DNA of 39,620 nt from Deinococcales bacterium. Lineage in GTDB: Bacteria; Deinococcota; Deinococci; Deinococcales; JAAFIG01. The stretch covers positions 1 through 39,620 of the forward strand of contig JAYWGM010000019.1 of assembly GCA_043778225.1 (NCBI GenBank), written 5' to 3'. The translations under genes were made by a program, and so were the position numbers. Numbering within the stretch: the first letter of the stretch is position 1; the number at the start of each line of letters is the position of its first letter. The notes beneath the pieces were generated by a model. The model was not told the origin of the DNA, did not search any database, and saw only the letters and a program-made list of their open reading frames with translations. Shown piece by piece: positions 1 through 39,620 of this stretch.

Positions 1-656
1 GTTTTAGCGCCAGACAAAGCCACTGCCCAAGTTGCATCGTCGATTAAACTCGAGCGGGCGACATGAAAAACCGCATTGGGAAGCTGTTCGGTAACTGCCG
101 CAAAATAAGAAAGTAAGTGCGTCACCTGAAAACCCCGAGAACCCGGCACAAGCAGCACCGAATTGGTGGCTCTGGTTTGCATTGGCTCGAGTGCCAGCGC
201 ATCCGCCACCAGATTACCGATATTTTGTACCTTGGCTTTTGGGTTTTTCTGGGCTTTAGCCAAGGTTTTTTGGTCATGTACCCATAATTTTTCGAGTCCA
301 TTGTGCCAGTATGGCTCGAAGCTGTAGCGCCAAGCCGGGTAGCCTAATCTCGAGCCAATTCGACTTGGGAAAGAAACATCGCCACCTAAGCCCAGCACCA
401 AACCACTCGAGCCAATAAATGCCTTGGGTTTACGTCCACCCGCCATAAACTCGAGGCATTCGGTAACACTGGCAAGTCCGTCTATGGATAATTTTTCGGC
501 AATACCACGCTCATAACCAGTTGCAAATGGACATGGCAGTAAGCCCAGCACAATTCGCAGGTTTGGCTCGAGCAGGCGCAATTCTCGTAATAGTGGACGC
601 ACCCAAGTGTAAAGTTCGCCCGGACCGTTGACCAGCAGAATCAGTTCGGTTTTCAT
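1..656 (-). CDS. lpxB: Lipid-A-disaccharide synthase-like glycosyltransferase (LpxB-related); runs off the window edge, so partial
   Basis: Own translation from ATG at 656: MKTELILLVNGPGELYTWVRPLLRELRLLEPNLRIVLGLLPCPFATG..., open to the window edge; NGPGE N-terminal motif; lies downstream of fabZ-lpxA. Confidence 0.55.
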   Translation of the reverse strand, partial: MKTELILLVNGPGELYTWVRPLLRELRLLEPNLRIVLGLLPCPFATGYERGIAEKLSIDGLASVTECLEFMAGGRKPKAFIGSSGLVLGLGGDVSFPSRIGSRLGYPAWRYSFEPYWHNGLEKLWVHDQKTLAKAQKNPKAKVQNIGNLVADALALEPMQTRATNSVLLVPGSRGFQVTHLLSYFAAVTEQLPNAVFHVARSSLIDDATWAVALSGAK

Positions 657-702
657 ACAAATCTCAGTTCGGCTTTCATACAAATCTCAGTTCGGCTTTC
701 AT
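641..702. repeat. 23-nt tandem repeat (~2.7 copies) duplicating the start of the lpxB-like gene
   Basis: Unit tcagttcggctttcatacaaatc at 641, 664 and 687. Confidence 0.9.
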
Positions 703-1115
703 GGATGTAGCACAAGGCTGGGAAATGCCATTCGGAAGCCTTTGCTATCAAATGTACACAGCCAATACTTTTGGGTATTGGCATGAGCGCCAATGATAAA
801 GTCTGCAATGACACGCTTGGATGAATTTGGGTTTCGATGCCTTAATTGGGTGGCTCGAGCCAAGCCAGCTTCTTTCCAAACTTGTTCGGACAAATACCAC
901 TCCACTTCTATAGCAAAGTCATTAAGTGATAATTCAAGCTCACTGAGCGAAATATCTGGCATACATAAGGCTTCACTAAAAACCATGCCACAAATGACCA
1001 ATTTTGCATTTGCGTATTGCACCAGAACATCAATCGCATTTCCATGATGAATACGTGCAGAATCAAGAATGGCTTGTAAAAAATTAGTATCGAGCGCTAA
1101 TACAACTTCAGACAT
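699..1115 (-). CDS. PIN-domain (VapC-like) toxin
   Basis: LDTN N-terminal motif, E in VFSEAL, ADFIIGAHA and LCTFD motifs. Confidence 0.85.
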   Translation of the reverse strand: MSEVVLALDTNFLQAILDSARIHHGNAIDVLVQYANAKLVICGMVFSEALCMPDISLSELELSLNDFAIEVEWYLSEQVWKEAGLARATQLRHRNPNSSKRVIADFIIGAHANTQKYWLCTFDSKGFRMAFPSLVLHP

Positions 1116-1402
1116 TAACGACTTTGCTCCATTCTTTCAAATGCCAATAAGTCTTCTTCATCCCAACCGCGGCTCACTCGACTCTGTGCCAGAAATTCCT
1201 CTTCGGTCTTGGCTGTTGAACCTCGGTCTCGAGCGTGCTTGGCTACCAGCGCCAGAATATCTCGGGCTTTGCGGCGCAAAACAATATGCTCGCCTTGCTG
1301 CTGAAACTCGAGCATATCGCCTGAAGTAACGCCAAGACTGGCAATCACCCAATCTGGAATTTGCATTGAACCGTTTTGTGTTCCTTCAGACTGCTTGTTC
1401 AT
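1115..1402 (-). CDS. AbrB/MazE-type antitoxin (start MNKQSEG...)
   Basis: GSMQIPDWVIASLGVTSGDMLEF...IVLR is an AbrB/SpoVT-like pattern; stop overlaps the PIN start; start trimmed because the longer ORF overlaps lpxA. Confidence 0.75.
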   Translation of the reverse strand: MNKQSEGTQNGSMQIPDWVIASLGVTSGDMLEFQQQGEHIVLRRKARDILALVAKHARDRGSTAKTEEEFLAQSRVSRGWDEEDLLAFERMEQSR

Positions 1403-1430
1403 AGTCTTTAGTCTAGCCAATAAATACGAT

Positions 1431-2195
1431 TTACGCAAAACTCGAGATACCGCGCTTAGATTCGGCTCGAGCAAATGTAAATAATTGCTGTGCCAGAGGC
1501 TCAGACTCGAGTTCTGAAATTGCCACCAAATCTTTTTTGCGTAATGCCCGAAATGCCTGCGCGATGACCTGCTGCTCATCGCGGCTGTAACCATCTCGAG
1601 CCAGACCAACTTTGTTAATCGTGTAATGTTTGGCTGGGTGTCCGTCTGCCATGCTAAACGGTAAAATATCACGGGTGATTTTGCTCATCATGCCAATAAT
1701 GCTGTGTGACCCAATGCGGCAATACTGATGAATGGCAACCGTCACGCCCATTCGCACATAATCTTCGATGACCACATGACCCGCAATCTGCACCGTATTG
1801 GCAATAATGTTGTGGCTGCCTACCGTGCAATCGTGGGTGATATGAACATACGCCGTGACCAAATTATGATTGCCAACTTTGGTCAGCCCACCGCCAATGG
1901 CAGTACCACGGTGAATCGTGCTGAATTCGCGGATGTCGTTGTCCGAACCAATCTCGAGCCGTGTGTCCTCGCCCTGAAATTTTAAGTCCATTGGCGTGCC
2001 ACCAATCAGCGTGTACTTGCCAATTCGGTTGCGTTCGCCAAGGCTGCTAAAACGCAGCACTTGCGCCCCAGACTCGAGAACACAACCAGCCCCGATGCGT
2101 GTCTGGCTTTCGACAATACAAAACGCTCCGATTATTACGTCCTCGGCAATTTCGGCACTCGGGTCAACAATAGCTGTTGGATGAATCTGCGGCAT
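1431..2195 (-). CDS. lpxA: Acyl-ACP--UDP-N-acetylglucosamine O-acyltransferase
   Basis: IHPTAIVDP start, hexapeptide repeats, DLKFQGE, IREFSTIHRGT, HITHDC; TGATG overlap with fabZ. Confidence 0.93.
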   Translation of the reverse strand: MPQIHPTAIVDPSAEIAEDVIIGAFCIVESQTRIGAGCVLESGAQVLRFSSLGERNRIGKYTLIGGTPMDLKFQGEDTRLEIGSDNDIREFSTIHRGTAIGGGLTKVGNHNLVTAYVHITHDCTVGSHNIIANTVQIAGHVVIEDYVRMGVTVAIHQYCRIGSHSIIGMMSKITRDILPFSMADGHPAKHYTINKVGLARDGYSRDEQQVIAQAFRALRKKDLVAISELESEPLAQQLFTFARAESKRGISSFA

Positions 2196-2626
2196 CAACC
2201 CACCGCAAAAAGAATATCGGCTTGAGAAACCAGAACACCACCGACCGTAATTTTACAATTGGTACGCCCAAGGCTGCGCCTAAAATACTCGAGTTTGGCT
2301 TCGATAATTAACTGGTCGCCCGGCGTGACCGGTTTTTTGAAACGCGCATTCTCGACCCCGGTTAAAAAAGCCAGTTTACCCGGCTCGAGTGCATCCTCGA
2401 GCAGAAAAACCCCAGCCTGTGCCATCGCCTCGAGTTGCAGTACGCCCGGCATGATGGGTCGTCCCGGAAAATGCCCAGCACACCACGGTTCGTTGACCGT
2501 GACATTTTTGAGGCAACGCACAAAGGTAACACCGTTATCGTCTCCACGCTCGAGAACACGGTCAATCATTAAAAACGGGTAGCGATGTGGCAACTTCTCG
2601 AGAATTCCTTCTATAGCTGTAATCAT
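2195..2626 (-). CDS. fabZ: 3-hydroxyacyl-ACP dehydratase
   Basis: LPHRYPFLMIDR, GHFPGRPIMPGVLQLEAMAQ. Confidence 0.96.
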   Translation of the reverse strand: MITAIEGILEKLPHRYPFLMIDRVLERGDDNGVTFVRCLKNVTVNEPWCAGHFPGRPIMPGVLQLEAMAQAGVFLLEDALEPGKLAFLTGVENARFKKPVTPGDQLIIEAKLEYFRRSLGRTNCKITVGGVLVSQADILFAVG

Positions 2627-2662
2627 CTTGGTGCTAGTTTAACTTAAATTGCCGTCCAAGCA

Positions 2663-3736
2663 TCATCCCAAAAAAGCCCGTTCGACAAACCAGTAGCCAC
2701 CTGCCAAAACCGCTACCGCCGAAGCCGCATATTGCACAGGAATGTTCCAGTGCAGCTTTTTAAGCCAAGTCAGCAGTAAAAATGCTGGAATTACCACCGA
2801 TAATTGCCCGATTTCCACGCCAGCGTTAAAGCCAAAAATCGCCAATGGCAAGTTACTACGAGGCACTTGCAGTTCTTGAAGAATCCCAGCAAAGCCCATG
2901 CCGTGCAGTAAGCCAAAGGCAAAAACCAGCAGCCAACGCCCACGCTCGAGTTTAGGGGCATCAAAGCGCCGCCAGATATTCTCGAGTGCCACCAAAGAAA
3001 TAGACAGGGCAATACCGCTTTCGATAATTTGGCTGGGCAACTGAATAATCCCTAAAGTGGTTAAGGCAATGGTGATTGAATGCGCCACCGTAAATGCCGT
3101 AATCACCTTGAGTAGATACACTAAATTGCCACCGAGTGCCAGTAAAGCCAATAAAAACAGCAAATGGTCATAGCCCGTTAAAATATGCTCGAACCCAAGT
3201 TGAATAAATCCAATCAGATTGACAGGCGCAGTTGCTTCATTACCAACCGCATACTCGAGGTTGTTGGGCGTAAAGACCACACTTTGGGCTTGGTCGTTGT
3301 GTTGAATCGTTGCCACACACGAAGCCGTCGAAACACCAGTCACAAATAAATTGTAAAAAACTTTATATTGGATTACAGGCGAATCAAATTGATAACTCAG
3401 TCGTAAAGTCGAATGGGTCTGGCTCGAGGTTTGTTTGTTGGTGCTTGGGGCAAAAGCCGACTCGAGGCTCAGTCGACCAGCTTGACCATCAGTCGTTATT
3501 TTAATTTTTTCGCCCAGTGTTTGCTCGAGTTTTGCTTGGTTGGCGGTCACTTCGCTAACCGAAAGTGAACCGTTTTTATCCGAGTCAGCAAAAGCCGTTA
3601 AACCCGTTGGGTAGGTCAGCACCATCTGCACTTGGTTGCCTTGGCTCGAGATTTCGGCAACCGATAAATCCGACCAGTGGGCGGTGGCAACAGAACTCAA
3701 AGCCACTAAACTCATCAAAAGATATTGCCATTTCAT
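2663..3736 (-). CDS. HupE/UreJ family membrane protein with N-terminal exported domain
   Basis: Signal peptide; GFEHILTGYDHLLFL, TAFTVAHSIT, FGLLHGMGFA, FNAGVEIGQ. Confidence 0.88.
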   Translation of the reverse strand: MKWQYLLMSLVALSSVATAHWSDLSVAEISSQGNQVQMVLTYPTGLTAFADSDKNGSLSVSEVTANQAKLEQTLGEKIKITTDGQAGRLSLESAFAPSTNKQTSSQTHSTLRLSYQFDSPVIQYKVFYNLFVTGVSTASCVATIQHNDQAQSVVFTPNNLEYAVGNEATAPVNLIGFIQLGFEHILTGYDHLLFLLALLALGGNLVYLLKVITAFTVAHSITIALTTLGIIQLPSQIIESGIALSISLVALENIWRRFDAPKLERGRWLLVFAFGLLHGMGFAGILQELQVPRSNLPLAIFGFNAGVEIGQLSVVIPAFLLLTWLKKLHWNIPVQYAASAVAVLAGGYWFVERAFLG

Positions 3737-4908
3737 TTGTCACCCTCCGTTGTGCAATTGGTTTTGGTGGTCTGACAGCGCAGTCGCACCGCCTCGAGAA
3801 CTGCTTTGGTTTCTGAGTCATGGCGAATTTGTAATTCTTGTTGTGCATTTTGATAGGCTTCGGGTAAATCCCTATTTTGACCGCGTTCAAGCAGGGCTTT
3901 GGCTAAATCTCGCTGATGCCCAAATGCACCTTGGCGCACCTCGAGCCGCAGTTGTGCAATCGCAGCTTGCCACAAGGCTGGAGCATTCTTTTGCTGGGTG
4001 GCAGTGCTGACTTGGGCTAAACCAAGTAAAGCGGCATGATCGTAAGTGCTGGGTGAGCCTTGGACACCACGCAAGTTACCAAACAGCAGTTCTGCTTTGC
4101 TAAAATTCTCATTTTGCAACTCGAGTTGTGCCAATTGCAGCAGCGCCAACGGATACTTAGGCGCAATTTGCAGCGACTGCTCGAGTAAAAGCTGACTTGT
4201 CTTGAGGTCGCCACGACGCAACCAGTAGCGCCCAAATAAGGCTCTGGTGCGTGCCGAAGCAAAAACATCATCGGCATCCTCGAGTTTTAGGGCTTGTAAA
4301 AAACTTTGCTCTGCTTGTTCTAAACGCCCTTGTGCCTCGAGAATCGTGGCGCGTAAAACCAAGACACCTAGGCTCGGGTTATTTTGCCCAATCGTATCGG
4401 CATCTTGCAGTGCCAAGTCCAAATCACCTCGAGCCAAATAAATGCTGCTGCGTAATGCCAACGCCCCTGCATGGCGCGGCTCGGATTGCAGCACTTTGGC
4501 AACAATCTTCAGCGCTGCCACAAAATCGTGTTTGGCTTGTAGCACTTCGGCAAGTACCAAGTGCGCCCCAGAATTATAAACTGGTAAAGCCGCTAAACTG
4601 CGCTGGGCTGCTTGTTCAGCCAAGACAAACCAAGCATTCTCGCCTGTCACTCTGGCTTTACTTAAATACACGCCAGCCAGCGCCACCAAATCTAAGCCAT
4701 CGTCTGGACGAGCATTGACTCGGGCTTGATAAAAAGCAATTTCACGGGCAAAAGCGGCTGTTCGGGTTCGCGCTCGAGTCTCGAGGCTATCAGGAAAGGG
4801 ATAGGCATAAGGCAGATTGCGTGGGGTCAACAAAAGCCACGCCACCAGACCCGTTAAAACGGCTGTGGCAAACAACCACCAATTTTGTGACACTTTGAAC
4901 TCGAGCAT
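3733..4908 (-). CDS. TPR-repeat protein with N-terminal membrane anchor
   Basis: Ala/Leu-rich helical repeats; usual partner in DUF4331-TPR-HupE operons. Confidence 0.8.
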   Translation of the reverse strand: MLEFKVSQNWWLFATAVLTGLVAWLLLTPRNLPYAYPFPDSLETRARTRTAAFAREIAFYQARVNARPDDGLDLVALAGVYLSKARVTGENAWFVLAEQAAQRSLAALPVYNSGAHLVLAEVLQAKHDFVAALKIVAKVLQSEPRHAGALALRSSIYLARGDLDLALQDADTIGQNNPSLGVLVLRATILEAQGRLEQAEQSFLQALKLEDADDVFASARTRALFGRYWLRRGDLKTSQLLLEQSLQIAPKYPLALLQLAQLELQNENFSKAELLFGNLRGVQGSPSTYDHAALLGLAQVSTATQQKNAPALWQAAIAQLRLEVRQGAFGHQRDLAKALLERGQNRDLPEAYQNAQQELQIRHDSETKAVLEAVRLRCQTTKTNCTTEGDK

Positions 4909-4930
4909 CGGCTACCCCTTTAGAGGAATT

Positions 4931-4957
4931 GCACCATCCCCAGAAAGAGGATGGTGC
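4931..4957 (-). other. Intergenic hairpin after the DUF4331 gene (stabiliser or weak terminator)
   Basis: gcaccatcc...ggatggtgc inverted repeat. Confidence 0.5.
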
Positions 4958-4963
4958 TTAAAA

Positions 4964-6184
4964 TCAGTTTCCTTCTGCCAAGAATGGGAATTCACCAAGC
5001 AAGGCTTTGTGCTTTGTGCCGCCAGCGTTTGGACCATCGTAAGAAACATTGTCCGAGGTTACACCGCCGTTTGAAAGTACGCTCAGGGTAATGTCAATCA
5101 CGTCGTCTTTAAGCATACGACCACGAATTGGGCTGCCTTTGGCATTGAGCGCGTTGCCGTAACCGCTTGTGCCTGTGGTATCAATTCGCATCACATCTGG
5201 CAAGAATGCCCCAAGCAATGCACCAACTCGCTTTTCGTCGTTGCCGAGTAAAGATAAAACCGTGCTGACTTCTTTGATAATTGGCGCAGCCGCTTCACCA
5301 GCCGCTTTATCACCATTTAGCACAGCCGCTTCAAAAGCTGGGTCAACCGCATTCAAAGTATTTAAGTAATCGTTGGTCAAAAGTAAACCTTCATTGACCG
5401 CAGGACGCGCCAAACGCTCAATTTGCATCCAGTCACCAGCTTTACTCGGGTTTGGCACAGAGACGGTTTCCCAAACATCAAAAGTGGTTGCGCCACTGCT
5501 CGAGACCAACCAACCCATTGGCATTCGGACAACAATCGAATTGACATTATAACCCGCCGTAAAATCTACGCCGGGGCTACGAAAACCGACTTTTTCGCCC
5601 AAGCCAGCCAAGCCAGCCCTGACTCTAAAGAACTGCTCGACATCAAAAAAGAACGGGTCTTCGCGCAGACCAGCAAAGACCGTAATTCCACCACCGGCGG
5701 TGTCTATCGGTACAAGGTTCATCATTGGGGCAGCGCCGAGCGGGGTGGTTAGGATTTCTTGTCCTGTGGCTGTGGTTTTAACGGTTCGTGTTGCACCATC
5801 ACGGATGCCAGTGACCGTCATGGCTTGCTGACCCTTGGCGTTGGGTTTGCCAAATTCAAAACGCACCAGCGCATCTATTTTGCCAGTCGCCATGCTGTCT
5901 TTGTCTCGAATTCGCGTAATCTTAAATTCATAGCGGGCATTGCTCGAGAAACTGTACTGCTGACGGGCAATACTGCGTGGGTTGGTGTTCATCACAAAAA
6001 CCAAGTTATCGTCCACAATTTTAGGGTTCTGGTCTTTCTCGCGGAAGACATAGAGGTCGGTGAGGTTTAGACTGCGGGCTTTCATATCGTTTTCGCCGTC
6101 GTCATGGTCGCTGGCTCGAGTGATGGCAAAAATTCCAAGGGCGACGGTCAGGATGGTCAGGACAAATTTGAGTGGGGTTTTCAT
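4964..6184 (-). CDS. DUF4331 family exported protein
   Basis: Signal peptide then ASDH; TDLYVF, FAGLREDPFFFD, QIERLARPAVN, GRMLKDDVID, FPFLA. Confidence 0.88.
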   Translation of the reverse strand: MKTPLKFVLTILTVALGIFAITRASDHDDGENDMKARSLNLTDLYVFREKDQNPKIVDDNLVFVMNTNPRSIARQQYSFSSNARYEFKITRIRDKDSMATGKIDALVRFEFGKPNAKGQQAMTVTGIRDGATRTVKTTATGQEILTTPLGAAPMMNLVPIDTAGGGITVFAGLREDPFFFDVEQFFRVRAGLAGLGEKVGFRSPGVDFTAGYNVNSIVVRMPMGWLVSSSGATTFDVWETVSVPNPSKAGDWMQIERLARPAVNEGLLLTNDYLNTLNAVDPAFEAAVLNGDKAAGEAAAPIIKEVSTVLSLLGNDEKRVGALLGAFLPDVMRIDTTGTSGYGNALNAKGSPIRGRMLKDDVIDITLSVLSNGGVTSDNVSYDGPNAGGTKHKALLGEFPFLAEGN

Positions 6185-6205
6185 GGTTTCTCCAATACAT
6201 AGGGG

Positions 6206-6250
6206 TTAAGGGCAATAAAAAGCCAGACACATCAAAATGTGCATTCGCAA
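6206..6250 (-). CDS. Putative 14-aa upstream ORF (MRMHILMCLAFYCP)
   Basis: Perfect SD AAGGAGGTGA (6258-6267) 7 nt before a TTG start; TAA at 6206-6208. Confidence 0.4.
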   Translation of the reverse strand: MRMHILMCLAFYCP

Positions 6251-6292
6251 AGGTAAATCACCTCCTTAGAACTGGGTTATTCCTATATAGTT

Positions 6293-6319
6293 TTACGCAC
6301 CAACTTTAGCAATTGGATG
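6293..6319 (-). promoter_or_regulatory. Putative ECF (SigK-like) promoter CATCC-N17-CGTAA
   Basis: Minus strand CATCC aattgctaaagttggtg CGTAA upstream of the DUF4331 operon. Confidence 0.45.
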
Positions 6320-6401
6320 TGGCAACTCAATCAGAATGTAATCGGGTTCGCAGACCAACAACCTAGGATTCGAGCAGGCAGATTCGCTGTTGGTCTTGCC
6401 G

Positions 6402-7163
6402 TTAAATCGCTGTCCAACCACCATCAACTGCTAAAGTATGTCCCGTCACAAAGCCAGCCGCGCTCGAGGCTAAAAAAACGCACGCACCAAGCATATCCTC
6501 GACTGTGGCAATTCGCCCAAGTGGAATACGGCGCTCAAGGTCAGCTTTTATTTCGGGCTGCGAAAAGGTTTGTTCGGTCAGTGGCGTAAGCACAAAAGTT
6601 GGCGCGATGGCATTGACCGTAATTCCATGCTTTGCCCACTCGAGCGCCAAAACTCGAGTCTGGTTAATTAACCCCGCTTTGGCACTGCAATACGCCGCCC
6701 GTTGATAATAGCCAATCAGCCCATTTTGCGAAGCGATGTTAATAATTCGCCCACCAAGTCCTCGAGCAATCATCCCTTGACCAATGGCTTGCGAAACAAA
6801 AAATGCACCTTTGAGGTTGGTGTCTACCACCAAATCCCAGTTTTCTTCGGTTACATCGGTCGCCCACTGCACCCGATTTACCCCAGCATTATTGACCAGA
6901 ATGTCTACATCTCCAGCTTCGAGTGCCAGATTTTTGCACTGTGCCACCGACTGGACATCGAGTGCCAAGGCTGTGGCTTTACGCCCAAAAGCGTGTACAA
7001 GCTCAAGCGTGGCTTGGGTGGTCTCGAGTTTATCTGGCAATTCAGTAATGATGATGTCTGCACCGTGGGCAGCCAATGCCACCGCAAAGCCCTGACCAAG
7101 CCCACCAGAAGCACCAGTCACTAGAGCAGTTTTACCGTACAAAGAAAAATTTGGAATGTTCAT
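6402..7163 (-). CDS. SDR family oxidoreductase (KduD/gluconate dehydrogenase-like)
   Basis: TGASGGLG, NNAG, YCSAK, VDGG; alternative GTG start at 7196. Confidence 0.9.
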   Translation of the reverse strand: MNIPNFSLYGKTALVTGASGGLGQGFAVALAAHGADIIITELPDKLETTQATLELVHAFGRKATALALDVQSVAQCKNLALEAGDVDILVNNAGVNRVQWATDVTEENWDLVVDTNLKGAFFVSQAIGQGMIARGLGGRIINIASQNGLIGYYQRAAYCSAKAGLINQTRVLALEWAKHGITVNAIAPTFVLTPLTEQTFSQPEIKADLERRIPLGRIATVEDMLGACVFLASSAAGFVTGHTLAVDGGWTAI

Positions 7164-7387
7164 AATTGGCAGTTTAACCGCAATTGCTTGTTTCACCTCG
7201 AGAACCTAATAGAACCCGTTTGACATCTCAGCTAAGGATTTGTCCGTGTTTGCGTTAAGATGCAGTTTTAATACCCTGAGGCTTGCCTCGGTGACTTTTT
7301 ATTCAAATTCCTAAGTATCTCCCGCCTACATTTTAGAATTTTCAAAAAGCGTCAATTCTGTCATTACGGCGGCAGATACGCTGTCCT

Positions 7388-7435
7388 TACTCCCGTTGGT
7401 CGGAAATGTTTTAGCAAAGAACTCTAAAACATTTC
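7388..7435. repeat. Small dispersed repeat module: TACTCCCGTTGGTCGG followed by a hairpin
   Basis: Identical 16-mer at 39564-39579; both copies are followed by an 11-12 bp stem. Confidence 0.6.
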
Positions 7436-7445
7436 GGGGTTGTAC

Positions 7446-9038
7446 TTAGAACTCGCCGCGTGCGAAGCTCGAGATGATGTTTGGTGCGCTGGTATCAAAG
7501 CCGCAAATGTCAAGCATTCCAGCGTCTTTTGGATCGGCAATGCTAAATTGCGTGGCGGTCATGCCCACCACCACCAGCCGTGCTGCAATGCCCATGGAAT
7601 CACGGTATCGGCGCAAGGCTTCAAAGGGGTGTACCTTACCAAAGTACGTTTCGTTATCGGTGTAAATCACGAATACATCGGCTTGTACGCCTTTCTCGAG
7701 CGCCCAGAGCATTGGTAAAGCACAATCTGTACCACCGAATGATTGGTTTTGAGTCTTCTTGAGTGCAGTCTCGAGAGAATCGCCTGCGCGGATTCCCACG
7801 TCGCGGAAAGTATCCGCAAAGCCCATGATGTGCGAATTCTTTTCGCTGCGAAGGGTGAGCATTGCCATGGCGGTGCTGGCAAGGTTTGGGGTGAGACCGT
7901 TTACGCCAGCGATGTTGCCCCATGTCATTGAACCTGAAATATCCAAGCCCAATACAAAGCGCTTGTTGGCAGGTGTAATCGTACCAAACGAAGTATAGAA
8001 CGCCTTCTCGAGCGCATCCACAATTTGTGATACGACTACCCAAGTACCATCGCCTTTGATGCTGCGTCCGCCTTTGTACACCAGCATGGCTTTTAGAGCA
8101 TCAATTGGATGGATTCGTCCTTTTCGCAAACTTTCGGCATCGGTGACTCGAGCAACAATTTGTCCAATCACATCCCATGCACCCGGCACAAGTACCTCGT
8201 GCTTGCCAAGATTGCCAAGGTTACGCAGTGTCCAAGTCAAACCGTTGTTCTCGAGTGCAGTGCGGTAGACTTTTTCACCTCGAGCTTCAGTGGGAATGGC
8301 TTCAATAGGCAACTTGTATTCGTGCATGATGGCGGCAGCACTCTTATCGGTTTTTGCCTCGAGCGCCAGGATATGACCACGCACCATGTTCAGCGCGGCA
8401 TCCTCAGACTCGAGAACACCATCCACAAGGTACTTGAACAACGCATTTCGGGTCGCGTCGCTGGTCTTTGGGTGCGAGAGGCGCAAAGCATCGGCTTGAG
8501 TCCAACCATCTCGAGACTTGTACTTGACAGCCCAGAGTGCCAGTTTCTCGAGTGGCATATGCTCGTAGATTTTTGCCACGCCGCTACGGGTCAGACGACC
8601 CCAACCGCCGAACAATTGTACAAACTCGAGGAAGTGCAACATATGCGTACCAGTTCGCGCCACTTCAGGCAGGGCATCCCAAGCTGCTTTACGAGTCGCA
8701 GAATCCACCGAGAGCTTCGCCACGGCTGCAAGTGCCACAAGAGTAGGCTCTGGCTTTGGAGCGCGGTTGTAACGTGCTACATCAAGAATAATCTCGAGGG
8801 CAGTAGCACCTTCAAGGGTCGCAAAATCGCGCACGAAATCGGTCTCGAGCTTGGTTTGACGCGCTTCGGTGGTGTAAAATGTACCACCCTCAGTTCCTAA
8901 AATTAAAAATCGGAGGAAACGAGTTGCATCCGAAACCGCGAAGACAAAACCGAGGGTGTTGTTTTGCACTTGGTCGGCTCGAGCCTTGAGAATTTGCGAG
9001 GTGCTATTTGGACGAATTGCATTGATAAGGTGCTTCAT
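7446..9038 (-). CDS. rsr: Ro60/Rsr RNA-binding protein (TROVE + vWA domains)
   Basis: Start MKHLINAI with SD GGAGGG; QVQNNTLGFVF, RFLILGTEGGTFY, KYKSRDGWTQADALRLSHP, DISGSM MIDAS motif, GGTDCALPM, YTDNET, GMLDICGFD. Confidence 0.95.
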   Translation of the reverse strand: MKHLINAIRPNSTSQILKARADQVQNNTLGFVFAVSDATRFLRFLILGTEGGTFYTTEARQTKLETDFVRDFATLEGATALEIILDVARYNRAPKPEPTLVALAAVAKLSVDSATRKAAWDALPEVARTGTHMLHFLEFVQLFGGWGRLTRSGVAKIYEHMPLEKLALWAVKYKSRDGWTQADALRLSHPKTSDATRNALFKYLVDGVLESEDAALNMVRGHILALEAKTDKSAAAIMHEYKLPIEAIPTEARGEKVYRTALENNGLTWTLRNLGNLGKHEVLVPGAWDVIGQIVARVTDAESLRKGRIHPIDALKAMLVYKGGRSIKGDGTWVVVSQIVDALEKAFYTSFGTITPANKRFVLGLDISGSMTWGNIAGVNGLTPNLASTAMAMLTLRSEKNSHIMGFADTFRDVGIRAGDSLETALKKTQNQSFGGTDCALPMLWALEKGVQADVFVIYTDNETYFGKVHPFEALRRYRDSMGIAARLVVVGMTATQFSIADPKDAGMLDICGFDTSAPNIISSFARGEF

Positions 9039-9102
9039 GATAGACCCTCCTGTAGGGTAAATTCGCAACTCGAGGCGCTGCTCGAGAAACAAGTAAAAAA
9101 AG

Positions 9103-9184
9103 GGGCATGGCTTGAAATCAAACCAATACAACGGCTCAAGCACGAAGAGGAAACACATGGTGCTTGTGTAAGAATTCCACGCCC
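9103..9184 (-). ncRNA. Y-RNA-like structured RNA without tRNA arms, followed by a U7 tract
   Basis: Terminal stem GGGCGTGG/CCATGCCC, internal stem CAAGCAC/GTGCTTG, contains the GAGCCG motif shared with the other Y-like RNAs; directly upstream of rsr. Confidence 0.45.
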
Positions 9185-9211
9185 ATAAAAACAACTCGAA
9201 TGCCAGTAATG

Positions 9212-9340
9212 TGGTGGAGCGAGTGGGATTTGCACCCACGTCCTGACGATTAGAAGTCGATAACCCTCACGCTTCGGCTCTATAAAGAACAAGGTGTGCA
9301 AAAGGATGTTTTATCCGCTCTACTCCTGAGCTACCGCCCC
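9212..9340 (-). ncRNA. Y RNA (YrlA-related), tRNA-framed or circularly permuted form with CCA end
   Basis: Acceptor GGGGCGG/TCGCTCC-A-CCA, D arm GCTC/GAGC, T arm GTGGG-TGCAAAT-CCCAC; 54-nt insert with Ro helix CTTGTTCT-ttat-AGAGC(C)GAAG. Confidence 0.8.
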
Positions 9341-9352
9341 ACGAAAAAATGT

Positions 9353-9476
9353 TGGAACAGGAGGGAATCGAACCCCCGACCTCCCCTGAGTAGAGGTAAT
9401 CCTCGAGCGACGGCTCAGAAAAAAGCAAAAAATGCTGAGGAATTTTTTTGGCGCTCTACCACTGAGCTACTGTTCC
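9353..9476 (-). ncRNA. Y RNA (YrlA-related), tRNA-framed form, second copy
   Basis: Acceptor GGAACAG/CTGTTCC-A, D arm GCTC-AGTGGTA-GAGC, T arm GGGGG-TTCGATT-CCCTC; insert carries TTGCTT...GAGCCGTCGCTCGAGGATTACC. Confidence 0.75.
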
Positions 9477-9483
9477 ATAAAAA

Positions 9484-9705
9484 TCAAAACTCGAGTTGAA
9501 ACGTACTACCCGCATTTGCATTAGCGTTCTTGACTCGTTTAATCAATTCAGATAAACGCATTGAAACCGCCATTGAAAATACTTGATGCTCCTCACCAGA
9601 GGCTTCTCGAGCAACCGAAACAGGCACACCAGAAATAACGAGCGTCACACCCGTTTTGGTGGTGTAGGTATAATTAATTCTGGTTTCTGGAGCAATCACA
9701 ATCAA
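9484..9705 (-). CDS. Small protein resembling a YgiT/MqsA-type zinc-finger antitoxin domain, but without Cys
   Basis: YTY..G.TLVISGVPVSV...GE..VFS..V..RL pattern; GTGA/TTGA-type overlap with the upstream ORF. Confidence 0.5.
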   Translation of the reverse strand: MIVIAPETRINYTYTTKTGVTLVISGVPVSVAREASGEEHQVFSMAVSMRLSELIKRVKNANANAGSTFQLEF

Positions 9706-9905
9706 GCCGCTTGATTCTTAGGCATGGTTGCAATTAACGCCCTAAGTACAGCATTAACTTGTTCAGGCGTAGCAAAAACTTGTGCCACATCAGGCTCGAG
9801 CAGCACAACTCGAGAACCACTTGGAATACTTGTGAAACGATTTGGTTTGGCTTGACTATAATCAAAAATATACTCTGGTCTTAATTCATCCAAGGTGTTT
9901 GGCAT
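9702..9905 (-). CDS. BrnA-like/CopG-type antitoxin-like small protein (start MPNTLDEL)
   Basis: ELRPEYIFDYSQAKPNRF...VLLEPDVAQVF.TPEQVNAVLR pattern; the longer ORF would overlap tRNA-Ser. Confidence 0.6.
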   Translation of the reverse strand: MPNTLDELRPEYIFDYSQAKPNRFTSIPSGSRVVLLEPDVAQVFATPEQVNAVLRALIATMPKNQAA

Positions 9906-9936
9906 GACGCAAATTCTAGCGCTTTTAGAGATTAAA

Positions 9937-10019
9937 AGGAATCGGAGGGATTTGAACCCTCGAGACATCAGTCTTCCTTCTTAGCAGGAAGGTGCAATAA
10001 GCCACTCTGCCACGATTCC
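9937..10019 (-). tRNA. tRNA-Ser(GCT)
   Basis: GGAATCG/CGATTCC acceptor, CCTTC-CTGCTAA-GAAGG, long variable arm, TTCAAAT loop; no encoded CCA. Confidence 0.9.
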
Positions 10020-10045
10020 ATAAGGCTCGAGAAAACCTCGAGCTT

Positions 10046-10123
10046 TGGCGTGCCTGACAGGATTTGAACCTGCAACGATACGTGTTGGAGACGTACTCCC
10101 TTAGCCAGTCGGGATTCAGACAC
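10046..10123 (-). tRNA. tRNA-Trp(CCA)
   Basis: GTGTCTG/CAGGCAC-G-CCA, TACGT-CTCCAAC-ACGTA. Confidence 0.88.
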
Positions 10124-10127
10124 AAAA

Positions 10128-10210
10128 AGGAAAGCAAGGGAATCGAACCCTTGAGGCTTTTACGCCCAGCCGTTTTCAAAACGGTGTCCTCGACCCACCG
10201 GACGCTTTCC
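10128..10210 (-). tRNA. tRNA-Ser(TGA), atypical D region
   Basis: GGAAAGC/GCTTTCC, CCGT-TTTGAAA-ACGG, long variable arm, AAGGG-TTCGATT-CCCTT. Confidence 0.8.
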
Positions 10211-10215
10211 ATAAA

Positions 10216-10285
10216 AGACCTCGCTCGGAATTGAACCGAGACTCCTTGGTTTGCAGCCAAAGCCCATGCCGTCTGGCTCGAGATC
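10216..10285 (-). tRNA. tRNA-Cys(GCA)
   Basis: GATCTCG/CGAGGTC with U73, TTTGG-CTGCAAA-CCAAG. Confidence 0.85.
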
Positions 10286-10300
10286 AAAATTTGATATATT

Positions 10301-11191
10301 TTAGAATGGAGGAAGTCCATCAATTCTATCCAGTTCCATTCCTGAAAAACTTTCAAATATAAACCATGCGTCATTTTTGGCAATCAATCGAAATTTAAAT
10401 TGATTGCCAGAGTATCCGCTTTGGGTTCTTATATCTTGAATTATAGAAGAAAAGTTATCATATGCTTCTTGTTGTAAACCACCTAAAAATCGCCCATAAT
10501 GGTCATGTATTTGAAGAGCCTTCATGCTATTTCCTGCTGTGGCATAACCACCACCTGGAGGCATCAAAACTGTCCCATCAGAAAGTTCAACAAATATTGT
10601 CATACCCGCTTTTCGTGCTTGTGTAAAGTGACGTGGCTCTATAAGTTTTGGGAAAACATTTTCAAAAGGTGTTTTAAACCGATCAAAAAGCTCAGACCAA
10701 TTAGAGTAGGCAATCTCGAGCAAATCTCTTTCTCCCCACACGGTTGGATGACTTCTGCCATGTGAACGAACGTCAATGCAATAAATCGTATCTTGGTCAA
10801 CCATACAAAATAAAATTTCTTGCGTTCCTGATTCCGTAAAGTGTAAATGATGTATACCCCAATCAAACAGTATTGGGTCATACTTTTCAGTATCCATAAT
10901 TGAACGACTTTGGTGTGACATTAAATTTTCGCCACGCCCAGATTTTTCTTGCAGTAATTGCAAGTCATTTTGATGTTGGCTTGGACAGGTAAATTCTTTA
11001 GCGTAGACAAACCTACGCGGGGCAATTGGAATTTTTCGTATCTCAGCGTTAAAATACTGGAGTGCTATTTTTTGAGGATCAGTGGCAGCAGAAATACTAT
11101 ATCCTTGGGCTACTAATAACATACCCAAATAAGCTGCCCAATCTTCGTAGAAACTGATTTCCAAGTCAATGCCGTCTATGGTTGTTTTCAT
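10301..11191 (-). CDS. Hypothetical 296-aa protein, AT-rich, possible RelE/YafQ-like ribonuclease core
   Basis: Long ORF inside the tRNA array; DWGIHHLHF...EILFCMVDQDTIYCIDVRSH; function is inference only. Confidence 0.7.
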   Translation of the reverse strand: MKTTIDGIDLEISFYEDWAAYLGMLLVAQGYSISAATDPQKIALQYFNAEIRKIPIAPRRFVYAKEFTCPSQHQNDLQLLQEKSGRGENLMSHQSRSIMDTEKYDPILFDWGIHHLHFTESGTQEILFCMVDQDTIYCIDVRSHGRSHPTVWGERDLLEIAYSNWSELFDRFKTPFENVFPKLIEPRHFTQARKAGMTIFVELSDGTVLMPPGGGYATAGNSMKALQIHDHYGRFLGGLQQEAYDNFSSIIQDIRTQSGYSGNQFKFRLIAKNDAWFIFESFSGMELDRIDGLPPF

Positions 11192-11268
11192 TCCAAATCA
11201 TTTTACTTTATGGTTTTAATTTTTGTACATGACAACTTTAGAATGTAAGAAATTTTTAGGTTGATATA

Positions 11269-11479
11269 TGGAGGAGGCGGGACTCGAACCCGCATATTCG
11301 GCACTGTCGGTTTTAGGAAACCCGCTTCCTGCGGCAAGTTACAAACCCACTCAAGATTCGTCATCTCGAGTCGCCAGCCAGTGCATCCGGAACCTCCGAC
11401 GGTTTTTGACCTGTGCCGCAGCTATTACGCTTACCGAATCCGTAGTTTTGCGGTGCGCGACCGTTTGCGCTACTCCCCC
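11269..11479 (-). ncRNA. 211-nt tRNA-framed structured RNA with a large pseudoknotted insert in the variable-arm position
   Basis: Acceptor GGGGGAG/CTCCTCC-A, D arm GCGC/GCGC, T arm GCGGG-TTCGAGT-CCCGC; nested stems ATTCGGTA/TGCCGAAT and CTGCGGCA/TGCCGCAG. Confidence 0.75.
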
Positions 11480-11482
11480 ATG

Positions 11483-11560
11483 TGGTGTTCCTTCAGGGAC
11501 TCGAACCCAGACTTGTCAGTGTTTTAAGCACTGCGCCTCTACCAATTGGGCTAAAGAAAC
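11483..11560 (-). tRNA. tRNA-Leu(TAA), short variable arm
   Basis: GTTTCTT/AAGGAAC-A-CCA, CAGTG-CTTAAAA-CACTG. Confidence 0.85.
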
Positions 11561-11561
11561 A

Positions 11562-11637
11562 TGGTGCGAATTACGAGAGTCGAACTCGTGTTTCCTGCAT
11601 GGCAAGCAGATGTCGTAAACCACTGGACGAAATTCGC
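11562..11637 (-). tRNA. tRNA-Gly(GCC)
   Basis: GCGAATT/AATTCGC-A-CCA, TCTGC-TTGCCAT-GCAGG. Confidence 0.9.
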
Positions 11638-11639
11638 AT

Positions 11640-11715
11640 TGGTGCGTCTGGTAGGAGTCGAACCTACAGATTCTCGGGTTTGAACCGAGCGAGTTTGCCA
11701 TTCCTCTACAAACGC
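11640..11715 (-). tRNA. tRNA-Leu(CAA), short variable arm
   Basis: GCGTTTG/CAGACGC-A-CCA, CTCGG-TTCAAAC-CCGAG. Confidence 0.88.
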
Positions 11716-11745
11716 ATGATTCTCGAGGAAATTCCCGAGAATTTT

Positions 11746-11821
11746 TGGTACGCCGAGCGGGACTCGAACCCGCAAGCTCCTCGTTCTAAGCGAGGTGAGT
11801 TTACCATTTCTCTATCAGCGC
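11746..11821 (-). tRNA. tRNA-Leu(TAG), short variable arm
   Basis: GCGCTGA/TCGGCGT-A-CCA, CCTCG-CTTAGAA-CGAGG. Confidence 0.9.
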
Positions 11822-11846
11822 ATAGACCCTCGAGACTCGAGGGTTA

Positions 11847-11924
11847 TGGTTTCCAAGGTCAGGATTTGAACCCGTAAATTCTTGTCGCTCAAACAAGTGA
11901 CTTTACCAATTTGTCTACACGGAT
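11847..11924 (-). tRNA. tRNA-Leu(GAG), degenerate (mismatched acceptor and T stems; possible pseudogene)
   Basis: CTTGT-TTGAGCG-ACAAG anticodon arm, TTCAAAT loop, ACCA end; acceptor ATCCGTG/CTTGGAA has 2 mismatches. Confidence 0.65.
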
Positions 11925-11926
11925 AA

Positions 11927-11986
11927 GCTGGTGCAGGTTTCCCATGCGGGTGCTGGTGCAGGTTTCCCATGCGGGTGCTGGTGCAG
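11927..11986. repeat. 25-nt tandem repeat (2.4 copies) duplicating the 3' end (CTGCACCA) of tRNA-Gly(TCC)
   Basis: gctggtgcaggtttcccatgcgggt at 11927 and 11952, partial at 11977. Confidence 0.9.
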
Positions 11987-12054
11987 TTGGCGGGAATCGA
12001 ACCCGCATTCTCTGTTTGGAAGACAGCCATCCTAAGCCGTTGGATGACAACTGC
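11979..12054 (-). tRNA. tRNA-Gly(TCC)
   Basis: GCAGTTG/CAACTGC-A-CCA, CTGT-CTTCCAA-ACAG. Confidence 0.9.
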
Positions 12055-12060
12055 ATAAAG

Positions 12061-12132
12061 CCCTTATTCATGTGGCACAACATAAAGCGGTGTGTGCCAT
12101 TTGCTCCCGCTCGAGCAAATGCAAAATAAGGG
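12061..12132 (-). ncRNA. Putative three-way-junction structured RNA in an array spacer
   Basis: Closing stem CCCTTATT/AATAAGGG enclosing ATTTGCTC/GAGCAAAT and TGGCACA/TGTGCCA. Confidence 0.4.
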
Positions 12133-12157
12133 TGGTGACCCCACGTTGTGCGGGGTT

Positions 12158-12232
12158 TGGAGCAGAAGGACAGGTTTCGCACCTGCGTCTCACCTCGGTT
12201 GAGGTGCATCTTGCTGTTTAGAAGACTTCTGC
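12158..12232 (-). tRNA. Aberrant tRNA-like gene with no canonical anticodon loop
   Basis: Perfect acceptor GCAGAAG/CTTCTGC-T-CCA, T arm GCAGG-TGCGAAA-CCTGT, anticodon arm CACCTC-AACC-GAGGTG. Confidence 0.6.
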
Positions 12233-12233
12233 A

Positions 12234-12309
12234 TGGTGGGTTCTCTCGAATTTGAATCGAGACCTCGACGATTAAAAGTCGTCTGCTCTGCCAGTTGAGC
12301 TAAAAACCC
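12234..12309 (-). tRNA. tRNA-Lys(TTT)
   Basis: GGGTTTT/AGAACCC-A-CCA, GACGA-CTTTTAA-TCGTC. Confidence 0.92.
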
Positions 12310-12334
12310 ATGTGGGGCTGATTAAACCCCATTT

Positions 12335-12410
12335 TGGTGATCTCGAGGAGAATTGAACTCCTGTCTGTCGGGTGAAAACCGCCTATCCTAAACCATTAGA
12401 CGACGAGACC
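12335..12410 (-). tRNA. tRNA-Glu(TTC)
   Basis: GGTCTCG/CGAGATC-A-CCA, CGG-TTTTCAC-CCG. Confidence 0.85.
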
Positions 12411-12413
12411 ATG

Positions 12414-12488
12414 TGGAAGGAAAGTTGGGATTTGAACCCAAAATAACAGCTTCAAAGGCTGTTGAGTTGCCAGTTACTCCACTTTCCT
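12414..12488 (-). tRNA. tRNA-Gln(TTG)
   Basis: AGGAAAG/CTTTCCT-T-CCA, ACAGC-CTTTGAA-GCTGT. Confidence 0.88.
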
Positions 12489-12495
12489 ATTTTGG

Positions 12496-12611
12496 ACTCG
12501 AGCAAGGTTTGTAGCACAGTAAAAAACGACTCGAGAATACCTCGAGTTTACAGGATTTGAACCTGTTCTCCTTTGGGGATTTACCGATAACTGTGTTACT
12601 TCGGCTCGAGC
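12496..12611 (-). ncRNA. Y RNA, YrlA-like topology (Ro stem ends, T arm, loop-closed acceptor-like stem, no D arm)
   Basis: 5' GCTCGAGC(C)GAAG pairs with 3' CTTGCTCGAGT; internal CAGG-TTCAAAT-CCTG and ACTCGAG-GTATT-CTCGAGT. Confidence 0.75.
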
Positions 12612-12617
12612 AAAAAC

Positions 12618-12693
12618 TGGTCGAGAGACTTGGAATTGAACCAAGACTTACTGTGCTTCAGACAATCGTGCAGACCAACTACACCATCTCTCG
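12618..12693 (-). tRNA. tRNA-Phe(GAA)
   Basis: CGAGAGA/TCTCTCG-A-CCA, ATTGT-CTGAAGC-ACAGT. Confidence 0.88.
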
Positions 12694-12696
12694 TTT

Positions 12697-12769
12697 TGGG
12701 TGCGGTGATGGGAGTTGAACCCATCAATCGAGCTTATGAGACTCGAGGCATCACCGGACGCACACCGCA
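12697..12769 (-). tRNA. tRNA with CAT anticodon (Met; subtype not determinable)
   Basis: TGCGGTG/CACCGCA-C-CCA, CGAGT-CTCATAA-GCTCG, reduced D arm. Confidence 0.8.
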
Positions 12770-12776
12770 TTAAAAC

Positions 12777-12850
12777 TGGTCGAAGATGATGGAATCGAAC
12801 CATCGTTGCCTGCATATCAGACAGGTGTCTTACCTTTAGACGAATCTTCG
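12777..12850 (-). tRNA. tRNA-Ile(GAT)
   Basis: CGAAGAT/ATCTTCG-A-CCA, CCTGT-CTGATAT-GCAGG. Confidence 0.9.
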
Positions 12851-12905
12851 TTTCTCCTCGAGTTGTTTGGAGGTAATTCTCGAGGGGTGCGTTTATAAAA
12901 CGCTC

Positions 12906-12981
12906 TGGTCGGCACGGCAAGGGTCGAACTTGCGGCTTCTGCTTTGTAAGAGCAGCACTCATACCACTGAGTTACGCGCCG
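12906..12981 (-). tRNA. tRNA-Val(TAC)
   Basis: CGGCGCG/CGTGCCG-A-CCA, CTGCT-CTTACAA-AGCAG. Confidence 0.9.
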
Positions 12982-13019
12982 TTAAACTCGAGGCGGTCAA
13001 GCGCCGTACTCTCGAGCAT

Positions 13020-13094
13020 TGGTGGAAATGATCGGATTTGAACCGATAACCTTCGCTGTGCAAAAGCGCTGCTCTCCCGTTGAGCTACAATCCC
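13020..13094 (-). tRNA. tRNA-Ala(TGC)
   Basis: GGGATTG/CATTTCC-A-CCA with G3:U70, CGCT-TTTGCAC-AGCG. Confidence 0.88.
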
Positions 13095-13117
13095 ATGTTG
13101 GGAACGGGTGTTCCCTT

Positions 13118-13194
13118 TGGTCGAGCGTGTAAGAATTGAACTTACCTAATGTCCTGTTTCCAAAACAGGAGACCCTCCTTGAGTCTGACGCTCG
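13118..13194 (-). tRNA. tRNA-Pro(TGG)
   Basis: CGAGCGT/ACGCTCG-A-CCA, CCTGT-TTTGGAA-ACAGG. Confidence 0.85.
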
Positions 13195-13199
13195 AGATA

Positions 13200-13273
13200 A
13201 GATTCGGATAGGAATTGAACCTATGACCTTTGGCTTCGCATACCAATGCTCGTTTCCACTGAGCTACCGAATC
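13200..13273 (-). tRNA. tRNA-Arg(GCG)
   Basis: GATTCGG/CCGAATC, TTGGT-ATGCGAA-GCCAA, no encoded CCA. Confidence 0.8.
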
Positions 13274-13287
13274 AAGTGATAGTGCTG

Positions 13288-13364
13288 TGGTGAACCGAGC
13301 AGGACTTGAACCTGCGACTTCCATGTTAGAAGCATGGCACTCTACTCCACTGAGTTATCGGTTC
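13288..13364 (-). tRNA. tRNA-Arg(TCT)
   Basis: GAACCGA/TCGGTTC-A-CCA, CCATG-CTTCTAA-CATGG. Confidence 0.92.
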
Positions 13365-13392
13365 GTGAAACCCATGTATTCACTGGTTCATG

Positions 13393-13468
13393 TGGTGAAT
13401 CGGGCAGGACTCGAACCTGCAACTTCCACGTTCGAAGCGTGGCACTCTGTCCTTTGAGTTACCGATTC
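13393..13468 (-). tRNA. tRNA-Arg(TCG)
   Basis: GAATCGG/CCGATTC-A-CCA, CCACG-CTTCGAA-CGTGG. Confidence 0.92.
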
Positions 13469-13474
13469 ATGATG

Positions 13475-13535
13475 CTCGAGCAAGTGAGTACAGCACGACA
13501 ATATTTTCAAGATAATCGTGTTGCTTCGGCTCGAG
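13475..13535 (-). ncRNA. Minimal Y RNA (Ro-binding hairpin only, ~61 nt)
   Basis: CTCGAGC(C)GAAG...CACGATTATC...GTCGTG...CACTTGCTCGAG. Confidence 0.75.
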
Positions 13536-13541
13536 ATGGGT

Positions 13542-13612
13542 ACTGCAAACAAGTGGATTCTTGAGGCGTTTTAATCTGGGAAAGAGATAAGCCTCGAGAT
13601 TCGGCTCGCAGT
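13542..13612 (-). ncRNA. Minimal Y RNA (Ro-binding hairpin only, ~71 nt)
   Basis: ACTGCGAGC(C)GAA-TCTCGAGGC-TTATC...GCCTCAAGA...CACTTGTTTGCAGT. Confidence 0.75.
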
Positions 13613-13616
13613 TATA

Positions 13617-13691
13617 TGGCGGTTCTAACGGGAATCGAACCCGTATTGCCTGAGAGACAGTCAAGCATCGTAGCCGTTGGAACATAGAACC
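13617..13691 (-). tRNA. tRNA-Asp(GTC)
   Basis: GGTTCTA/TAGAACC-G-CCA, CTTGA-CTGTCTC-TCAGG. Confidence 0.88.
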
Positions 13692-13717
13692 ATTTCATGG
13701 TGTCAAACACAGACCTA

Positions 13718-13792
13718 TGGCTGACTCGGTAGGGATCGAACCTACGACATCCTGATTAACAGTCAGGCGCTCTACCTCTAAGCTACAAGTCA
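13718..13792 (-). tRNA. tRNA-Asn(GTT)
   Basis: TGACTTG/CGAGTCA-G-CCA, CCTGA-CTGTTAA-TCAGG. Confidence 0.92.
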
Positions 13793-13796
13793 AAAC

Positions 13797-13880
13797 TGGT
13801 GGATAGAGAGGGATTTGAACCCCCAGTGTTTTTCAACGTCTGATCTACAGTCAGGTGCAATACCATTATGCGATCTACCC
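13797..13880 (-). tRNA. tRNA-Tyr(GTA)
   Basis: GGGTAGA/TCTATCC-A-CCA, CTGA-CTGTAGA-TCAG, long variable arm. Confidence 0.9.
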
Positions 13881-14096
13881 TTAATTTGCTCGAGAGTTGT
13901 ACGCCCCTGAGCGTGTTCGCCTCAAGAATAATCGTGATGCGCCGCACAGCACATAAATTCACGTTTTCTTGAAGAAGAAAAATTTGGCATTCGAGTTGTC
14001 AAAGTATACGCTCGAGAACGAGTTCTAGTCGTCGCAAGCAGTTTGGGTGCATTTTTAGCTTCTCGAGGACACGAATTCTCGAGTTGCGTACACCTG

Positions 14097-14172
14097 TGGG
14101 TTCATCGTCGGGAATCGCACCCGAGTTTCTAGGGTCACAACCTAGCGTCTTGTCTACTGGACGACAACGAAC
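14097..14172 (-). tRNA. tRNA-His(GTG)
   Basis: G-1:C73, TTCGTTG/CGATGAA, CTAGG-TTGTGAC-CCTAG, CCA. Confidence 0.9.
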
Positions 14173-14188
14173 ATAATTTGTGCGGTAC

Positions 14189-14225
14189 AAAAAATTTGAG
14201 CCTATCCATTGCGGTTAGGCTCAAA
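14189..14225 (-). terminator. Intrinsic terminator/attenuator 16 nt before the first tRNA
   Basis: TTTGAGCCTA-(11 nt)-TAGGCTCAAA followed by TTTTTT. Confidence 0.85.
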
Positions 14226-14244
14226 AGAGTATGCCTGTTCCGCC

Positions 14245-14406
14245 TTACCTAATACGATTTTCCAAAATACTCGAGAAGCTACGACCTTGCCAATTGCCCT
14301 GTCCTAAATCTGAGTGATAACCGAGGTTACGCAATTTCAGATTGGCACAATCGCTTGCCCGACTCGGGCGTGTGGCGTATTGTTTTGTGGGGTTTATAAA
14401 GTTCAT
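14245..14406 (-). CDS. Putative 53-aa leader peptide MNFINPTKQYATRPSRASDCANLKLRNLGYHSDLGQGNWQGRSFSSILENRIR
   Basis: SD GGAG 6 nt before ATG (14406); TAA at 14245-14247, 19 nt before the terminator; not in the supplied ORF track (below its length cut-off). Confidence 0.7.
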   Translation of the reverse strand: MNFINPTKQYATRPSRASDCANLKLRNLGYHSDLGQGNWQGRSFSSILENRIR

Positions 14407-14465
14407 AAATTTCTCCGATTCGAGGTCTTTGGTCTCGAGGGTCAGGTGTTGTTTCCTCGAGCAGC

Positions 14466-14494
14466 ATCGTACCGAGCCGTTTGGGTCTTGTCAT
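14466..14494 (-). promoter_or_regulatory. Putative sigma70-type promoter for the tRNA/Y RNA/rsr unit
   Basis: ATGACA (14494-14489)-N17-TACGAT (14471-14466). Confidence 0.55.
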
Positions 14495-14545
14495 GCGTCG
14501 TTTTGCGTAGCAGGAGCTAAGCCATTTAGCAGAGGGCAAGATAAG

Positions 14546-14615
14546 AAGGTAAAAGGGTTAAAACGTTAAAAAGCACCTCCTGCTCTTACCTTTTTACCTT
14601 TTGACCTTTTTACCC
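14546..14615. repeat. Inverted arrays of 8-nt tandem repeats (AAAGGTTA/AAAGGTAA-like)
   Basis: aaggtaaaagggttaaaacgtta ... ttacctttttaccttttgacctttttacc; related element at 17231-17310. Confidence 0.65.
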
Positions 14616-15053
14616 TATGCTTTTCCCCTCGAGTAAGTGTTTGACTGCATCCTGAACGCGGCGCAACGGATAATAGGCGGCGTTGCGGCGTTGACGCAGC
14701 AGGCTCTCGCCAACCAAGCGCGGCACAAAACCATCTTTTAGCTCGAGAATACGGGCTGGGGTTTCGCCGTTCAAATGCTCAATTAGCACAGCCGTTAAAG
14801 CCCTTGTCAGGGTCGTGGCTTCGCTGCCAACCGTAGCAGCAAGCTCAAGCGTATTTTGGTTGTGGCGCAGGTATAAACCCATTTCGTCTAAGCACTCTTG
14901 GTCTTGGCGAATTTCGCTGATGTCCCAAGTTTCACCGTGCTGTGGCTCGAGTTTAGAAGCATTTTGCGCCAATTCAATTAAGGCTTTTATTCGCTGGCTG
15001 TTGTCCATTTTTTCAAAGTCTTGCACTTGAGTTTCTAGGGTCTCGAGGCTCAT
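14610..15053 (-). CDS. sufE: SufE family Fe-S metabolism protein
   Basis: RIKALIELA, single Cys (QECLD), EATTLTRALTAVL, LNGETPARIL, LLRQRRNA. Confidence 0.7.
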   Translation of the reverse strand: MSLETLETQVQDFEKMDNSQRIKALIELAQNASKLEPQHGETWDISEIRQDQECLDEMGLYLRHNQNTLELAATVGSEATTLTRALTAVLIEHLNGETPARILELKDGFVPRLVGESLLRQRRNAAYYPLRRVQDAVKHLLEGKSIG

Positions 15054-15118
15054 GGGCTTAGCTTAACGTACTTTACAAGTTTTATCAGGTATGACACACA
15101 ACACAATGGCGCACAATC

Positions 15119-15145
15119 AAAAAGACCTCCCAAATCGGGAGGTCT
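15119..15145 (-). terminator. Intrinsic terminator after the PEGA gene
   Basis: AGACCTCCC-GATTT-GGGAGGTCT-TTTT. Confidence 0.8.
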
Positions 15146-15161
15146 CGAGCAACAAGTTATT

Positions 15162-16595
15162 TTACAAACGCACTAGGTTTGCAAAAATTTCGGTTACGCC
15201 ACCAGCACGGATGCTGAATTGTTGGACTTGAGTCCGAAAACCAGGTGCAACAATCGTGACTTCATGGTTGCCAACTGGTAAATCGTTGACGCGCAGAACA
15301 CCGTCGTTACCAACAACACCGACATCGTTGCCGTTGATAAAAACTCGAGCATTGGCAACATTGCTGCGAACCACAAGGCTACCAGCCAAGGATTGCAAGT
15401 CGGCACGAACGGTGGTGGTCTGACCAGCTTGAACCGTCACGGTGGTGCTGTAGTCTTGGAAGCCGTTGAGGACAACGCGAACCGTGTATTGACCGGCTGG
15501 GACAGTGATTTGACCCGTACCCGTACCGATGCTGCTGCCGTTGACAATCACTTGTGCGCCATTTGGAGCAATCACTTGCAGCACGCCATTTTGAACAATG
15601 GCTTGGAGGTTGGCATTGACCACCACATTTGCACCTGCGCCAACATTGACGGTCTGGTTAAAATCTTGGAAGCCATTGGCAGTCACACGGACGCTGTGCT
15701 GACCGGGAGCAACTTGAAGGGTCATATCGCCATTTCCAGCCCGAACACCATCGATAAATACGGTGGCATTATTTGGTGTGACTTGGACGGTAATCGTACC
15801 GTTTTGATTGATGGCTCGTAAGTTAAAGTTCAGTTGGACAACTTGACCGCCACCAACATTGACCGTTTGGGTCACATCCGAGTATCCATTGGCAGTGACC
15901 CGAATCGAGTGTTGACCAGCTGCGACGGTGACTGAAACTGGGCTGTTGCCTGCCAAGACATTATCCACAAAAACTTGTGCGCCACTGACATTGCTGTTGA
16001 TTTGCAGTGTGCCTGTGTTCTGTACCACGGCTCGAGCTTGGGTACGGAAATCGACATATGCCGAAGTCCAGTCTTGTGGGGGCAGTGGCGTGACTACCAA
16101 AGCCAGAGGGCGAGCCAAACCTGTACCTTGAACCGTAGCTTGGGCAAAGTTGCCACTGCTTACTTGTGGAATCACTTGCGAGAGATTAAGCGGGGTTTTT
16201 GAAGCCAAGGCAAAGATTTTTTCTTGACCATATGGCGCAGATATATCTATGGTGTACTGGTCGTTAGCTCCGGGGAAGGTGCGGGTTTCGCCAGCCCTCA
16301 AAAATGGTGTACCGTTAGAAAAGCCGTTTGGTAACAAAACCACAACATCGTTGGTGGCAGTGATGTTAAACGCATAGACATAGGCATCTTGATTGACGCT
16401 CAACGAGATTTTCAGGCTTTCACCTTGGCTGTAAAGTGGGTTGACTCCAGCTTTATTAACAGCCACCTGAACTTTTAGGCTGGTTGGAACTGGATTGACC
16501 ACAATCCCTTGTGGGGATGCGACTGGGGCGGATTGCGCTAAGGCAATACCAGAGAAGAGGGCGAATGCGGCACTGAGTAAGGCTTTGAATTTCAT
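15162..16595 (-). CDS. Exported DUF4384 + 4x PEGA domain protein (S-layer-like)
   Basis: SD GGAGG before MKFKALL; signal peptide; YSQGESLKISLSVNQDAYVY; repeated G.L.I.SN..GA.VF.DG...G.HSIRV.A.GY units. Confidence 0.88.
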   Translation of the reverse strand: MKFKALLSAAFALFSGIALAQSAPVASPQGIVVNPVPTSLKVQVAVNKAGVNPLYSQGESLKISLSVNQDAYVYAFNITATNDVVVLLPNGFSNGTPFLRAGETRTFPGANDQYTIDISAPYGQEKIFALASKTPLNLSQVIPQVSSGNFAQATVQGTGLARPLALVVTPLPPQDWTSAYVDFRTQARAVVQNTGTLQINSNVSGAQVFVDNVLAGNSPVSVTVAAGQHSIRVTANGYSDVTQTVNVGGGQVVQLNFNLRAINQNGTITVQVTPNNATVFIDGVRAGNGDMTLQVAPGQHSVRVTANGFQDFNQTVNVGAGANVVVNANLQAIVQNGVLQVIAPNGAQVIVNGSSIGTGTGQITVPAGQYTVRVVLNGFQDYSTTVTVQAGQTTTVRADLQSLAGSLVVRSNVANARVFINGNDVGVVGNDGVLRVNDLPVGNHEVTIVAPGFRTQVQQFSIRAGGVTEIFANLVRL

Positions 16596-16693
16596 ATATG
16601 TTCCTCCTTCATAACGAACTGAACCAACCATAGCAGTAATGTGTCAGGGTTCTTATGAGTGCTTCTTAAAACACGTTTATAATTCAAGGGTTA

Positions 16694-17224
16694 TTAAAGA
16701 CTGCCCGGTTTGCCATAAGCCCGATTAAAGTACATCAGTGGCTCGCCAGCCTCGCCATGATGAATCTCGGTCACATCGCCCAGAACAATCGTATGGTCGC
16801 CAGCCGGAATCAGTTGCCTGATTTTGGCACTAAACGCCCCTAAGCTGCCCTCGAGAATCGGGCTACCATTTTGGTCAGCCCTCCAAGCAAAAGTATCCCA
16901 ATTTGCAACCCGTTCACTCGAGGGTTTAGCAAAGGCATCGGCAATGGGCTGTTGGTCAGAAGCCAAAATTGAAACCGCAAAATGCTCGGTTTCTGCCAGC
17001 AGACTGTAAGCACTGCCGCCGTTGGTTGGCGACACCAAAATAATCGGTGGGTCAATACTGATTGTTAAAAAAGCTGTTGCCGTATACCCATCTTGCTCTG
17101 GCACGCACGCCTCGAGAAATTCAGCTTTGCGTTTAGCGGTCACGACCGTGACAGTCGAAGCCCAGTTGCGAGCCAGCCCCTTGTAGGCATTGGCATCAGT
17201 TGCAGTAAAAGTTCTCATCGCCAA
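16694..17224 (-). CDS. Flavin reductase family protein
   Basis: VTVVTA, TATAFLTISIDPPIILV, FAVSILA, AGDHTIVLG, PLMYFNRAY. Confidence 0.88.
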   Translation of the reverse strand: MAMRTFTATDANAYKGLARNWASTVTVVTAKRKAEFLEACVPEQDGYTATAFLTISIDPPIILVSPTNGGSAYSLLAETEHFAVSILASDQQPIADAFAKPSSERVANWDTFAWRADQNGSPILEGSLGAFSAKIRQLIPAGDHTIVLGDVTEIHHGEAGEPLMYFNRAYGKPGSL

Positions 17225-17230
17225 GAGCTT

Positions 17231-17310
17231 AGGTGAAAAGGTTAAAGGGTTAAAGGGTTAAAAGTACAAATCTTGACTTTTTCCCCTCTTTCCCTTTTGA
17301 CCTTTTACCC
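17231..17310. repeat. Inverted arrays of 8-nt tandem repeats
   Basis: aaaggttaaagggttaaagggtta ... tttcccttttgaccttttaccc. Confidence 0.6.
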
Positions 17311-18435
17311 TGTTTTATCTGGCACAGATGCACTTTCAAAGGTTGCCATCTCGCTCAGGGTACGAGCAGCCGCCTCGAGCATTGGAATGGCTAACGTCGC
17401 GCCAGTGCCTTCGCCAAGGCGCAAGCCAAGGTTAAAGAGCGGCTCGAGACCCAAAAACTTGAGTTGGGCAATGTGACCCGGTTCGACCGAGACATGGGTC
17501 GCACAAAGGTATTCTCGAGTCATTGGCGCAAGCGCACAAGCTGCTAACGCCGCCGCTCCGGCAATAAAGCCATCCACCAGCACGGCGACACGGCTGGCTG
17601 CGCCTTGGAGCATGATGCCAGTCATGGCAGCAATCTCGAGTCCGCCTAGTTCGGTTAAGCCTGTGAGCGTGTCCAGTTGCTCGAGACCTGTGAGGGCATC
17701 CAGTTGCTCGAGACCTGTGAGGTTATCCAGTTCAGGAGCTAATTTGGCTCGAGCCACGGCTTCTTGTACCACAAGGCGTTTTTGGTTAAAGGTTGAATCG
17801 TTTATGCCTGTGCCACGTCCGATACTCTGCTCCAAACTGGTTTTGGCATACCACATGGTCATGGCACTGGCGGCGGTGGTGTTGCCTATGCCCATATCTC
17901 CCGCTACAATGATATTTGCGCCATCGTCAATCAATTCTTTGGCGGCGTGTGCGCCCGCTAAAATGGCTTGTATCGTTTCGGCTCGAGTCATGGCGGCTTG
18001 GTAGCGGATATTTTGTGTCCCTAAGCGCACTTTGGCAGATAAGAGCTTTGGGTGTGGTGCTAATTGGCTTGCCACGCCAACATCGAGTACCCAAACTTGC
18101 GCCCCAACAACTCGGGCAATGGCGTTAATTCCAGCGCCTCCTGCTAGAAAATTTTGCACCATGGCTGGAGTCACTGCACTTGGATATGCCGAAACACCTT
18201 CGGCGGTGACCCCATGGTCAGCGGTACAGACAATCACGGCTTTACTTTGAATAATCGGCTTACTTGTGCCTTGAATACCGGCTAACCAAATACTCAATTC
18301 TTCGAGTCTGCCCAGTGAACCACGTGGTTTAGTCAAGGTTTTTTGGCGTTCTCGAGCCGCGTTTTGGCTCTTTTGGTCGGGGGCAACAATGGTGCTTTGT
18401 AATTTCTTGAGCAATTTCTCGAGGTCAGATGGCAT
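17305..18435 (-). CDS. cobT: Nicotinate-nucleotide--dimethylbenzimidazole phosphoribosyltransferase
   Basis: LTKPRGSLGRLE, ADHGVTAEGVSAYP, GDMGIGNTT, LRLGEGTGA, MATFESA; start set at MPSDLE. Confidence 0.93.
   Translation of the reverse strand: MPSDLEKLLKKLQSTIVAPDQKSQNAARERQKTLTKPRGSLGRLEELSIWLAGIQGTSKPIIQSKAVIVCTADHGVTAEGVSAYPSAVTPAMVQNFLAGGAGINAIARVVGAQVWVLDVGVASQLAPHPKLLSAKVRLGTQNIRYQAAMTRAETIQAILAGAHAAKELIDDGANIIVAGDMGIGNTTAASAMTMWYAKTSLEQSIGRGTGINDSTFNQKRLVVQEAVARAKLAPELDNLTGLEQLDALTGLEQLDTLTGLTELGGLEIAAMTGIMLQGAASRVAVLVDGFIAGAAALAACALAPMTREYLCATHVSVEPGHIAQLKFLGLEPLFNLGLRLGEGTGATLAIPMLEAAARTLSEMATFESASVPDKTG
17660..17732. repeat. In-frame 27-nt (9-aa) tandem repeat within cobT
   Basis: LDNLTGLEQ-LDALTGLEQ-LDTLTGLTE. 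Confidence 0.85.
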
Positions 18436-18583
18436 GAGCCAGAGCATACCCGAATTTGGATACGCTATATTTTGCTGTTCTGCTCGCTTTCCCCGAGTCA
18501 TTTTGTCGTATTATGGCGCTCCTCACGGCAATTGTTCAATAGATTACGTTCTTAACGAAGTCGTCTTAATTCCCACAAAAATC

Positions 18584-18639
18584 TTGACGAACACCCAAGA
18601 TATGGTATGCTGGCTTCACAAAGGTACGAGATATAGAAT
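18584..18639 (+). promoter_or_regulatory. nrdJ promoter with two NrdR boxes
   Basis: TTGACG...TGgTATGCT; cores CAAGATATGG (18596) and CGAGATATAG (18627), 31 nt apart, as is typical of tandem NrdR boxes. Confidence 0.75.
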
Positions 18640-18810
18640 TTGGATGGTTGGGAAAAGCATCCAGCAAGCTCATCTCGAGGGTGCAAAATGCAGGAATTTA
18701 GGTCTGAACCAAATTGCCCCTTGTTCGTCCATTAGACTTCAATCCAAATACCCTCGAGACACTCGAGGCGGCATTTGTTTGACCCTTATCTCTCGCGGAG
18801 GCACAACATC

Positions 18811-21786
18811 ATGACCCAAGCAACCACCTACCACTTCGATGACCACGCTCAAGCCATCGCTAAACGCCAGTATATGCAGGCTGGCGACAACGATGTTTAC
18901 GGAATGTTTCAACGCATTGCCGCTTGGGTCTCGAGTGCCGAAGCCACCCCTGAACTCAAAACCAAATGGGGCGAGACCTTCTATAACCTGATGGCATCTA
19001 AGCGCTTTTGCCCCGGTGGACGGGTCTTGGCTGGGGCTGGTACACAACACGGCAATGTCTTGAACTGCTTTGTGCAAGGTGCAACCCAATTTGAGCCAAG
19101 CAGCTTTGAAGGCGTGATGGAAGTGGCTAAAAAACTCGCCTTGGTCACCAAAGTTGGCGGCGGCAATGGAGTCAACCTCGATGTCTATACCCCAAGGGCA
19201 AGCACCAGCCGTTCGGACAATGGCGTGCGAGGTTGGGTTTACATGAGCGCCACCCACCCTGATGTTGAAGATTTTATCAAAGGCTTGATGCGCCCACCAA
19301 CCATGCCAGACGGCGAAAAAGTCCCGACCAGCATCCGCAATTGGTCAAAAGTGGTCTACGGAGTCATCAGTCCAGCCCTCTCGAGTCTGGCACGGCAATA
19401 TGGTGTCAATCTGGTTGGCAGCTTGCCCGACAATGTACAGACCATTCACGACGACATGGGCGGGATTCTCGAGGCAGCCAAGTCGGTCTGTGCAACCGCC
19501 AAGGCGGGTATTGAACCACGAATTGACCTCTCGAGCTTGCGTGAAGAAGGCGCACCGATCAAAGGCTCAGGCGGCACTTCGAGCGGACCCGTCTCGTTTT
19601 TATTTGAGATTTTTGATAATTTTCTCGAGTGGGCGAACTTGGGGGCAGAAACTTCTGGTCCTGTGGCGACCTTACGCTATTGTTATGCCCCAGTGCTGCG
19701 AGTTGTGAGGCAGGGCGGAACTCGACGTGGCGCTGGGATGGCGACCATTTCGATAGATCACCCCGATGTCTTGGATTTTTTAACCGCCAAAGACCTCGAC
19801 CGCGAGACTGGCGAAGGTGACATCAGCACTTTTAACATCTCGATTCTGCCAACCGAGAAATTCTGGGAAACGCTCCAAGCCGATGCCTTATGGAACATCG
19901 CGCCGCTCGAGGTCATGGCGAAATACCACATTGTTAAGCTCGAGGGGGATTACAGAGGGAGCATTCCAGAACTGCCAATGCGAGAACTCGATGGTGCTAA
20001 AGGTGTGCCGGTGTATGTTGGTGGAATTCCAGCCAAGTGGCTTTGGCGACAAATTGCCGAACATGCATGGAGTACCGGCGAACCGGGCTTAATTTATATT
20101 GATAAAGTTAACGAAATGAGCGCTCTTAAAGACTTGGGTGATAAATATTTAATCCGAAGTACAAATCCTTGTGGCGAGATCCCTCTGACGGTAGGTGAAC
20201 CGTGTGATTTAGGTGCAATTAACCTCGCAGCTTATGTGACCGACAAAACTTTTGACTATGCCACTTTTCGTGCCGATGTCCACGATTGCATTCGCTTTCT
20301 CGACGATGTTCTCGAGGTCAATGTCTTTGCACTCGAGGATAACCGTGTGGCGAGCCAAAACCTGCGCCGCCTTGGGTTAGGCGTGATGGGCTTGGCGGAT
20401 GCGCTGATTTTGATGGGTCAGCGCTACGATAACCAAGAAGGACGCGATACGATCCACAAAATCATGAGCGTGATGCGCGAGGAAGCGATTGCCGAAAGTC
20501 AGAACCTTGGTCTCGAGCGTGGTGTTTACCCCGTCTTTGCCGAAAATGCCGAGAAAATGCCCCACGAACCACGCCGCAATGTGGCAGTCTTGACGGTTGC
20601 GCCAACTGGTACAACCAGTATGCTGATGGGGGTCTCGAGTGGTATCGAACCCGTCTTTAGCCCGTTTGTTTGGCGTAAAATCGGTGCGGAGTACAAAGCC
20701 TTAATTGCGCCTTTGTTCCAAGAAATGCTCGAGCAGTACCCAGCCGATGCGGCTTACGCCAAGGATAACCGTTGGGACTGGGATAAAGTCACCGATGCAA
20801 TCGCTGGTAATCATGGCAGTTGTGTCGGACTCGAGTTTGTGCCAGAGGCAGTCCAGAGCGTTTTTGTCTGCGCCCATGACATCGCGCCACTCGACCATGT
20901 GCGAATGCAAGGCACAGTTCAACAGGCTTTTGATGCCCAAGGGTTTGCCGCTAATAGCCTCAGTAAAACCATCAACTTACCAAATTCTGCCACAGTCGAA
21001 GATGTCGAAGCGGCTTACTCCGAAGCCTACCGCACGGGTTGCAAAGGGATTACGGTCTACCGCGATGGCAGCCGCCAATTCCAAGTGTTAAGCACTAGCA
21101 AAGAAGAAAAGAAAGAGGAAGCCACCAATATTATCCCACTCGAGCCAAATCCAAACTCGAGCAGCGAAGAAACCCTTTGGGGTGCGAGTCAACATTTTCA
21201 ACCTGGCTCACCGATTTTCTCGAGACCAACCCGCTTAACTGGTGTGACCGATATGGTCAAGCTGACCGATCTTGCGGCTGGTACAAAGCGGACTTTTTTA
21301 ATCACCACCAATACCCTCGAGAATAAGCCAGTCGAAATTGTTGTGGTCTCTGGGCGGGCTGGCGACGAAGCCAACGCCGATAGTGAAGCCCTTGGGCGGG
21401 TCGTTTCGATTGCTTTACAGTACGGTGTACCTGCCGAAGCGATCCAAAAAACCCTGCGTGGCATCAATGGCGGATTGTACGGCAGTTATAATGGGCGTTT
21501 GGTGGGCAGTAAAGCCGACCTGATTGCGGTCGCGCTCGAAAGTACCGCCTCGAGTGGCGCAGTTCGCCCAGCCGAACAGCCACTTTTGTATAGCGAAATG
21601 CAGTCCTACCCGCTTTTGGCAGGAGCAGCCCCCAGTGCCGAAGAATTGCAAACCCCGCTTTTTGCGGCTGCCCAAACCAAAGTCGCCATGAAGGGTGAGC
21701 AATGCCCAAGTTGTAGCAGTCCAAATCTGGTGCGCGAAGAAGGCTGCTTAAAATGCCAAAGCTGTGGATACAGCAAGTGCGGCTAA
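18811..21786 (+). CDS. nrdJ: Adenosylcobalamin-dependent (class II) ribonucleotide reductase with C-terminal TSCPD domain and Zn ribbon
   Basis: PGGRVLAGAG, NCFV, RRGAGM, TNPCGE, VAPTGTTS, SKTINLP, KGITVYRDGSR, CPSC...CQSCGYSKC; SD GGAGG before 18811. Confidence 0.95.
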   Translation: MTQATTYHFDDHAQAIAKRQYMQAGDNDVYGMFQRIAAWVSSAEATPELKTKWGETFYNLMASKRFCPGGRVLAGAGTQHGNVLNCFVQGATQFEPSSFEGVMEVAKKLALVTKVGGGNGVNLDVYTPRASTSRSDNGVRGWVYMSATHPDVEDFIKGLMRPPTMPDGEKVPTSIRNWSKVVYGVISPALSSLARQYGVNLVGSLPDNVQTIHDDMGGILEAAKSVCATAKAGIEPRIDLSSLREEGAPIKGSGGTSSGPVSFLFEIFDNFLEWANLGAETSGPVATLRYCYAPVLRVVRQGGTRRGAGMATISIDHPDVLDFLTAKDLDRETGEGDISTFNISILPTEKFWETLQADALWNIAPLEVMAKYHIVKLEGDYRGSIPELPMRELDGAKGVPVYVGGIPAKWLWRQIAEHAWSTGEPGLIYIDKVNEMSALKDLGDKYLIRSTNPCGEIPLTVGEPCDLGAINLAAYVTDKTFDYATFRADVHDCIRFLDDVLEVNVFALEDNRVASQNLRRLGLGVMGLADALILMGQRYDNQEGRDTIHKIMSVMREEAIAESQNLGLERGVYPVFAENAEKMPHEPRRNVAVLTVAPTGTTSMLMGVSSGIEPVFSPFVWRKIGAEYKALIAPLFQEMLEQYPADAAYAKDNRWDWDKVTDAIAGNHGSCVGLEFVPEAVQSVFVCAHDIAPLDHVRMQGTVQQAFDAQGFAANSLSKTINLPNSATVEDVEAAYSEAYRTGCKGITVYRDGSRQFQVLSTSKEEKKEEATNIIPLEPNPNSSSEETLWGASQHFQPGSPIFSRPTRLTGVTDMVKLTDLAAGTKRTFLITTNTLENKPVEIVVVSGRAGDEANADSEALGRVVSIALQYGVPAEAIQKTLRGINGGLYGSYNGRLVGSKADLIAVALESTASSGAVRPAEQPLLYSEMQSYPLLAGAAPSAEELQTPLFAAAQTKVAMKGEQCPSCSSPNLVREEGCLKCQSCGYSKCG

Positions 21787-21787
21787 A

Positions 21788-22828
21788 ATGACTGACCCTA
21801 AAATGCTCCAAGAAATCCGCCAAGCTCCAGAAATTATTGCCACCCAACTCGAGCAAAACCAGTCCCGAGTTGCGGCTTTGGTTAAGGCAATTCAGGCACG
21901 CCAACCACGTTTTGCGATGACCATTGCTCGAGGCACTTCAGACCATGCGGCGAATTTTGTGCAGTACGCACTCGAGTCTCAGCTTGGTTTGGTGACTGCC
22001 TCGGCTGCGCCTAGCGTGATTACGGCATACAAGGCAAAACTCAAACTCGAGGGGGCGCTGGTGTTGGCAATTTCGCAGTCTGGTCAATCGCCAGATGTGG
22101 TCAATTCCTTGGCGGCGGCAAGGGAACAAGGCGCGTTGACCGTGGCAATCGTCAATGCGCCAAATACGCCACTTGAGGCGGCGGCTGAATTTAGTCTACC
22201 GATGTGGGCTGGAACAGAAATTTCGGTGGCGGCAACCAAGAGTTTTATTGCCAGTCTGGTTGCGCCTTTAACCGTGATTGCTGCCTTAAACCAAGACTCG
22301 AGTTTGCAAACTGCGCTCGAAAATTTGCCTCGGGCTGTCCAAATTGCACTCGAGACCGAAAGCATCAGTCACGACCGTGCCGAGCGCTACCGCTATGCCG
22401 AAAGCATGGTCACCTTGGGGCGTGGGCTGCATTATCCCATGGCTCGAGAAGCTGCCCTTAAACTCAAAGAAACCAGTGTTATCAGCGCCGAAGCCTTTAG
22501 CACTGCCGAATTTGCCCATGGACCGATTATTTTAATCGAGGCTGGCTTTCCGGTGCTGGCATTCCAAGCCCGAGATGCCACGGCTATTGGTTCACTCGAG
22601 CGCTACACCGACCTCGTGGCTCGCGGGGCAGAACTGATTTTAATTGGTGCGGCTGCTCCAGAACTACCCGCCACGATTCGTTTGGTTACACCTGCCACGG
22701 GTCACGATTTAACCGACCCAATTCCAGCCATGTTGGCAGCCTATTTATTCGCTGGGCATTTGAGTTTGGCAAAAGGCTTAAACCCTGATGTGCCAAGAAC
22801 CCTCTCAAAAGTCACCAAGACCCTTTGA
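21788..22828 (+). CDS. SIS-domain sugar-phosphate isomerase/deaminase (GlmS-like, no glutaminase domain)
   Basis: MLQEIRQAP, ARGTSDHA, SQSGQSPD, VAATKS, EAALKLKE, EFAHGP, LSKVTKT. Confidence 0.9.
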   Translation: MTDPKMLQEIRQAPEIIATQLEQNQSRVAALVKAIQARQPRFAMTIARGTSDHAANFVQYALESQLGLVTASAAPSVITAYKAKLKLEGALVLAISQSGQSPDVVNSLAAAREQGALTVAIVNAPNTPLEAAAEFSLPMWAGTEISVAATKSFIASLVAPLTVIAALNQDSSLQTALENLPRAVQIALETESISHDRAERYRYAESMVTLGRGLHYPMAREAALKLKETSVISAEAFSTAEFAHGPIILIEAGFPVLAFQARDATAIGSLERYTDLVARGAELILIGAAAPELPATIRLVTPATGHDLTDPIPAMLAAYLFAGHLSLAKGLNPDVPRTLSKVTKTL

Positions 22829-22886
22829 GGCTTGACGAAACCCTGACACTTAACGCAGACTGTGGGCAGCTTTGAGAGGGGTGTCT

Positions 22887-23930
22887 ATGAAAAAATTTGT
22901 TTTGATGGGTTTTGGAAGTCTAGCAACGCTGGCATTATTGGCGCAAGGTTCTGCCCAGACTCGAGTATTGAATTTATACAATTGGTCTGAGTATATGGAT
23001 CCTGCCATCCTCAAAGATTTCGAGAAGCAATTTAATGCTCGAGTTAATGTCTCTTTGTTTGAATCCAACGAAGATTTAATCGCTAAACTCAAAGCCAACG
23101 GCGGCAGTCAATACGATGTGGTTGTACCGGGGCAGTATGCGATTCCTTTGATGTCGCGCTTAAATTTACTGTTAAAACTCGATAAATCTAAAATCCCAAA
23201 CCTCAAAAATCTATCTAAGAAATTCGTCAATCCAAGTTATGACCCCAACAATACCTACAGTGCAGCCTACCAATGGGGAACAGTTGGTGTGGTTTACCGC
23301 AAAGATAAACTTAAAAACCCTGAGCAGAGTTGGGGCTTATTTTTTGACAAAACCAAACAGCAGGGTACATTTTTGATGATGGACTCGTCTCGAGAAATGC
23401 TTGGACCTGTGCTTAAATACCTCAAAAAGAGCCTGAACAGCACCAAGCCCGACGATTTACGGGCTGCCCTTGATTTAATGGTCGATGCCAAAAACCGCAG
23501 TCTGGGTTTTGATGGTGGGGTTGGCAACCGTAACAAAGTTGCGGCAGCCCAAGCCAATTATGGTGTGGCATACAACGGGGATGTGGTAAAACTGCAAGCC
23601 GAAGACCCAAACCTTGGGTTTTTTGTTCCCAAAGAAGGCAGTGTCATTTTTACCGACAGCATGGCAATCCCGGTCAAAGCCCCAAACGCCGCCTTGGCGC
23701 ACCAATTTATTAACTTTATCCTCGAGCCAAAAGTCGGAGCGCGTTTAAGCACCTATAATCAATATGCCACCCCGAACGAAGCCGCCAAACCATTTTTGAG
23801 TAAAGCCGATGTCCAAAACCCAGCCATTTACCCACCCGCCAACGTCATGGCAAACCTCGAGTTTATTTTAGACTTAGGCAAAGACAATAACCTTTACGAC
23901 AGCGTTTGGACAAAAGTCAAAGCCCGTTGA
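22887..23930 (+). CDS. potD: Spermidine/putrescine ABC transporter substrate-binding protein
   Basis: LNLYNWSEY, FESNEDL, YDVVVP, YQWGTVG, PKEGS. Confidence 0.85.
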   Translation: MKKFVLMGFGSLATLALLAQGSAQTRVLNLYNWSEYMDPAILKDFEKQFNARVNVSLFESNEDLIAKLKANGGSQYDVVVPGQYAIPLMSRLNLLLKLDKSKIPNLKNLSKKFVNPSYDPNNTYSAAYQWGTVGVVYRKDKLKNPEQSWGLFFDKTKQQGTFLMMDSSREMLGPVLKYLKKSLNSTKPDDLRAALDLMVDAKNRSLGFDGGVGNRNKVAAAQANYGVAYNGDVVKLQAEDPNLGFFVPKEGSVIFTDSMAIPVKAPNAALAHQFINFILEPKVGARLSTYNQYATPNEAAKPFLSKADVQNPAIYPPANVMANLEFILDLGKDNNLYDSVWTKVKAR

Positions 23931-24044
23931 CGCAGCATTTACCGTAGGGGCGGGGCTTCTTGCCATTGATACCGACTTAATCGTTTTTGCTGTCTGTAAC
24001 AACAAATCTTATATTTCAATTCGTGTCTCAGCACTTGATTTTTG

Positions 24045-24184
24045 TCCTCCCCGCGAAGCAGGGGAGGTGGCAAGCGAAGCGCGTCGGAGGGGTCTCGCAC
24101 AGCGTCTTTTCGTTTACGCGCCGCAGACCCCTCCGTCACTCGTTGCACTCGTGCCACCTCCACCTACCTAACGGTAGGGGAGGA
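24045..24184. repeat. REP/CIR-like composite inverted repeat between convergent genes
   Basis: tcctcccc...ggggaggtggc...cggaggggtc / gacccctccg...gccacctcc...ggggagga. Confidence 0.75.
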
Positions 24185-24271
24185 ATTTTCTGCGTTGCAT
24201 ACGGCTTTCTTGACTTAGTTAGAGTATATGGGCTTGCCTCGCCCAACCAGTTGACTCGCCTTACCTATTCT

Positions 24272-24823
24272 TCATTTCGGACGAAAAAACTGCACTCCAC
24301 CCAAGACCTCGAGTTGTTGCTCGAGGTCGGCTTTGGTTTGGTTTGGGCGGCTATTGGCATCGCCTGGCAGTGTGCCAGCCAGAATTTCGAGCGCATCGGC
24401 AAAACCATCTGCATCGTTGTCTGCCTCGAGTTTATAATTGCCGTCAAAGCGCTTTTGGAGGTCGGCTAGTTTTTCGCTTGGTTTATCGTCTTTGACATTT
24501 GGGTTTGTGCCAGCAAAACGCTCCAGCACATCTGGGAAACCATCGCGGTCGGTGTCGCCGCCATAACGAATCGCGCTGTAAACTGCGTCTTGAACACTCT
24601 GTTTTTTGCCACGCCAAAAGCCAACTGCCAAGCCAAATGAATTCCATGGGGCATCGCCGTTGGGTTTAACATGACAAATTTGGCATTCGGCTCGAGCCAA
24701 AGGGCTGCTTGCCACCCGCTCGAGTTTGAGGGTTTTATAAGCTGTGGTTTCAAAGCCGCCTCGAGCCAAGGCTGCACCGACTAAAGCAAGGCTGACTGTT
24801 GCTAGGACTCGGACGGGATTCAT
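24272..24823 (-). CDS. Exported protein with one CxxCH motif and two Ca-binding DxDxDG (TSP3-like) repeats
   Basis: Signal peptide, CQICH, DTDRDGFPD.LE..AGT.P and DNDADGFAD.LE..AGT.P. Confidence 0.75.
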   Translation of the reverse strand: MNPVRVLATVSLALVGAALARGGFETTAYKTLKLERVASSPLARAECQICHVKPNGDAPWNSFGLAVGFWRGKKQSVQDAVYSAIRYGGDTDRDGFPDVLERFAGTNPNVKDDKPSEKLADLQKRFDGNYKLEADNDADGFADALEILAGTLPGDANSRPNQTKADLEQQLEVLGGVQFFRPK

Positions 24824-24882
24824 GACTGTTTGGATGCACAACCAACTCGAGAAGTTCCCGAACCCTCTTGAGTTGTGTAGCT

Positions 24883-24948
24883 CACTTTGGGCGAATGAAC
24901 CAAGTCCACTTTGGGCGAATGAACCAAGTTCACTTTGGGCGAATGAAC
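24883..24948. repeat. 24-nt tandem repeat (2.75 copies) duplicating the 3' end of the kinase gene
   Basis: cactttgggcgaatgaaccaagt(c/t) at 24883, 24907 and 24931. Confidence 0.9.
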
Positions 24949-27005
24949 ATCGCTAAACTTTGGACTGGCGAATAGGTCTCGATGGTTTGGATTAAGCTGC
25001 AATCGGGTGCAAATTTACGAATCAAATGCCCACCGCGCCTGGCTGCATACAAGTTGCCTTGTGGGTCGAGTACCAAATCGAGGGCTTGACTCGAGTCCTC
25101 GCCTTGCAGGGCTTCAATAATCGCATACGGTCCTTGTGCGCCTTTGGGTGGCAAGAGGGTCCGCACCCTCGAGGCCGTTGCATCAGCAATGTAGACCGTG
25201 CCGTTGGCGGCAGCCGTGACCCCATCGAGCAAACGCAACTCGGGGGTGTCTTTGCTGACCTTAAACGAATAGCGATTGACATACTCGCCTTCGGGCGAAA
25301 AACGCTGAATGCGCCGATTGCCATAATCCAGCACATAAACCATGCCATCGGCAGCCGCCACAATACTGCGTGGGTCTTCAAATAGACCTTGGCTTGTGCC
25401 GCGCCCACCAAAGCGACTGAGGTAATTGCCTTCAAGGTCAAATCTCGAGACACTGTACGATTCGCCATCCAAGACATACAACTGATTCCAATGCGCCACC
25501 GATAATGACATCGGGTACAGCAATTCGCCCGGTTTCATGCCATATGCCCCAAAAGCCAGCAATTGTTTATTGTCGCGGTCAAATTTACGCAATAAACGCG
25601 CCGTTGGGTCGTTGGAGCGGTACTCGAGAATCGAAACATAAAAATTCATCTCTGAATCCACACCAATGGCTACAGGTGCGCCCGGTAACTGCCCAGAAGA
25701 AATCTGTCCAAAACTGCGCTCGAGGTTGCCGTTTAAGTCCAGCACCCGAATCGGTCCTTTGCGGGTGTTCAGGCTGACAATAATATGGGCGGGTCCATGC
25801 AGGTCGGTTTGTTGGTCAAATAAACCTTTGTCTATTTCTTCAATCACTTCGGTTAAAGTTGGGCGTTTATCGGGGTCTTTGTCAATCATTCGCATCACAA
25901 GGTCGTTGTATTTGGGCGGGACTTCGAGGTTAATTTGGCGTGGTGGGGTCGGGGTCTGGAAAATCTGGGCTTGAACCACAGCTTCGTAACCACCCTTAAA
26001 AGCGGTCTGCCCTGTTGCCATTTCATAAAAGACCAAGCCAAGGCTGTAAATATCGGTGCGGTGGTCTATTTTGTTGCCTCGAGCCTGTTCTGGACTCATG
26101 TAGACTGGTGTACCGACTCGAGCGCCAGTCATCGTCAGGCGGGTCAAGACTCGCCCGGCGGCAATCCCAAAGTCCATCAGCTTGACGCTGCCTAGCTCGA
26201 GTTGGGCGGTTGGGTCGGTTTTAATGGCGTTTTTCGTGACCATGATGTTGCCCGGTTTAATATCGCGGTGAATAATGCCTTGCTTATGCACATACCGCAG
26301 GGCATCCGAGACTTGTTTGATAATCTGGACGCTTTGCTCGAGCGTGATGCGCCGTGTCTCGACCAGACTCTCGAGTGCTTCGCCTTCAATCAGTTCCATG
26401 GCGATAAAGTGGGTTGCGCCTTCGTTGTTATGCTCAAAGACTTTAACCACATTGGGATGACTGAGTTTCATTAAAACATCAGCTTCGCGGTGAAAACGCC
26501 GTACAAAACGCGCATCGGCAATAAATTTATCTTGCGGGATTTTTAAGGCAACCATCTTGTTATCGTCTTTGCGCCGTGCTTTATAGACCGTTGCCATGCC
26601 ACCAATACCAATGCGGTCTTGGGTCTCGTAACGGGTTAGTTGTGTCCCGGCATCAAGGTTCTTTTTGCCGCCAATACTGGTTAGGGTCGGTGTTTTTGAA
26701 GGTTGTGGTGCAGACCCTTTGCGTTTTTGTTTGCGCCTTGCACGGGGCATTGCGCCATCGGTCTCGAGCGGTACAAGCGAAGCCGCCAACAATAAGCCAA
26801 CCACGGCTAAAATTGCGGTGCTGCGGCTTGGGCGGGCTGCTCCAGCTGCAAAATCGGGGCTGGAATTCAGTACAAACATGGTGATTGCCAGCAGCAGCAA
26901 AACCCCAGAGACCGAGTAAATCAGAATTTGGGTTGGCACACGCCAAAAAATAAAAGCCGCTAACCCAAAAATTGCCAATAAAACTGCCAGTGTCAGGATA
27001 CTCAT
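24930..27005 (-). CDS. Membrane-anchored Ser/Thr protein kinase with C-terminal NHL repeats
   Basis: 3 N-terminal TM helices; IGIGGMATVY, VALK, HRDIKPGN, DFG, GTPVYMSPE; NHL repeats (F.DPR.I....DG.VYV.DYGN.RIQRF). Confidence 0.93.
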   Translation of the reverse strand: MSILTLAVLLAIFGLAAFIFWRVPTQILIYSVSGVLLLLAITMFVLNSSPDFAAGAARPSRSTAILAVVGLLLAASLVPLETDGAMPRARRKQKRKGSAPQPSKTPTLTSIGGKKNLDAGTQLTRYETQDRIGIGGMATVYKARRKDDNKMVALKIPQDKFIADARFVRRFHREADVLMKLSHPNVVKVFEHNNEGATHFIAMELIEGEALESLVETRRITLEQSVQIIKQVSDALRYVHKQGIIHRDIKPGNIMVTKNAIKTDPTAQLELGSVKLMDFGIAAGRVLTRLTMTGARVGTPVYMSPEQARGNKIDHRTDIYSLGLVFYEMATGQTAFKGGYEAVVQAQIFQTPTPPRQINLEVPPKYNDLVMRMIDKDPDKRPTLTEVIEEIDKGLFDQQTDLHGPAHIIVSLNTRKGPIRVLDLNGNLERSFGQISSGQLPGAPVAIGVDSEMNFYVSILEYRSNDPTARLLRKFDRDNKQLLAFGAYGMKPGELLYPMSLSVAHWNQLYVLDGESYSVSRFDLEGNYLSRFGGRGTSQGLFEDPRSIVAAADGMVYVLDYGNRRIQRFSPEGEYVNRYSFKVSKDTPELRLLDGVTAAANGTVYIADATASRVRTLLPPKGAQGPYAIIEALQGEDSSQALDLVLDPQGNLYAARRGGHLIRKFAPDCSLIQTIETYSPVQSLAMFIRPK

Positions 27006-27784
27006 ACCACCACCTGAGCAATCACACAGGTGATGTTATCTAAGCCACCACGCGAATTTGCCATGCCAATAAAATACTCGACTGCACTTTGTAAATTTAA
27101 GCCTTTGCGCTGGAGTTCCTCGAGAAATTCAAAGTCCTCGACAAAGCCATGCAGACCATCAGAGGAGAGCAAAAAGACATCGCCAACTTTGGTTTGAATC
27201 GTGTTGACATCCACCAACACTTCGGCTCGAGTGCCCAAAGCCCGCATTAACTGATTGCGATTGGGGTGATTCTGGGCTTCTTCGGCAGTCATGATGCCAT
27301 GCTCGACCTGAAAACCAACCCAAGAATGGTCTCGAGTGACCTGTGAAATTTCGTTGTTGCGAATTAAATACGCCCGAGAATCGCCAACATGACCATAAAT
27401 CAATTGCCGTTCAAGGGCGATACAAGCCGTGATGGTTGTTCCCATGCCGCTCAGTTCTGGATTCTCGAGGGCTTCGCGGTTGATGCGCCGATTGGCAGCG
27501 ACCAAGGCGCGTTCTAAGGCTTTATCCAGAGGAATGGCTTTATTGCCAGCAGCCGTAAAATCGACATAGTCCGACATCGCTTTAGAAACCACTTCGATCG
27601 CGGTTTTGCTGGCACGCTCGCCCGCAGCCGCCCCACCCATGCCGTCGGCAACAGCAAAAAAGCTAATCGCGCCGCGCCCCGAAGAGAAGGTTTTGACACG
27701 ATGATAATCTTCGTTATGGTCACGCACCCGCCCCACGCTCGAGCCGTGACCGAAGATAACATTTCCTTTTGTTTGAACCACCAT
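27002..27784 (-). CDS. PP2C-family Ser/Thr phosphatase (Stp1/PrpC-like)
   Basis: GRVRDHNED, VADGMGG, GMGTT, HVGDSRAY, SSDGL, GGLDNIT. Confidence 0.93.
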   Translation of the reverse strand: MVVQTKGNVIFGHGSSVGRVRDHNEDYHRVKTFSSGRGAISFFAVADGMGGAAAGERASKTAIEVVSKAMSDYVDFTAAGNKAIPLDKALERALVAANRRINREALENPELSGMGTTITACIALERQLIYGHVGDSRAYLIRNNEISQVTRDHSWVGFQVEHGIMTAEEAQNHPNRNQLMRALGTRAEVLVDVNTIQTKVGDVFLLSSDGLHGFVEDFEFLEELQRKGLNLQSAVEYFIGMANSRGGLDNITCVIAQVVV

Positions 27785-27961
27785 TCAACTCCTACAATTC
27801 TTAAATCTTCTATTTGTAGTGCAGTCTAACATGATTGACCTCACAGACGACTGACTCGAGCAGTCAAAAAAACCAACCTACCATGAACTGCAAAAAGTGT
27901 GAAAAATTTGGCGGACAAAAACTTACAAAAAACTTACACTGCCACGCAGGAGGGGACAGCC

Positions 27962-28300
27962 ATGCAGTATGCCGTTCGGCTAGACAGCAGCATCAGCAGT
28001 GCAAAACGCCGCAACGAGATTGCTGCCAAAGTTGCGCCTCACCTTGGTATTGGCGTTCTTACATTAGAGCGTCACCTCGAGCGACCCAATAAAAGTATTT
28101 TGGTACGCAGCAACAAACGCACTGCCGCTGAGTTTATCGCTCGTTGGCTGCGGGCTTATGGGGTACAAGTTACGGTTCTCGAGAACCAAACGCCGACCAC
28201 GATTCGTATCACCCAGAATGTTAACTTGACTATCCCACCCAAAGCCAACGGTTTTATGCGAGTGCCGCTTGGCAGACAACCAGCCCCAACGCTTTGCTGA
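27962..28300 (+). CDS. Hypothetical protein
   Basis: SD GGAGG before MQYAVR; no recognisable motif. Confidence 0.6.
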
Positions 28301-28322
28301 AAATTGCGGTAAACTTTTGGGC

Positions 28323-28646
28323 ATGGAACTGATTATTGAAGATACACTCGTCGGCACTGGCGCAAGCGCAACCACAGGCAAGATGGTCAGCGTGCATTAC
28401 ACGGGAATGTTTCCAGATGGCAGGGTTTTTGACTCGAGCCTACCGCGCAACGAAGCCTTTATCTTTGAACTCGGGGCTGGAAATGTGATTAAAGGCTGGG
28501 ATGAAGGCGTGGCTGGCATGAAAATTGGCGGTAAACGCAAATTGACCATTCCGCCGCACCTTGGTTACGGCGCAAGGGGAGCAGGTGGCGTGATTCCGCC
28601 CAATGCTACACTGGTTTTTGAAGTCGAATTGCTTGGCGTGAAATAA
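28323..28646 (+). CDS. FKBP-type peptidyl-prolyl isomerase
   Basis: [40 protein letters not shown]. Confidence 0.95.
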
Positions 28647-28653
28647 GGACATC

Positions 28654-28926
28654 ATGACTCAACTTGAACAAGCTCTCTCCAAAAAAGCTTTCGCGGCACT
28701 CGAGCAGATTCGACAAGCTCGAGGTATTCGTTCTCGGGCTAAAACACTAGAAATGCTGTTGCTCGAGAATCTTCCAGATGACGAAATAAATGATGAAGTT
28801 CATTTAAGCCCATCTGATGCAGCCATATTTGAACAGCGAATGGCAAATATGGAGGCTGGACATTTTATAGAGGCAACCGAGGTTTGGCGTAAGCTAAGAG
28901 AAAAACGAGAAGCGAGTAATGCATGA
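28654..28926 (+). CDS. Putative type II antitoxin
   Basis: Small acidic protein with RHH-like N-terminus; ATGA overlap with the RelE-like gene. Confidence 0.6.
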   Translation: MTQLEQALSKKAFAALEQIRQARGIRSRAKTLEMLLLENLPDDEINDEVHLSPSDAAIFEQRMANMEAGHFIEATEVWRKLREKREASNA

Positions 28927-29216
28927 GACGACTGGCGGGAACGCCACTTTGGGTTATTTTTGACTTTTCCAGTGACAAAGAAATTGTCGCTCTCGACGAT
29001 AAGGATGCAGCCGCACTCGAGCAAGCACTCTTGCTTTTAGCACAAACAGGACAGGGTGATATTGTTCCAATGATAGGCTATGAAAACGGATTTCGATTAC
29101 GAGTTGGAAAGACTCGAGCCGAGTTTTATGTCAATCAAAAAAACCAGATTTTGGGTGTGACTCGAGTTTTTTATCGCCAACAAGGCTATAAAACCAAAGG
29201 GCGCTCGAGGCGCTAG
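28923..29216 (+). CDS. RelE/ParE family toxin
   Basis: GDIVPMIGYENGFRLRVGKTRAEF...VTRVFYR. Confidence 0.75.
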   Translation: MRRLAGTPLWVIFDFSSDKEIVALDDKDAAALEQALLLLAQTGQGDIVPMIGYENGFRLRVGKTRAEFYVNQKNQILGVTRVFYRQQGYKTKGRSRR

Positions 29217-29217
29217 T

Positions 29218-30399
29218 ATGAATCATCTTCTGGCTCATGCAGTGCGCTTTAGCCGCGAATTGCGTGAGGCTGGGGTGCGAGTTACCCCTAGCCAAACCGA
29301 AGTTTTTACTTTAGCCCTGAGCCACATCCCGATGCTCGAGCCACGGGCTTTTGCCGATGCGGCACGAGCTTGTTTGGTCTCGAGACGCGAAGATTTACTT
29401 AAATTTGAAAAGGTCTTTCGGGCGTTCTGGACGGAGCTTGGGCTGGGTGGAATTCCCGACGAACTCTTGAACCAAGTCAGTTTGCCCAATAAACAACAAA
29501 AGCCACGTCCTGCCGAAGTGCGTGATGGCTCGAGTCAAACTGCGCCACCTTCTGACTTGCCGCCGCAGCCTTTGACCGAACGTGCCATGACCTACAGCGA
29601 TAGCCAAACGCTTAAAGCCAAGCGTTTTGACCAGATGAACAGTTTAGAACTCGAGGCAGCCAAAAAAGCCTTGCAACGTTTTGCTTGGCGGGTAGGGGAG
29701 AGGCGCACCCAAAGATTGAGGGCTGATAGCCGTGGTGAGCGCCTTGACTACCGCCGCAGTTTTCGTACTGCGATGCGTTTTGGGGGCGAATGGATTCGGC
29801 TCGAGATGCGCTCCAAAAAAACCAAGCCTCGCCCGTTGGTAGTGATTGCCGATGTCTCGGGCAGTATGGAACGCTACGCACGACTGTTGCTGCATTTTAT
29901 GCACGCTGTCACCCAAAGGCTCGAGCGCCGCAACATCGAAACTTTTGCTTTTGGCACACGCCTGACCCGAATTACCAAAAATCTCGAGCGCCGTGATGTG
30001 GACACTGCCCTGACCGAAGTTGGACAAAGCGTCAACGATTGGTCTGGCGGTACGCGGATTGGCTCGAGCTTAGAAAACTTTAATCGGGTCTATGCCAAGC
30101 GGGTTTTGGGGCGTGGCGCGGTGGTCTTAATTATTTCCGATGGCTGGGACCAAGGCGAACCAACCGCTCTTGGGGTGGCGATGGAGCGCTTACAAAAAAC
30201 TTGTCATCGGCTAATTTGGCTTAATCCCTTAATCGGTACAACCGGTTTCCAAGCCCAAACTCGAGGACTACTGGCGGCTTTGCCTTTTGTGGATGATTTC
30301 CTGAGCATTCATAACCTCAACAGCCTTGAGCAACTGGCAAGCCATCTCGAAGGGATTGGTGGTCTGCGTTCGGCGCGGCGCAGTGGCATTAAAGGTTAG
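29218..30399 (+). CDS. vWA-domain CoxE-like protein
   Basis: DVSGSMERY, FGTRLTRIT, WSGGTRIG, IISDGWD, LIWLNPL. Confidence 0.9.
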   Translation: MNHLLAHAVRFSRELREAGVRVTPSQTEVFTLALSHIPMLEPRAFADAARACLVSRREDLLKFEKVFRAFWTELGLGGIPDELLNQVSLPNKQQKPRPAEVRDGSSQTAPPSDLPPQPLTERAMTYSDSQTLKAKRFDQMNSLELEAAKKALQRFAWRVGERRTQRLRADSRGERLDYRRSFRTAMRFGGEWIRLEMRSKKTKPRPLVVIADVSGSMERYARLLLHFMHAVTQRLERRNIETFAFGTRLTRITKNLERRDVDTALTEVGQSVNDWSGGTRIGSSLENFNRVYAKRVLGRGAVVLIISDGWDQGEPTALGVAMERLQKTCHRLIWLNPLIGTTGFQAQTRGLLAALPFVDDFLSIHNLNSLEQLASHLEGIGGLRSARRSGIKG

Positions 30400-30424
30400 G
30401 GATAACTCGTGTTAATCTGCCCAA

Positions 30425-31126
30425 ATGGTTCATATCATTCCTTGTGTGGATATTCAACGCGGACGAGCAGTACGGCTTTACAAAGGCGACCCGAAACTCG
30501 AGACAGTCTATTTTGACTCGCCACTCAAAGCTGCCGAACACTGGGCAAATCTGGGGGCAAAATTGGTGCATCTGGTGGATTTAGATGCCGCCACTGGGGC
30601 TGGCGAAAACCGCAGCATCATCCTCGAGATTGCCAAGACCCTAGGCGTACCCGTCGAGGTCGGTGGTGGAATTCGCAACCTCGAGACTGCCAGAGAACTG
30701 CTGAATGGGGGAGTGCAGCGCATTATTCTTGGCACGGTGGCAATCAGCAACCCAGAACTGGTCGAAGCGGCGGTTCTCGAGGTTGGGGCAGAACGGGTGG
30801 TGGTCAGCCTCGATGCCAAAGATGGTTTTGTAGCGGTCAAGGGCTGGGCAGAAACCAGTCAACTCACCGCCGTAGAAGTGGCGGCAAAGGTTTGGGAAGC
30901 TGGGGTGCGAACTTTAATTTATACCGATATTGCCCGAGACGGCACACTTGAGGGTCTAAATCCAGAGCCATTAAAACCGATGCGGGCTGCTTGGGCGGGT
31001 GAACTGATTGCTGGCGGTGGAGTCCGAGACCAAGCTGATATTCGCCTGCTCGAGACGCTGCGAATTGAAGGGGTGATTGTTGGTCGGGCAATTTACGAAG
31101 GCACACTCAAATTTGGGATAGACTAG
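30425..31126 (+). CDS. hisA: ProFAR isomerase (histidine biosynthesis)
   Basis: IIPCVDIQRGRAVRL, HLVDLD, EVGGGIR, YTDIARDGTLEG. Confidence 0.95.
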   Translation: MVHIIPCVDIQRGRAVRLYKGDPKLETVYFDSPLKAAEHWANLGAKLVHLVDLDAATGAGENRSIILEIAKTLGVPVEVGGGIRNLETARELLNGGVQRIILGTVAISNPELVEAAVLEVGAERVVVSLDAKDGFVAVKGWAETSQLTAVEVAAKVWEAGVRTLIYTDIARDGTLEGLNPEPLKPMRAAWAGELIAGGGVRDQADIRLLETLRIEGVIVGRAIYEGTLKFGID

Positions 31127-31134
31127 CAGCATCC

Positions 31135-32301
31135 ATGAATACTGACCTGCCAGCCCTACAAATTAAGCTCCGTGACTTTATGAACCGCGTTGTGATTCCT
31201 CGAGAACGCGAATTTATTGGTCATTTTACCCTCGAGCAACTCGAGACGGTGCGGAGCGAATTACAAGCGGCTGGGCGCGAGTCTGGCTTGTGGCTGCCGC
31301 AGTTGCCAGTCGAACTGGGTGGCTTAGGGTTGCCTTGGGTCAAAGCCTATAAACTTTTTATCGAAGCTGGTCGCAGTATGCTTGGTCCACAAGCCTTGAA
31401 TATCGCTGCCCCCGACGAAGGCAATATGCACTTATTGCACGTCGTGGCGAACGAAGCGCAGAAAGAAAAATGGTTAATGCCATTAACTCGAGGTGAAATC
31501 AGGTCGTGTTTTTCGATGACCGAACCGCCGCCCGGGGCAGGTTCAGACCCAAGTATGCTGCAAGCCAGTGCTGTTAAAGAAAACGGTGTCTGGAAACTCG
31601 AGGCGAAAAAATGGTTTATTTCAGGGGCGTGGAGTGCAGCCGTTACGTTAATCCTCGCCAAGACAGCCGAGGGTGCAACGATTTTTTTGATTCCCATGAA
31701 TCACCCTAAAATTGTTTTGAAGCGTGTGATTCCAACGCTCGACCATTTTTCGCCAGGTGGGCATTGCGAACTGGATTTTGATGGTCTCGAGCTAACTGAC
31801 GATGATGTTCTCGGCGAATCCGGTAAGGGCTTTGATTATGCCCAGATTCGCCTTGACCCAGCCCGCTTAACCCACTGTATGCGCTGGTTGGGTATTGCCA
31901 TGCGTTCACTCGAGTACGCCGAAGAGTACGCCCTTAATCGCTCGAGTTTTGGTAAGAAATTAGCCGAGCAGCAAATGGTGCAACAGATGATTGCTGATAG
32001 TCACATTGAAATTTTTGCAAGTCAGACCATGATAGAACAGGCTTGCCGAATTCTGGATGCGGGACAACGAGTGCGCCATGAAGCCAGCATGACCAAGGTT
32101 TTTGTGTCCGAAGCGGTCAATAAAATCATTGACCGTAGCATTCAAATTATGGGCAGCACGGGAATTAGCGAGGATTACCCAGTCTCGAGTTTCTACAAAG
32201 AAGCCCGTCCGTTTCGGATTTATGATGGAGCTAACGAAGTCCATCGCATGAGCATTGCGCGGCGGGCATTTCGGCGGGCTGAAGCCAGAAATCAACCCTA
32301 A
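31135..32301 (+). CDS. Acyl-CoA dehydrogenase
   Basis: APDEGNM, FSMTEP..GSD, KWFISGA, RLTHCMR, RIYDGANEVH. Confidence 0.93.
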   Translation: MNTDLPALQIKLRDFMNRVVIPREREFIGHFTLEQLETVRSELQAAGRESGLWLPQLPVELGGLGLPWVKAYKLFIEAGRSMLGPQALNIAAPDEGNMHLLHVVANEAQKEKWLMPLTRGEIRSCFSMTEPPPGAGSDPSMLQASAVKENGVWKLEAKKWFISGAWSAAVTLILAKTAEGATIFLIPMNHPKIVLKRVIPTLDHFSPGGHCELDFDGLELTDDDVLGESGKGFDYAQIRLDPARLTHCMRWLGIAMRSLEYAEEYALNRSSFGKKLAEQQMVQQMIADSHIEIFASQTMIEQACRILDAGQRVRHEASMTKVFVSEAVNKIIDRSIQIMGSTGISEDYPVSSFYKEARPFRIYDGANEVHRMSIARRAFRRAEARNQP

Positions 32302-32347
32302 CTGTTTTGGCGGATGCTCGAGCCAGACGAATCCGTTAAACTCGAGC

Positions 32348-33292
32348 ATGGAATTACGACCCTACACCCAAGCCGATTTGCTCGAGTACGTTCGGATTTG
32401 GAATTTAGCCAATCCGCATCGTCCAATTACTGCCGAGAATGTGGCGCATACCGATGCGACCAGAAGCAGCACAGCCCAATCTGCACGGTACTTTGTGATT
32501 GACGCAGGTTTTTCCATTGGCGCAGTAGGGTTTGCGACCCCTATTTCTAACCCAGCCGAGGGCGAACTCGAGTTGGGTTTGCATTTATTACCCGAATATC
32601 TCGAGCAAGCTCAAACTGCTTACCAACTTGCCCTGAACGCCGCGCAGCCATTCGAGCCAAAACTCTGGCGCGTCAGTAGCAAAGAAGATTTCTGGGCATA
32701 CCAGTTTTTCTTGGACAATGGTTTTACCGAATTTGATCGAATGTTTTCAAGTAACTTAATTCTGGAATCCTTCGATGCAACTCCGTTTAAGCCTTTGCTC
32801 GAGAAAGCCAGTCGTGCGGGTTTGGAAATTCAGACTCGAGCATCGTTAATGAACCAACCCGATTTTGCAAAGCGTTACTACGAGGCAACCATCGAGATTG
32901 TGTGTGATATACCAGCCGCTACATCACCTCAACCTTGGGACTTTGAAACTTGGCAGCAACGGGCTTTTCAAAGCCCAACTGCCATGCCAGAAGGCGAATT
33001 TGTTGGCATCATCAAGAACGAAATTGTTGGAATGTCACAACTTTTCAAATCGGCTCGAGTTGGTACAATCGAAACAGGTTTAACGGGAATTCGCCGTGCT
33101 TATCGCCATTTTGGAATTGCTTTTGCGCTTAAAATTCGAGCTGCCCAATTTGCCAAGCAGCAAGGTTTTGCTCGAGTCCGAACCAGCAACCATGTGATTA
33201 ACCGCCCAATGCTTGCAATTAATGAGGCAATGGGTTTTGTCAAAGAACCCGCAACAGTGTGGCTACGAAAAAACTCGGAAACGCCAGTTTGA
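32348..33292 (+). CDS. Tandem GNAT acetyltransferase
   Basis: Start MELRPY; LTGIRRAYRHFGIA, NRPMLAINEAMGF. Confidence 0.85.
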   Translation: MELRPYTQADLLEYVRIWNLANPHRPITAENVAHTDATRSSTAQSARYFVIDAGFSIGAVGFATPISNPAEGELELGLHLLPEYLEQAQTAYQLALNAAQPFEPKLWRVSSKEDFWAYQFFLDNGFTEFDRMFSSNLILESFDATPFKPLLEKASRAGLEIQTRASLMNQPDFAKRYYEATIEIVCDIPAATSPQPWDFETWQQRAFQSPTAMPEGEFVGIIKNEIVGMSQLFKSARVGTIETGLTGIRRAYRHFGIAFALKIRAAQFAKQQGFARVRTSNHVINRPMLAINEAMGFVKEPATVWLRKNSETPV

Positions 33293-33314
33293 TTCTTGAA
33301 ATTAGAGTAGTATT

Positions 33315-34442
33315 CTAAATAATTTCCTCGAGGGTTTCGCCACGCAGCACCTTGGCAACTTCATCATCGGTCACGGTTCTCGAGTTAATCGCCGGTAAGT
33401 ACAGTTCTTCGTAAAGGGCTTTGCAGATAATTAAAAACGGCACGGCTAAAAATGCCCCAATCACTCCAAAAAGCCCCGAAAAAATCAGCACCCCAATCAA
33501 TAGACTGGCTGGGTGCAAACTTACCCCTCGAGCCATGACAATTGGTACAAGAACGTTAAAAACAATCTGCTGGATTGCAAAAATCACAATTCCAACCAAA
33601 ATCGCATTCTGTGGGTTGGGCGACAGGCTCGATAAGACTGGCGGCAGCAGCCCAAAGAGTGGACCAATCACTGGAATAATGTTGGTCACGCCAGCAATCA
33701 CACTCCAAAGCAAAATGTTGCCAGAGTTAATGCCAAACAGTGCCAAAATGCTTAGCCCAAGCCCAACTGCAATCCCCATAATCAGTGATAAAAAAAGCGT
33801 CGCCATCAGCCAAGCCGAAAGCTGCTTGCCAATTCGCCCCAAGGCTCGAGTGGCTTCGTCACGGTAGGTATTGGGGATTCCAGCCAATGCGCCTTTTAAG
33901 AGCGGCTCGGGCGAGATTAAAACCGTAAAACCCATCAGGAGTAGCAGCACACCCAATAAAGCGCTGTTTAAGAGATTGCTGGTTGCCCCAAGTGCCGATA
34001 AAAGTGTGCTTGGCACAGCCGAAAGTAAACCTTGAAGTTGCTTAGCAAGGTCGCCGCTGGCGAGCGAATCGGAAACGCTTTTGAAAAGTGGGTTGCTCGA
34101 GGTGGCAGTAATTAACCATGTTTGGACATTTTGGGCAATGCTTGGGATGCTCGAGACCAAACTGGTCAGTTGTGAAATGAGTGCCGGAATCAGCGCACCA
34201 ATTAAGCCAACTGTGCCACCAAGCACCACAAATAAAATCAGGGCAGCAGCCAGACCACGCGGGATGCGGTGGTTGGTCATCCACAAGACGGCTGGATTTA
34301 AGCCAGCCGCGATAATTAAAGCCAGCGTAATGAGCAGTAAAGTCTGTCCAAGGGTTTGAATCGCACCCCAGAGCAGCAGCACCCCAAGCACAATTAGCGC
34401 AGCAGGAAGAAGATTAACAACTCGAGTTGGGCGTATTTCCAT
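33315..34442 (-). CDS. AI-2E family transporter
   Basis: Multi-TM; LNP, IIPVIGP, QQI...VP.V, LHP, GAFLAVP. Confidence 0.9.
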   Translation of the reverse strand: MEIRPTRVVNLLPAALIVLGVLLLWGAIQTLGQTLLLITLALIIAAGLNPAVLWMTNHRIPRGLAAALILFVVLGGTVGLIGALIPALISQLTSLVSSIPSIAQNVQTWLITATSSNPLFKSVSDSLASGDLAKQLQGLLSAVPSTLLSALGATSNLLNSALLGVLLLLMGFTVLISPEPLLKGALAGIPNTYRDEATRALGRIGKQLSAWLMATLFLSLIMGIAVGLGLSILALFGINSGNILLWSVIAGVTNIIPVIGPLFGLLPPVLSSLSPNPQNAILVGIVIFAIQQIVFNVLVPIVMARGVSLHPASLLIGVLIFSGLFGVIGAFLAVPFLIICKALYEELYLPAINSRTVTDDEVAKVLRGETLEEII

Positions 34443-34451
34443 CGGTCTATT

Positions 34452-35162
34452 CTACTTGTATTGGCTCAAGAATTTTTCGACCGCCACCCAGTATTCTGCG
34501 CCAGTCAGTGGATTAGACAGCACCCTCGAGCCGTGCAGACCGATACCTTTTGGGATAAATTGGGTTTTATTTTTGCTGCTTGTGGCATTAAAAATGGCTT
34601 TGGCGGCTTTAACTTCCGAGTCAGCACTGGTGATAAAGACTGGGATATTGACTTTTTTGGCGGCTTCACGCACCAAATTTGGTTTCTCGAGGTATTCATC
34701 GGGCGAGAATGCCAGTAAACCAGCCACATCCTGAGGATTTTTGGCAGTCAACAAGAACACCAAGGCACTTGAGTAGGAGCTTCCCCAAACAATCACTTTT
34801 GGGGCTTTGAGTGTGGTTTTGGCGTAACGCAAGCTGGCTTCTAAATCGGGTAAGGTTGCCGAATAACTGGTGCTGCTGACTTGGGCAGCGGTTTTGTTGA
34901 CTCCACCAAATTCTGAGCCGCCAGAACGCTGGTCTACAGCTAAAGTGGCAAAGCCTAGGGTATTTAATTTTGGTGCAATTTTTTCGTACTCGAGCCGACT
35001 GCCATTGGCTTGGTGAAACAAAATAATCAAGCCTCGAGCTTTGGCAACGGCGGTGTGGTCAGCATAGACTTGGATGCCATCGGCAGCTTTGTAACTGACC
35101 TCTTGGGTCGAGGCAAGGGTTGCGCCTGTTGCCAGCAAAACCATAATCAAGATTTTTTTCAT
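34452..35162 (-). CDS. Exported alpha/beta hydrolase (dienelactone hydrolase-like)
   Basis: Signal peptide, LFHQA, DQRSGG, WGSSYS nucleophile elbow, HGS. Confidence 0.85.
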   Translation of the reverse strand: MKKILIMVLLATGATLASTQEVSYKAADGIQVYADHTAVAKARGLIILFHQANGSRLEYEKIAPKLNTLGFATLAVDQRSGGSEFGGVNKTAAQVSSTSYSATLPDLEASLRYAKTTLKAPKVIVWGSSYSSALVFLLTAKNPQDVAGLLAFSPDEYLEKPNLVREAAKKVNIPVFITSADSEVKAAKAIFNATSSKNKTQFIPKGIGLHGSRVLSNPLTGAEYWVAVEKFLSQYK

Positions 35163-35188
35163 GGTCTAAAGTCTACTTCAGGTTTAGA

Positions 35189-36598
35189 ATGTTGGCTATG
35201 ACCGAACTGACGATTCTCGAGGCTGGGCGACAAATGGCGAGTGGTGAACAAAGTGCAGAAATGCTCACCCAGATGTATTTGGAGCGAATTACTGAGTACG
35301 ACCCGACCTTAAAAAGTGTGCTGGAACTCAACCCCGATGCCCTCGCCACGGCTCGAGATTTAGACACCGAGCGCAAGGCTGGAAAAATTCGTGGCGTACT
35401 GCACGGCATTCCAATTTTAATTAAAGACAACATCTCAACTGCTGATTCAATGCAAACCACGGCTGGCTCGAGGGCGCTTTTGGGGCATTTTGCCCGAGAA
35501 GATGCCGAAATCGTGCGGCGCTTGCGATTGGCTGGAGCAGTGATTATCGGCAAAACCAACATGACCGAATGGGCAAATTTTATGACCACCCAAATGCCCA
35601 GTGGTTACTCGAGCCGTGGTGGACAAACTGTTAATCCATACGACCCGACCATCACTCCGGGCGGAAGCTCAAGCGGCACAGGGGTTGCGATTGCTGCCAA
35701 TTTTGCGGTGGTGGGTATTGGCACTGAAACCAGTGGCAGTATTCTCAATCCAAGCAACCAAAATAGTCTGGTTGGTATTAAACCCACGGTCGGGTTGGTC
35801 TCGAGGCGCGGTATTATTCCAATCTCGAGTACCCAAGATACGGCTGGTCCAATGACCCGCACGGTTCAGGATGCAGCTTTTTTGCTCCAAGCGATACTTG
35901 GCACAGACCCCAAAGACCGCATCACCAAAACGCAACCCAAAAAAATAGCTTTTGGCAAACTCGAGCGGCTGGACTTAAAAGGTGTAAAACTTGGAATCCC
36001 CAAAGAAGTCTACTGGGATTACCCAACAACTTTTGAAAAAGCTGTTTTAGAAGCTGGTCTCGAGGTGCTGCGTGGGCTTGGGGCGGAGCTAATCGAGACC
36101 AACCTGCCCGAGGTCAAAGCCATTGCTGACCTCAATTATGCAGTTTTGATTCACGAATTTAAGCGTGACCTGAATAAGTATTTGCGCCAGACCCCAATAA
36201 AAAATATGGCAAATTTAATTGCTTTTAACGATGCCGATCCAGAAACGATGCTGCGTTATGGTCAAATTCTGCTGCTGGCGGCGCAAAGTTCGCTTGGTGA
36301 TAAAAGCCTCGAGTATGCCCATGCTCGAGCAAATGATATTCGTTTGGCTCGAGGTGGCTTGGATATTGCCCTCAACGGTATAGATGCACTGATTTTCCCC
36401 AGTTACTGGGGTTCGAGTGTTGGCGCAAAAGCGGGTTATCCGACCATTATTGTACCAGCCGGTTACAGCGAAATCGGGCATCCTGTTGGGTTATCTTTTT
36501 TGGGTCGTGCCTATAGCGAAGCGCCTTTGCTCGAAATTGCTTATGCTTTTGAAAAAGCCACTTTGGCTCGAGTTGCCCCAAAAGCTGCTCCAATTTAG
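35189..36598 (+). CDS. Amidase signature family protein
   Basis: LHGIPILIKDN, GGSSSG, GTETSGSI, SSTQDTAGPM. Confidence 0.93.
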   Translation: MLAMTELTILEAGRQMASGEQSAEMLTQMYLERITEYDPTLKSVLELNPDALATARDLDTERKAGKIRGVLHGIPILIKDNISTADSMQTTAGSRALLGHFAREDAEIVRRLRLAGAVIIGKTNMTEWANFMTTQMPSGYSSRGGQTVNPYDPTITPGGSSSGTGVAIAANFAVVGIGTETSGSILNPSNQNSLVGIKPTVGLVSRRGIIPISSTQDTAGPMTRTVQDAAFLLQAILGTDPKDRITKTQPKKIAFGKLERLDLKGVKLGIPKEVYWDYPTTFEKAVLEAGLEVLRGLGAELIETNLPEVKAIADLNYAVLIHEFKRDLNKYLRQTPIKNMANLIAFNDADPETMLRYGQILLLAAQSSLGDKSLEYAHARANDIRLARGGLDIALNGIDALIFPSYWGSSVGAKAGYPTIIVPAGYSEIGHPVGLSFLGRAYSEAPLLEIAYAFEKATLARVAPKAAPI

Positions 36599-36697
36599 GT
36601 TGGTATTGTTTGGGTTACTTTTGTAACACCTCGAGAAATCAAGGCGTGACTGATGCTTTGTTATTTTTTTAAATTCTCCAGTTCGGAATCTAAGGCG

Positions 36698-36727
36698 TTG
36701 ACAAATCCATAACCGTTAAACTATGAT
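36698..36727 (+). promoter_or_regulatory. Putative sigma70 promoter of the ArsR-SRPBCC cluster
   Basis: TTGACA-N18-TATGAT. Confidence 0.55.
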
Positions 36728-36734
36728 ATAATCT

Positions 36735-37076
36735 ATGAGTTATGAATCTGGAGTACCAAATGCACCCAACGAAATTTTCAAAACCCTTGCTGACCCAAAT
36801 CGTCGTGCTGTTTTTGAACAACTGATACGCGAAGGCGAACAAAACGTGCGAAGCCTGACCAAACATGCGGGCATCTCGCAGCCGGCGGTCTCTAAACACC
36901 TCAGTATTCTCAAACAAGCTGGACTGGTGCGCGAACGCCCTCAAGGACGCGCTGTGCATTACAGTGCTAACCCGAAGGGTTTAACCCCACTGATGGACTG
37001 GATTAACTTGTACGGGGTCTTTTGGAAAAACAGTTTCGATAAACTCGAGCATTTGCTTGACGGGATGCAAGAATGA
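36735..37076 (+). CDS. ArsR/SmtB family transcriptional regulator
   Basis: FKTLADPNRR, SQPAVSKHL..LKQAGLV. Confidence 0.92.
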   Translation: MSYESGVPNAPNEIFKTLADPNRRAVFEQLIREGEQNVRSLTKHAGISQPAVSKHLSILKQAGLVRERPQGRAVHYSANPKGLTPLMDWINLYGVFWKNSFDKLEHLLDGMQE

Positions 37077-37507
37077 CCGAACCGACTTTAGAATCCATTA
37101 TCGTTGAACGGGTGATGCCGCATTCGTCCGCCAAAATTTGGCGAGCCTTGACCGAAACAACCCTGCTTGAGCAATGGCTTATGCACAACGATTTCCAAGC
37201 TGTTTTAGGTCAACAATTTGAGTTCCGCCGACCAAGTATGCCTGGCTGGAACGGCATTACCAAGTGCCAAGTTCTCAGCCTCGAGCCACCTGAGCGACTT
37301 GTTTACACTTGGAATCCGGCTGGAGAAGATGCGATTAACGGCTTAAAAACGCTCGTGATATGGACTTTAACGCCAGTGGAAGGTGGGACGTTATTGCGAA
37401 TGGAACACTCCGGATTTACCCTTGCACGAACCAATGCCCAAAAAGGCACACTTCACGGTTGGACAGGCTTCTTTAAGAGCTTAGAACAGCTTCTTACTAC
37501 CCTGTAG
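37073..37507 (+). CDS. SRPBCC (AHSA1-like) domain protein
   Basis: KIWRALT..LLEQWLM, PPERLVYTW, T.LRMEHSGF, GW. Confidence 0.9.
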   Translation: MTEPTLESIIVERVMPHSSAKIWRALTETTLLEQWLMHNDFQAVLGQQFEFRRPSMPGWNGITKCQVLSLEPPERLVYTWNPAGEDAINGLKTLVIWTLTPVEGGTLLRMEHSGFTLARTNAQKGTLHGWTGFFKSLEQLLTTL

Positions 37508-37523
37508 TTTCAAAAGGAGTTTT

Positions 37524-37868
37524 ATGATGCCAGAAATTAAATCACTGATTTATCCAGTCAAAGACATCTCACACGCCAAGACAATCTACAGCACGCTTTT
37601 TGGCATCGCGCCCTATACGGATAGCCCCTATTATGTTGGGTTTAAGGTCGGTAATAAAGACGTTGGCTTAGACCCCAATGGGCATCACAACGGTATGACC
37701 GCACCCGTCAGTTTTGTGCAAGTACAAGACATTCACAGCACCTTGCAAGCCTTGCTCGAGAACGGCGCATTGGTTCATCAGGAAGTCAAAGATGTTGGGG
37801 CTGGAACACTGACAGCGCTGTTCAAAGACTTGGATGGAAATATTACAGGATTGATTCAAGGCGCGTAA
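37524..37868 (+). CDS. VOC/glyoxalase family protein
   Basis: YPVKDI..AK..Y, DVGAG, DLDGNITGL. Confidence 0.88.
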   Translation: MMPEIKSLIYPVKDISHAKTIYSTLFGIAPYTDSPYYVGFKVGNKDVGLDPNGHHNGMTAPVSFVQVQDIHSTLQALLENGALVHQEVKDVGAGTLTALFKDLDGNITGLIQGA

Positions 37869-37904
37869 ACAACATTCAAAGCTCAAATATCCAAGGAGAA
37901 AACA

Positions 37905-38261
37905 ATGAAACTTAATCATCTTGCTCTGACCGTAACCGATGTTCCTGCCACCAGCAATTTTTTAGAGAAGTATTTTTCGTTAAAACCAAGACCAGTGGCG
38001 GCTGGTAACATCAACATGGCGTTGATGGATGATGATAATGGCTCGATCATCAGTTTATTCAAAGGCGAAAAAGTGCAGTATCCAGAATCATTTCACATTG
38101 GGTTCATTCAGGATAACGAGGCTCGAGTAGACGAAATTCATGCGCGTTTCAAAGCCGATGGTTTCGAGGCAAACGAACCTCAGCGCTTGCATGGCACGTA
38201 CACCTTTTACTTTAAGTCCCCTGCTGGGTTTACGATAGAGGTGCTGTCTGTGCTGAACTGA
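37905..38261 (+). CDS. VOC/glyoxalase family protein
   Basis: LNHLALTVTDV, FHIGF, FYFKSPAGFTIEV. Confidence 0.88.
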   Translation: MKLNHLALTVTDVPATSNFLEKYFSLKPRPVAAGNINMALMDDDNGSIISLFKGEKVQYPESFHIGFIQDNEARVDEIHARFKADGFEANEPQRLHGTYTFYFKSPAGFTIEVLSVLN

Positions 38262-38412
38262 TTATCAACCCTCGAGCAAAATTCGTAAAAAAGCCACAAA
38301 ATCTCGAGCAGGTATGAGAGAGACCCCGCAATACTCTCAAATAAAGAATGCTCTCAGTTGTAGGTTGCGTTTTACTTAGAATACTTTTAAATTTAATACC
38401 ACAGGAAGTCGT

Positions 38413-39000
38413 ATGAATAGCATAAATCCCAAGGTTGACTGGTTTTTTGATAAAGCCAAAAAGTGGCAAGCAGAATTTAGGCAGCTAAGAACAATCATTC
38501 TCGAGTGCGAACTGACCGAAGAACTCAAATGGGGCGTGCCTTGTTACACATCTAAAAGCAGCAACATTCTTCTGATTCACGGCTTCAAGGAGTACTGTGC
38601 AATTTTATTCCATAAAGGGGCATTGTTAATTGATGCCGAAGGTATTTTGGTACAGCAAACCAAAAATGTTCAATCAGCCCGTCAAATTCGGTTTAGCAGT
38701 TTGCAAGAAATTAACGAACTCGAGTCCACCATAAAAAATTATATCTTTGAAGCGATTCAAGTTGAAAAAATGGGCTTAAAAGTAGCGTTGAAAAAAACCA
38801 GAGAATTTGATGTCCCCGAAGAATTTCAAAACGAATTAGACCAAAACCCTGCTTTGGAAGAGGCTTTTTCTGCCTTAACCCCTGGGCGACAACGAGGCTA
38901 TATACTGTATTTTTCTGCGCCCAAACAAGCTAAAACTCGAGTCTCAAGGGTCGAAAAATATGTGGAACAAATTCTTTTGGGCAAAGGATTAGATGACTGA
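38413..39000 (+). CDS. YdeI/OmpD-associated family protein (DUF1801)
   Basis: EELKWGVPCY, LFHKGALL, LTPGRQRGY, KQAKTR. Confidence 0.9.
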   Translation: MNSINPKVDWFFDKAKKWQAEFRQLRTIILECELTEELKWGVPCYTSKSSNILLIHGFKEYCAILFHKGALLIDAEGILVQQTKNVQSARQIRFSSLQEINELESTIKNYIFEAIQVEKMGLKVALKKTREFDVPEEFQNELDQNPALEEAFSALTPGRQRGYILYFSAPKQAKTRVSRVEKYVEQILLGKGLDD

Positions 39001-39352
39001 AAAAGTGACCTCAGTTGAAGATTATTTGACCTCACTAGAGGCTGTGAAGGAGCGGACACTGAGGGCGGTCATTAATTTTATTCTGACCCAATTCCCAGAA
39101 CTTGAGTGCAAAATTTCTTGGAATGTGCCGCAAATTCATCGTAACGGAATGTATGTGTTTGGTGTTTCTGCTCTTAAAAATCATCTGGCTCTAGCCCCTT
39201 GGAGTTCTCGAGTGATTGAAGATTTTAAGCTCAGGCTCGAGAATTATGTGGTTCGCAAAAACCTTTTTCAGATACCAACTGACTGGGAAATTGACACTGA
39301 ATTGCTAAAGGATTTGGTTCGCGCCAGACTTGCCGAAATTGGATTAGATTAG
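38993..39352 (+). CDS. DUF1801 (YdhG-like) domain protein
   Basis: VEDYL, ISWNVP, KNHLALAP, LLKDLV.AR. Confidence 0.85.
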   Translation: MTEKVTSVEDYLTSLEAVKERTLRAVINFILTQFPELECKISWNVPQIHRNGMYVFGVSALKNHLALAPWSSRVIEDFKLRLENYVVRKNLFQIPTDWEIDTELLKDLVRARLAEIGLD

Positions 39353-39445
39353 CTCGAGTTTTAGAATCGCAAGTAGCAGCACCAATTCTTTAAGAGAGTT
39401 TGAGAATGTGTTTTGTGCCTTGGCTTGCATCGCTACGAACCGTTT

Positions 39446-39607
39446 GATACCGAATTAACTTAATCACTCTCGTTTGCCAAAAAACGGCAAACTGCCGTTC
39501 TTGCTCACAAAACAGCACCTCGCGGGCTGTTCGCGCTTCTCGCGTTAAATTCGGTATCGTTAATACTCCCGTTGGTCGGGTAAAGAATCAAAAAGCGATT
39601 CTTTACC
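39446..39607. repeat. Palindromic small repeat element
   Basis: GATACCGAATT...AATTCGGTATC inverted pair, then TACTCCCGTTGGTCGG and hairpin GGTAAAGAATC/GATTCTTTACC. Confidence 0.55.
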
Positions 39608-39620
39608 TTAATTTGGTATG

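Follow-up and report, generated by a model that had tools for sequence, protein, structure and literature searches.

A conserved tRNA and Y-RNA array ending in rsr in Deinococcales: a candidate gated RNA operon

A unit in which all elements lie on the minus strand, running from a promoter-like site through a 53-codon leader ORF, an intrinsic terminator and a tRNA/Y-RNA array to rsr as the last gene, was found in a 39,620-nucleotide stretch of a Deinococcales genome (the window). Apart from tRNA genes, the unit contains Y RNAs of canonical type (three), Y-like RNAs in a tRNA frame (three) and a conserved 215-nt tRNA-like RNA. We consider it somewhat probable (roughly 55%) that the co-oriented elements make up a single RNA operon, a larger version of the Deinococcus Y-RNA/tRNA/rsr locus, which is gated by the leader ORF and terminator and made under translation or RNA-integrity stress. 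The common orientation and the terminal position of rsr were as described in the initial annotation of this DNA. In the following list, R1 denotes a covariance model purpose-built for Y RNAs, the seed of which includes the elements at 13475-13535 and 12497-12610.

14466-14494, minus: promoter-like site, ATGACA, 17 nt, TACGAT (consensus scan, 9/12)
14245-14406, minus: leader ORF of 53 codons preceded by GGAG as ribosome-binding site (position conserved in relatives)
14188-14225, minus: intrinsic-terminator-like hairpin (14195-14225) and T-run (alignment and folds)
9937-14171, minus: array of 26 tRNA genes running from His to Ser-gct, with non-tRNA elements interspersed (ARAGORN and Rfam)
13881-14096, minus: structured spacer between tRNA-His and tRNA-Tyr, unclassified (alignment and consensus fold, five loci)
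13544-13610, minus: Y RNA with a variant handle, TGCGAGC...GTTTGCA, and CGAAU (R1, 28.4 bits with filters off)
13475-13535, minus: Y RNA of the short hairpin type (R1, 74.7 bits; seed member)
12497-12610, minus: Y RNA with an internal T-arm-like hairpin (R1, 67.4 bits; seed member)
12158-12232, minus: tRNA-like element that encodes CCA and has a stem-tetraloop replacing the anticodon loop (fold; conserved in loci L002 and L004)
12061-12132, minus: two-hairpin structured element with a covarying closing stem, unclassified (folds of the copies in the window, L002 and L004)
11269-11482, minus: giant tRNA-framed RNA of about 215 nt (fold and comparison among relatives)
10301-11191, minus: inserted gene, 296 aa, PD-T4-7-like, low G+C, an anti-phage defence candidate (PADLOC PDLC04066, 8e-31)
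9484-9905, minus: two small ORFs (67 and 73 aa) lying past the last tRNA and ahead of the tRNA-framed Y-like RNAs (tblastn; conserved in L001, L003 and L004)
9353-9476, minus: E1, tRNA-framed RNA whose anticodon position carries a branched insert, with a Y-like strand, CCGUCG, that has diverged (fold; 124-nt match to the Rfam tRNA model at 50.4 bits)
9212-9342, minus: E2, tRNA-framed Y RNA with a loop-closed Ro-type helix at the anticodon position (fold and comparison)
9039-9190, minus: E3, third tRNA-framed Y-like element (sequence comparison)
7446-9038, minus: rsr, Ro60 orthologue, 530 aa (domain and structure-database matches)

The promoter-like site, leader ORF and terminator reported ahead of the first tRNA were present and conserved. 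All five aligned loci, representing three genera, had a promoter-like site, a ribosome-binding site, an ORF of 50 to 57 codons and a hairpin (about -16 to -24 kcal/mol) followed by a T-run, with stem sequences varying among the genera. The ORF and ribosome-binding site occupied the matching place in L002, L006, L007 and L008, and the ORF had 65 to 68 codons in L022; the design was seen in six loci of the family including L022, and L009 and L010, which belong to another family, have a similar one. No family match was obtained for the leader ORF in Pfam-style libraries. A partly palindromic block just upstream of the -35 element was conserved in the five-locus alignment. The T-run is separated from tRNA-His by 17 nt and there is, therefore, no space for another promoter at this point. 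A conserved antiterminator was not found, an upstream partner for the terminator arm beating shuffled sequences in one of the five leaders, and the 19 to 28 nt between leader stop codon and hairpin are rather long for direct, simple occlusion by a ribosome. Within the array, internal promoter-like sites were not above chance (11 found; 7.9 ± 2.9 expected), although some may be genuine, and several terminator-like sites were present. One promoter-like site (11200-11229; consensus scan) lies ahead of the inserted PD-T4-7-like gene, from which, in this genome, the distal tRNAs and rsr may gain a separate promoter. This gene was absent from the corresponding site in L001 and L002. The initial annotation had mentioned neither the inserted gene nor the two small ORFs at 9484-9905, which were without a family in Pfam, PADLOC, PHROGs or NCBIfam.

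The 26 tRNA genes detected by ARAGORN cover 19 amino acids, as had been proposed, with Thr missing. A count of 27 tRNA genes had been given; 26 of these stand and the 27th is probably the 124-nt tRNA-like element E1. Rfam detected 24 tRNA matches above the gathering score in the window, of which 23 coincided with ARAGORN genes and the other was E1. Ser-tga, Met and Pro-tgg fell below the gathering score in this search, Met scoring 31.5 bits in the genome-wide search. Odd members of the array include four Leu tRNAs of class-I length, as well as the sub-threshold Pro and Ser-tga, and an encoded CCA is missing in 5 of the 26.

The supernumerary status of these genes was established at the level of the genome, which is 89% complete. 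Outside the array, 42 tRNA genes for all 20 amino acids and a tmRNA were found (68 tRNA matches genome-wide with Rfam), so that the array comes on top of the housekeeping set rather than constituting it, in agreement with the original proposal. The array tRNAs were 53 to 74% identical to the best housekeeping isoacceptor, and several anticodon loops depart from the housekeeping ones at positions 37-38. The single-contig genome G025 had 71 tRNA matches, 25 of them inside its array.

Further structured elements are interspersed with these tRNAs. The spacer at 13881-14096 contains a near-invariant block with CGAA, identical in three of five loci, and its consensus fold has 29 pairs, nine of which changed on both sides among the five loci; it was not matched by R1. 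The element at 12158-12232, not called as a tRNA by ARAGORN, lies directly after tRNA-Lys here, while its homologue in relatives is preceded by tRNA-Thr and tRNA-Gly(tcc). The giant RNA consists of a 7-bp alanine-type acceptor with G3:U70 and A73, a D arm, a branched insert of ~140 nt and a T arm. A giant tRNA-like RNA had been predicted, and its conservation with compensatory changes between relatives confirms it; full-length copies were present in 10 of 19 genomes of the low-GC Deinococcales family.

The prediction of about six Y RNAs, interleaved with the tRNAs, was likewise upheld by three canonical Y RNAs detected with R1 and three tRNA-framed Y-like elements adjoining rsr. Apart from these three, R1 hits scored ~12 bits and were background from a CTCGAG palindrome. 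When the whole genome was searched with R1, the array alone was matched. Across relatives, R1 matches lay upstream of rsr and on its strand in 36 of 36 cases in one search and 10 of 10 in another. In the R1 alignment, both partners change in 12 of the 17 pairs of the model, and 96.7% of cells were paired versus 74.5% in shuffled and 34 to 41% in partner-slid controls, in an alignment that was itself fitted to the model. The handle covaries wherever it is not built of CTCGAG, and the upper stem of 13475-13535 covaries with L002 and L004, loci that also contain homologues of 13544-13610. Positions 47-63 of the Rfam tRNA model match the Y RNA at 12497-12610, at 12550-12566. The acceptor of E1 covaries in L001 and L003. 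E2 has an acceptor with G3:U70, A73 and CCA and a weak tmRNA-end match (20 bits at 9212-9266). E3 is degenerate in this genome and better kept in L002, L003 and L004. The Rfam Y_RNA and YrlA models were sub-threshold throughout the window.

The rsr product matched the Ro60 vWA (3.9e-65) and TROVE (1.2e-18) domains and D. radiodurans Rsr (2nvo_A; E value of 1.9e-201 over residues 1-529). Its start is likely the ATG at 9038 behind GGAGG rather than the GTG at 9239.

The unit was present, with tRNA order kept, in at least five genera of the low-GC Deinococcales family, and the array tRNAs were 64 to 92% identical to those of the other genera. Arrays ending in rsr were found at eight loci (the window, L001 to L004 and L006 to L008). 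Two family arrays, L021 and L022, are without rsr after them, which indicates that the array is not strictly dependent on rsr. Of 24 other Deinococcales loci, 19 have a smaller tRNA/Y-RNA cluster ahead of rsr, and R1 matched the equivalent position in 19 of the 24; outside the long-array family, 1 to 14 tRNA genes precede rsr in 16 of 21 loci of the order.

In the operon reading that we prefer, the promoter, translated leader ORF and intrinsic terminator would form a gate for entry into the array, and read-through would generate a long precursor with rsr translated from its 3′ end. Processing of this precursor by RNase P, RNase Z and the CCA-adding enzyme would release 26 additional tRNAs together with the Y RNAs of hairpin type and those RNAs that are framed like tRNAs. 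The cell would thereby gain a second decoding set, divergent in sequence, as well as Ro60-Y RNA particles that deal with damaged or misfolded RNA. Co-transcription, processing and binding by Rsr are predicted; most conditional of all is the inducing signal, for which we suggest compromised translation or RNA integrity, with the leader ORF and terminator perhaps tying expression to ribosome behaviour. The normally silent state, switched on by stalled ribosomes, that the initial annotation put forward is likewise hypothetical.

A possible but on the whole unlikely alternative sees the unit as a mobile module that came from a phage or plasmid and serves in RNA conflicts, the divergent tRNAs replacing those cut by anticodon nucleases or toxins and Ro60 with its Y RNAs clearing damage or helping in repair. 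The roles of the products overlap with those in the preferred reading; origin and trigger differ, and control may be unrelated to general ribosome stalling. None of the five proteins flanking the unit in the window was found beside it in 17 loci, among them L002, for which 10 kb to either side were covered. As the flanking genes are not common to the species, the description of the unit as resident is doubtful. The same reading is favoured by the divergence of the array tRNAs from housekeeping ones, including at positions 37-38, by cargo across loci comprising the PD-T4-7-like gene, a ParE toxin and an HNH-like ORF, by the match of Rsr to phage family phrog_850 and by a catalogued viral contig (L020) with 21 co-oriented tRNAs followed by an Rsr homologue (40% identity). 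tRNA arrays are also discussed as anti-defence in the accessible part of one report (PMC12803027). However, R1 finds no Y RNA on L020, and plasmid and phage collections gave single-tRNA matches only and no related array. Integrase, transposase, phage structural and rtcB families were absent among the 36 window ORFs searched against Pfam, in line with the earlier statement that no rtcB, integrase or phage gene is present, and the neighbours of the unit are ordinary metabolic genes. Retention in several genera with unchanged tRNA order also argues against this explanation.

More doubtful is that expression is constitutive or responds to DNA damage or desiccation, as for rsr and the Y RNAs of D. 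radiodurans, the hairpin and T-run merely ending a separate small upstream gene or acting as a leaky insulator and the tRNAs being present mainly since Y RNAs use the tRNA-processing machinery. The UV induction of the D. radiodurans genes (PMC4201824, as far as available), the palindromic block, which could be a regulator site, the missing antiterminator and the frequency of tRNA genes before rsr outside the long-array family are consistent with this. The 17-nt gap, the constant relative position of ORF and terminator across genera despite sequence divergence, and a full second decoding set that exceeds the needs of Y-RNA processing are not. A decaying, non-functional relic, suggested by the missing tRNA-Thr, degenerate E3, low-scoring tRNAs and inserted gene, is very improbable given the conserved order and sequences across genera, the covariation in the Y RNAs, giant RNA and terminator, and an anticodon set still reading 19 amino acids.

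The closest known system is the rsr locus of D. radiodurans (Chen et al. 2000, 2014), from the same order of bacteria, in which Y RNAs lie upstream of rsr on the same strand, with both strands of the Ro-binding helix kept and a tRNA embedded among them. According to the available text of PMC4201824, Yrn2, tRNA-Asp and Yrn1 are co-transcribed there as one polycistronic precursor upstream of rsr. The order is Yrn2, tRNA-Asp, Yrn1, more small RNAs and rsr, so that one tRNA stands against the near-complete decoding set of 26 here, and the portions of the reports available do not describe a leader ORF, terminator, tRNA-framed Y RNAs or 215-nt RNA. The known inducer is UV or radiation rather than translation stress, which counts against a translation-stress trigger.

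Long tRNA arrays such as the trn operon of Anabaena PCC 7120 (PMC8421152; PMC10272220) resemble the unit in having more than 20 co-oriented supernumerary tRNA genes, embedded protein genes, a sporadic distribution among relatives and a proposed back-up role under translational stress; the Anabaena array is induced by translation inhibitors (PMC8421152, as far as available). In the accessible part of that work, a repressor, TrcR, acts via direct repeats at the promoter. The published TrcR repeat signature was not present at the promoter described here, its sole match in the window (1075-1094) being at chance level. The main text of the Anabaena paper does not contain the words Rsr, Y RNA, TROVE, leader or attenuator, and the available parts of the survey list Deinococcus-Thermus among phyla with accretive arrays only (PMC8421152; PMC10272220).

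YrlA (Rfam RF02553) combines the Ro-binding motif GNCGAAN0-1G with a D arm, T arm and acceptor-like stem (PMC4201824, in part), all of which have counterparts in E2. YrlA ends in the Ro-binding stem and has a loop-closed acceptor, in the order T, acceptor, D, whereas E2 ends in a normal acceptor with ACCA and has a loop-closed Ro-type helix, in the order D, Y helix, T. With the YrlA model of Rfam, scores were 19 to 25 bits against a threshold of 69, and the 25-bit match straddles the boundary between two adjacent tRNA-like elements, a type of false positive described in the consulted part of Chen et al.

In archaea, a TROVE/Ro60 gene adjoins large tRNA clusters, in 20 of 29 clusters according to Morgado and Vicente (2019; PMC6333295). 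These reports concern another domain of life and are, as far as accessible, gene-content surveys without Y RNAs, leader, terminator or tRNA-framed RNAs. The Salmonella rsr-yrlBA-rtcBA RNA-repair operon shares rsr, Y RNAs and a link to tRNA damage (PMC7790460, available portion). RtcR, RtcB and RtcA are missing at the present locus, RtcB being encoded on a different contig of the same genome. The Salmonella operon is not known to contain tRNA genes.

The combination of elements had been thought undescribed, which stands only in part: co-transcription of Y RNAs and tRNA before rsr, TROVE genes with archaeal tRNA clusters and a stress-induced long tRNA array are already published. Novel features are the scale of the unit, a conserved gate of leader ORF and terminator, Y RNAs that follow the normal tRNA topology, and a 215-nt RNA whose acceptor is of the alanine type. 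The unit joins two hitherto separate RNA stress systems.

The open reading frame at 7446-9239 was identified as Ro60/Rsr by matches to PF25045 (Ro60 vWA; E = 3.9e-65) and PF05731 (TROVE; E = 1.2e-18), its product having the full-length domain order of a TROVE HEAT-repeat ring followed by a vWA domain. Alignment with the D. radiodurans Rsr (2nvo_A; E = 1.9e-201) extended from end to end (residues 1 to 529 of 530), and the start of rsr was therefore placed at the ATG at 9038, behind a GGAGG. ARAGORN detected 26 tRNA genes in the window, all on the minus strand and covering 19 amino acids, with none for Thr. The array is bounded by two genes:

14097-14171, minus strand: tRNA-His, first gene of the array (ARAGORN)
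9937-10019, minus strand: tRNA-Ser-gct, last gene of the array (ARAGORN)

The Rfam gathering score was reached by 23 of the 26, with the Pro-tgg and Ser-tga tRNAs under the threshold; an extra Rfam match was a 124-nt tRNA-like element at 9353-9476. The initial annotation had described an array of tRNAs, Y-like RNAs and a giant RNA behind an attenuator and ahead of rsr, and this observation was borne out by the 26 tRNAs, the 2nvo_A alignment and the matches to a covariance model of the Y RNAs. The 35 other window ORFs that were scanned were ordinary chromosomal genes (e.g., class II ribonucleotide reductase and FabZ-like, LpxA-like and HisA/F-like proteins), and no integrase, phage or RtcB family was detected among the scanned ORFs, in agreement with the same annotation. 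Close to the end of the contig is a PIN-domain ORF (699-1115, minus strand) that may encode a VapC-type RNase toxin. An RtcB gene is present on another contig of this genome (C80), where the RtcB matches fall in three pieces inside one 947-aa open frame (47009-49219, plus strand); this suggests that the gene carries an intein or other insertion.

The array is additional to a complete housekeeping set. The window is an entire 39.6-kb contig of a 4.03-Mb assembly (89% complete); the G+C content is ~49%. Outside the array, the genome was found to have 42 tRNA genes, which together serve all 20 amino acids, and a tmRNA gene, and a total of 68 tRNA matches was obtained with Rfam for the whole genome. 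A relative with a single-contig genome (G025) had 71 tRNA matches, 25 of them within its array. The possibility that these are simply the housekeeping tRNAs was therefore rejected, and the locus was classed as a long tRNA array, having at least about 20 co-oriented, closely spaced tRNA genes beyond the housekeeping complement. Each array tRNA was only 53 to 74% identical to its best housekeeping counterpart, and CCA was encoded in 21 of 26 array genes compared with 41 of 42 genes elsewhere. The anticodons mostly have U34 or G34, a choice that makes a compact decoding set. Four array Leu tRNAs (UAA, CAA, UAG and GAG; 11483-11923, minus strand) are 73 to 78 nt long, compared with 82 to 87 nt for the housekeeping Leu tRNAs; they are of class I length, without a long variable arm, and the short length is retained in relatives. 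The array tRNA-Tyr (13797-13880, minus strand) has the alanine identity pair G3:U70 together with A73, the sole such tRNA in the genome besides those for Ala and His. The spacer from tRNA-Gly-tcc to tRNA-Leu-gag contains a tandem duplication of a 25-nt unit (11924-11978, minus strand). A comparison of the array tRNAs with small rsr-linked clusters of other families detected a match closer than the housekeeping one for 13 of 24 tRNAs and not for the other 11; there was, therefore, no signal of descent from such clusters.

The array spacers carry repeated copies of GAGCCGAAG...GUUAUC...ACUUGCUC, which fit the Ro-binding motif GNCGAAN0-1G given by Chen et al. 2014 (PMC4201824). Most Y RNAs in the window's genus have a handle formed by CTCGAG, a HIP1-like iterated palindrome of this Deinococcales lineage, which is iterated genome-wide, is found in genes and spacers alike and occurs 256 times in the window (e.g., 49-54 and 186-191) compared with 5.8 expected. 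With such over-representation, stems built from CTCGAG prove nothing alone, and a covariance model of the canonical Y RNA (R1) was therefore constructed from nine copies in five loci. A search of 17 loci around rsr yielded 36 R1 matches at E values of up to 5e-4, all 36 being upstream of rsr and on its strand, and in 12 further loci all 10 matches were again upstream and co-oriented. In the alignment of the 36 sequences, both sides had changed in 12 of 17 pairs, while the pair adjacent to the bulge was invariant and was followed by G:U and A:U. Paired cells amounted to 96.7% compared with 74.5% after shuffling and 34 to 41% with the partner slid, an alignment fitted to the model and hence favouring structure. 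In distant genomes a handle without CTCGAG still pairs (e.g., AGUGAGC with GCUCACU). The Y RNA handle may be similar to that of vertebrate Y RNAs.

With filters off, R1 detected three elements in the window, at 13475-13535, 12497-12610 and 13544-13610, with 74.7, 67.4 and 28.4 bits, respectively, the rest scoring ~12 bits, which is the palindrome background. All three have a terminal stem, a bulged helix and the GNCGAAN0-1G/CGAA motif and are predicted to bind Ro. Only the two strongest passed in a search of the whole genome, both within the array. Rfam Y_RNA (RF00019) gave no window match at E values of up to 10, and Rfam YrlA (RF02553) reached at most 25 bits in the window compared with a threshold of 69; R1 is thus the basis for assigning these elements as Y RNAs, and standard annotation would miss them.

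Three further Y-like RNAs (E1, E2 and E3) follow the last tRNA and precede rsr. The acceptor stem, D arm and T arm are normal in all three, with a long insert in place of the anticodon arm, and the parts of the middle element, E2, are ordered as follows.

9212-9342, minus strand: E2, from the 5' end, D arm; 3'-strand motif CACCUUG; short loop
9212-9342, minus strand: E2, continued, 5'-strand motif GAGCCGAAG then GGGUUAUC; small hairpin; T arm; acceptor 3' strand; ACCA

Unconstrained folding of E2 yielded a closed Ro-type helix, and its acceptor has G3:U70 and A73. The motifs are retained in seven E-type copies of two subtypes from five loci, and covariation was observed in their acceptor stems and T arms, both partners having changed in 6 of 22 predicted pairs. 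In the window itself, the E1 motif has diverged and E3 is degenerate. E2 has the same set of parts as YrlA in an ordinary tRNA topology, with a Ro-type helix closed by a loop and an open acceptor, whereas YrlA has the reverse arrangement, in which a Y stem made from the RNA ends encloses a circularly permuted module of T arm, closed acceptor stem-loop and D arm (as described in PMC4201824). Assignment of E1 to E3 to YrlA was rejected on the order of D arm, insert, T arm and open acceptor ends. The weak Rfam YrlA match at 9317-9381 straddles the E1 T arm and the E2 D arm, a dimeric-tRNA artefact of the type that Chen et al. warn of (PMC4201824). Away from rsr, three tandem tRNA-like elements (85 to 106 nt) in which the anticodon or variable region is enlarged were observed on another contig of this genome (C28, 45855-46151, minus strand).

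The giant tRNA-framed RNA, of 215 nt (11269-11482, minus strand), has tRNA-like ends comprising an acceptor of 7 bp, a D arm and a T arm that contains GGUUCGAGUCC, with ~140 nt between them. Full-length copies were present in seven array loci, representing three genera, and in 10 of 19 family genomes, and long stretches showed no variation between genera with Rsr identities of only 65 to 69%. A long-range helix enclosing three hairpins is retained in one relative's locus (L002) through four two-sided changes (4 of 66 pairs; four sequences). The acceptor is of the alanine type, with G3:U70 and A73 in six copies, the exception being that of locus L008, alongside the T arm. As a background, G3:U70 was detected in 5 of the 62 CCA-ending tRNAs of the genome, namely, three tRNA-Ala, the array tRNA-Tyr and tRNA-His, the last being an offset artefact of its extra 5' G. 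Identification of this RNA as a tmRNA was rejected, as ARAGORN made no tmRNA call in the window and a normal tmRNA is encoded elsewhere. Inspection by eye for a tag-peptide frame with a resume codon indicated that the insert frames are not retained between genera, and conservation of the insert spans all codon positions. An exact 20-mer of the core had no match in viral contigs and two in metagenome contigs; these two are due to chance, as neither contig has the RNA or any tRNA.

The region ahead of tRNA-His contains the following elements.

14466-14494, minus strand: promoter-like site, upstream of tRNA-His
upstream of tRNA-His, minus strand: conserved, partly palindromic block (from the alignment)
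14245-14406, minus strand: leader ORF of 53 codons with a ribosome-binding site
ending 17 nt before tRNA-His, minus strand: hairpin of about -16 kcal/mol followed by a T-run (from folding)

This series of promoter-like site, leader ORF with ribosome-binding site and intrinsic terminator before the first tRNA has, as judged from sequence, the anatomy of a leader-peptide attenuator. An identical layout was found in all five loci with upstream sequence (the window and relatives' loci L002, L006, L007 and L008; three genera), with leader ORFs of 50 to 57 codons, gaps of 19 to 28 nt from stop codon to hairpin stem and terminator stems that differ in sequence while retaining pairing. Among nine loci surveyed beyond these five, the layout was present in a fourth genus (L022), in two loci of another family (L009 and L010) tRNA-His was closely preceded by a 41- to 45-codon ORF and a strong hairpin, and L013 and L014 had no hairpin; L021, L023, L016 and L011 were uninformative, the first tRNA taken by the script not being the array start. 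A conserved antiterminator was not found; the upstream segment with the best duplex energy against the 5' arm of the terminator exceeded shuffled sequences in only one of five loci. The five leader peptides contain 19, 18, 20, 20 and 20 kinds of amino acid (P = 0.39, 0.60, 0.07, 0.04 and 0.13 compared with ORFs from shuffled nucleotides), a weakly unusual diversity that is only a hint because the loci are related. Promoter-like sites within the array were not above chance; one precedes an inserted gene resembling PD-T4-7, and terminator-like sites also occur within the array.

This inserted gene (10301-11191, minus strand) encodes a 296-aa protein, has a low G+C content, has a PADLOC match (8e-31) to PD-T4-7, a candidate for anti-phage defence, and is missing from the corresponding site in two relatives (L001 and L002). 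A mobile, conflict-related origin of the unit is a live alternative. The flanking genes of the unit vary between species, and the spacers of relatives carry other cargo, comprising HNH-like ORFs and, at the following sites, beta-lactamase-fold, GNAT acetyltransferase, ParE toxin and HEAT-repeat (two genera) ORFs:

L001, 1537-2568: spacer cargo of a relative, mostly opposite strand
L002, 6207-6680: the same
L004, 2622-2897 and 5064-5570: the same
L006, 2292-2789: the same

A catalogued viral contig of 55.8 kb (L020) has 21 co-oriented tRNAs (2025-7947) directly before an Rsr homologue with 40% identity (8001-9563), R1 detecting no Y RNA on this contig, and Ro/TROVE proteins have been described in some jumbo phages (PMC7824862). 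A donor search by blastn, with 2.7 kb of array sequence as the query, gave single-tRNA matches only among plasmids (17 records) and phages (99 records), and searches of Pfam, PADLOC, PHROGs and NCBIfam assigned the small array ORFs and leader peptide to no family. A sample of 201 genomes of the order included 33 with Rsr. Complete loci of the window's family have arrays of 20 to 29 tRNAs; eight family loci end in rsr, two (L021 and L022) are followed by other genes and one is cut by a contig end. With this query, Rsr was not found in the L021 and L022 genomes, and L022 retains one strong Y RNA.

Taken together, the locus is probably a co-oriented, polycistronic operon for a spare tRNA set and Ro60-Y RNA particles; gating by the conserved leader ORF and terminator would be the best reading of the upstream region. 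The most likely occasion for its use would be failure of translation or of RNA integrity. The proposal of a silent backup set switched on when ribosomes stall was upheld as regards the spare set, the co-orientation with rsr and the leader ORF/terminator layout, and fell short at the antiterminator. A bolder version, which we consider improbable, is that the unit would be a self-contained spare translation kit, itself gated by translation through a terminator opened by stalling and including chargeable tRNA-framed Y RNAs and the 215-nt RNA. The leader ORF, with 18 to 20 of the 20 amino acids, would sense shortage or damage of any tRNA via ribosome stalling, upon which the terminator would open. 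The E2-type RNAs and the 215-nt RNA, which carry the alanine identity set (G3:U70, A73 and CCA), might be matured and alanylated like tmRNA and could act as adaptors through which Ro60 reaches stalled ribosomes or enzymes that handle tRNAs. If so, they would represent a new class of chargeable Y RNA.

Cryptic long tRNA arrays and Ro60-Y RNA particles have been separate lines of research and are here joined in a single co-oriented unit, making testable the co-production of Ro60 particles and spare tRNAs against damaged translation. To our knowledge, a role for such arrays is known from a single cyanobacterium, and we know of no explanation so far for the tRNA mimicry of bacterial Ro60-Y RNA particles. 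Three new objects emerge, namely, a Y RNA in normal tRNA topology, a 215-nt tRNA-framed RNA with an alanine-type acceptor and a conserved leader-ORF/terminator gate; standard annotation would report the tRNAs and rsr only, overlooking every other RNA here. Full-text literature searches found no paper in which a long tRNA array is described as having Y RNAs among its genes. The claim that the combination is undescribed holds for the three RNA elements, for which no description was found, and requires qualification in that a precursor containing Y RNAs and a tRNA is known from D. radiodurans.

The long array of Anabaena is silent and induced by translation inhibitors (PMC8421152) and is repressed by TrcR (PMC10272220). 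The leader ORF/terminator gate differs from this repressor control; the compared part of the TrcR signature, given as 9-nt direct repeats placed in tandem across the -10 box and the start site (PMC8421152), was absent from the array promoter and had one match in the window (1075-1094) compared with 0.91 expected by chance. Rsr, Y RNA and TROVE do not appear in the main text of PMC8421152, one supplement having only a chance "RSR" string, and Deinococcus-Thermus is placed there among the phyla without long arrays. In archaea, a TROVE gene accompanies 20 of 29 tRNA clusters (PMC6333295). In D. radiodurans, Yrn2, tRNA-Asp and Yrn1 form one UV-induced precursor (PMC4201824). The unit is retained across several genera, and smaller versions occur in graded form throughout Deinococcales; outside the window's genus, at least one co-oriented tRNA was found just upstream of rsr in 19 of 24 loci (range, 1 to 29), and an R1 match was also found in 19 of 24. 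These graded tRNA counts and R1 matches place the window at the large end of a series whose small end is the D. radiodurans arrangement.

Follow-up and report, generated by a model that had tools for sequence, protein, structure and literature searches.

The window (the whole stretch of DNA analysed here, 39,620 nt of an uncultured Deinococcales genome) carries rsr, a gene for a Ro60 orthologue, and upstream of it on the same strand three short RNA-like units and a long array of tRNA genes. The features of the locus are as follows.

7446..9038, minus strand: rsr, Ro60 orthologue of 530 aa (vWA_Ro60 E 2.9e-65; TROVE E 7e-19)
9100..9184, minus strand: unit D, a third unit of reduced length, lying between unit B and rsr
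9212..9340, minus strand: unit B, a tRNA-ordered Y RNA candidate of 129 nt
9350..9476, minus strand: unit A, another unit in tRNA order (scored by Rfam as a tRNA, 50.4 bits, with an insert of 65 nt)
9937..14171, minus strand: array of 26 tRNA genes upstream of the units, CCA encoded in most

The start of rsr lies 173 nt downstream of unit B on the same strand. Unit A has a degenerate Ro motif, GAGCCGUCG (GCCGUCG, not GNCGAA), ends in ACA instead of CCA and scores 109 bits with the covariance model R1 described below. Unit D has a terminal stem of 8 bp (GGGCGUGG/CCAUGCCC), GAGCCGUUG as its internal motif and a weak T arm followed by a U run, and its counterparts in relatives are 108–137 nt long. 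The flanking genes are chromosomal in kind (SDR, DUF4331, TPR, SufE-like and PEGA). We considered a phage origin of the locus and rejected it, as blastn against phage records gave one weak rsr match and the neighbouring genes are of the chromosomal kind. A search of sequencing runs for the window sequence returned DNA metagenomes only and no RNA run.

Several further observations concern the surroundings of the units. Because more matches of ordinary tRNA length (75–77 nt) lie on many other contigs of the genome, the 26-tRNA array looks accessory; in three genera of the window's family, too, the units are preceded by tRNA arrays. Two small ORFs without a Pfam match (9968-9702 and 9705-9484) lie upstream of the units. 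Two loci of the same genus, L002 (about 820-1310) and L004 (about 1030-1500), hold a two-ORF cassette between tRNA-Ser(gct) and the units, and the ORFs of the window differ from those of this cassette. The hexamer CTCGAG, a highly iterated palindrome of the genome, occurs 256 times in the whole window against 5.8 occurrences expected from shuffles and is also frequent in loci of the same family.

Unit B has the module order acceptor, D arm, Ro arm, anticodon-like hairpin, T arm, A73 and CCA, and its parts are located as follows.

9340-9334 paired with 9222-9216, minus strand: acceptor stem, GGGGCGG/UCGCUCC, 7/7 pairs, G3:U70 and G7:U66 among them
9331-9317, minus strand: D arm
9260..9313, minus strand: Ro arm, a 54-nt insert between tRNA positions 28 and 29, with basal stem AUCCU/AGGGU
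9293-9286, minus strand: 5' strand of the Ro helix, CUUGUUCU, followed by the 4-nt closing loop UUAU
9281-9272, minus strand: 3' strand of the Ro helix, AGAGCCGAAG, that is AGAGC(C)GAAG, with the bulged C at 9276
9278-9272, minus strand: GCCGAAG motif
9247..9259, minus strand: anticodon-like hairpin, CGA-CUUCUAA-UCG
9239-9223, minus strand: T arm
9215, minus strand: A73
9214-9212, minus strand: encoded CCA

Residues 9315-9314 (GA) pair with 9246-9245 (UC), and with them the 5-bp anticodon stem is complete. An earlier, sequence-only reading of this DNA had described a tRNA body with a YrlA-type Ro helix inserted in its anticodon stem, and all of these elements were recovered in place on the minus strand. 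It had also held that deletion of 54 nt leaves a tRNA-Arg(tct)-like 75-mer with CCA; when the 54 nt were deleted by script, ARAGORN indeed called the remaining 75 nt as tRNA-Arg(tct). The GCCGAAG of unit B is an exact instance of the YrlA motif GNCGAAN0-1G. The T loop (UGCAAAU, within 9223-9239) is without the U of psi55, and the same loop is present in G007. Folding of unit B as a single sequence did not reproduce the cloverleaf: the nearest-neighbour minimum free energy was -40.6 kcal/mol, with a z-score of only -1.67, for a fold that is not a cloverleaf, and the proposed structure, when enforced, reached only -27.5 kcal/mol.

At gathering thresholds and at E≤10, Rfam gave no family for unit B, and we rejected matches to the Rfam entries Plastid-ycf2, psbI-rps4 and CRISPR-DR66 as chance. 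On the intact 9212-9340 the Rfam tRNA model RF00005 (gathering threshold 29 bits) returned no match even at E≤10, and ARAGORN, run with the intron option off, made no call on the intact 129 nt. As YrlA RNAs are described by Chen 2014, unit B has GNCGAAN0-1G in the Ro-binding strand, tRNA-like D and T arms and a position within 4 kb of rsr, but it does not have the permuted YrlA topology (Chen 2014; Wang 2018). With RNAs a, b and d of D. radiodurans it has in common a terminal stem of 5' and 3' ends by the T arm, an internal GNCGAA hairpin and a location upstream of rsr.

By DNA search the unit was traced to further genomes of the window's family, where the synteny is kept (tRNA-Ser(gct), units, rsr), and many Deinococcaceae gave full-length matches. 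Unit B is 91% and 83% identical to its counterparts in two genomes of the same genus; this conservation, together with the R1 score given below, sets it apart from a chance arrangement. Units were collected by a script that takes a D-arm word and then, within 330 nt, a T arm and a 3' strand that pairs 7/7 with the 7 nt preceding the D arm. The 82 D-arm word matches resolved into 40 long units, 14 ordinary tRNAs and 28 words without a partner; the last are for the most part coding-sequence stretches that fit this loose word by chance, and they include the D arms of the canonical YrlAs of L009 and L024 and of a probable one in L046. In the alignment of the 40 tRNA-ordered units (A1), no variation is seen in the D-arm word, in parts of the T arm, at U49 and G51 within CUUG, or in the CCG of the Ro motif (40/40 units). 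From the alignment alone, RNAalifold predicted 24 pairs, 15 of them with compensatory changes, and recovered the acceptor, the D stem, the T stem, the inner Ro helix and the basal CCU/GGG stem. With a fuller structure of 33 pairs, 95.6% of cells pair, compared to 85.3% in shuffles and 40–53.5% with slid partners, and double changes are found at 18 pairs; the observed values were reached in 0/500 shuffles, and because the units are kin (effective sequence number 1.9) such counts are not probabilities.

The acceptor and T stems are 100% paired by the selection rule of the script. Two parts of the structure were not selected for. The anticodon-stem base pairs (columns 28:240 and 29:239), counted where both letters are present (31 and 27 of the 40 units), are 100% paired as GC, CG, UA or AU; the Ro helix is 93.9% paired, with an invariant G:C beside the bulge and CG, UG and UA exchanges above it. 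The loop closing the Ro helix has 8 nt or fewer in 26/40 units, and CCA is encoded after the discriminator base in 24/40 units, including 18/18 of the B type. The anticodon-like hairpin is kept as a structure, with CGA/UCG and CCA/UGG as covarying versions of its stem and with U33 in 25/25 of the seven-nt loops.

The covariance model R1, built from the family with unit B included, gives unit B 118.7 bits, compared to at most 57 bits for ordinary tRNAs of the same genome. At a threshold of E≤1e-11, R1 located units in 6/19 genomes of the window's family and in 50/125 Deinococcaceae genomes (84 matches of 118–196 nt, one to three per genome). No unit was found by R1 in the 128 genomes of the family that holds the canonical L009 form. 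An rsr homologue lies downstream in 27/30 related loci examined.

The family also includes structural variants. Orthologues of unit B in L006 (1501-1727), L007 (1501-1729) and L008 (1399-1569) carry large insertions, the kinds observed being ~103 nt inside the Ro-closing loop and a ~35-nt hairpin between tRNA position 28 and the Ro arm. In L027 (1282-1413) and L034 (1626-1749), the Ro arm lies inside the D loop, and all that is left of the anticodon arm is a tetraloop hairpin. Viral contigs were scanned with a pattern and R1 was then applied to 80 loci among the matches listed; at least one full tRNA-ordered unit was found, in L136, and the other matches listed are ordinary tRNAs or weak. Upstream of an rsr-like ORF, positions 300-740 of L136 (an IMG/VR contig) hold a Y RNA with its ends in the Ro helix, a tRNA-ordered unit with CCA (R1 107.5 bits) and two further Y-like RNAs, and both topologies thus occur in one array.

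The relation of unit B to canonical YrlA can be read from L009 and L024, loci of a sister family in which a canonical YrlA lies between ordinary tRNAs (Rfam 37 bits for L009). From 5' to 3', these YrlAs have a Ro strand with GCCGAAG, a GUUAU-CGACUUCUAAUCG element that is also found in the unit of the window, the T arm, an acceptor whose two strands are joined by a short loop, then the D arm and finally a CUUGCCC strand. Positions 63–115 of unit B, in its 3' half, match L009 1501-1553, the 5' part of the YrlA, at 44/53 positions, and the 5' half of unit B aligns to L009 1578-1629, the 3' part of the YrlA. Because the order of the modules is swapped between the two, these alignments indicate that unit B is circularly permuted relative to canonical YrlA, as the sequence-only reading had proposed. 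Unit B resembles YrlA (RF02553) in its GNCGAA(N)G motif, in the conserved sequences of the D and T arms, in being adjacent to rsr and in a GGUUAU element with an anticodon-like hairpin after it, which can be seen in the published probe for M. smegmatis YrlA as well. In YrlA, however, according to the available text of Chen 2014 and Wang 2018, the molecule begins and ends in the Ro stem, the T arm precedes the D arm and the acceptor is closed, whereas unit B begins and ends in an acceptor that carries CCA, has its D arm ahead of its T arm and closes its Ro helix with a loop. We conclude that unit B is a topological variant of the known YrlA class and that this variant is widespread in Deinococcaceae.

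Elsewhere in the genome of the window (G000:C72:54927-55194, corresponding to about 1500-1770 of L058), two tandem tRNA-like elements have a closed acceptor and a T arm that precedes the D arm, which is the canonical YrlA topology. They score 23.1 and 18.8 bits in Rfam, below the cut-off, and the ORFs listed for the 3-kb L058 locus include none of Rsr size.

In a genome with an exact match to the published Yrn1 probe, the order upstream of rsr is Yrn2, tRNA-Asp, Yrn1, a tRNA-like element that has no Ro motif, one unit, tRNA-Tyr, and two further units. Yrn1 and Yrn2 share with unit B the type of locus and the same Ro helix (GGGCCGAAG paired with CCUUGCCC), but both ends of each lie in this helix and Yrn2 is without a tRNA body. 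The terminal-stem ends of the three units match RNAs d, a and b as drawn in Supplementary Fig. S3 of Chen 2014 (PMC4201824), where, in the part available, RNA a is given as 5'-GUCCU..., ...CGA-3', RNA b as 5'-GGGGAC..., ...CACCC-3' and RNA d as 5'-GGUGGG..., ...CCC-3'. The accessible text of that paper places RNAs a, b and d upstream of rsr, describes them as UV-induced and associated with Rsr, to which they bind 'less strongly', excludes them from its definition of Y RNAs, and states that two of the three have T arms while RNA a is without the U of psi55 (PMC4201824). In the same text they are drawn as Mfold structures, and neither a tRNA cloverleaf with a Ro arm nor a YrlA permutation is presented (Chen 2014). 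Because RNAs a, b and d match the three units, the class has an experimental precedent for ends in an acceptor-like stem; unlike unit B, however, these RNAs have no canonical D arm or are class-II-like, and R1 gives no match in that genome at E≤1e-11.

Other known systems offer partial likenesses. The portion of Chen 2014 at hand (PMC4201824) defines the YrlA motif GNCGAAN0-1G and compares it with the vertebrate GGUCCGA, and CGAA-motif hairpin RNAs bind the Ro60 of a Thermus phage in EMSA according to the available part of PMC12135203. The YrlA of M. smegmatis, which has a 7-bp acceptor, is reported in the text available to us to be cut by RNase P and to gain CCA; once processed, it resembles unit B in its free 7-bp acceptor with CCA and in a Ro site on the anticodon side, but it is then made of two fragments that arise post-transcriptionally, whereas unit B is encoded as a single chain. 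The copy in the window has in common with the tRNA-like domain of tmRNA the G3:U70 pair, A73, CCA and a T arm, but unit B has no mRNA module, and the family as a whole does not conserve G3:U70. The name b7a-tRNA reportedly goes back to Burroughs and Aravind in 2016. It denotes a tRNA-like ncRNA sometimes found beside rsr, and we liken it to unit B by description only, on the basis of the accessible text of Wang 2018 (bioRxiv 10.1101/312249).

We also considered that the canonical order might be realised across units A and B. An ordinary YrlA would then begin with the GAGCCG strand and T arm of unit A, continue through an acceptor-like stem made of the 3' strand of A and the 5' strand of B and closed by the 13-nt spacer, and end with the D arm and CUUG strand of unit B. 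The best match of the Rfam YrlA model RF02553 is in line with such a path, as it is a partial one (model positions 27-81) that spans the A/B junction (9381-9317), and so is the 7/7 pairing (three G:U) between unit A's 3' acceptor strand and the 5' strand of B. Yet this match has 25 bits, far below the 69-bit gathering cut-off and equal to the 24.7 bits of a junction between genuine tRNAs in the same array (13334-13428), and dimeric-tRNA matches of this kind were discarded as false positives by Chen 2014, in the text available (PMC4201824). The orthologue of unit B in G006 begins 4 nt after a genuine tRNA-Ser, with no unit upstream, and those in L022, L028 and L033 are solitary, which argues against a YrlA read across two units. 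Moreover, in a count by a script with a narrow Ro-motif pattern, from which the window's own units were left out, the 3' strand of one unit paired 7/7 with the next unit's 5' strand in only 2/23 cases, both of them the canonical YrlAs of L009 and L024. Given also the GCCGUCG of unit A and the short loops that close most Ro helices of the family, we regard this explanation as very unlikely. Even less credible, to the point of near-certain rejection, is a decoding tRNA-Arg(UCU) gene in which an intron or expansion segment is either taken out or tolerated. The ARAGORN call after the 54-nt deletion and the encoded CCA speak for such a gene, and the sequence-only reading had entertained an excised 75-nt form; however, the insert holds the invariant and most conserved motif of the family, which tells against its removal, and a tRNA-Arg(tct) is already present in the array at 13288-13364. 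In addition, the insert lies inside a stem with both junctions at the same helix end, which is not a bulge-helix-bulge site, and with 54 nt it is too short for a group I intron. The anticodon is not kept among orthologues: the triplet that had been read as Arg UCU differs among orthologues with the same acceptor and takes 11 values among the 25 seven-nt loops, which argues that the RNA is not a decoder.

Unit B could also be a decaying, non-functional copy of the family in this genome, as might be suspected from its T loop without U55, its weak thermodynamic support and the degenerate or shortened state of units A and D. Comparison with the same-genus G006 argues otherwise, because the differences it reveals are compensatory, both in the T stem (GUGGG/CCCAC to GUGAG/CUCAC) and in the pairs 27-28:42-43 (GA/UC to GG/CC); with the Ro motif and CCA intact as well, we consider decay unlikely. 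A last proposal extends our preferred explanation rather than opposing it, namely that the RNA is charged with alanine by AlaRS via G3:U70, A73 and CCA and is tmRNA-like or engages EF-Tu. Recognition of G3:U70 acceptor helices by AlaRS is established, the unit of the window has G1:C72, G2:C71, G3:U70, G4:C69, A73 and CCA, and its 3' end gives a partial match to the Rfam tmRNA model RF00023. This match, however, is confined to the 3' end and has 20 bits, below the 47-bit cut-off, ARAGORN finds no tmRNA, and unit B has neither a tag reading frame nor a pseudoknot module. The sequence-only reading had pointed to G3:U70 and A73 as AlaRS identity elements, but G3:U70 occurs in only 12/40 units overall and in 11/18 of the B type, where it alternates freely with G:C (six units, and A:U in one). 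Position 3:70 behaves like any helix position and, because G3:U70 is not conserved, alanine identity is not a family feature. Of the anticodon-like loop and G3:U70, only the hairpin and U33 are conserved. We consider alanylation unlikely, if slightly less so than decay.

The explanation that we favour and consider probable is that unit B is a Y RNA of the YrlA lineage in native tRNA order, with tRNA-like processing and with Rsr on the Ro arm. According to this explanation, unit B would be expressed in this organism by co-transcription with the neighbouring tRNA array, the other units and rsr, cut by RNase P at G1 and trimmed at its 3' end to the encoded CCA; excision in the manner of a tRNA would leave free ends in a normal 7-bp acceptor stem. 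The predicted Rsr site, consisting of GCCGAAG with its bulged C and of conserved G:C and G:U pairs, would be presented on an arm that branches from the anticodon stem, and Rsr would bind to this bulged-C arm, a prediction to which the motif, the synteny and RNAs a, b and d of D. radiodurans lend indirect support. The compact tRNA body may act as a scaffold that resists nucleases and offer a handle to a tRNA-binding effector, for which PNPase provides a precedent. The further suggestion of the sequence-only reading that the RNA tethers Rsr to EF-Tu or ribosomes, or acts as a nuclease decoy, is speculation, while its link between the unit and the origin of Y RNAs is plausible.

To our knowledge, bacterial Y RNAs have been described as circularly permuted tRNA mimics without a free CCA end, and in the portion of the literature covered by our search a tRNA-ordered Y RNA topology was not found in print. 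The units described here add a sister form, widespread in Deinococcales, with native tRNA order, an open 7-bp acceptor, a usually encoded CCA and a side arm that bears the Ro site. This places the long-unclassified D. radiodurans RNAs a, b and d in one family with YrlA, and annotation gains a model for RNAs that are missed by both Rfam and ARAGORN. The units also supply a concrete intermediate for the model in which Y RNAs arose from tandem tRNAs, and natural pairs of G3:U70 and G3:C70 orthologues make the question of Y RNA aminoacylation directly testable. More tentatively, and as a possibility to which we give some weight without thinking it likely, the tRNA-ordered units may be substrates of the tRNA pathway, those with G3:U70 being alanylated, and perhaps also the ancestral state of YrlA. 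If so, the units would be cut by RNase P and end in CCA, G3:U70 versions such as that of the window would be charged with alanine, and Rsr and its nuclease partner would be coupled to EF-Tu, to the ribosome or, by way of a decoy, to tRNA-targeting nucleases. Tandem units would then already contain the YrlA register, from the Ro strand of one unit to that of the next, and a shift of processing sites, not a fusion of two ordinary tRNAs, would have made the canonical permuted Y RNA.

Follow-up and report, generated by a model that had tools for sequence, protein, structure and literature searches.

We analyzed a 39,620-nt stretch of DNA from a Deinococcales bacterium (contig JAYWGM010000019.1, assembly GCA_043778225.1), referred to here as the window. 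A 211-nt gene for a tRNA-shaped RNA, extending from G1 to a discriminator A, occupies positions 11269–11479 of the reverse strand, on which all features described below lie. The gene is present in a single copy in the source genome, and its sequence has full-length homologues in nine related genomes. It starts 3 nt after the encoded CCA of a tRNA-Leu(UAA) and is enclosed by an accessory array of 26 tRNA genes identified with ARAGORN (9937–14171). This array lacks tRNA-Thr, and the genome encodes 22 of its 26 anticodons at other places as well. Two more interrupted tRNA-like genes lie near 11269–11479. In both the window and the related genome G007, an insertion of ~1 kb begins directly after the discriminator; the 296-aa open reading frame (ORF) of the insertion beside the RNA matched nothing in Pfam or PHROGs. 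The gene rsr, which encodes a Ro60 orthologue with TROVE and vWA_Ro60 domains (Pfam), is located 2.2 kb downstream on the same strand (7446–9038) and is a neighbor of the RNA in the window's family only, so that it does not count as a conserved partner.

ARAGORN called neither a tRNA nor a tmRNA at 11269–11479, and Rfam 15 yielded no match at gathering level to the window copy or to 20 viral copies. The sole match at E≤10 that was on the right strand and touched the tRNA frame aligned 17 nt of the T arm with tmRNA (11.7 bits; cut-off 47). A first-pass annotation of this DNA had proposed an undescribed RNA class and suggested searches of Rfam and for homologues. As far as this could be tested, the proposal held: no known family matched strongly, and we found no description of the RNA family in the literature. 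It may be present, without a name, among the 10,006 candidate viral structured RNAs of PMC10690425.

The minimum free energy of the 211-nt RNA, folded as a single sequence, was −82.9 kcal/mol (z = −2.17), which was matched by 2 of 200 shuffled sequences. As this is only mildly better than chance, the case for the RNA rests on the comparison of homologues. RNA libraries contained contigs of 151–173 nt over 11277–11436 in all four metatranscriptome runs examined (four studies), with no splice joint; as these are contigs, they do not by themselves prove transcription. Positions 11100–11267 and most of 11437–11573 had no cover in the same four runs, which, since these too are contig data, carries no evidential weight.

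The two ends of the RNA form the frame of a tRNA. The 5′ strand of the acceptor stem (11473–11479; RNA positions 1–7) pairs at 7 of 7 positions with 11270–11276, and the stem covaries across the family. The 3′ strand (204–210) and discriminator A (211) lie at 11269–11276; the stem contains G3:U70, and CCA is not encoded in the window copy. The D arm (11455–11470; 10–25) has a 4-bp stem and a loop with A14 and G18 G19. This stem also covaries, with GCGC/GCGC, GCUC/GAGC, GGGC/GCCC, and GGCC/GGCC among the homologues. The T arm (11277–11293; 187–203), which contains the 17-nt tmRNA match, has the loop UUCGAGU. The first-pass annotation had described all three of these elements, including G3:U70 and the discriminator A, and each is present in the sequence, with a GCGC/GCGC D stem, GG in the D loop, and a UUCGA T loop. 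All elements that give a tRNA its L shape are kept: the 7-bp acceptor stem, the discriminator base, U8/A14, G18 G19, the UUCGA T loop, and the A15-U48 position. By these features, which include a 7-bp acceptor stem, a D arm with G18 G19, and a T arm with a UUCGA loop, the RNA has the frame of a tRNA (RF00005). The tRNA model does not recognize it, and there is no 7-nt anticodon loop with U33; the loop is 8–14 nt and A-rich. All seven acceptor pairs are present in 32 of 35 viral copies despite very different sequences. Some phage copies have, by eye, a 3-bp D stem like that of class II tRNAs. As a short phage type (157–167 nt) is missing the D arm, the full tRNA frame is not universal in the family.

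Between the D arm and the T arm, covariation supports an anticodon-like hairpin, whose loop is A-rich, followed by a small hairpin and, in the variable region, a rod of six helices (P1–P6). The anticodon-like hairpin (11434–11453; 27–46) has a short stem, the fourth pair of which covaries (C-G, A-U, G-C), and a loop of 12–14 nt rather than the 7 nt of an anticodon loop; the loop consensus in phage copies is AAAACGGA. Hairpin B (11420–11431; 49–60) has the stem types AGC/GCU, AGCC/GGCU, AAC/GUU, and ACC/GGU by eye, often with a GNRA cap in relatives. The rod, which replaces the variable region, is a conserved domain of ~125 nt with near-invariant internal loops. It is closed by P1, whose 5′ strand (11413–11418; 62–67) pairs with 11299–11304 (176–181); five of the six pairs change on both sides, and the 3′ strand is followed by a 5-nt linker that resembles a variable loop and ends in U48. 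Hairpin C (11401–11411; 69–79) has an inner pair that is U-A, U.G, or C-G and, in the sister genus, a 4-bp stem with a GNRA loop. The universal core of the family, the P2–P6 region (11312–11397), contains the near-invariant strands GGAUGCAC and GGAAGCG. Within it, the terminal hairpin P6 (11349–11371; 109–131), which includes a CTCGAG site, changes on both sides at five of eight pairs. We compared the P3/P4 internal loop with K-turn and loop-E motifs by eye and found no fit.

In an alignment of 24 Deinococcales copies, 93.5% of cells were paired and 22 of 38 pairs changed on both sides, a value that none of 500 shuffles reached; controls in which the helices were slid gave 37–44% pairing. Since this alignment was fitted to our own structural model, it favors the proposed structure. 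An alignment of 10 copies made with MAFFT only gave 98.7% pairing, with 14 of 38 pairs changing on both sides. As the sequences are related, shuffle and permutation controls overstate the significance.

This fold departs from the one drawn in the first-pass annotation, of which the hairpin ACTCGAGAT/ATCTTGAGT survives as P6. The pairing of GTCGG with CCGAC is also real, forming helix P2a (5 of 5 pairs change on both sides; 100% of cells paired), although it is nested and does not form the pseudoknot that had been proposed. Most of the other inner helices failed the comparison. The halves of ATTCGGTA/TGCCGAAT belong to two other covarying helices, the stem of the anticodon-like hairpin (27–30/43–46) and P1 (62–67/176–181). 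The pairing CTGCGGCA/TGCCGCAG holds in 86.7% of cells, but its 3′ strand hardly changes, whereas the strand proposed to pair with it does. The small hairpins AACC/GGTT and CCGG/CTGG clash with covarying helices (hairpin C, P2b, P3, and P4), and the anticodon stem CCG/CGG (27–29 with 38–40) is possible in the window copy only, the conserved partner being the distal CGG. There is support for a different pseudoknot, which connects the anticodon-like loop to the rod.

In this pseudoknot, AAACU of the anticodon-like loop (11444–11448; 32–36) pairs with GGUUU (11318–11322; 158–162), which lies between P3 and P2b, forming five base pairs in the window copy. The C:G pair is kept in all 24 Deinococcales copies, with one double change. 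In 53 of 57 copies, the best helix between loop and strand had 4 bp or more. For 41 distinct types, the loop and strand of the same RNA formed a mean of 4.71 bp, compared to 4.31 bp when strands were swapped, and none of 2,000 permutations reached the former value. Compensatory variants occur in G010, RSP15, L199, L191, L228, and L215. The script used for these tests could not locate the hairpin of L176 and L192, and in L210, L211, L212, and L223 it put the loop or the U-rich strand at a wrong position. These sequence comparisons support pairing of the A-rich loop with a U-rich strand of the rod, which would lock the "anticodon" away.

We collected 60 distinct homologues from the Deinococcus group and viral contigs. 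A homologue is carried by 10 of the 19 genomes in the Deinococcales family of the window, by 13 of 111 genomes of a sister genus, and by one genome of another family; of 151 genomes sampled from the order, 15 have one. One carrier is Calidithermus chliarophilus DSM 9957. The family, whose members are about 160–280 nt, is defined by GGAUGCAC and GGAAGCG strands held by P3/P4 inside a tRNA frame, together with an A-rich loop that pairs with a U-rich strand after GGAAGCG; the RNA has these features. Stand-alone chromosomal copies occupy the same place beside purL-purF in the two sister-genus genomes examined. At a stand-alone copy, a consensus scan found neither a promoter nor a terminator. A GC-rich inverted repeat lies 3′ of the CCA of this copy, which, given the result of the scan, we do not claim to be a terminator.

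Among 59 viral loci (18 + 41), 13 were without a TTCRA T arm by script and 11 were duplicates, leaving 35 distinct copies. Of the 13, six (L183, L184, L186, L190, L194, and L197) were dropped as chance matches on inspection, and seven (L204, L207, L208, L209, L214, L222, and L229) were also left out for want of a TTCRA T arm. For L192, L210, and L223, which were kept, the 5′ end set by the script is doubtful (6/7 pairs). Of the 35 copies, 31 have tRNA genes within 1.5 kb of the RNA. The copy in Ralstonia phage RSP15, which is among the 35 and was detected by blastn (E 2e-6), lies in an unannotated gap beside phage tRNA genes, and the record of an uncultured phage of 735 kb also contains a copy. 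Model R2, made from 28 viral copies and no Deinococcales sequence, matched the window locus with 40.7 bits (E 2.6e-9) over the universal core; this was its single match in the window and in the whole genome.

Other searches returned no further members. There were no blastn matches for the window RNA in INPHARED phages, for a sister-genus copy in plasmids, or for viral copy L237 in phages. Scanning metagenomes with an 18-nt motif of the window's type gave at least 120 loci, none real among the matches listed, the best of which scored 17.1 bits (E 0.23) and 12.5 bits (E 0.8); in viral contigs, the same motif hit two loci, neither of them real. A comparison of 41 ORFs from viral loci with PHROGs matched only HNH endonucleases and unnamed families, none common to the loci. 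The family is found mainly in phage tRNA clusters and may have come to the chromosomes of Deinococcales by two routes, together with accessory tRNA arrays or as a gene on its own.

The comparative sequence evidence indicates that 11269–11479 is a real, conserved, tRNA-shaped noncoding RNA. We lean, with modest confidence, toward the interpretation that this gene, of a family unnamed in the libraries searched, encodes a stable noncoding RNA that is processed to a non-decoding tRNA mimic with a pseudoknotted domain. The RNA would be co-transcribed with the flanking tRNAs, excised by RNase P and 3′ processing enzymes, and provided with a CCA end. It would be unable to decode codons; instead, it would mimic a tRNA, and its conserved domain with the pseudoknot would bind a partner that is itself widely conserved, most likely a component of the translation machinery. 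Similarity of the ~70-nt core in sequence across every host group seen points to a partner shared by all these hosts.

The alanine identity assigned in the first-pass annotation is plausible in Deinococcales, where G3:U70 is present in 20 of 24 copies, A73 in 21, and CCA after the discriminator in 19. Members of this lineage probably accept alanine, as judged from these identity elements, and in the window lineage AlaRS would charge the RNA via G3:U70 and A73. The assignment does not extend to the whole family. Among viral copies, A73 occurs in 27 of 35 and G3:U70 in 10 of 35, and CCA is not encoded in 27 of 35. Since G3:U70, present in 30 of 59 copies overall, is missing from the other 29, including three members of the window's own array-borne clade (G008, G010, and Calidithermus), alanylation is not the common denominator of the family.

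A bolder version of the tRNA-mimic reading, which we hold to be a long shot, is that the RNA is a "self-decoding" aminoacyl-tRNA mimic. By offering its own loop a strand in cis, it would enter a ribosomal site with neither mRNA nor a protein such as SmpB and bring alanine, or some other residue, to ribosomes that are stalled or vacant. If so, it would be a protein-free analogue of tmRNA-SmpB, and large phages would use an RNA to rescue, reprogram, or silence host ribosomes, one that some Deinococcales keep.

An alternative with some, though lesser, probability is that the tRNA frame is a scaffold for processing and stability, with a domain unrelated to tRNA biology such as a ligand aptamer, ribozyme, or protein sponge. 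The most conserved parts of the RNA are the core strands and the loop, not acceptor identity; the short phage type drops the D arm and keeps the core; and many copies cap hairpins B, C, and P6 with GNRA loops, which hints at a compact tertiary fold. However, every copy examined keeps the acceptor/T minihelix, with its 7-bp stem and mostly A discriminator, and G3:U70 occurs much more often than a neutral position in a helix would lead one to expect. None of the Rfam families of self-cleaving ribozymes or riboswitches matched.

A role proposed for phage tRNAs is to counter defenses that cleave tRNA. The RNA could be a decoy or inhibitor of tRNA-targeting nucleases, either anticodon nucleases of host defense or toxins, that binds the enzyme and has an uncleavable loop locked in the pseudoknot. 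This agrees with the sequestered anticodon-like loop, with the tRNA neighbors of most viral copies (31/35) and the residence of the family mainly in phage tRNA clusters, and with the position of the window copy inside an accessory second set of tRNAs. We nonetheless consider it unlikely, as a decoy needs neither a strong enrichment of G3:U70 (30/59 copies) nor a 70-nt core conserved in sequence from Ralstonia to Deinococcus hosts, and the stand-alone copies beside purL-purF in two sister-genus genomes look like a cellular gene.

Proximity to rsr raises the possibility that the RNA is a Y-RNA-like partner of the neighboring Rsr, with the rod as the Ro60-binding site and a tRNA-like module as in YrlA or Yrn1. 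Besides its downstream position on the same strand in the window, rsr is found 1–3.5 kb from the RNA in 7 of the 11 genomes that have an array. According to PMC4201824, bacterial Y RNAs are tRNA-mimicking noncoding RNAs that lie near rsr and are sometimes co-transcribed with tRNAs, and in one species the Y RNA is cleaved by RNase P and receives CCA; in Deinococcus radiodurans, several small tRNA-like RNAs and one tRNA are located upstream of rsr and co-transcribed. Inspected by eye, P5 (GGCGA with UUGCC) looks similar to the conserved Ro-binding helix given in PMC4201824. We rejected P5 as such a helix, since beyond the window's clade, in the sister genus and in phages, the sequence of P5 is not maintained, and the same P5 is kept in Calidithermus, where Rsr was not found with the query used. 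Among five sister-genus carriers, Rsr was found in one, there as a 220-aa TROVE fragment, and vWA_Ro60 in none; the family is thus present also in genomes where Rsr was not found. Neither the YrlA nor the Y RNA model (RF02553, RF00019) matched at E≤10, and the GNCGAAN0-1G motif is absent save for a non-conserved near-match in the P6 loop. While the ends of YrlA lie in a Ro-binding stem that replaces the anticodon arm, those of the window RNA form an acceptor stem. Better Y-RNA candidates are present directly upstream of rsr. We thus regard this role as improbable for the window copy, and the RNA family does not depend on Ro60.

We give almost no credence to an ordinary tRNA gene whose intron-like insertion is removed to yield a decoding tRNA: although the window's array is missing tRNA-Thr, the insert lies in the anticodon/variable region, and two other interrupted tRNA-like genes are nearby, relatives whose arrays carry tRNA-Thr still have the RNA, the flanks yield no anticodon arm and no 7-nt anticodon loop, the anticodon-like loop sequence is the same whatever the acceptor stem, a group I intron (RF00028) would need a larger insert and no intron family matched at E≤10, and RNA-library contigs run unspliced across the domain with no joints seen. 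SRP RNA was likewise rejected, as the genome's SRP RNA sits on contig C101.

To our knowledge, only a few tRNA mimics have a known role (tmRNA, Y RNAs, and the tRNA-like 3′ ends of viruses), and every one of them opened up a field of study. The family described here, with at least 60 distinct members, ranges from chromosomes of the Deinococcus group to phages whose genomes measure hundreds of kilobases and accounts for some of the empty "gaps" in the annotation of phage tRNA clusters, such as that of Ralstonia phage RSP15. C. chliarophilus DSM 9957 provides a cultured carrier, and whole databases can be searched with models R1 and R2, which define the family.

The closest comparison is with tmRNA (SsrA; RF00023). 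Both RNAs have an acceptor/T minihelix that in many copies of the new family is tRNA-Ala-like (G3:U70, A73, and CCA), the window T arm being identical to the Rfam tmRNA consensus over 17 nt. In both, a large pseudoknotted domain replaces a decoding anticodon, and tmRNA also occurs in phage tRNA clusters. However, the new RNA has a true D stem and an anticodon-like hairpin, half of the family lacks G3:U70, and the genome's own tmRNA is 372 nt, compared to about 160–280 nt for the new family. We rejected assignment to tmRNA: the Rfam score is far below the gathering cut-off and covers the T arm only; apart from exact words of 7–9 nt that include the T loop, the best match to the genome's own tmRNA is a 10-mer (E 0.057); and no tag frame with a resume codon and conserved stop was found, since frames examined by eye differ in length and stop between close relatives. 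Canonical tmRNA coexists with the new RNA in the source genome (contig C49; ARAGORN) and in the phage array L196.

Small stable RNAs are also annotated in the tRNA cluster of phage T4, the species 1 and species 2 RNAs (rnaC and rnaD). By sequence, rnaC shares a tRNA-type T arm with the new RNA, but the two T4 RNAs, of 139 nt (rnaC) and 119 nt (rnaD), do not have the core strands conserved in the family. With filters off, the best match of model R1 in T4 was 6.0 bits (E 2.5), with none over rnaC or rnaD, and R2 had no match there (L200). Class II tRNAs (Leu, Ser, Tyr, and Sec) also carry an extra domain between the anticodon arm and the T arm. Their variable arms are 10–25 nt, whereas the domain of the new family is 100–200 nt, and its anticodon loop of 8–14 nt has a conserved non-anticodon sequence and draws no tRNA call from ARAGORN or Rfam. 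Lastly, in T-box leader/tRNA complexes and the PKI-type mimicry of IRES elements, an RNA strand pairs with a tRNA anticodon loop. The likeness is by description only, as there is no similarity in sequence or model; the new RNA would supply such a strand in cis, from its own variable-arm domain.

Read along the minus strand from 11479 to 11269, the window encodes a 211-nt RNA that begins and ends as a tRNA does. The acceptor stem consists of seven perfect base pairs, includes G3:U70 and is followed by discriminator A; the D arm has a 4-bp stem with G18 and G19 in its loop, and U8 and A14 are present; the T arm carries a UUCGA loop. The sequence thus bears out the tRNA frame proposed in a first-pass annotation, with its 7-bp acceptor stem, D stem and T arm. 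The 5′ end lies 3 nt past the encoded CCA of tRNA-Leu(UAA). ARAGORN made no tRNA call at 11269-11479. Consistent with the earlier description of an undescribed class, Rfam 15 returned no match over the RNA at gathering level, and with E values up to 10 the only right-strand match touching the tRNA frame was to tmRNA, over 17 nt of the T arm (11.7 bits versus a cut-off of 47). Since the single-sequence fold was only slightly better than that of shuffled sequences (z = -2.17; 2 of 200 equally good), we examined the structure by comparison.

Nine further genomes of the family carry full-length copies (75-98% identity), as does Calidithermus chliarophilus DSM 9957. A model built from a MAFFT alignment of 10 Deinococcales cores (R1) detected the RNA in 10 of 19 family genomes, one copy each, including six of the seven high-quality genomes. 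In a 151-genome sample of the order, R1 found 15 carriers; in a sister genus it found 13 among 111 genomes. In one sister-genus copy (locus L180 of genome G172, 1437-1633) the T loop is degenerate, the acceptor stem is broken and TCA replaces CCA; this copy scores only 37.6 bits with R1 and is probably a pseudogene.

The comparison revealed a covarying fold. The 10-core MAFFT alignment had 98.7% of its cells paired and 14 of 38 pairs changed on both sides; none of 500 shuffles was as good, and slid controls gave 33-46%. For 24 copies aligned to R1, the values were 93.5% and 22 of 38 pairs (0 of 500 shuffles), figures that flatter the fold because this alignment was fitted to R1 and the copies are related; the MAFFT-only alignment agrees in direction. 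From the 5′ end (RNA numbering), the fold comprises the acceptor stem and D arm, an anticodon-like hairpin whose 12-14-nt A-rich loop is closed by pairing of 27-30 with 43-46, hairpin B, helix P1 (62-67 with 176-181; 5 of 6 pairs covary in the 24 copies), hairpin C, helices P2a, P2b, P3, P4 and P5, a conserved 12-nt bulge, the P6 hairpin, and a 5-nt linker that ends in U48 and leads to the T arm. P2a is the GTCGG/CCGAC pairing previously read as a pseudoknot: the helix stands, with all five pairs covarying in the 24 copies, but it is nested. P6, which covaries at 5 of 8 pairs in the same set, corresponds to the third hairpin of the annotation. Two helices proposed there did not survive. CTGCGGCA/TGCCGCAG, in which the 3′ strand is nearly invariant and the 5′ partner variable, is broken in divergent copies (86.7% of cells paired), and ATTCGGTA/TGCCGAAT splits into two other helices in the alignments.

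The family extends to phages. In a blastn search, a sister-genus copy aligned over 33% of its length (79.7% identity, E 2e-6) with an unannotated gap at the margin of the tRNA cluster of the Ackermannviridae member Ralstonia phage RSP15, where the same core sits in a full tRNA frame of ~220 nt. Two motif scans of viral contigs yielded 18 and 41 loci; of these, 13 had no T arm and 11 were duplicates, which left 35 distinct copies of 128-283 nt. Acceptor stems have 7 of 7 pairs in 32 copies, tRNA genes lie within 1.5 kb of 31, and the carrier contigs reach 452 kb. A further copy is present in an uncultured 735-kb phage record. One viral array (L196) holds both the RNA and a canonical tmRNA, and a short phage type (157-167 nt) has no D arm. 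For 20 viral loci, Rfam at gathering level reported 121 tRNAs and one tmRNA, with nothing over the new RNA.

We built a second model, R2, from 28 viral cores and no others. In the window, R2 matched the RNA (40.7 bits, E 2.6e-9) and nothing else, and this was its one match in the whole genome. Sister-genus copies scored 50-64 bits, except the degenerate L180 (16.5 bits); Calidithermus scored 39.5 bits and the short phage type 26-41 bits, and phage T4 gave no match. R2 detected the RNA in 15 of 151 genomes of the order, one from a further family. As a viral-only model finds the Deinococcales copies, R2 provides independent evidence for one family, which is largely viral.

The anticodon-like loop is conserved in sequence (phage consensus AAAACGGA), and loops of this type are complementary to the U-rich strand that follows an invariant GGAAGCG. 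All 24 Deinococcales copies preserve the central C:G pair, with a G:C double change in the relative G010. The best loop/strand helix reaches 4 bp or more in 53 of 57 copies and 5 bp or more in 38. For 41 distinct loop/strand types, own pairs averaged 4.71 bp versus 4.31 bp when swapped; the own-pair average was reached in 0 of 2000 permutations. Compensating changes occur in RSP15 and loci L199, L191, L228 and L215. Through this pairing with the U-rich strand, the "anticodon" is bound to the variable-arm domain and should be unable to read codons. The two U's of the facing strand may contribute base triples.

At the acceptor end, G3:U70 is present in 20 of 24 Deinococcales copies, discriminator A in 21 and an immediately following CCA in 19. 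The window copy and that of the relative G007 lack encoded CCA because a ~1-kb insertion starts right after the discriminator. In the window this insertion (10286-11268) contains a 296-aa ORF (10301-11191, minus strand) with no match in Pfam or PHROG; the G007 insertion, ~1.1 kb at the same point, is unrelated. Acceptor sequences differ widely among the 35 viral copies: the 3:70 pair is G.U in 10, C-G in 10, G-C in eight and other in seven, discriminator A occurs in 27, and CCA is encoded in eight. Four metatranscriptome runs from four studies each contained contigs of 151-173 nt over 11277-11436 without joints; such contigs show that the sequence is in RNA libraries but say nothing of its ends or abundance, and they could stem from DNA carry-over.

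The 39.6-kb contig belongs to a 4.03-Mb assembly and holds ordinary bacterial genes (lpxA-like, fabZ, ribonucleotide reductase, hisA). The lpxA-like gene (hexapeptide and Acetyltransf_11 domains) adjoins fabZ at 1431-2626 (minus); since cultured Deinococcus species are not known to have lipid A, lipid A genes would be unexpected in this lineage. The RNA lies inside an array of 26 co-oriented tRNA genes called by ARAGORN (9937-14171, minus). The rest of the genome has 42 more tRNA genes, a canonical 372-nt tmRNA (contig C49) and an SRP RNA (contig C101). As 22 of the 26 array anticodons are also encoded elsewhere in the genome, the array is an accessory second tRNA set. Four array genes labelled tRNA-Leu by ARAGORN (UAA, CAA, UAG and GAG; 11483-11923, minus) are only 73-78 nt long, too short to include the long variable arm of bacterial tRNA-Leu; their dispersed counterparts measure 82-87 nt. 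ARAGORN also reported an 85-nt tRNA with a four-letter anticodon, ggtc, and no assigned type (C28:46067-46151, minus). The palindrome CTCGAG occurs 256 times in the 39.6 kb (5.8 ± 2.2 expected from shuffles), within genes, tRNA spacers and the P6 hairpin, making it a highly iterated palindrome in this Deinococcales lineage. In the relative G014 (L007, ~1684-1716), a 33-nt insert immediately precedes the 3′ strand of P1 and contains a small hairpin with a CTCGAG site.

The Ro60 orthologue gene rsr (TROVE and vWA_Ro60 domains) lies 2.2 kb downstream of the RNA. In the window's family and Calidithermus, the RNA is inside arrays (8-29 tRNA genes per locus examined), and rsr is 1-3.5 kb away in 7 of 11 array-bearing genomes. 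In the sister genus the RNA stands alone, with no tRNA within 1.5 kb, and adjoins purL-purF in two genomes. Rsr was detected in only one of five sister-genus carriers, where a 220-aa TROVE fragment represents it; none of the five yielded the vWA_Ro60 domain, and the query used did not find Rsr in Calidithermus. As these carriers (four of five in the sister genus, and Calidithermus with that query) lack detected Rsr, the RNA is independent of Ro60. By eye, P5 looks like the Ro-binding helix of Y RNAs described in PMC4201824, a likeness not kept beyond the window's clade. We rejected YrlA or Y RNA identity, given no model match, the wrong topology and occurrence without Rsr. Two further tRNA-framed RNAs with inserts of ~50-65 nt (9353-9476 and 9212-9340, minus) lie directly upstream of rsr, a position kept in relatives. 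The first reaches 50.4 bits as a tRNA carrying a 65-nt insert; the second combines G3:U70 with an ACCA end and includes the word GCCGAAG, which fits the published Ro-binding motif. Weak YrlA matches fall in 9317-9522 (25.0 and 22.3 bits versus a cut-off of 69). These two are better Y-RNA candidates than the 211-nt RNA.

Comparative sequence analysis thus shows a conserved tRNA-shaped fold in which the anticodon-like loop is locked and the core is conserved in sequence; its main setting is phage tRNA clusters. Release would involve RNase P and 3′ trimming, leaving a mature 3′ CCA, and AlaRS would be expected to charge the G3:U70 half of the family. We infer that the RNA is a non-decoding tRNA mimic acting on a partner common to very different hosts. 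Our preferred candidate for this partner is the translation apparatus: all copies retain the acceptor/T minihelix, G3:U70 shows strong enrichment, and copies from very different hosts share a core of similar sequence. Two rivals are live: the RNA may be a decoy for tRNA-cleaving enzymes, or the frame may scaffold a domain unrelated to tRNA biology.

We found no description of the family in the literature searched; PMC10690425, which catalogues 10,006 viral structured RNA candidates, may list it unnamed. An intron-bearing tRNA was rejected: no anticodon arm assembles, the loop is conserved across differing acceptor stems, intron models give no match and the RNA-library contigs are unspliced. 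The D stem by which the annotation had set the RNA apart from tmRNA is present, and tmRNA was rejected, as there is also no conserved frame, the score is low and canonical tmRNA coexists. We rate the family as belonging among tRNA-mimicking non-coding RNAs. T4 rnaC/rnaD were rejected as relatives for lack of a model match, rnaC being unrelated by either R1 or R2; rnaC ("species 1"; T4 locus L200, 2909-3047) carries, close to its 3′ end, a T arm of canonical tRNA type. As stable RNAs of a phage tRNA cluster, rnaC and rnaD are the nearest precedent in kind.

Follow-up and report, generated by a model that had tools for sequence, protein, structure and literature searches.

A putative ribosome-dependent transcription attenuator ahead of a supernumerary array of 26 tRNA genes in Deinococcales

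Organization of the locus

We analysed a contig of a Deinococcales bacterium (JAYWGM010000019.1 of assembly GCA_043778225.1), the window hereafter meaning the whole 39,620-nt stretch. It carries an array of tRNA genes headed by a short open reading frame (ORF) and a set of candidate RNA hairpins, all on the minus strand:

14505..14530, minus strand: operator-like inverted repeat GCTAA-atggc-TTAGC, ending about 10 nt before the -35 element
14494-14466, minus strand: sigma-70-type promoter-like site ATGACA-N17-TACGAT, matching 9 of 12 consensus positions
14416-14413, minus strand: Shine-Dalgarno (SD) sequence GGAG, 6 nt before the ATG at 14406
14406-14245, minus strand: leader ORF of 53 codons plus TAA (stop at 14247-14245), 162 nt including the stop
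14303..14345, minus strand: hairpin inside the ORF, CCAATCTGA.../...TCAGATT..GG, from RNAalifold on six same-genus leaders
14211..14243, minus strand: predicted antiterminator hairpin, -11.2 kcal/mol in this genome
14189..14225, minus strand: predicted intrinsic terminator, stem TTTGAGCCTA/TAGGCTCAAA with an inner CC/GG pair and T6 at 14194-14189, -16.0 kcal/mol
14097..14172, minus strand: tRNA-His(GTG), gene body 14171-14097, with encoded G-1 (at 14172) and CCA
9937..14171, minus strand: array of 26 tRNA genes, 4,235 bp, the proposed regulated unit

The promoter, the SD sequence, the 53-codon ORF, the terminator with its six U residues and tRNA-His had been named in an initial annotation made from the sequence, and each was found on the minus strand where it had been placed.

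With 26 genes in 4,235 bp, the array is an L-array in the sense defined in passages of PMC4758250 (at least 20 tRNA genes at a density of at least 2 per kb). Outside it, the genome (G000, 89% complete) contains 42 further tRNA genes, among which 22 of the 26 array anticodons are represented again; the array is supernumerary to a dispersed housekeeping set, in agreement with the earlier description of it as a backup set. All 18 other family genomes gave array-type tRNA matches, and across 364 genomes of the phylum His-first arrays were confined to this family of the Deinococcales. The upstream flanks of the array differ from genome to genome.

tRNA-His is the first gene of the array, its G-1 lying 16 nt past the U-tract with which the terminator ends. 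All 13 orthologues listed have a G just before the tRNA-His body, and the gap between the U-tract and the gene is short, with neither its length nor its sequence conserved. A promoter scan detected no promoter-like site between the U-tract and tRNA-His. The following spacer, between the tRNA-His and tRNA-Tyr genes, holds a 19-nt box containing TTGACA (TTGACAACTCGAATGCCAA) that is nearly invariant at 13 loci of the family, and at six same-genus loci also a degenerate version of the leader promoter. No usable -10 element accompanies the box in the genus of the window. Given the box and the degenerate copy, the genes after tRNA-His may have a start of their own.

Taken alone, a 9/12 match to the promoter consensus is at chance level (11 sites in 6 kb, compared with 6.2 +/- 2.4 in shuffled sequence). 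Across 14 leaders, the -35 element reads ATGACA in 11, ATCACA in two and ATGTGC in one, the spacer measures 17-18 nt and the -10 element is TAnnnT throughout; transcription is predicted to start near 14459. A second promoter-like site within the ORF (TTGGCA-N18-TATTTT, 14293-14264) was discarded as a conserved promoter, its 9/12 match also being at chance level and neither G006 nor the other genera retaining it. Upstream of the promoter, a perfect inverted repeat of at least 5 bp, GCTTAG(T)-N4-8-(A)CTAAGC, is found in 11 of the 14 leaders, with a compensatory GCGTA/TACGC version in G007. In G013 the best repeat has another sequence (GCCGCAC/GTGCGGC), and in the genome analysed here the repeat overlaps a degenerate GCTTAGC..GCTACGC. 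Judged by this operator-like repeat, at least one protein factor probably acts at the locus.

The leader reading frame and the terminator

Each of the 14 genomes examined, which represent four genera of one family of uncultured Deinococcales, has these elements in the same order: promoter, SD, open frame, stop, spacer, terminator, tRNA-His. The initial annotation had proposed looking for such a geometry ahead of homologous arrays, and its recurrence in all of these genomes sets the layout apart from chance. In this genome the leader occurs once, and the ORF was always joined to the head of the array, never being found elsewhere in the places searched. Among genome contigs it was recovered only from five same-genus genomes; phage and plasmid collections gave no match, and none of 22 pattern matches in viral contigs and 391 in metagenome contigs was confirmed.

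The leader frame is open in all 14 genomes over 48-72 codons, with mostly 2-4 stops in the other frames. All indels are multiples of 3, third codon positions are the most variable (25 of 48 columns, versus 13 and 19 for the other two), and in the 13 leaders listed the ATG is preceded at 6-12 nt by a purine-rich, SD-like stretch. We infer that the ORF is translated. Between genera the peptides are only 20-26% identical, suggesting that translation rather than a particular protein is conserved; (near-)invariant positions between genera are M1, one Glu and one Pro, the last at about codon 13-14 and followed by a small residue. Within sub-families the peptides are well conserved, for example in HQTVRSWQGRNE[FY]RLEV, which could reflect either a function in trans or a constraint on RNA structure.

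The former possibility leads to an alternative in which the ORF encodes a trans-acting small protein, the hairpin and U-tract are simply its terminator, and expression of the array comes from leaky read-through or from internal starts. The His-Tyr box and the degenerate promoter copy suit such internal starts, and the terminator is the equilibrium structure of the leader (see below); however, the box lacks a usable -10 element in the window's genus, as noted above. The sub-family conservation is likewise to be set against the low identity between genera and a search of Pfam and NCBIfam that returned no match, the whole family comprising 23 members among 5.8 billion proteins. This explanation also has to accommodate an ORF that is never met away from the array head, whether in this genome or in the phage, plasmid, viral and metagenome sequences searched, and it leaves unexplained why a co-varying antiterminator is conserved at a fixed distance from the stop codon. 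We regard it as unlikely.

The leader peptide of the window contains 19 distinct residues, with six Arg, six Asn and no Val, and its ORF includes ATA, CGG, TTA and AGG codons, exactly as first described. In each of the 23 family peptides there are 18-20 distinct residues, Trp, Cys and His among them. In background segments we found 16.5-17.9 +/- 1.4 distinct residues, and Trp, Cys and His in one segment with P 0.07-0.15. This diversity is mildly unusual per lineage (P 0.025-0.42, the family members not being independent), and 19 of 20 residues in one leader has P = 0.12 taken alone. The peptides contain no run of any residue or single codon, and no recognised arrest motif was found in them. 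Nor are rare codons enriched: a CAI-like index of 0.69-0.745, compared with 0.745 +/- 0.05, is ordinary (P 0.15-0.48). The rare codons are moreover not conserved among the leaders, and rare-codon sensing is not supported.

The hairpin inside the ORF corresponds to RNAalifold columns 77-86 and 108-119 of the six same-genus leaders. Its pairs are mostly invariant, and length differences between orthologues fall in its loop. It might serve as a pause hairpin; in folds of untranslated partial transcripts it did not compete with the antiterminator. In the same consensus fold, the SD/ATG region is predicted to pair over a long range with a conserved TGGCAAGGTCGTAG block. This helix shows no double changes and was not reproduced in the g5 genus, and the fold as a whole has a positive (unfavourable) covariation term.

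A terminator is predicted in all 14 genomes, with energies of -11.9 to -22.9 kcal/mol in the 13 scored and a tract of 5-7 U; a scan restricted to loops of 3-8 does not return it. A cross-genus MAFFT alignment put the 3' arms out of register, and the stem pairs were therefore tabulated by script. All 98 cells (7 outer pairs in 14 sequences) are canonical, and among the 13 sequences that could be aligned positionally (all but G008) pairs 2, 5 and 7 of the stem show double changes. At equilibrium, folds of the full leader favour the terminator.

An antiterminator next to the stop codon

The initial annotation had proposed an antiterminator in which TTAGGT-AAGG, at the last codons and stop, pairs with GCCTAA and CTTT of the terminator 5' arm. 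This helix did not hold up: it has only -3.2 kcal/mol, compared with -11.2 kcal/mol for the post-stop hairpin, and it is not conserved, its 5' strand being altered in four of five orthologues (TCAGGT in three, CCACTT in G006) and AAGG being replaced by AACA in G007 and G006. In the supported hairpin (14243-14211), GCGG (14243-14240) and AGGC (14236-14233) pair with GCCT (14220-14217) and CCGC (14214-14211) in the 5' half of the terminator.

In all 14 sequences, the 19-25 nt spacer following the stop pairs with the terminator 5' arm at -8.8 to -15.5 kcal/mol, and the equivalent antiterminator is the minimum free energy structure of the RNA from the stop to the terminator loop. It outperformed 500 shuffles of the spacer in 13 of 13 cases (P 0.000-0.054). 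Native spacers paired with their terminators at a mean of -11.9 kcal/mol, as against -7.3 kcal/mol after swaps across genera, and with one representative per genus the native assignment ranked first of 24 permutations. Within the genus the antiterminator pairs are invariant, and the covariation support amounts to four lineages (P = 1/24). The hairpin also formed when partial transcripts with the complete leader were folded, in six of six same-genus sequences. In 11 of 13 sequences it is weaker than the terminator, which also wins the equilibrium folds of the full leader, so that a switch between the two would have to be kinetic.

The position of the antiterminator is tied to the end of the ORF. 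Counted from the first base of the stop codon, its 5' strand begins at nt 3-9, the distance from the stop to the first paired base is always 1-5 nt (5 nt in g3), and a conserved (C/U)GG follows the stop in all 14 sequences. A ribosome terminating translation would thus mask the antiterminator, while the terminator 5' arm, which starts at nt 23-29, lies beyond its footprint. We modelled masking as a footprint of 30 nt, placed so that the A site holds the stop; counting paired 5'-arm bases under such masks was uninformative, and energy differences were scored instead. With the footprint at the stop, mean stabilisation of the antiterminator fell from -9.1 to -5.3 kcal/mol, and it was weaker in 13 of 13 sequences; with the ribosome three codons upstream, it was back at -9.9 kcal/mol. 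Folding with and without a footprint had been suggested for the original model, and its outcome agrees with masking at the stop. The masking is incomplete, as the residual mean of -5.3 kcal/mol and G009 (only -11.3 to -9.5 kcal/mol) indicate. No anti-antiterminator was seen in the partial-transcript or footprint folds, and untranslated transcripts would therefore read through, unlike those of trp or bmrB.

The same alternative hairpins would exist whether or not the ORF is translated, and could belong to a riboregulator in which a trans factor (a protein, a small RNA or a tRNA) binds the post-stop spacer while the ORF senses nothing. The invariable (C/U)GG after the stop could be a site for such a factor, and the operator-like repeat upstream suggests that some protein probably does act here. 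A riboregulator of this kind, however, gives no reason for ORF, SD and frame to be kept over four genera with in-frame indels only, or for the stop to stay within 1-5 nt of the first paired base. In addition, an Rfam cmscan of 9000-16000 (E <= 1) returned nothing but tRNAs, T-boxes being absent, and all matches within 14172-14610 belong to tRNA-His. We consider this explanation quite improbable.

A candidate attenuator and its relation to known systems

We think it fairly probable that the element is a ribosome-dependent (leader-peptide) transcription attenuator that gates the supernumerary 26-tRNA array. The attenuator model of the initial annotation fits the comparative anatomy as regards leader, terminator, antiterminator, masking at the stop and read-through into a spare tRNA set after an earlier delay; the particular antiterminator that it named is not the one supported. 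In the best reading, efficient translation would lead to termination and a delayed ribosome to read-through. Transcription would start at the conserved promoter, and a ribosome would load onto the 53-codon leader ORF and trail RNA polymerase. If it stood at the last codons or the stop while the polymerase copied the terminator, its footprint would cover the antiterminator 5' strand, the terminator hairpin would form and transcription would end 16 nt before tRNA-His. With a late ribosome, one stalled three or more codons short of the stop, or none loaded at all, the spacer after the stop would pair first with the terminator 5' arm, and with that arm sequestered the polymerase would continue into the tRNA genes. 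The spare tRNAs would thus probably be switched on when ribosomes fall behind.

Since the leader has no codon run and carries nearly every amino acid, what it senses is most likely the general progress of translation and not a single amino acid. The idea of a general sensor in the initial annotation has indirect support: codon runs are absent, all 23 peptides have 18-20 distinct residues, and rare codons are not enriched. More tentatively, the leader could act in cis as a 'translation progress meter', sampling almost all amino acids and coupling the position of the first ribosome directly to transcription of a complete spare tRNA set, a self-contained rescue circuit for failing translation without a regulator protein. 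That the leader is instead an antibiotic-specific sensor of the erm, cat or bmrB type, in which a nascent-peptide motif stalls the drug-bound ribosome and the tRNAs are a drug response, is distinctly unlikely: its length and logic resemble bmrB, a small residue follows the nearly invariant Pro, and the Anabaena array is induced by chloramphenicol and other inhibitors according to parts of PMC8421152, but no known arrest motif was found in the peptide, nothing beyond M1, one Pro and one Glu is conserved between genera, and the position of a stall would carry little weight when any delay of at least three codons frees the antiterminator.

Our search of the literature found no publication on the control of tRNA arrays by a leader-peptide attenuator.

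Attenuators of the E. coli trpL type consist of a short leader ORF, a terminator and an antiterminator exclusive with it, the position of the ribosome deciding between the two. The Deinococcales leader resembles them in its short ORF close to the promoter, in the intrinsic terminator ahead of the regulated genes and in an antiterminator that excludes this terminator and whose 5' strand would be masked by a ribosome at or near the stop and left free by one held upstream, giving read-through. It differs from them in lacking a run of cognate codons, sampling instead 18-20 amino acids over 48-72 codons, in having no 1:2-type anti-antiterminator that we could find, so that no translation predicts read-through, and in its target, which is tRNAs and not biosynthetic enzymes. 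Leader-peptide attenuators of amino-acid operons are also described in the Discussion of PMC4191407, a paper that deals in the sections concerned with bmrB of Bacillus subtilis, a 162-nt leader ORF acting as ribosome-mediated attenuator of bmrCD. The ORF described here is likewise 162 nt (with its stop), and the logic reported in those sections is the same: efficient translation blocks a weaker antiterminator, slowed translation gives read-through, and impaired translation is sensed rather than one amino acid. In that account, however, the terminator lies inside bmrB, whereas it lies 19 nt past the stop in the Deinococcales leader; an anti-anti-terminator is predicted and blocking bmrB translation lowered expression; and the target is a drug-efflux ABC transporter, not a tRNA array (PMC4191407). 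By family search (Pfam, NCBIfam), no sequence relation of the leader peptide to bmrB was detected.

The toiL upstream ORF of E. coli topAI-yjhQ is proposed, in passages of PMC12121999, to respond to many translation stresses. It too is a single upstream ORF on which ribosomes stalled at different positions remodel the downstream RNA, but the same passages have it work through occlusion of a ribosome-binding site and Rho-dependent termination rather than an intrinsic terminator paired with an antiterminator, and the genes it controls form a toxin-antitoxin operon (PMC12121999). T-box riboswitches also switch between terminator and antiterminator and report the charging state of tRNA; they bind uncharged tRNA directly and need no ORF, whereas here the ribosome would be the reader.

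In physiology the closest counterpart is the L-array (trn operon) of Anabaena sp. PCC 7120, which, according to parts of PMC8421152, stays silent until impaired translation induces it. It is likewise supernumerary, its more than 20 tRNA genes coming on top of a dispersed housekeeping set, and the induction reported there is what the Deinococcales element would produce. Control in Anabaena is placed at the promoter in the same parts of that paper, with 9-nt direct repeats over the -10 element and the transcription start and a proposed labile repressor; the strings 'attenuat' and 'terminator' occur 0 times in PMC8421152. The Anabaena repeat motif TGTWNWWNWNNWGTANYNWA was not found at the leader promoter, and its single match in the window, with one mismatch at 1075-1094, compares with a chance expectation of 0.91. 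The same 2021 survey describes tRNA genes of Deinococcus-Thermus as mostly stand-alone, longer arrays becoming exponentially rarer (PMC8421152); our analysis adds a long tRNA array from Deinococcales.

Anabaena is the one case studied of how supernumerary tRNA arrays are silenced and then switched on. In this Deinococcales family the ribosome itself would be the sensor, an answer that differs from that of Anabaena, is mechanistically explicit and can be read from the DNA of a compact element of about 300 nt. If true, leader-peptide attenuation would reach beyond amino-acid and resistance genes to the supply of tRNA, and translation failure would be linked directly in cis to tRNA replenishment.

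The leader ahead of the tRNA array

The genome of the window (G000; the window is contig C19) comprises 4.03 Mb and is 89% complete. It carries 68 tRNA genes, 42 of them dispersed and 26 in an array on the minus strand (14171-9937) that begins with tRNA-His. With 42 tRNA genes dispersed, and with 22 of its 26 anticodons found outside it as well, the array counts as supernumerary as that term is applied to long tRNA arrays. tRNA-Thr is absent among the 26 tRNAs called. Deinococcus-Thermus has been listed among the phyla with mostly stand-alone tRNA genes, longer arrays being exponentially rarer, and the supernumerary array of Anabaena is described as silent and inducible by translational stress (PMC8421152).

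Two tRNA-like genes lie just past the array (9353-9476 and 9212-9340, minus strand), both split by a ~50-nt insertion, located either behind the D arm or within the anticodon arm; the one at 9353-9476 scores 50.4 bits in Rfam, and ARAGORN calls neither. Within the array, between tRNA-Leu(TAA) and tRNA-Cys, is a 296-aa ORF (10301-11191, minus strand) with no Pfam or NCBIfam match, detected in just 2 of 19 family genomes and probably a lineage-specific insertion outside the system.

The initial annotation had described a promoter, Shine-Dalgarno sequence (SD), ORF and terminator with U6 in front of tRNA-His, and all of these were found in place.

Parts of the leader region in the window
14530-14505, minus strand: inverted repeat upstream of the promoter-like site
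14494-14466, minus strand: promoter-like ATGACA-N17-TACGAT, consensus match 9/12
Between promoter and SD, minus strand: ~50-nt leader with a CTCGAG-based hairpin
14416-14413, minus strand: SD GGAG
14406 (ATG) to 14247-14245 (TAA), minus strand: leader ORF, 53 codons
Between TAA and terminator hairpin, minus strand: post-stop spacer, 19 nt
After the spacer, minus strand: terminator hairpin TTTGAGCCTA/TAGGCTCAAA with an inner CC/GG pair, -16.0 kcal/mol
14194-14189, minus strand: T6 tract 3' of the terminator hairpin
14172, minus strand: G-1 of tRNA-His, 16 nt after T6

Taken singly, these elements are weak evidence; promoter matches of 9/12 are just ~2 times as common as in shuffled sequence, and an open frame of 53 codons is not rare. 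Rfam matched only tRNAs at the leader region, and the leader peptide matched no Pfam or NCBIfam family.

Comparison of a 439-nt query with G000 showed that the leader is single-copy. The 25 other matches all fell within the first 82 nt of the query (14531-14610), a dispersed repeat of ~70-80 nt on the minus strand between a SufE-like gene (14610-15053) and the leader promoter; these matches are spread across G000 contigs, and sister genomes hold copies too.

Full-length relatives of the leader (68-83% identity) precede the orthologous array in each of five further genomes of the genus. All six leaders have an open ORF of 48-53 codons with the N-terminus MNF and a shared TAA, located exactly 22 nt before GAGCCT. 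When 364 genomes of the phylum were searched with the His-to-Asp part of the array, His-first arrays were found only in this Deinococcales family. Eight further genomes from three other genera have the identical order of parts upstream of tRNA-His, with an SD-like stretch followed by an ORF of 55-72 codons. A conserved SD-ORF-stop-terminator geometry ahead of homologous arrays, which the initial annotation had proposed looking for, was present together with the promoter in all 14 genomes examined (six of the same genus and the eight others); five other family genomes gave no array-type tRNA-His match and are outside this count. The promoter has a -35 of ATGACA, ATCACA or ATGTGC, a 17-18 nt spacer and a -10 of TAnnnT in 14/14 leaders. 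The post-stop spacer of 19-25 nt is followed by a hairpin with U5-7, and a short variable stretch joins the U-tract to tRNA-His, whose G-1 is visible in the 13 orthologues printed. Homology between genomes ends at the inverted repeat (~14530; relatives' array-head loci L002-L006 and L032-L038 compared with the window), and the genes upstream of the leader vary from genome to genome. The array and its leader, though family-wide, therefore occupy different neighbourhoods.

Predicted terminator and antiterminator, and ribosome position

Across 14 sequences, all 98 cells of the terminator's outer seven pairs are canonical; relative G008 has a different 12-bp stem, of which a 7-bp window was tabulated. 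The 13 positionally alignable sequences (all but G008) show double changes at pair 2 (A-U to G-C), pair 5 (C-G to U-A) and pair 7 (A-U, U-A and C-G). Terminator stabilities range from -11.9 to -22.9 kcal/mol (13 scored).

An antiterminator had been proposed over the last codons and the stop, but this pairing reaches only -3.2 kcal/mol and is lost in orthologues. Folding of partial transcripts ending before the terminator 3' arm yielded a different one, in which the spacer right after the stop pairs with the terminator 5' half (-11.2 kcal/mol in the computed fold of the window).

Helices of the antiterminator
14243-14240 (GCGG) with 14214-14211 (CCGC), minus strand: outer helix
14236-14233 (AGGC) with 14220-14217 (GCCT), minus strand: inner helix

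The equivalent two-part hairpin is the minimum free energy structure in 14/14 sequences (-8.8 to -15.5 kcal/mol), and shuffled spacers reached the native energy at P 0.000-0.054 in all 13 cases (500 shuffles per spacer). The terminator arm differs by genus (GAGCCUA, GAGCCUC, GGGCUUC and CUUGGGUCUGGC), and the spacer is altered in step with it (AGGC, GGCU/UCCC, CCCA/CCAUA and CAAGG). Spacers and terminators combined across genera gave a mean of -7.3 kcal/mol, compared with -11.9 for native combinations, and when each genus was represented by a single sequence, the native assignment ranked first among 24 permutations. Since the paired bases do not vary within the window's genus, the co-variation evidence comes from four lineages.

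In equilibrium folds of the whole leader the terminator prevails, and in 11 of 13 sequences it is stronger than the antiterminator; the switch must therefore be kinetic. Counted from the first stop base, the antiterminator 5' strand extends from nt 3-9 to nt 15-23, and the terminator 5' arm starts at nt 23-29. The model ribosome spans 18 nt on the 5' side and 11 nt on the 3' side of the first A-site base; placed with the stop in its A site, it covers the outer antiterminator helix and part of the inner one and leaves the terminator uncovered.

Masking by the modelled ribosome, as mean energy gained on adding the terminator 5' half (kcal/mol)
No ribosome: -9.1
Stop in A site: -5.3
One codon before stop: -5.9
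Two codons before stop: -7.3
At least three codons before stop: -9.9 to -9.1

The earlier proposal that a ribosome at the stop masks the antiterminator fits the modelled energies in that the post-stop helix is weakened in 13/13 sequences modelled, but masking is partial, and in relative G009 it is small (-11.3 to -9.5). No upstream competitor for the antiterminator was seen in the folds, and read-through is therefore the prediction for a transcript that is not translated.

The leader peptide and what it may sense

In none of 13 tabulated leaders is the ORF frame interrupted by a stop, against mostly 1-4 stops in the five other frames. ORF lengths differ only by whole codons: by +15, +3 and +3 nt within the genus, and by +36 and +6 nt in g5, one of the other three genera. 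At codon positions 1, 2 and 3, 13, 19 and 25 of 48 alignment columns are variable, and most differences between the closest pairs are at position 3 (e.g. 1/0/4 and 2/2/6). Between genera, peptide identity is only 20-26%, with M1 invariant and a Pro near residue 13-14 and a Glu near the C-terminus nearly so. A profile search of 5.8 billion proteins returned 23 members (48-83 residues), all in the same four sub-families and all unnamed or 'hypothetical'. The sequence drifts, yet the ORF persists with its length and end point, a pattern that resembles a cis-acting leader peptide and suggests, indirectly, that the ORF is translated. Within sub-families the peptide is well conserved, which could reflect a role in trans or a constraint on RNA structure.

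From these sequence comparisons, we think it fairly probable that the element is a ribosome-dependent attenuator. Efficient coupled translation would bring a ribosome onto the stop while the polymerase makes the terminator; the antiterminator would be masked, and transcription would end before tRNA-His. If the first ribosome were delayed in any way, for example by shortage of or damage to almost any tRNA, by an inhibitor or by poor initiation, the antiterminator would form first and the array would be transcribed. Points that count against this reading are the equilibrium preference for the terminator, the lower stability of the antiterminator in most sequences, the peptide conservation within sub-families and, as described below, the SD/ATG pairing, the box between tRNA-His and tRNA-Tyr and the operator-like repeat. 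The initial annotation is partly supported: it probably named the right kind of device but the wrong antiterminator.

The leader has no run of one codon, as had been remarked for single amino acids, and no excess of rare codons (CAI-like index 0.69-0.745 vs 0.745±0.05). All 23 family peptides contain Trp, Cys and His, and the number of distinct residues in them is 18-20 (mean 19.0). For random stretches of protein matched in length it is 16.5-17.9±1.4, and the chance of finding Trp, Cys and His together in one is 0.07-0.15. Since the excess is modest per lineage (P 0.025-0.42) and family members are related, this variety is a hint and not proof. A C directly follows the stop in 7 of 14 leaders. 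In E. coli, C after the stop is a slow termination context; such a context would prolong the stay of the ribosome there.

Possible further control elements and known systems

The inverted repeat GCTTAG(T)-N4-8-(A)CTAAGC, ~10 nt upstream of the -35 (14505-14530 in the window, minus strand), is perfect over at least 5 bp in 11/14 leaders; one genome carries the compensatory variant GCGTA/TACGC. The repeat resembles the operator of a dimeric regulator, suggesting that a protein regulator may act besides the attenuator. The same-genus consensus fold joins the SD/ATG region to a conserved TGGCAAGGTCGTAG block; the fold's covariation term is unfavourable, this helix has no double changes, and the pairing was not seen in another genus.

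The spacer between tRNA-His and tRNA-Tyr (13881-14096, minus strand) contains a 19-nt box, TTGACAACTCGA[AG]TGCCAA, nearly invariant in 13 family loci from four genera (G008 is divergent). At the six same-genus loci, a covarying A/U-rich hairpin comes after the box, as does a degenerate version of the leader promoter (GCGCATCACGAT). The genes downstream of tRNA-His might thus have an additional start; no good -10 was found in this spacer in the window's genus.

Many leader and spacer hairpins are built on CTCGAG, which occurs 24,877 times in the 4.03 Mb of G000 (~1 per 162 bp; 256 in the window), 26.7 times the base-composition expectation; GGGCCC, AGGCCT and GACGTC occur once each. This hyper-abundant palindrome is reminiscent of cyanobacterial HIP1.

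The element shares the logic of leader-peptide attenuation with the trp type but has neither regulatory codon runs nor a 1:2 hairpin. Among the systems compared, the closest in mechanism is bmrB-bmrCD of B. subtilis, where efficient translation of a 162-nt leader ORF is described as favouring the terminator and ribosome-targeting drugs as favouring a weaker anti-terminator; unlike the element here, that system has its terminator within the ORF and controls an efflux pump (PMC4191407). The E. coli uORF toiL likewise is reported to respond to many kinds of translation stress, but through occlusion of the ribosome-binding site and Rho (PMC12121999). Control of the Anabaena array is attributed to direct repeats at its promoter, a motif not found at the leader promoter, and the paper contains neither 'attenuat' nor 'terminator' (PMC8421152). 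Among the papers listed in full-text searches, mostly outside subscription journals, none combined tRNA arrays with a leader peptide, attenuation, an antiterminator or a uORF, and the listed papers on tRNA arrays had no occurrence of attenuation terms.

The class of mechanism is already known. What is new is that the regulated genes would be tRNA genes, that the predicted antiterminator is placed directly behind the stop and that the leader, as read from its sequence, would sample nearly all amino acids without codon runs.
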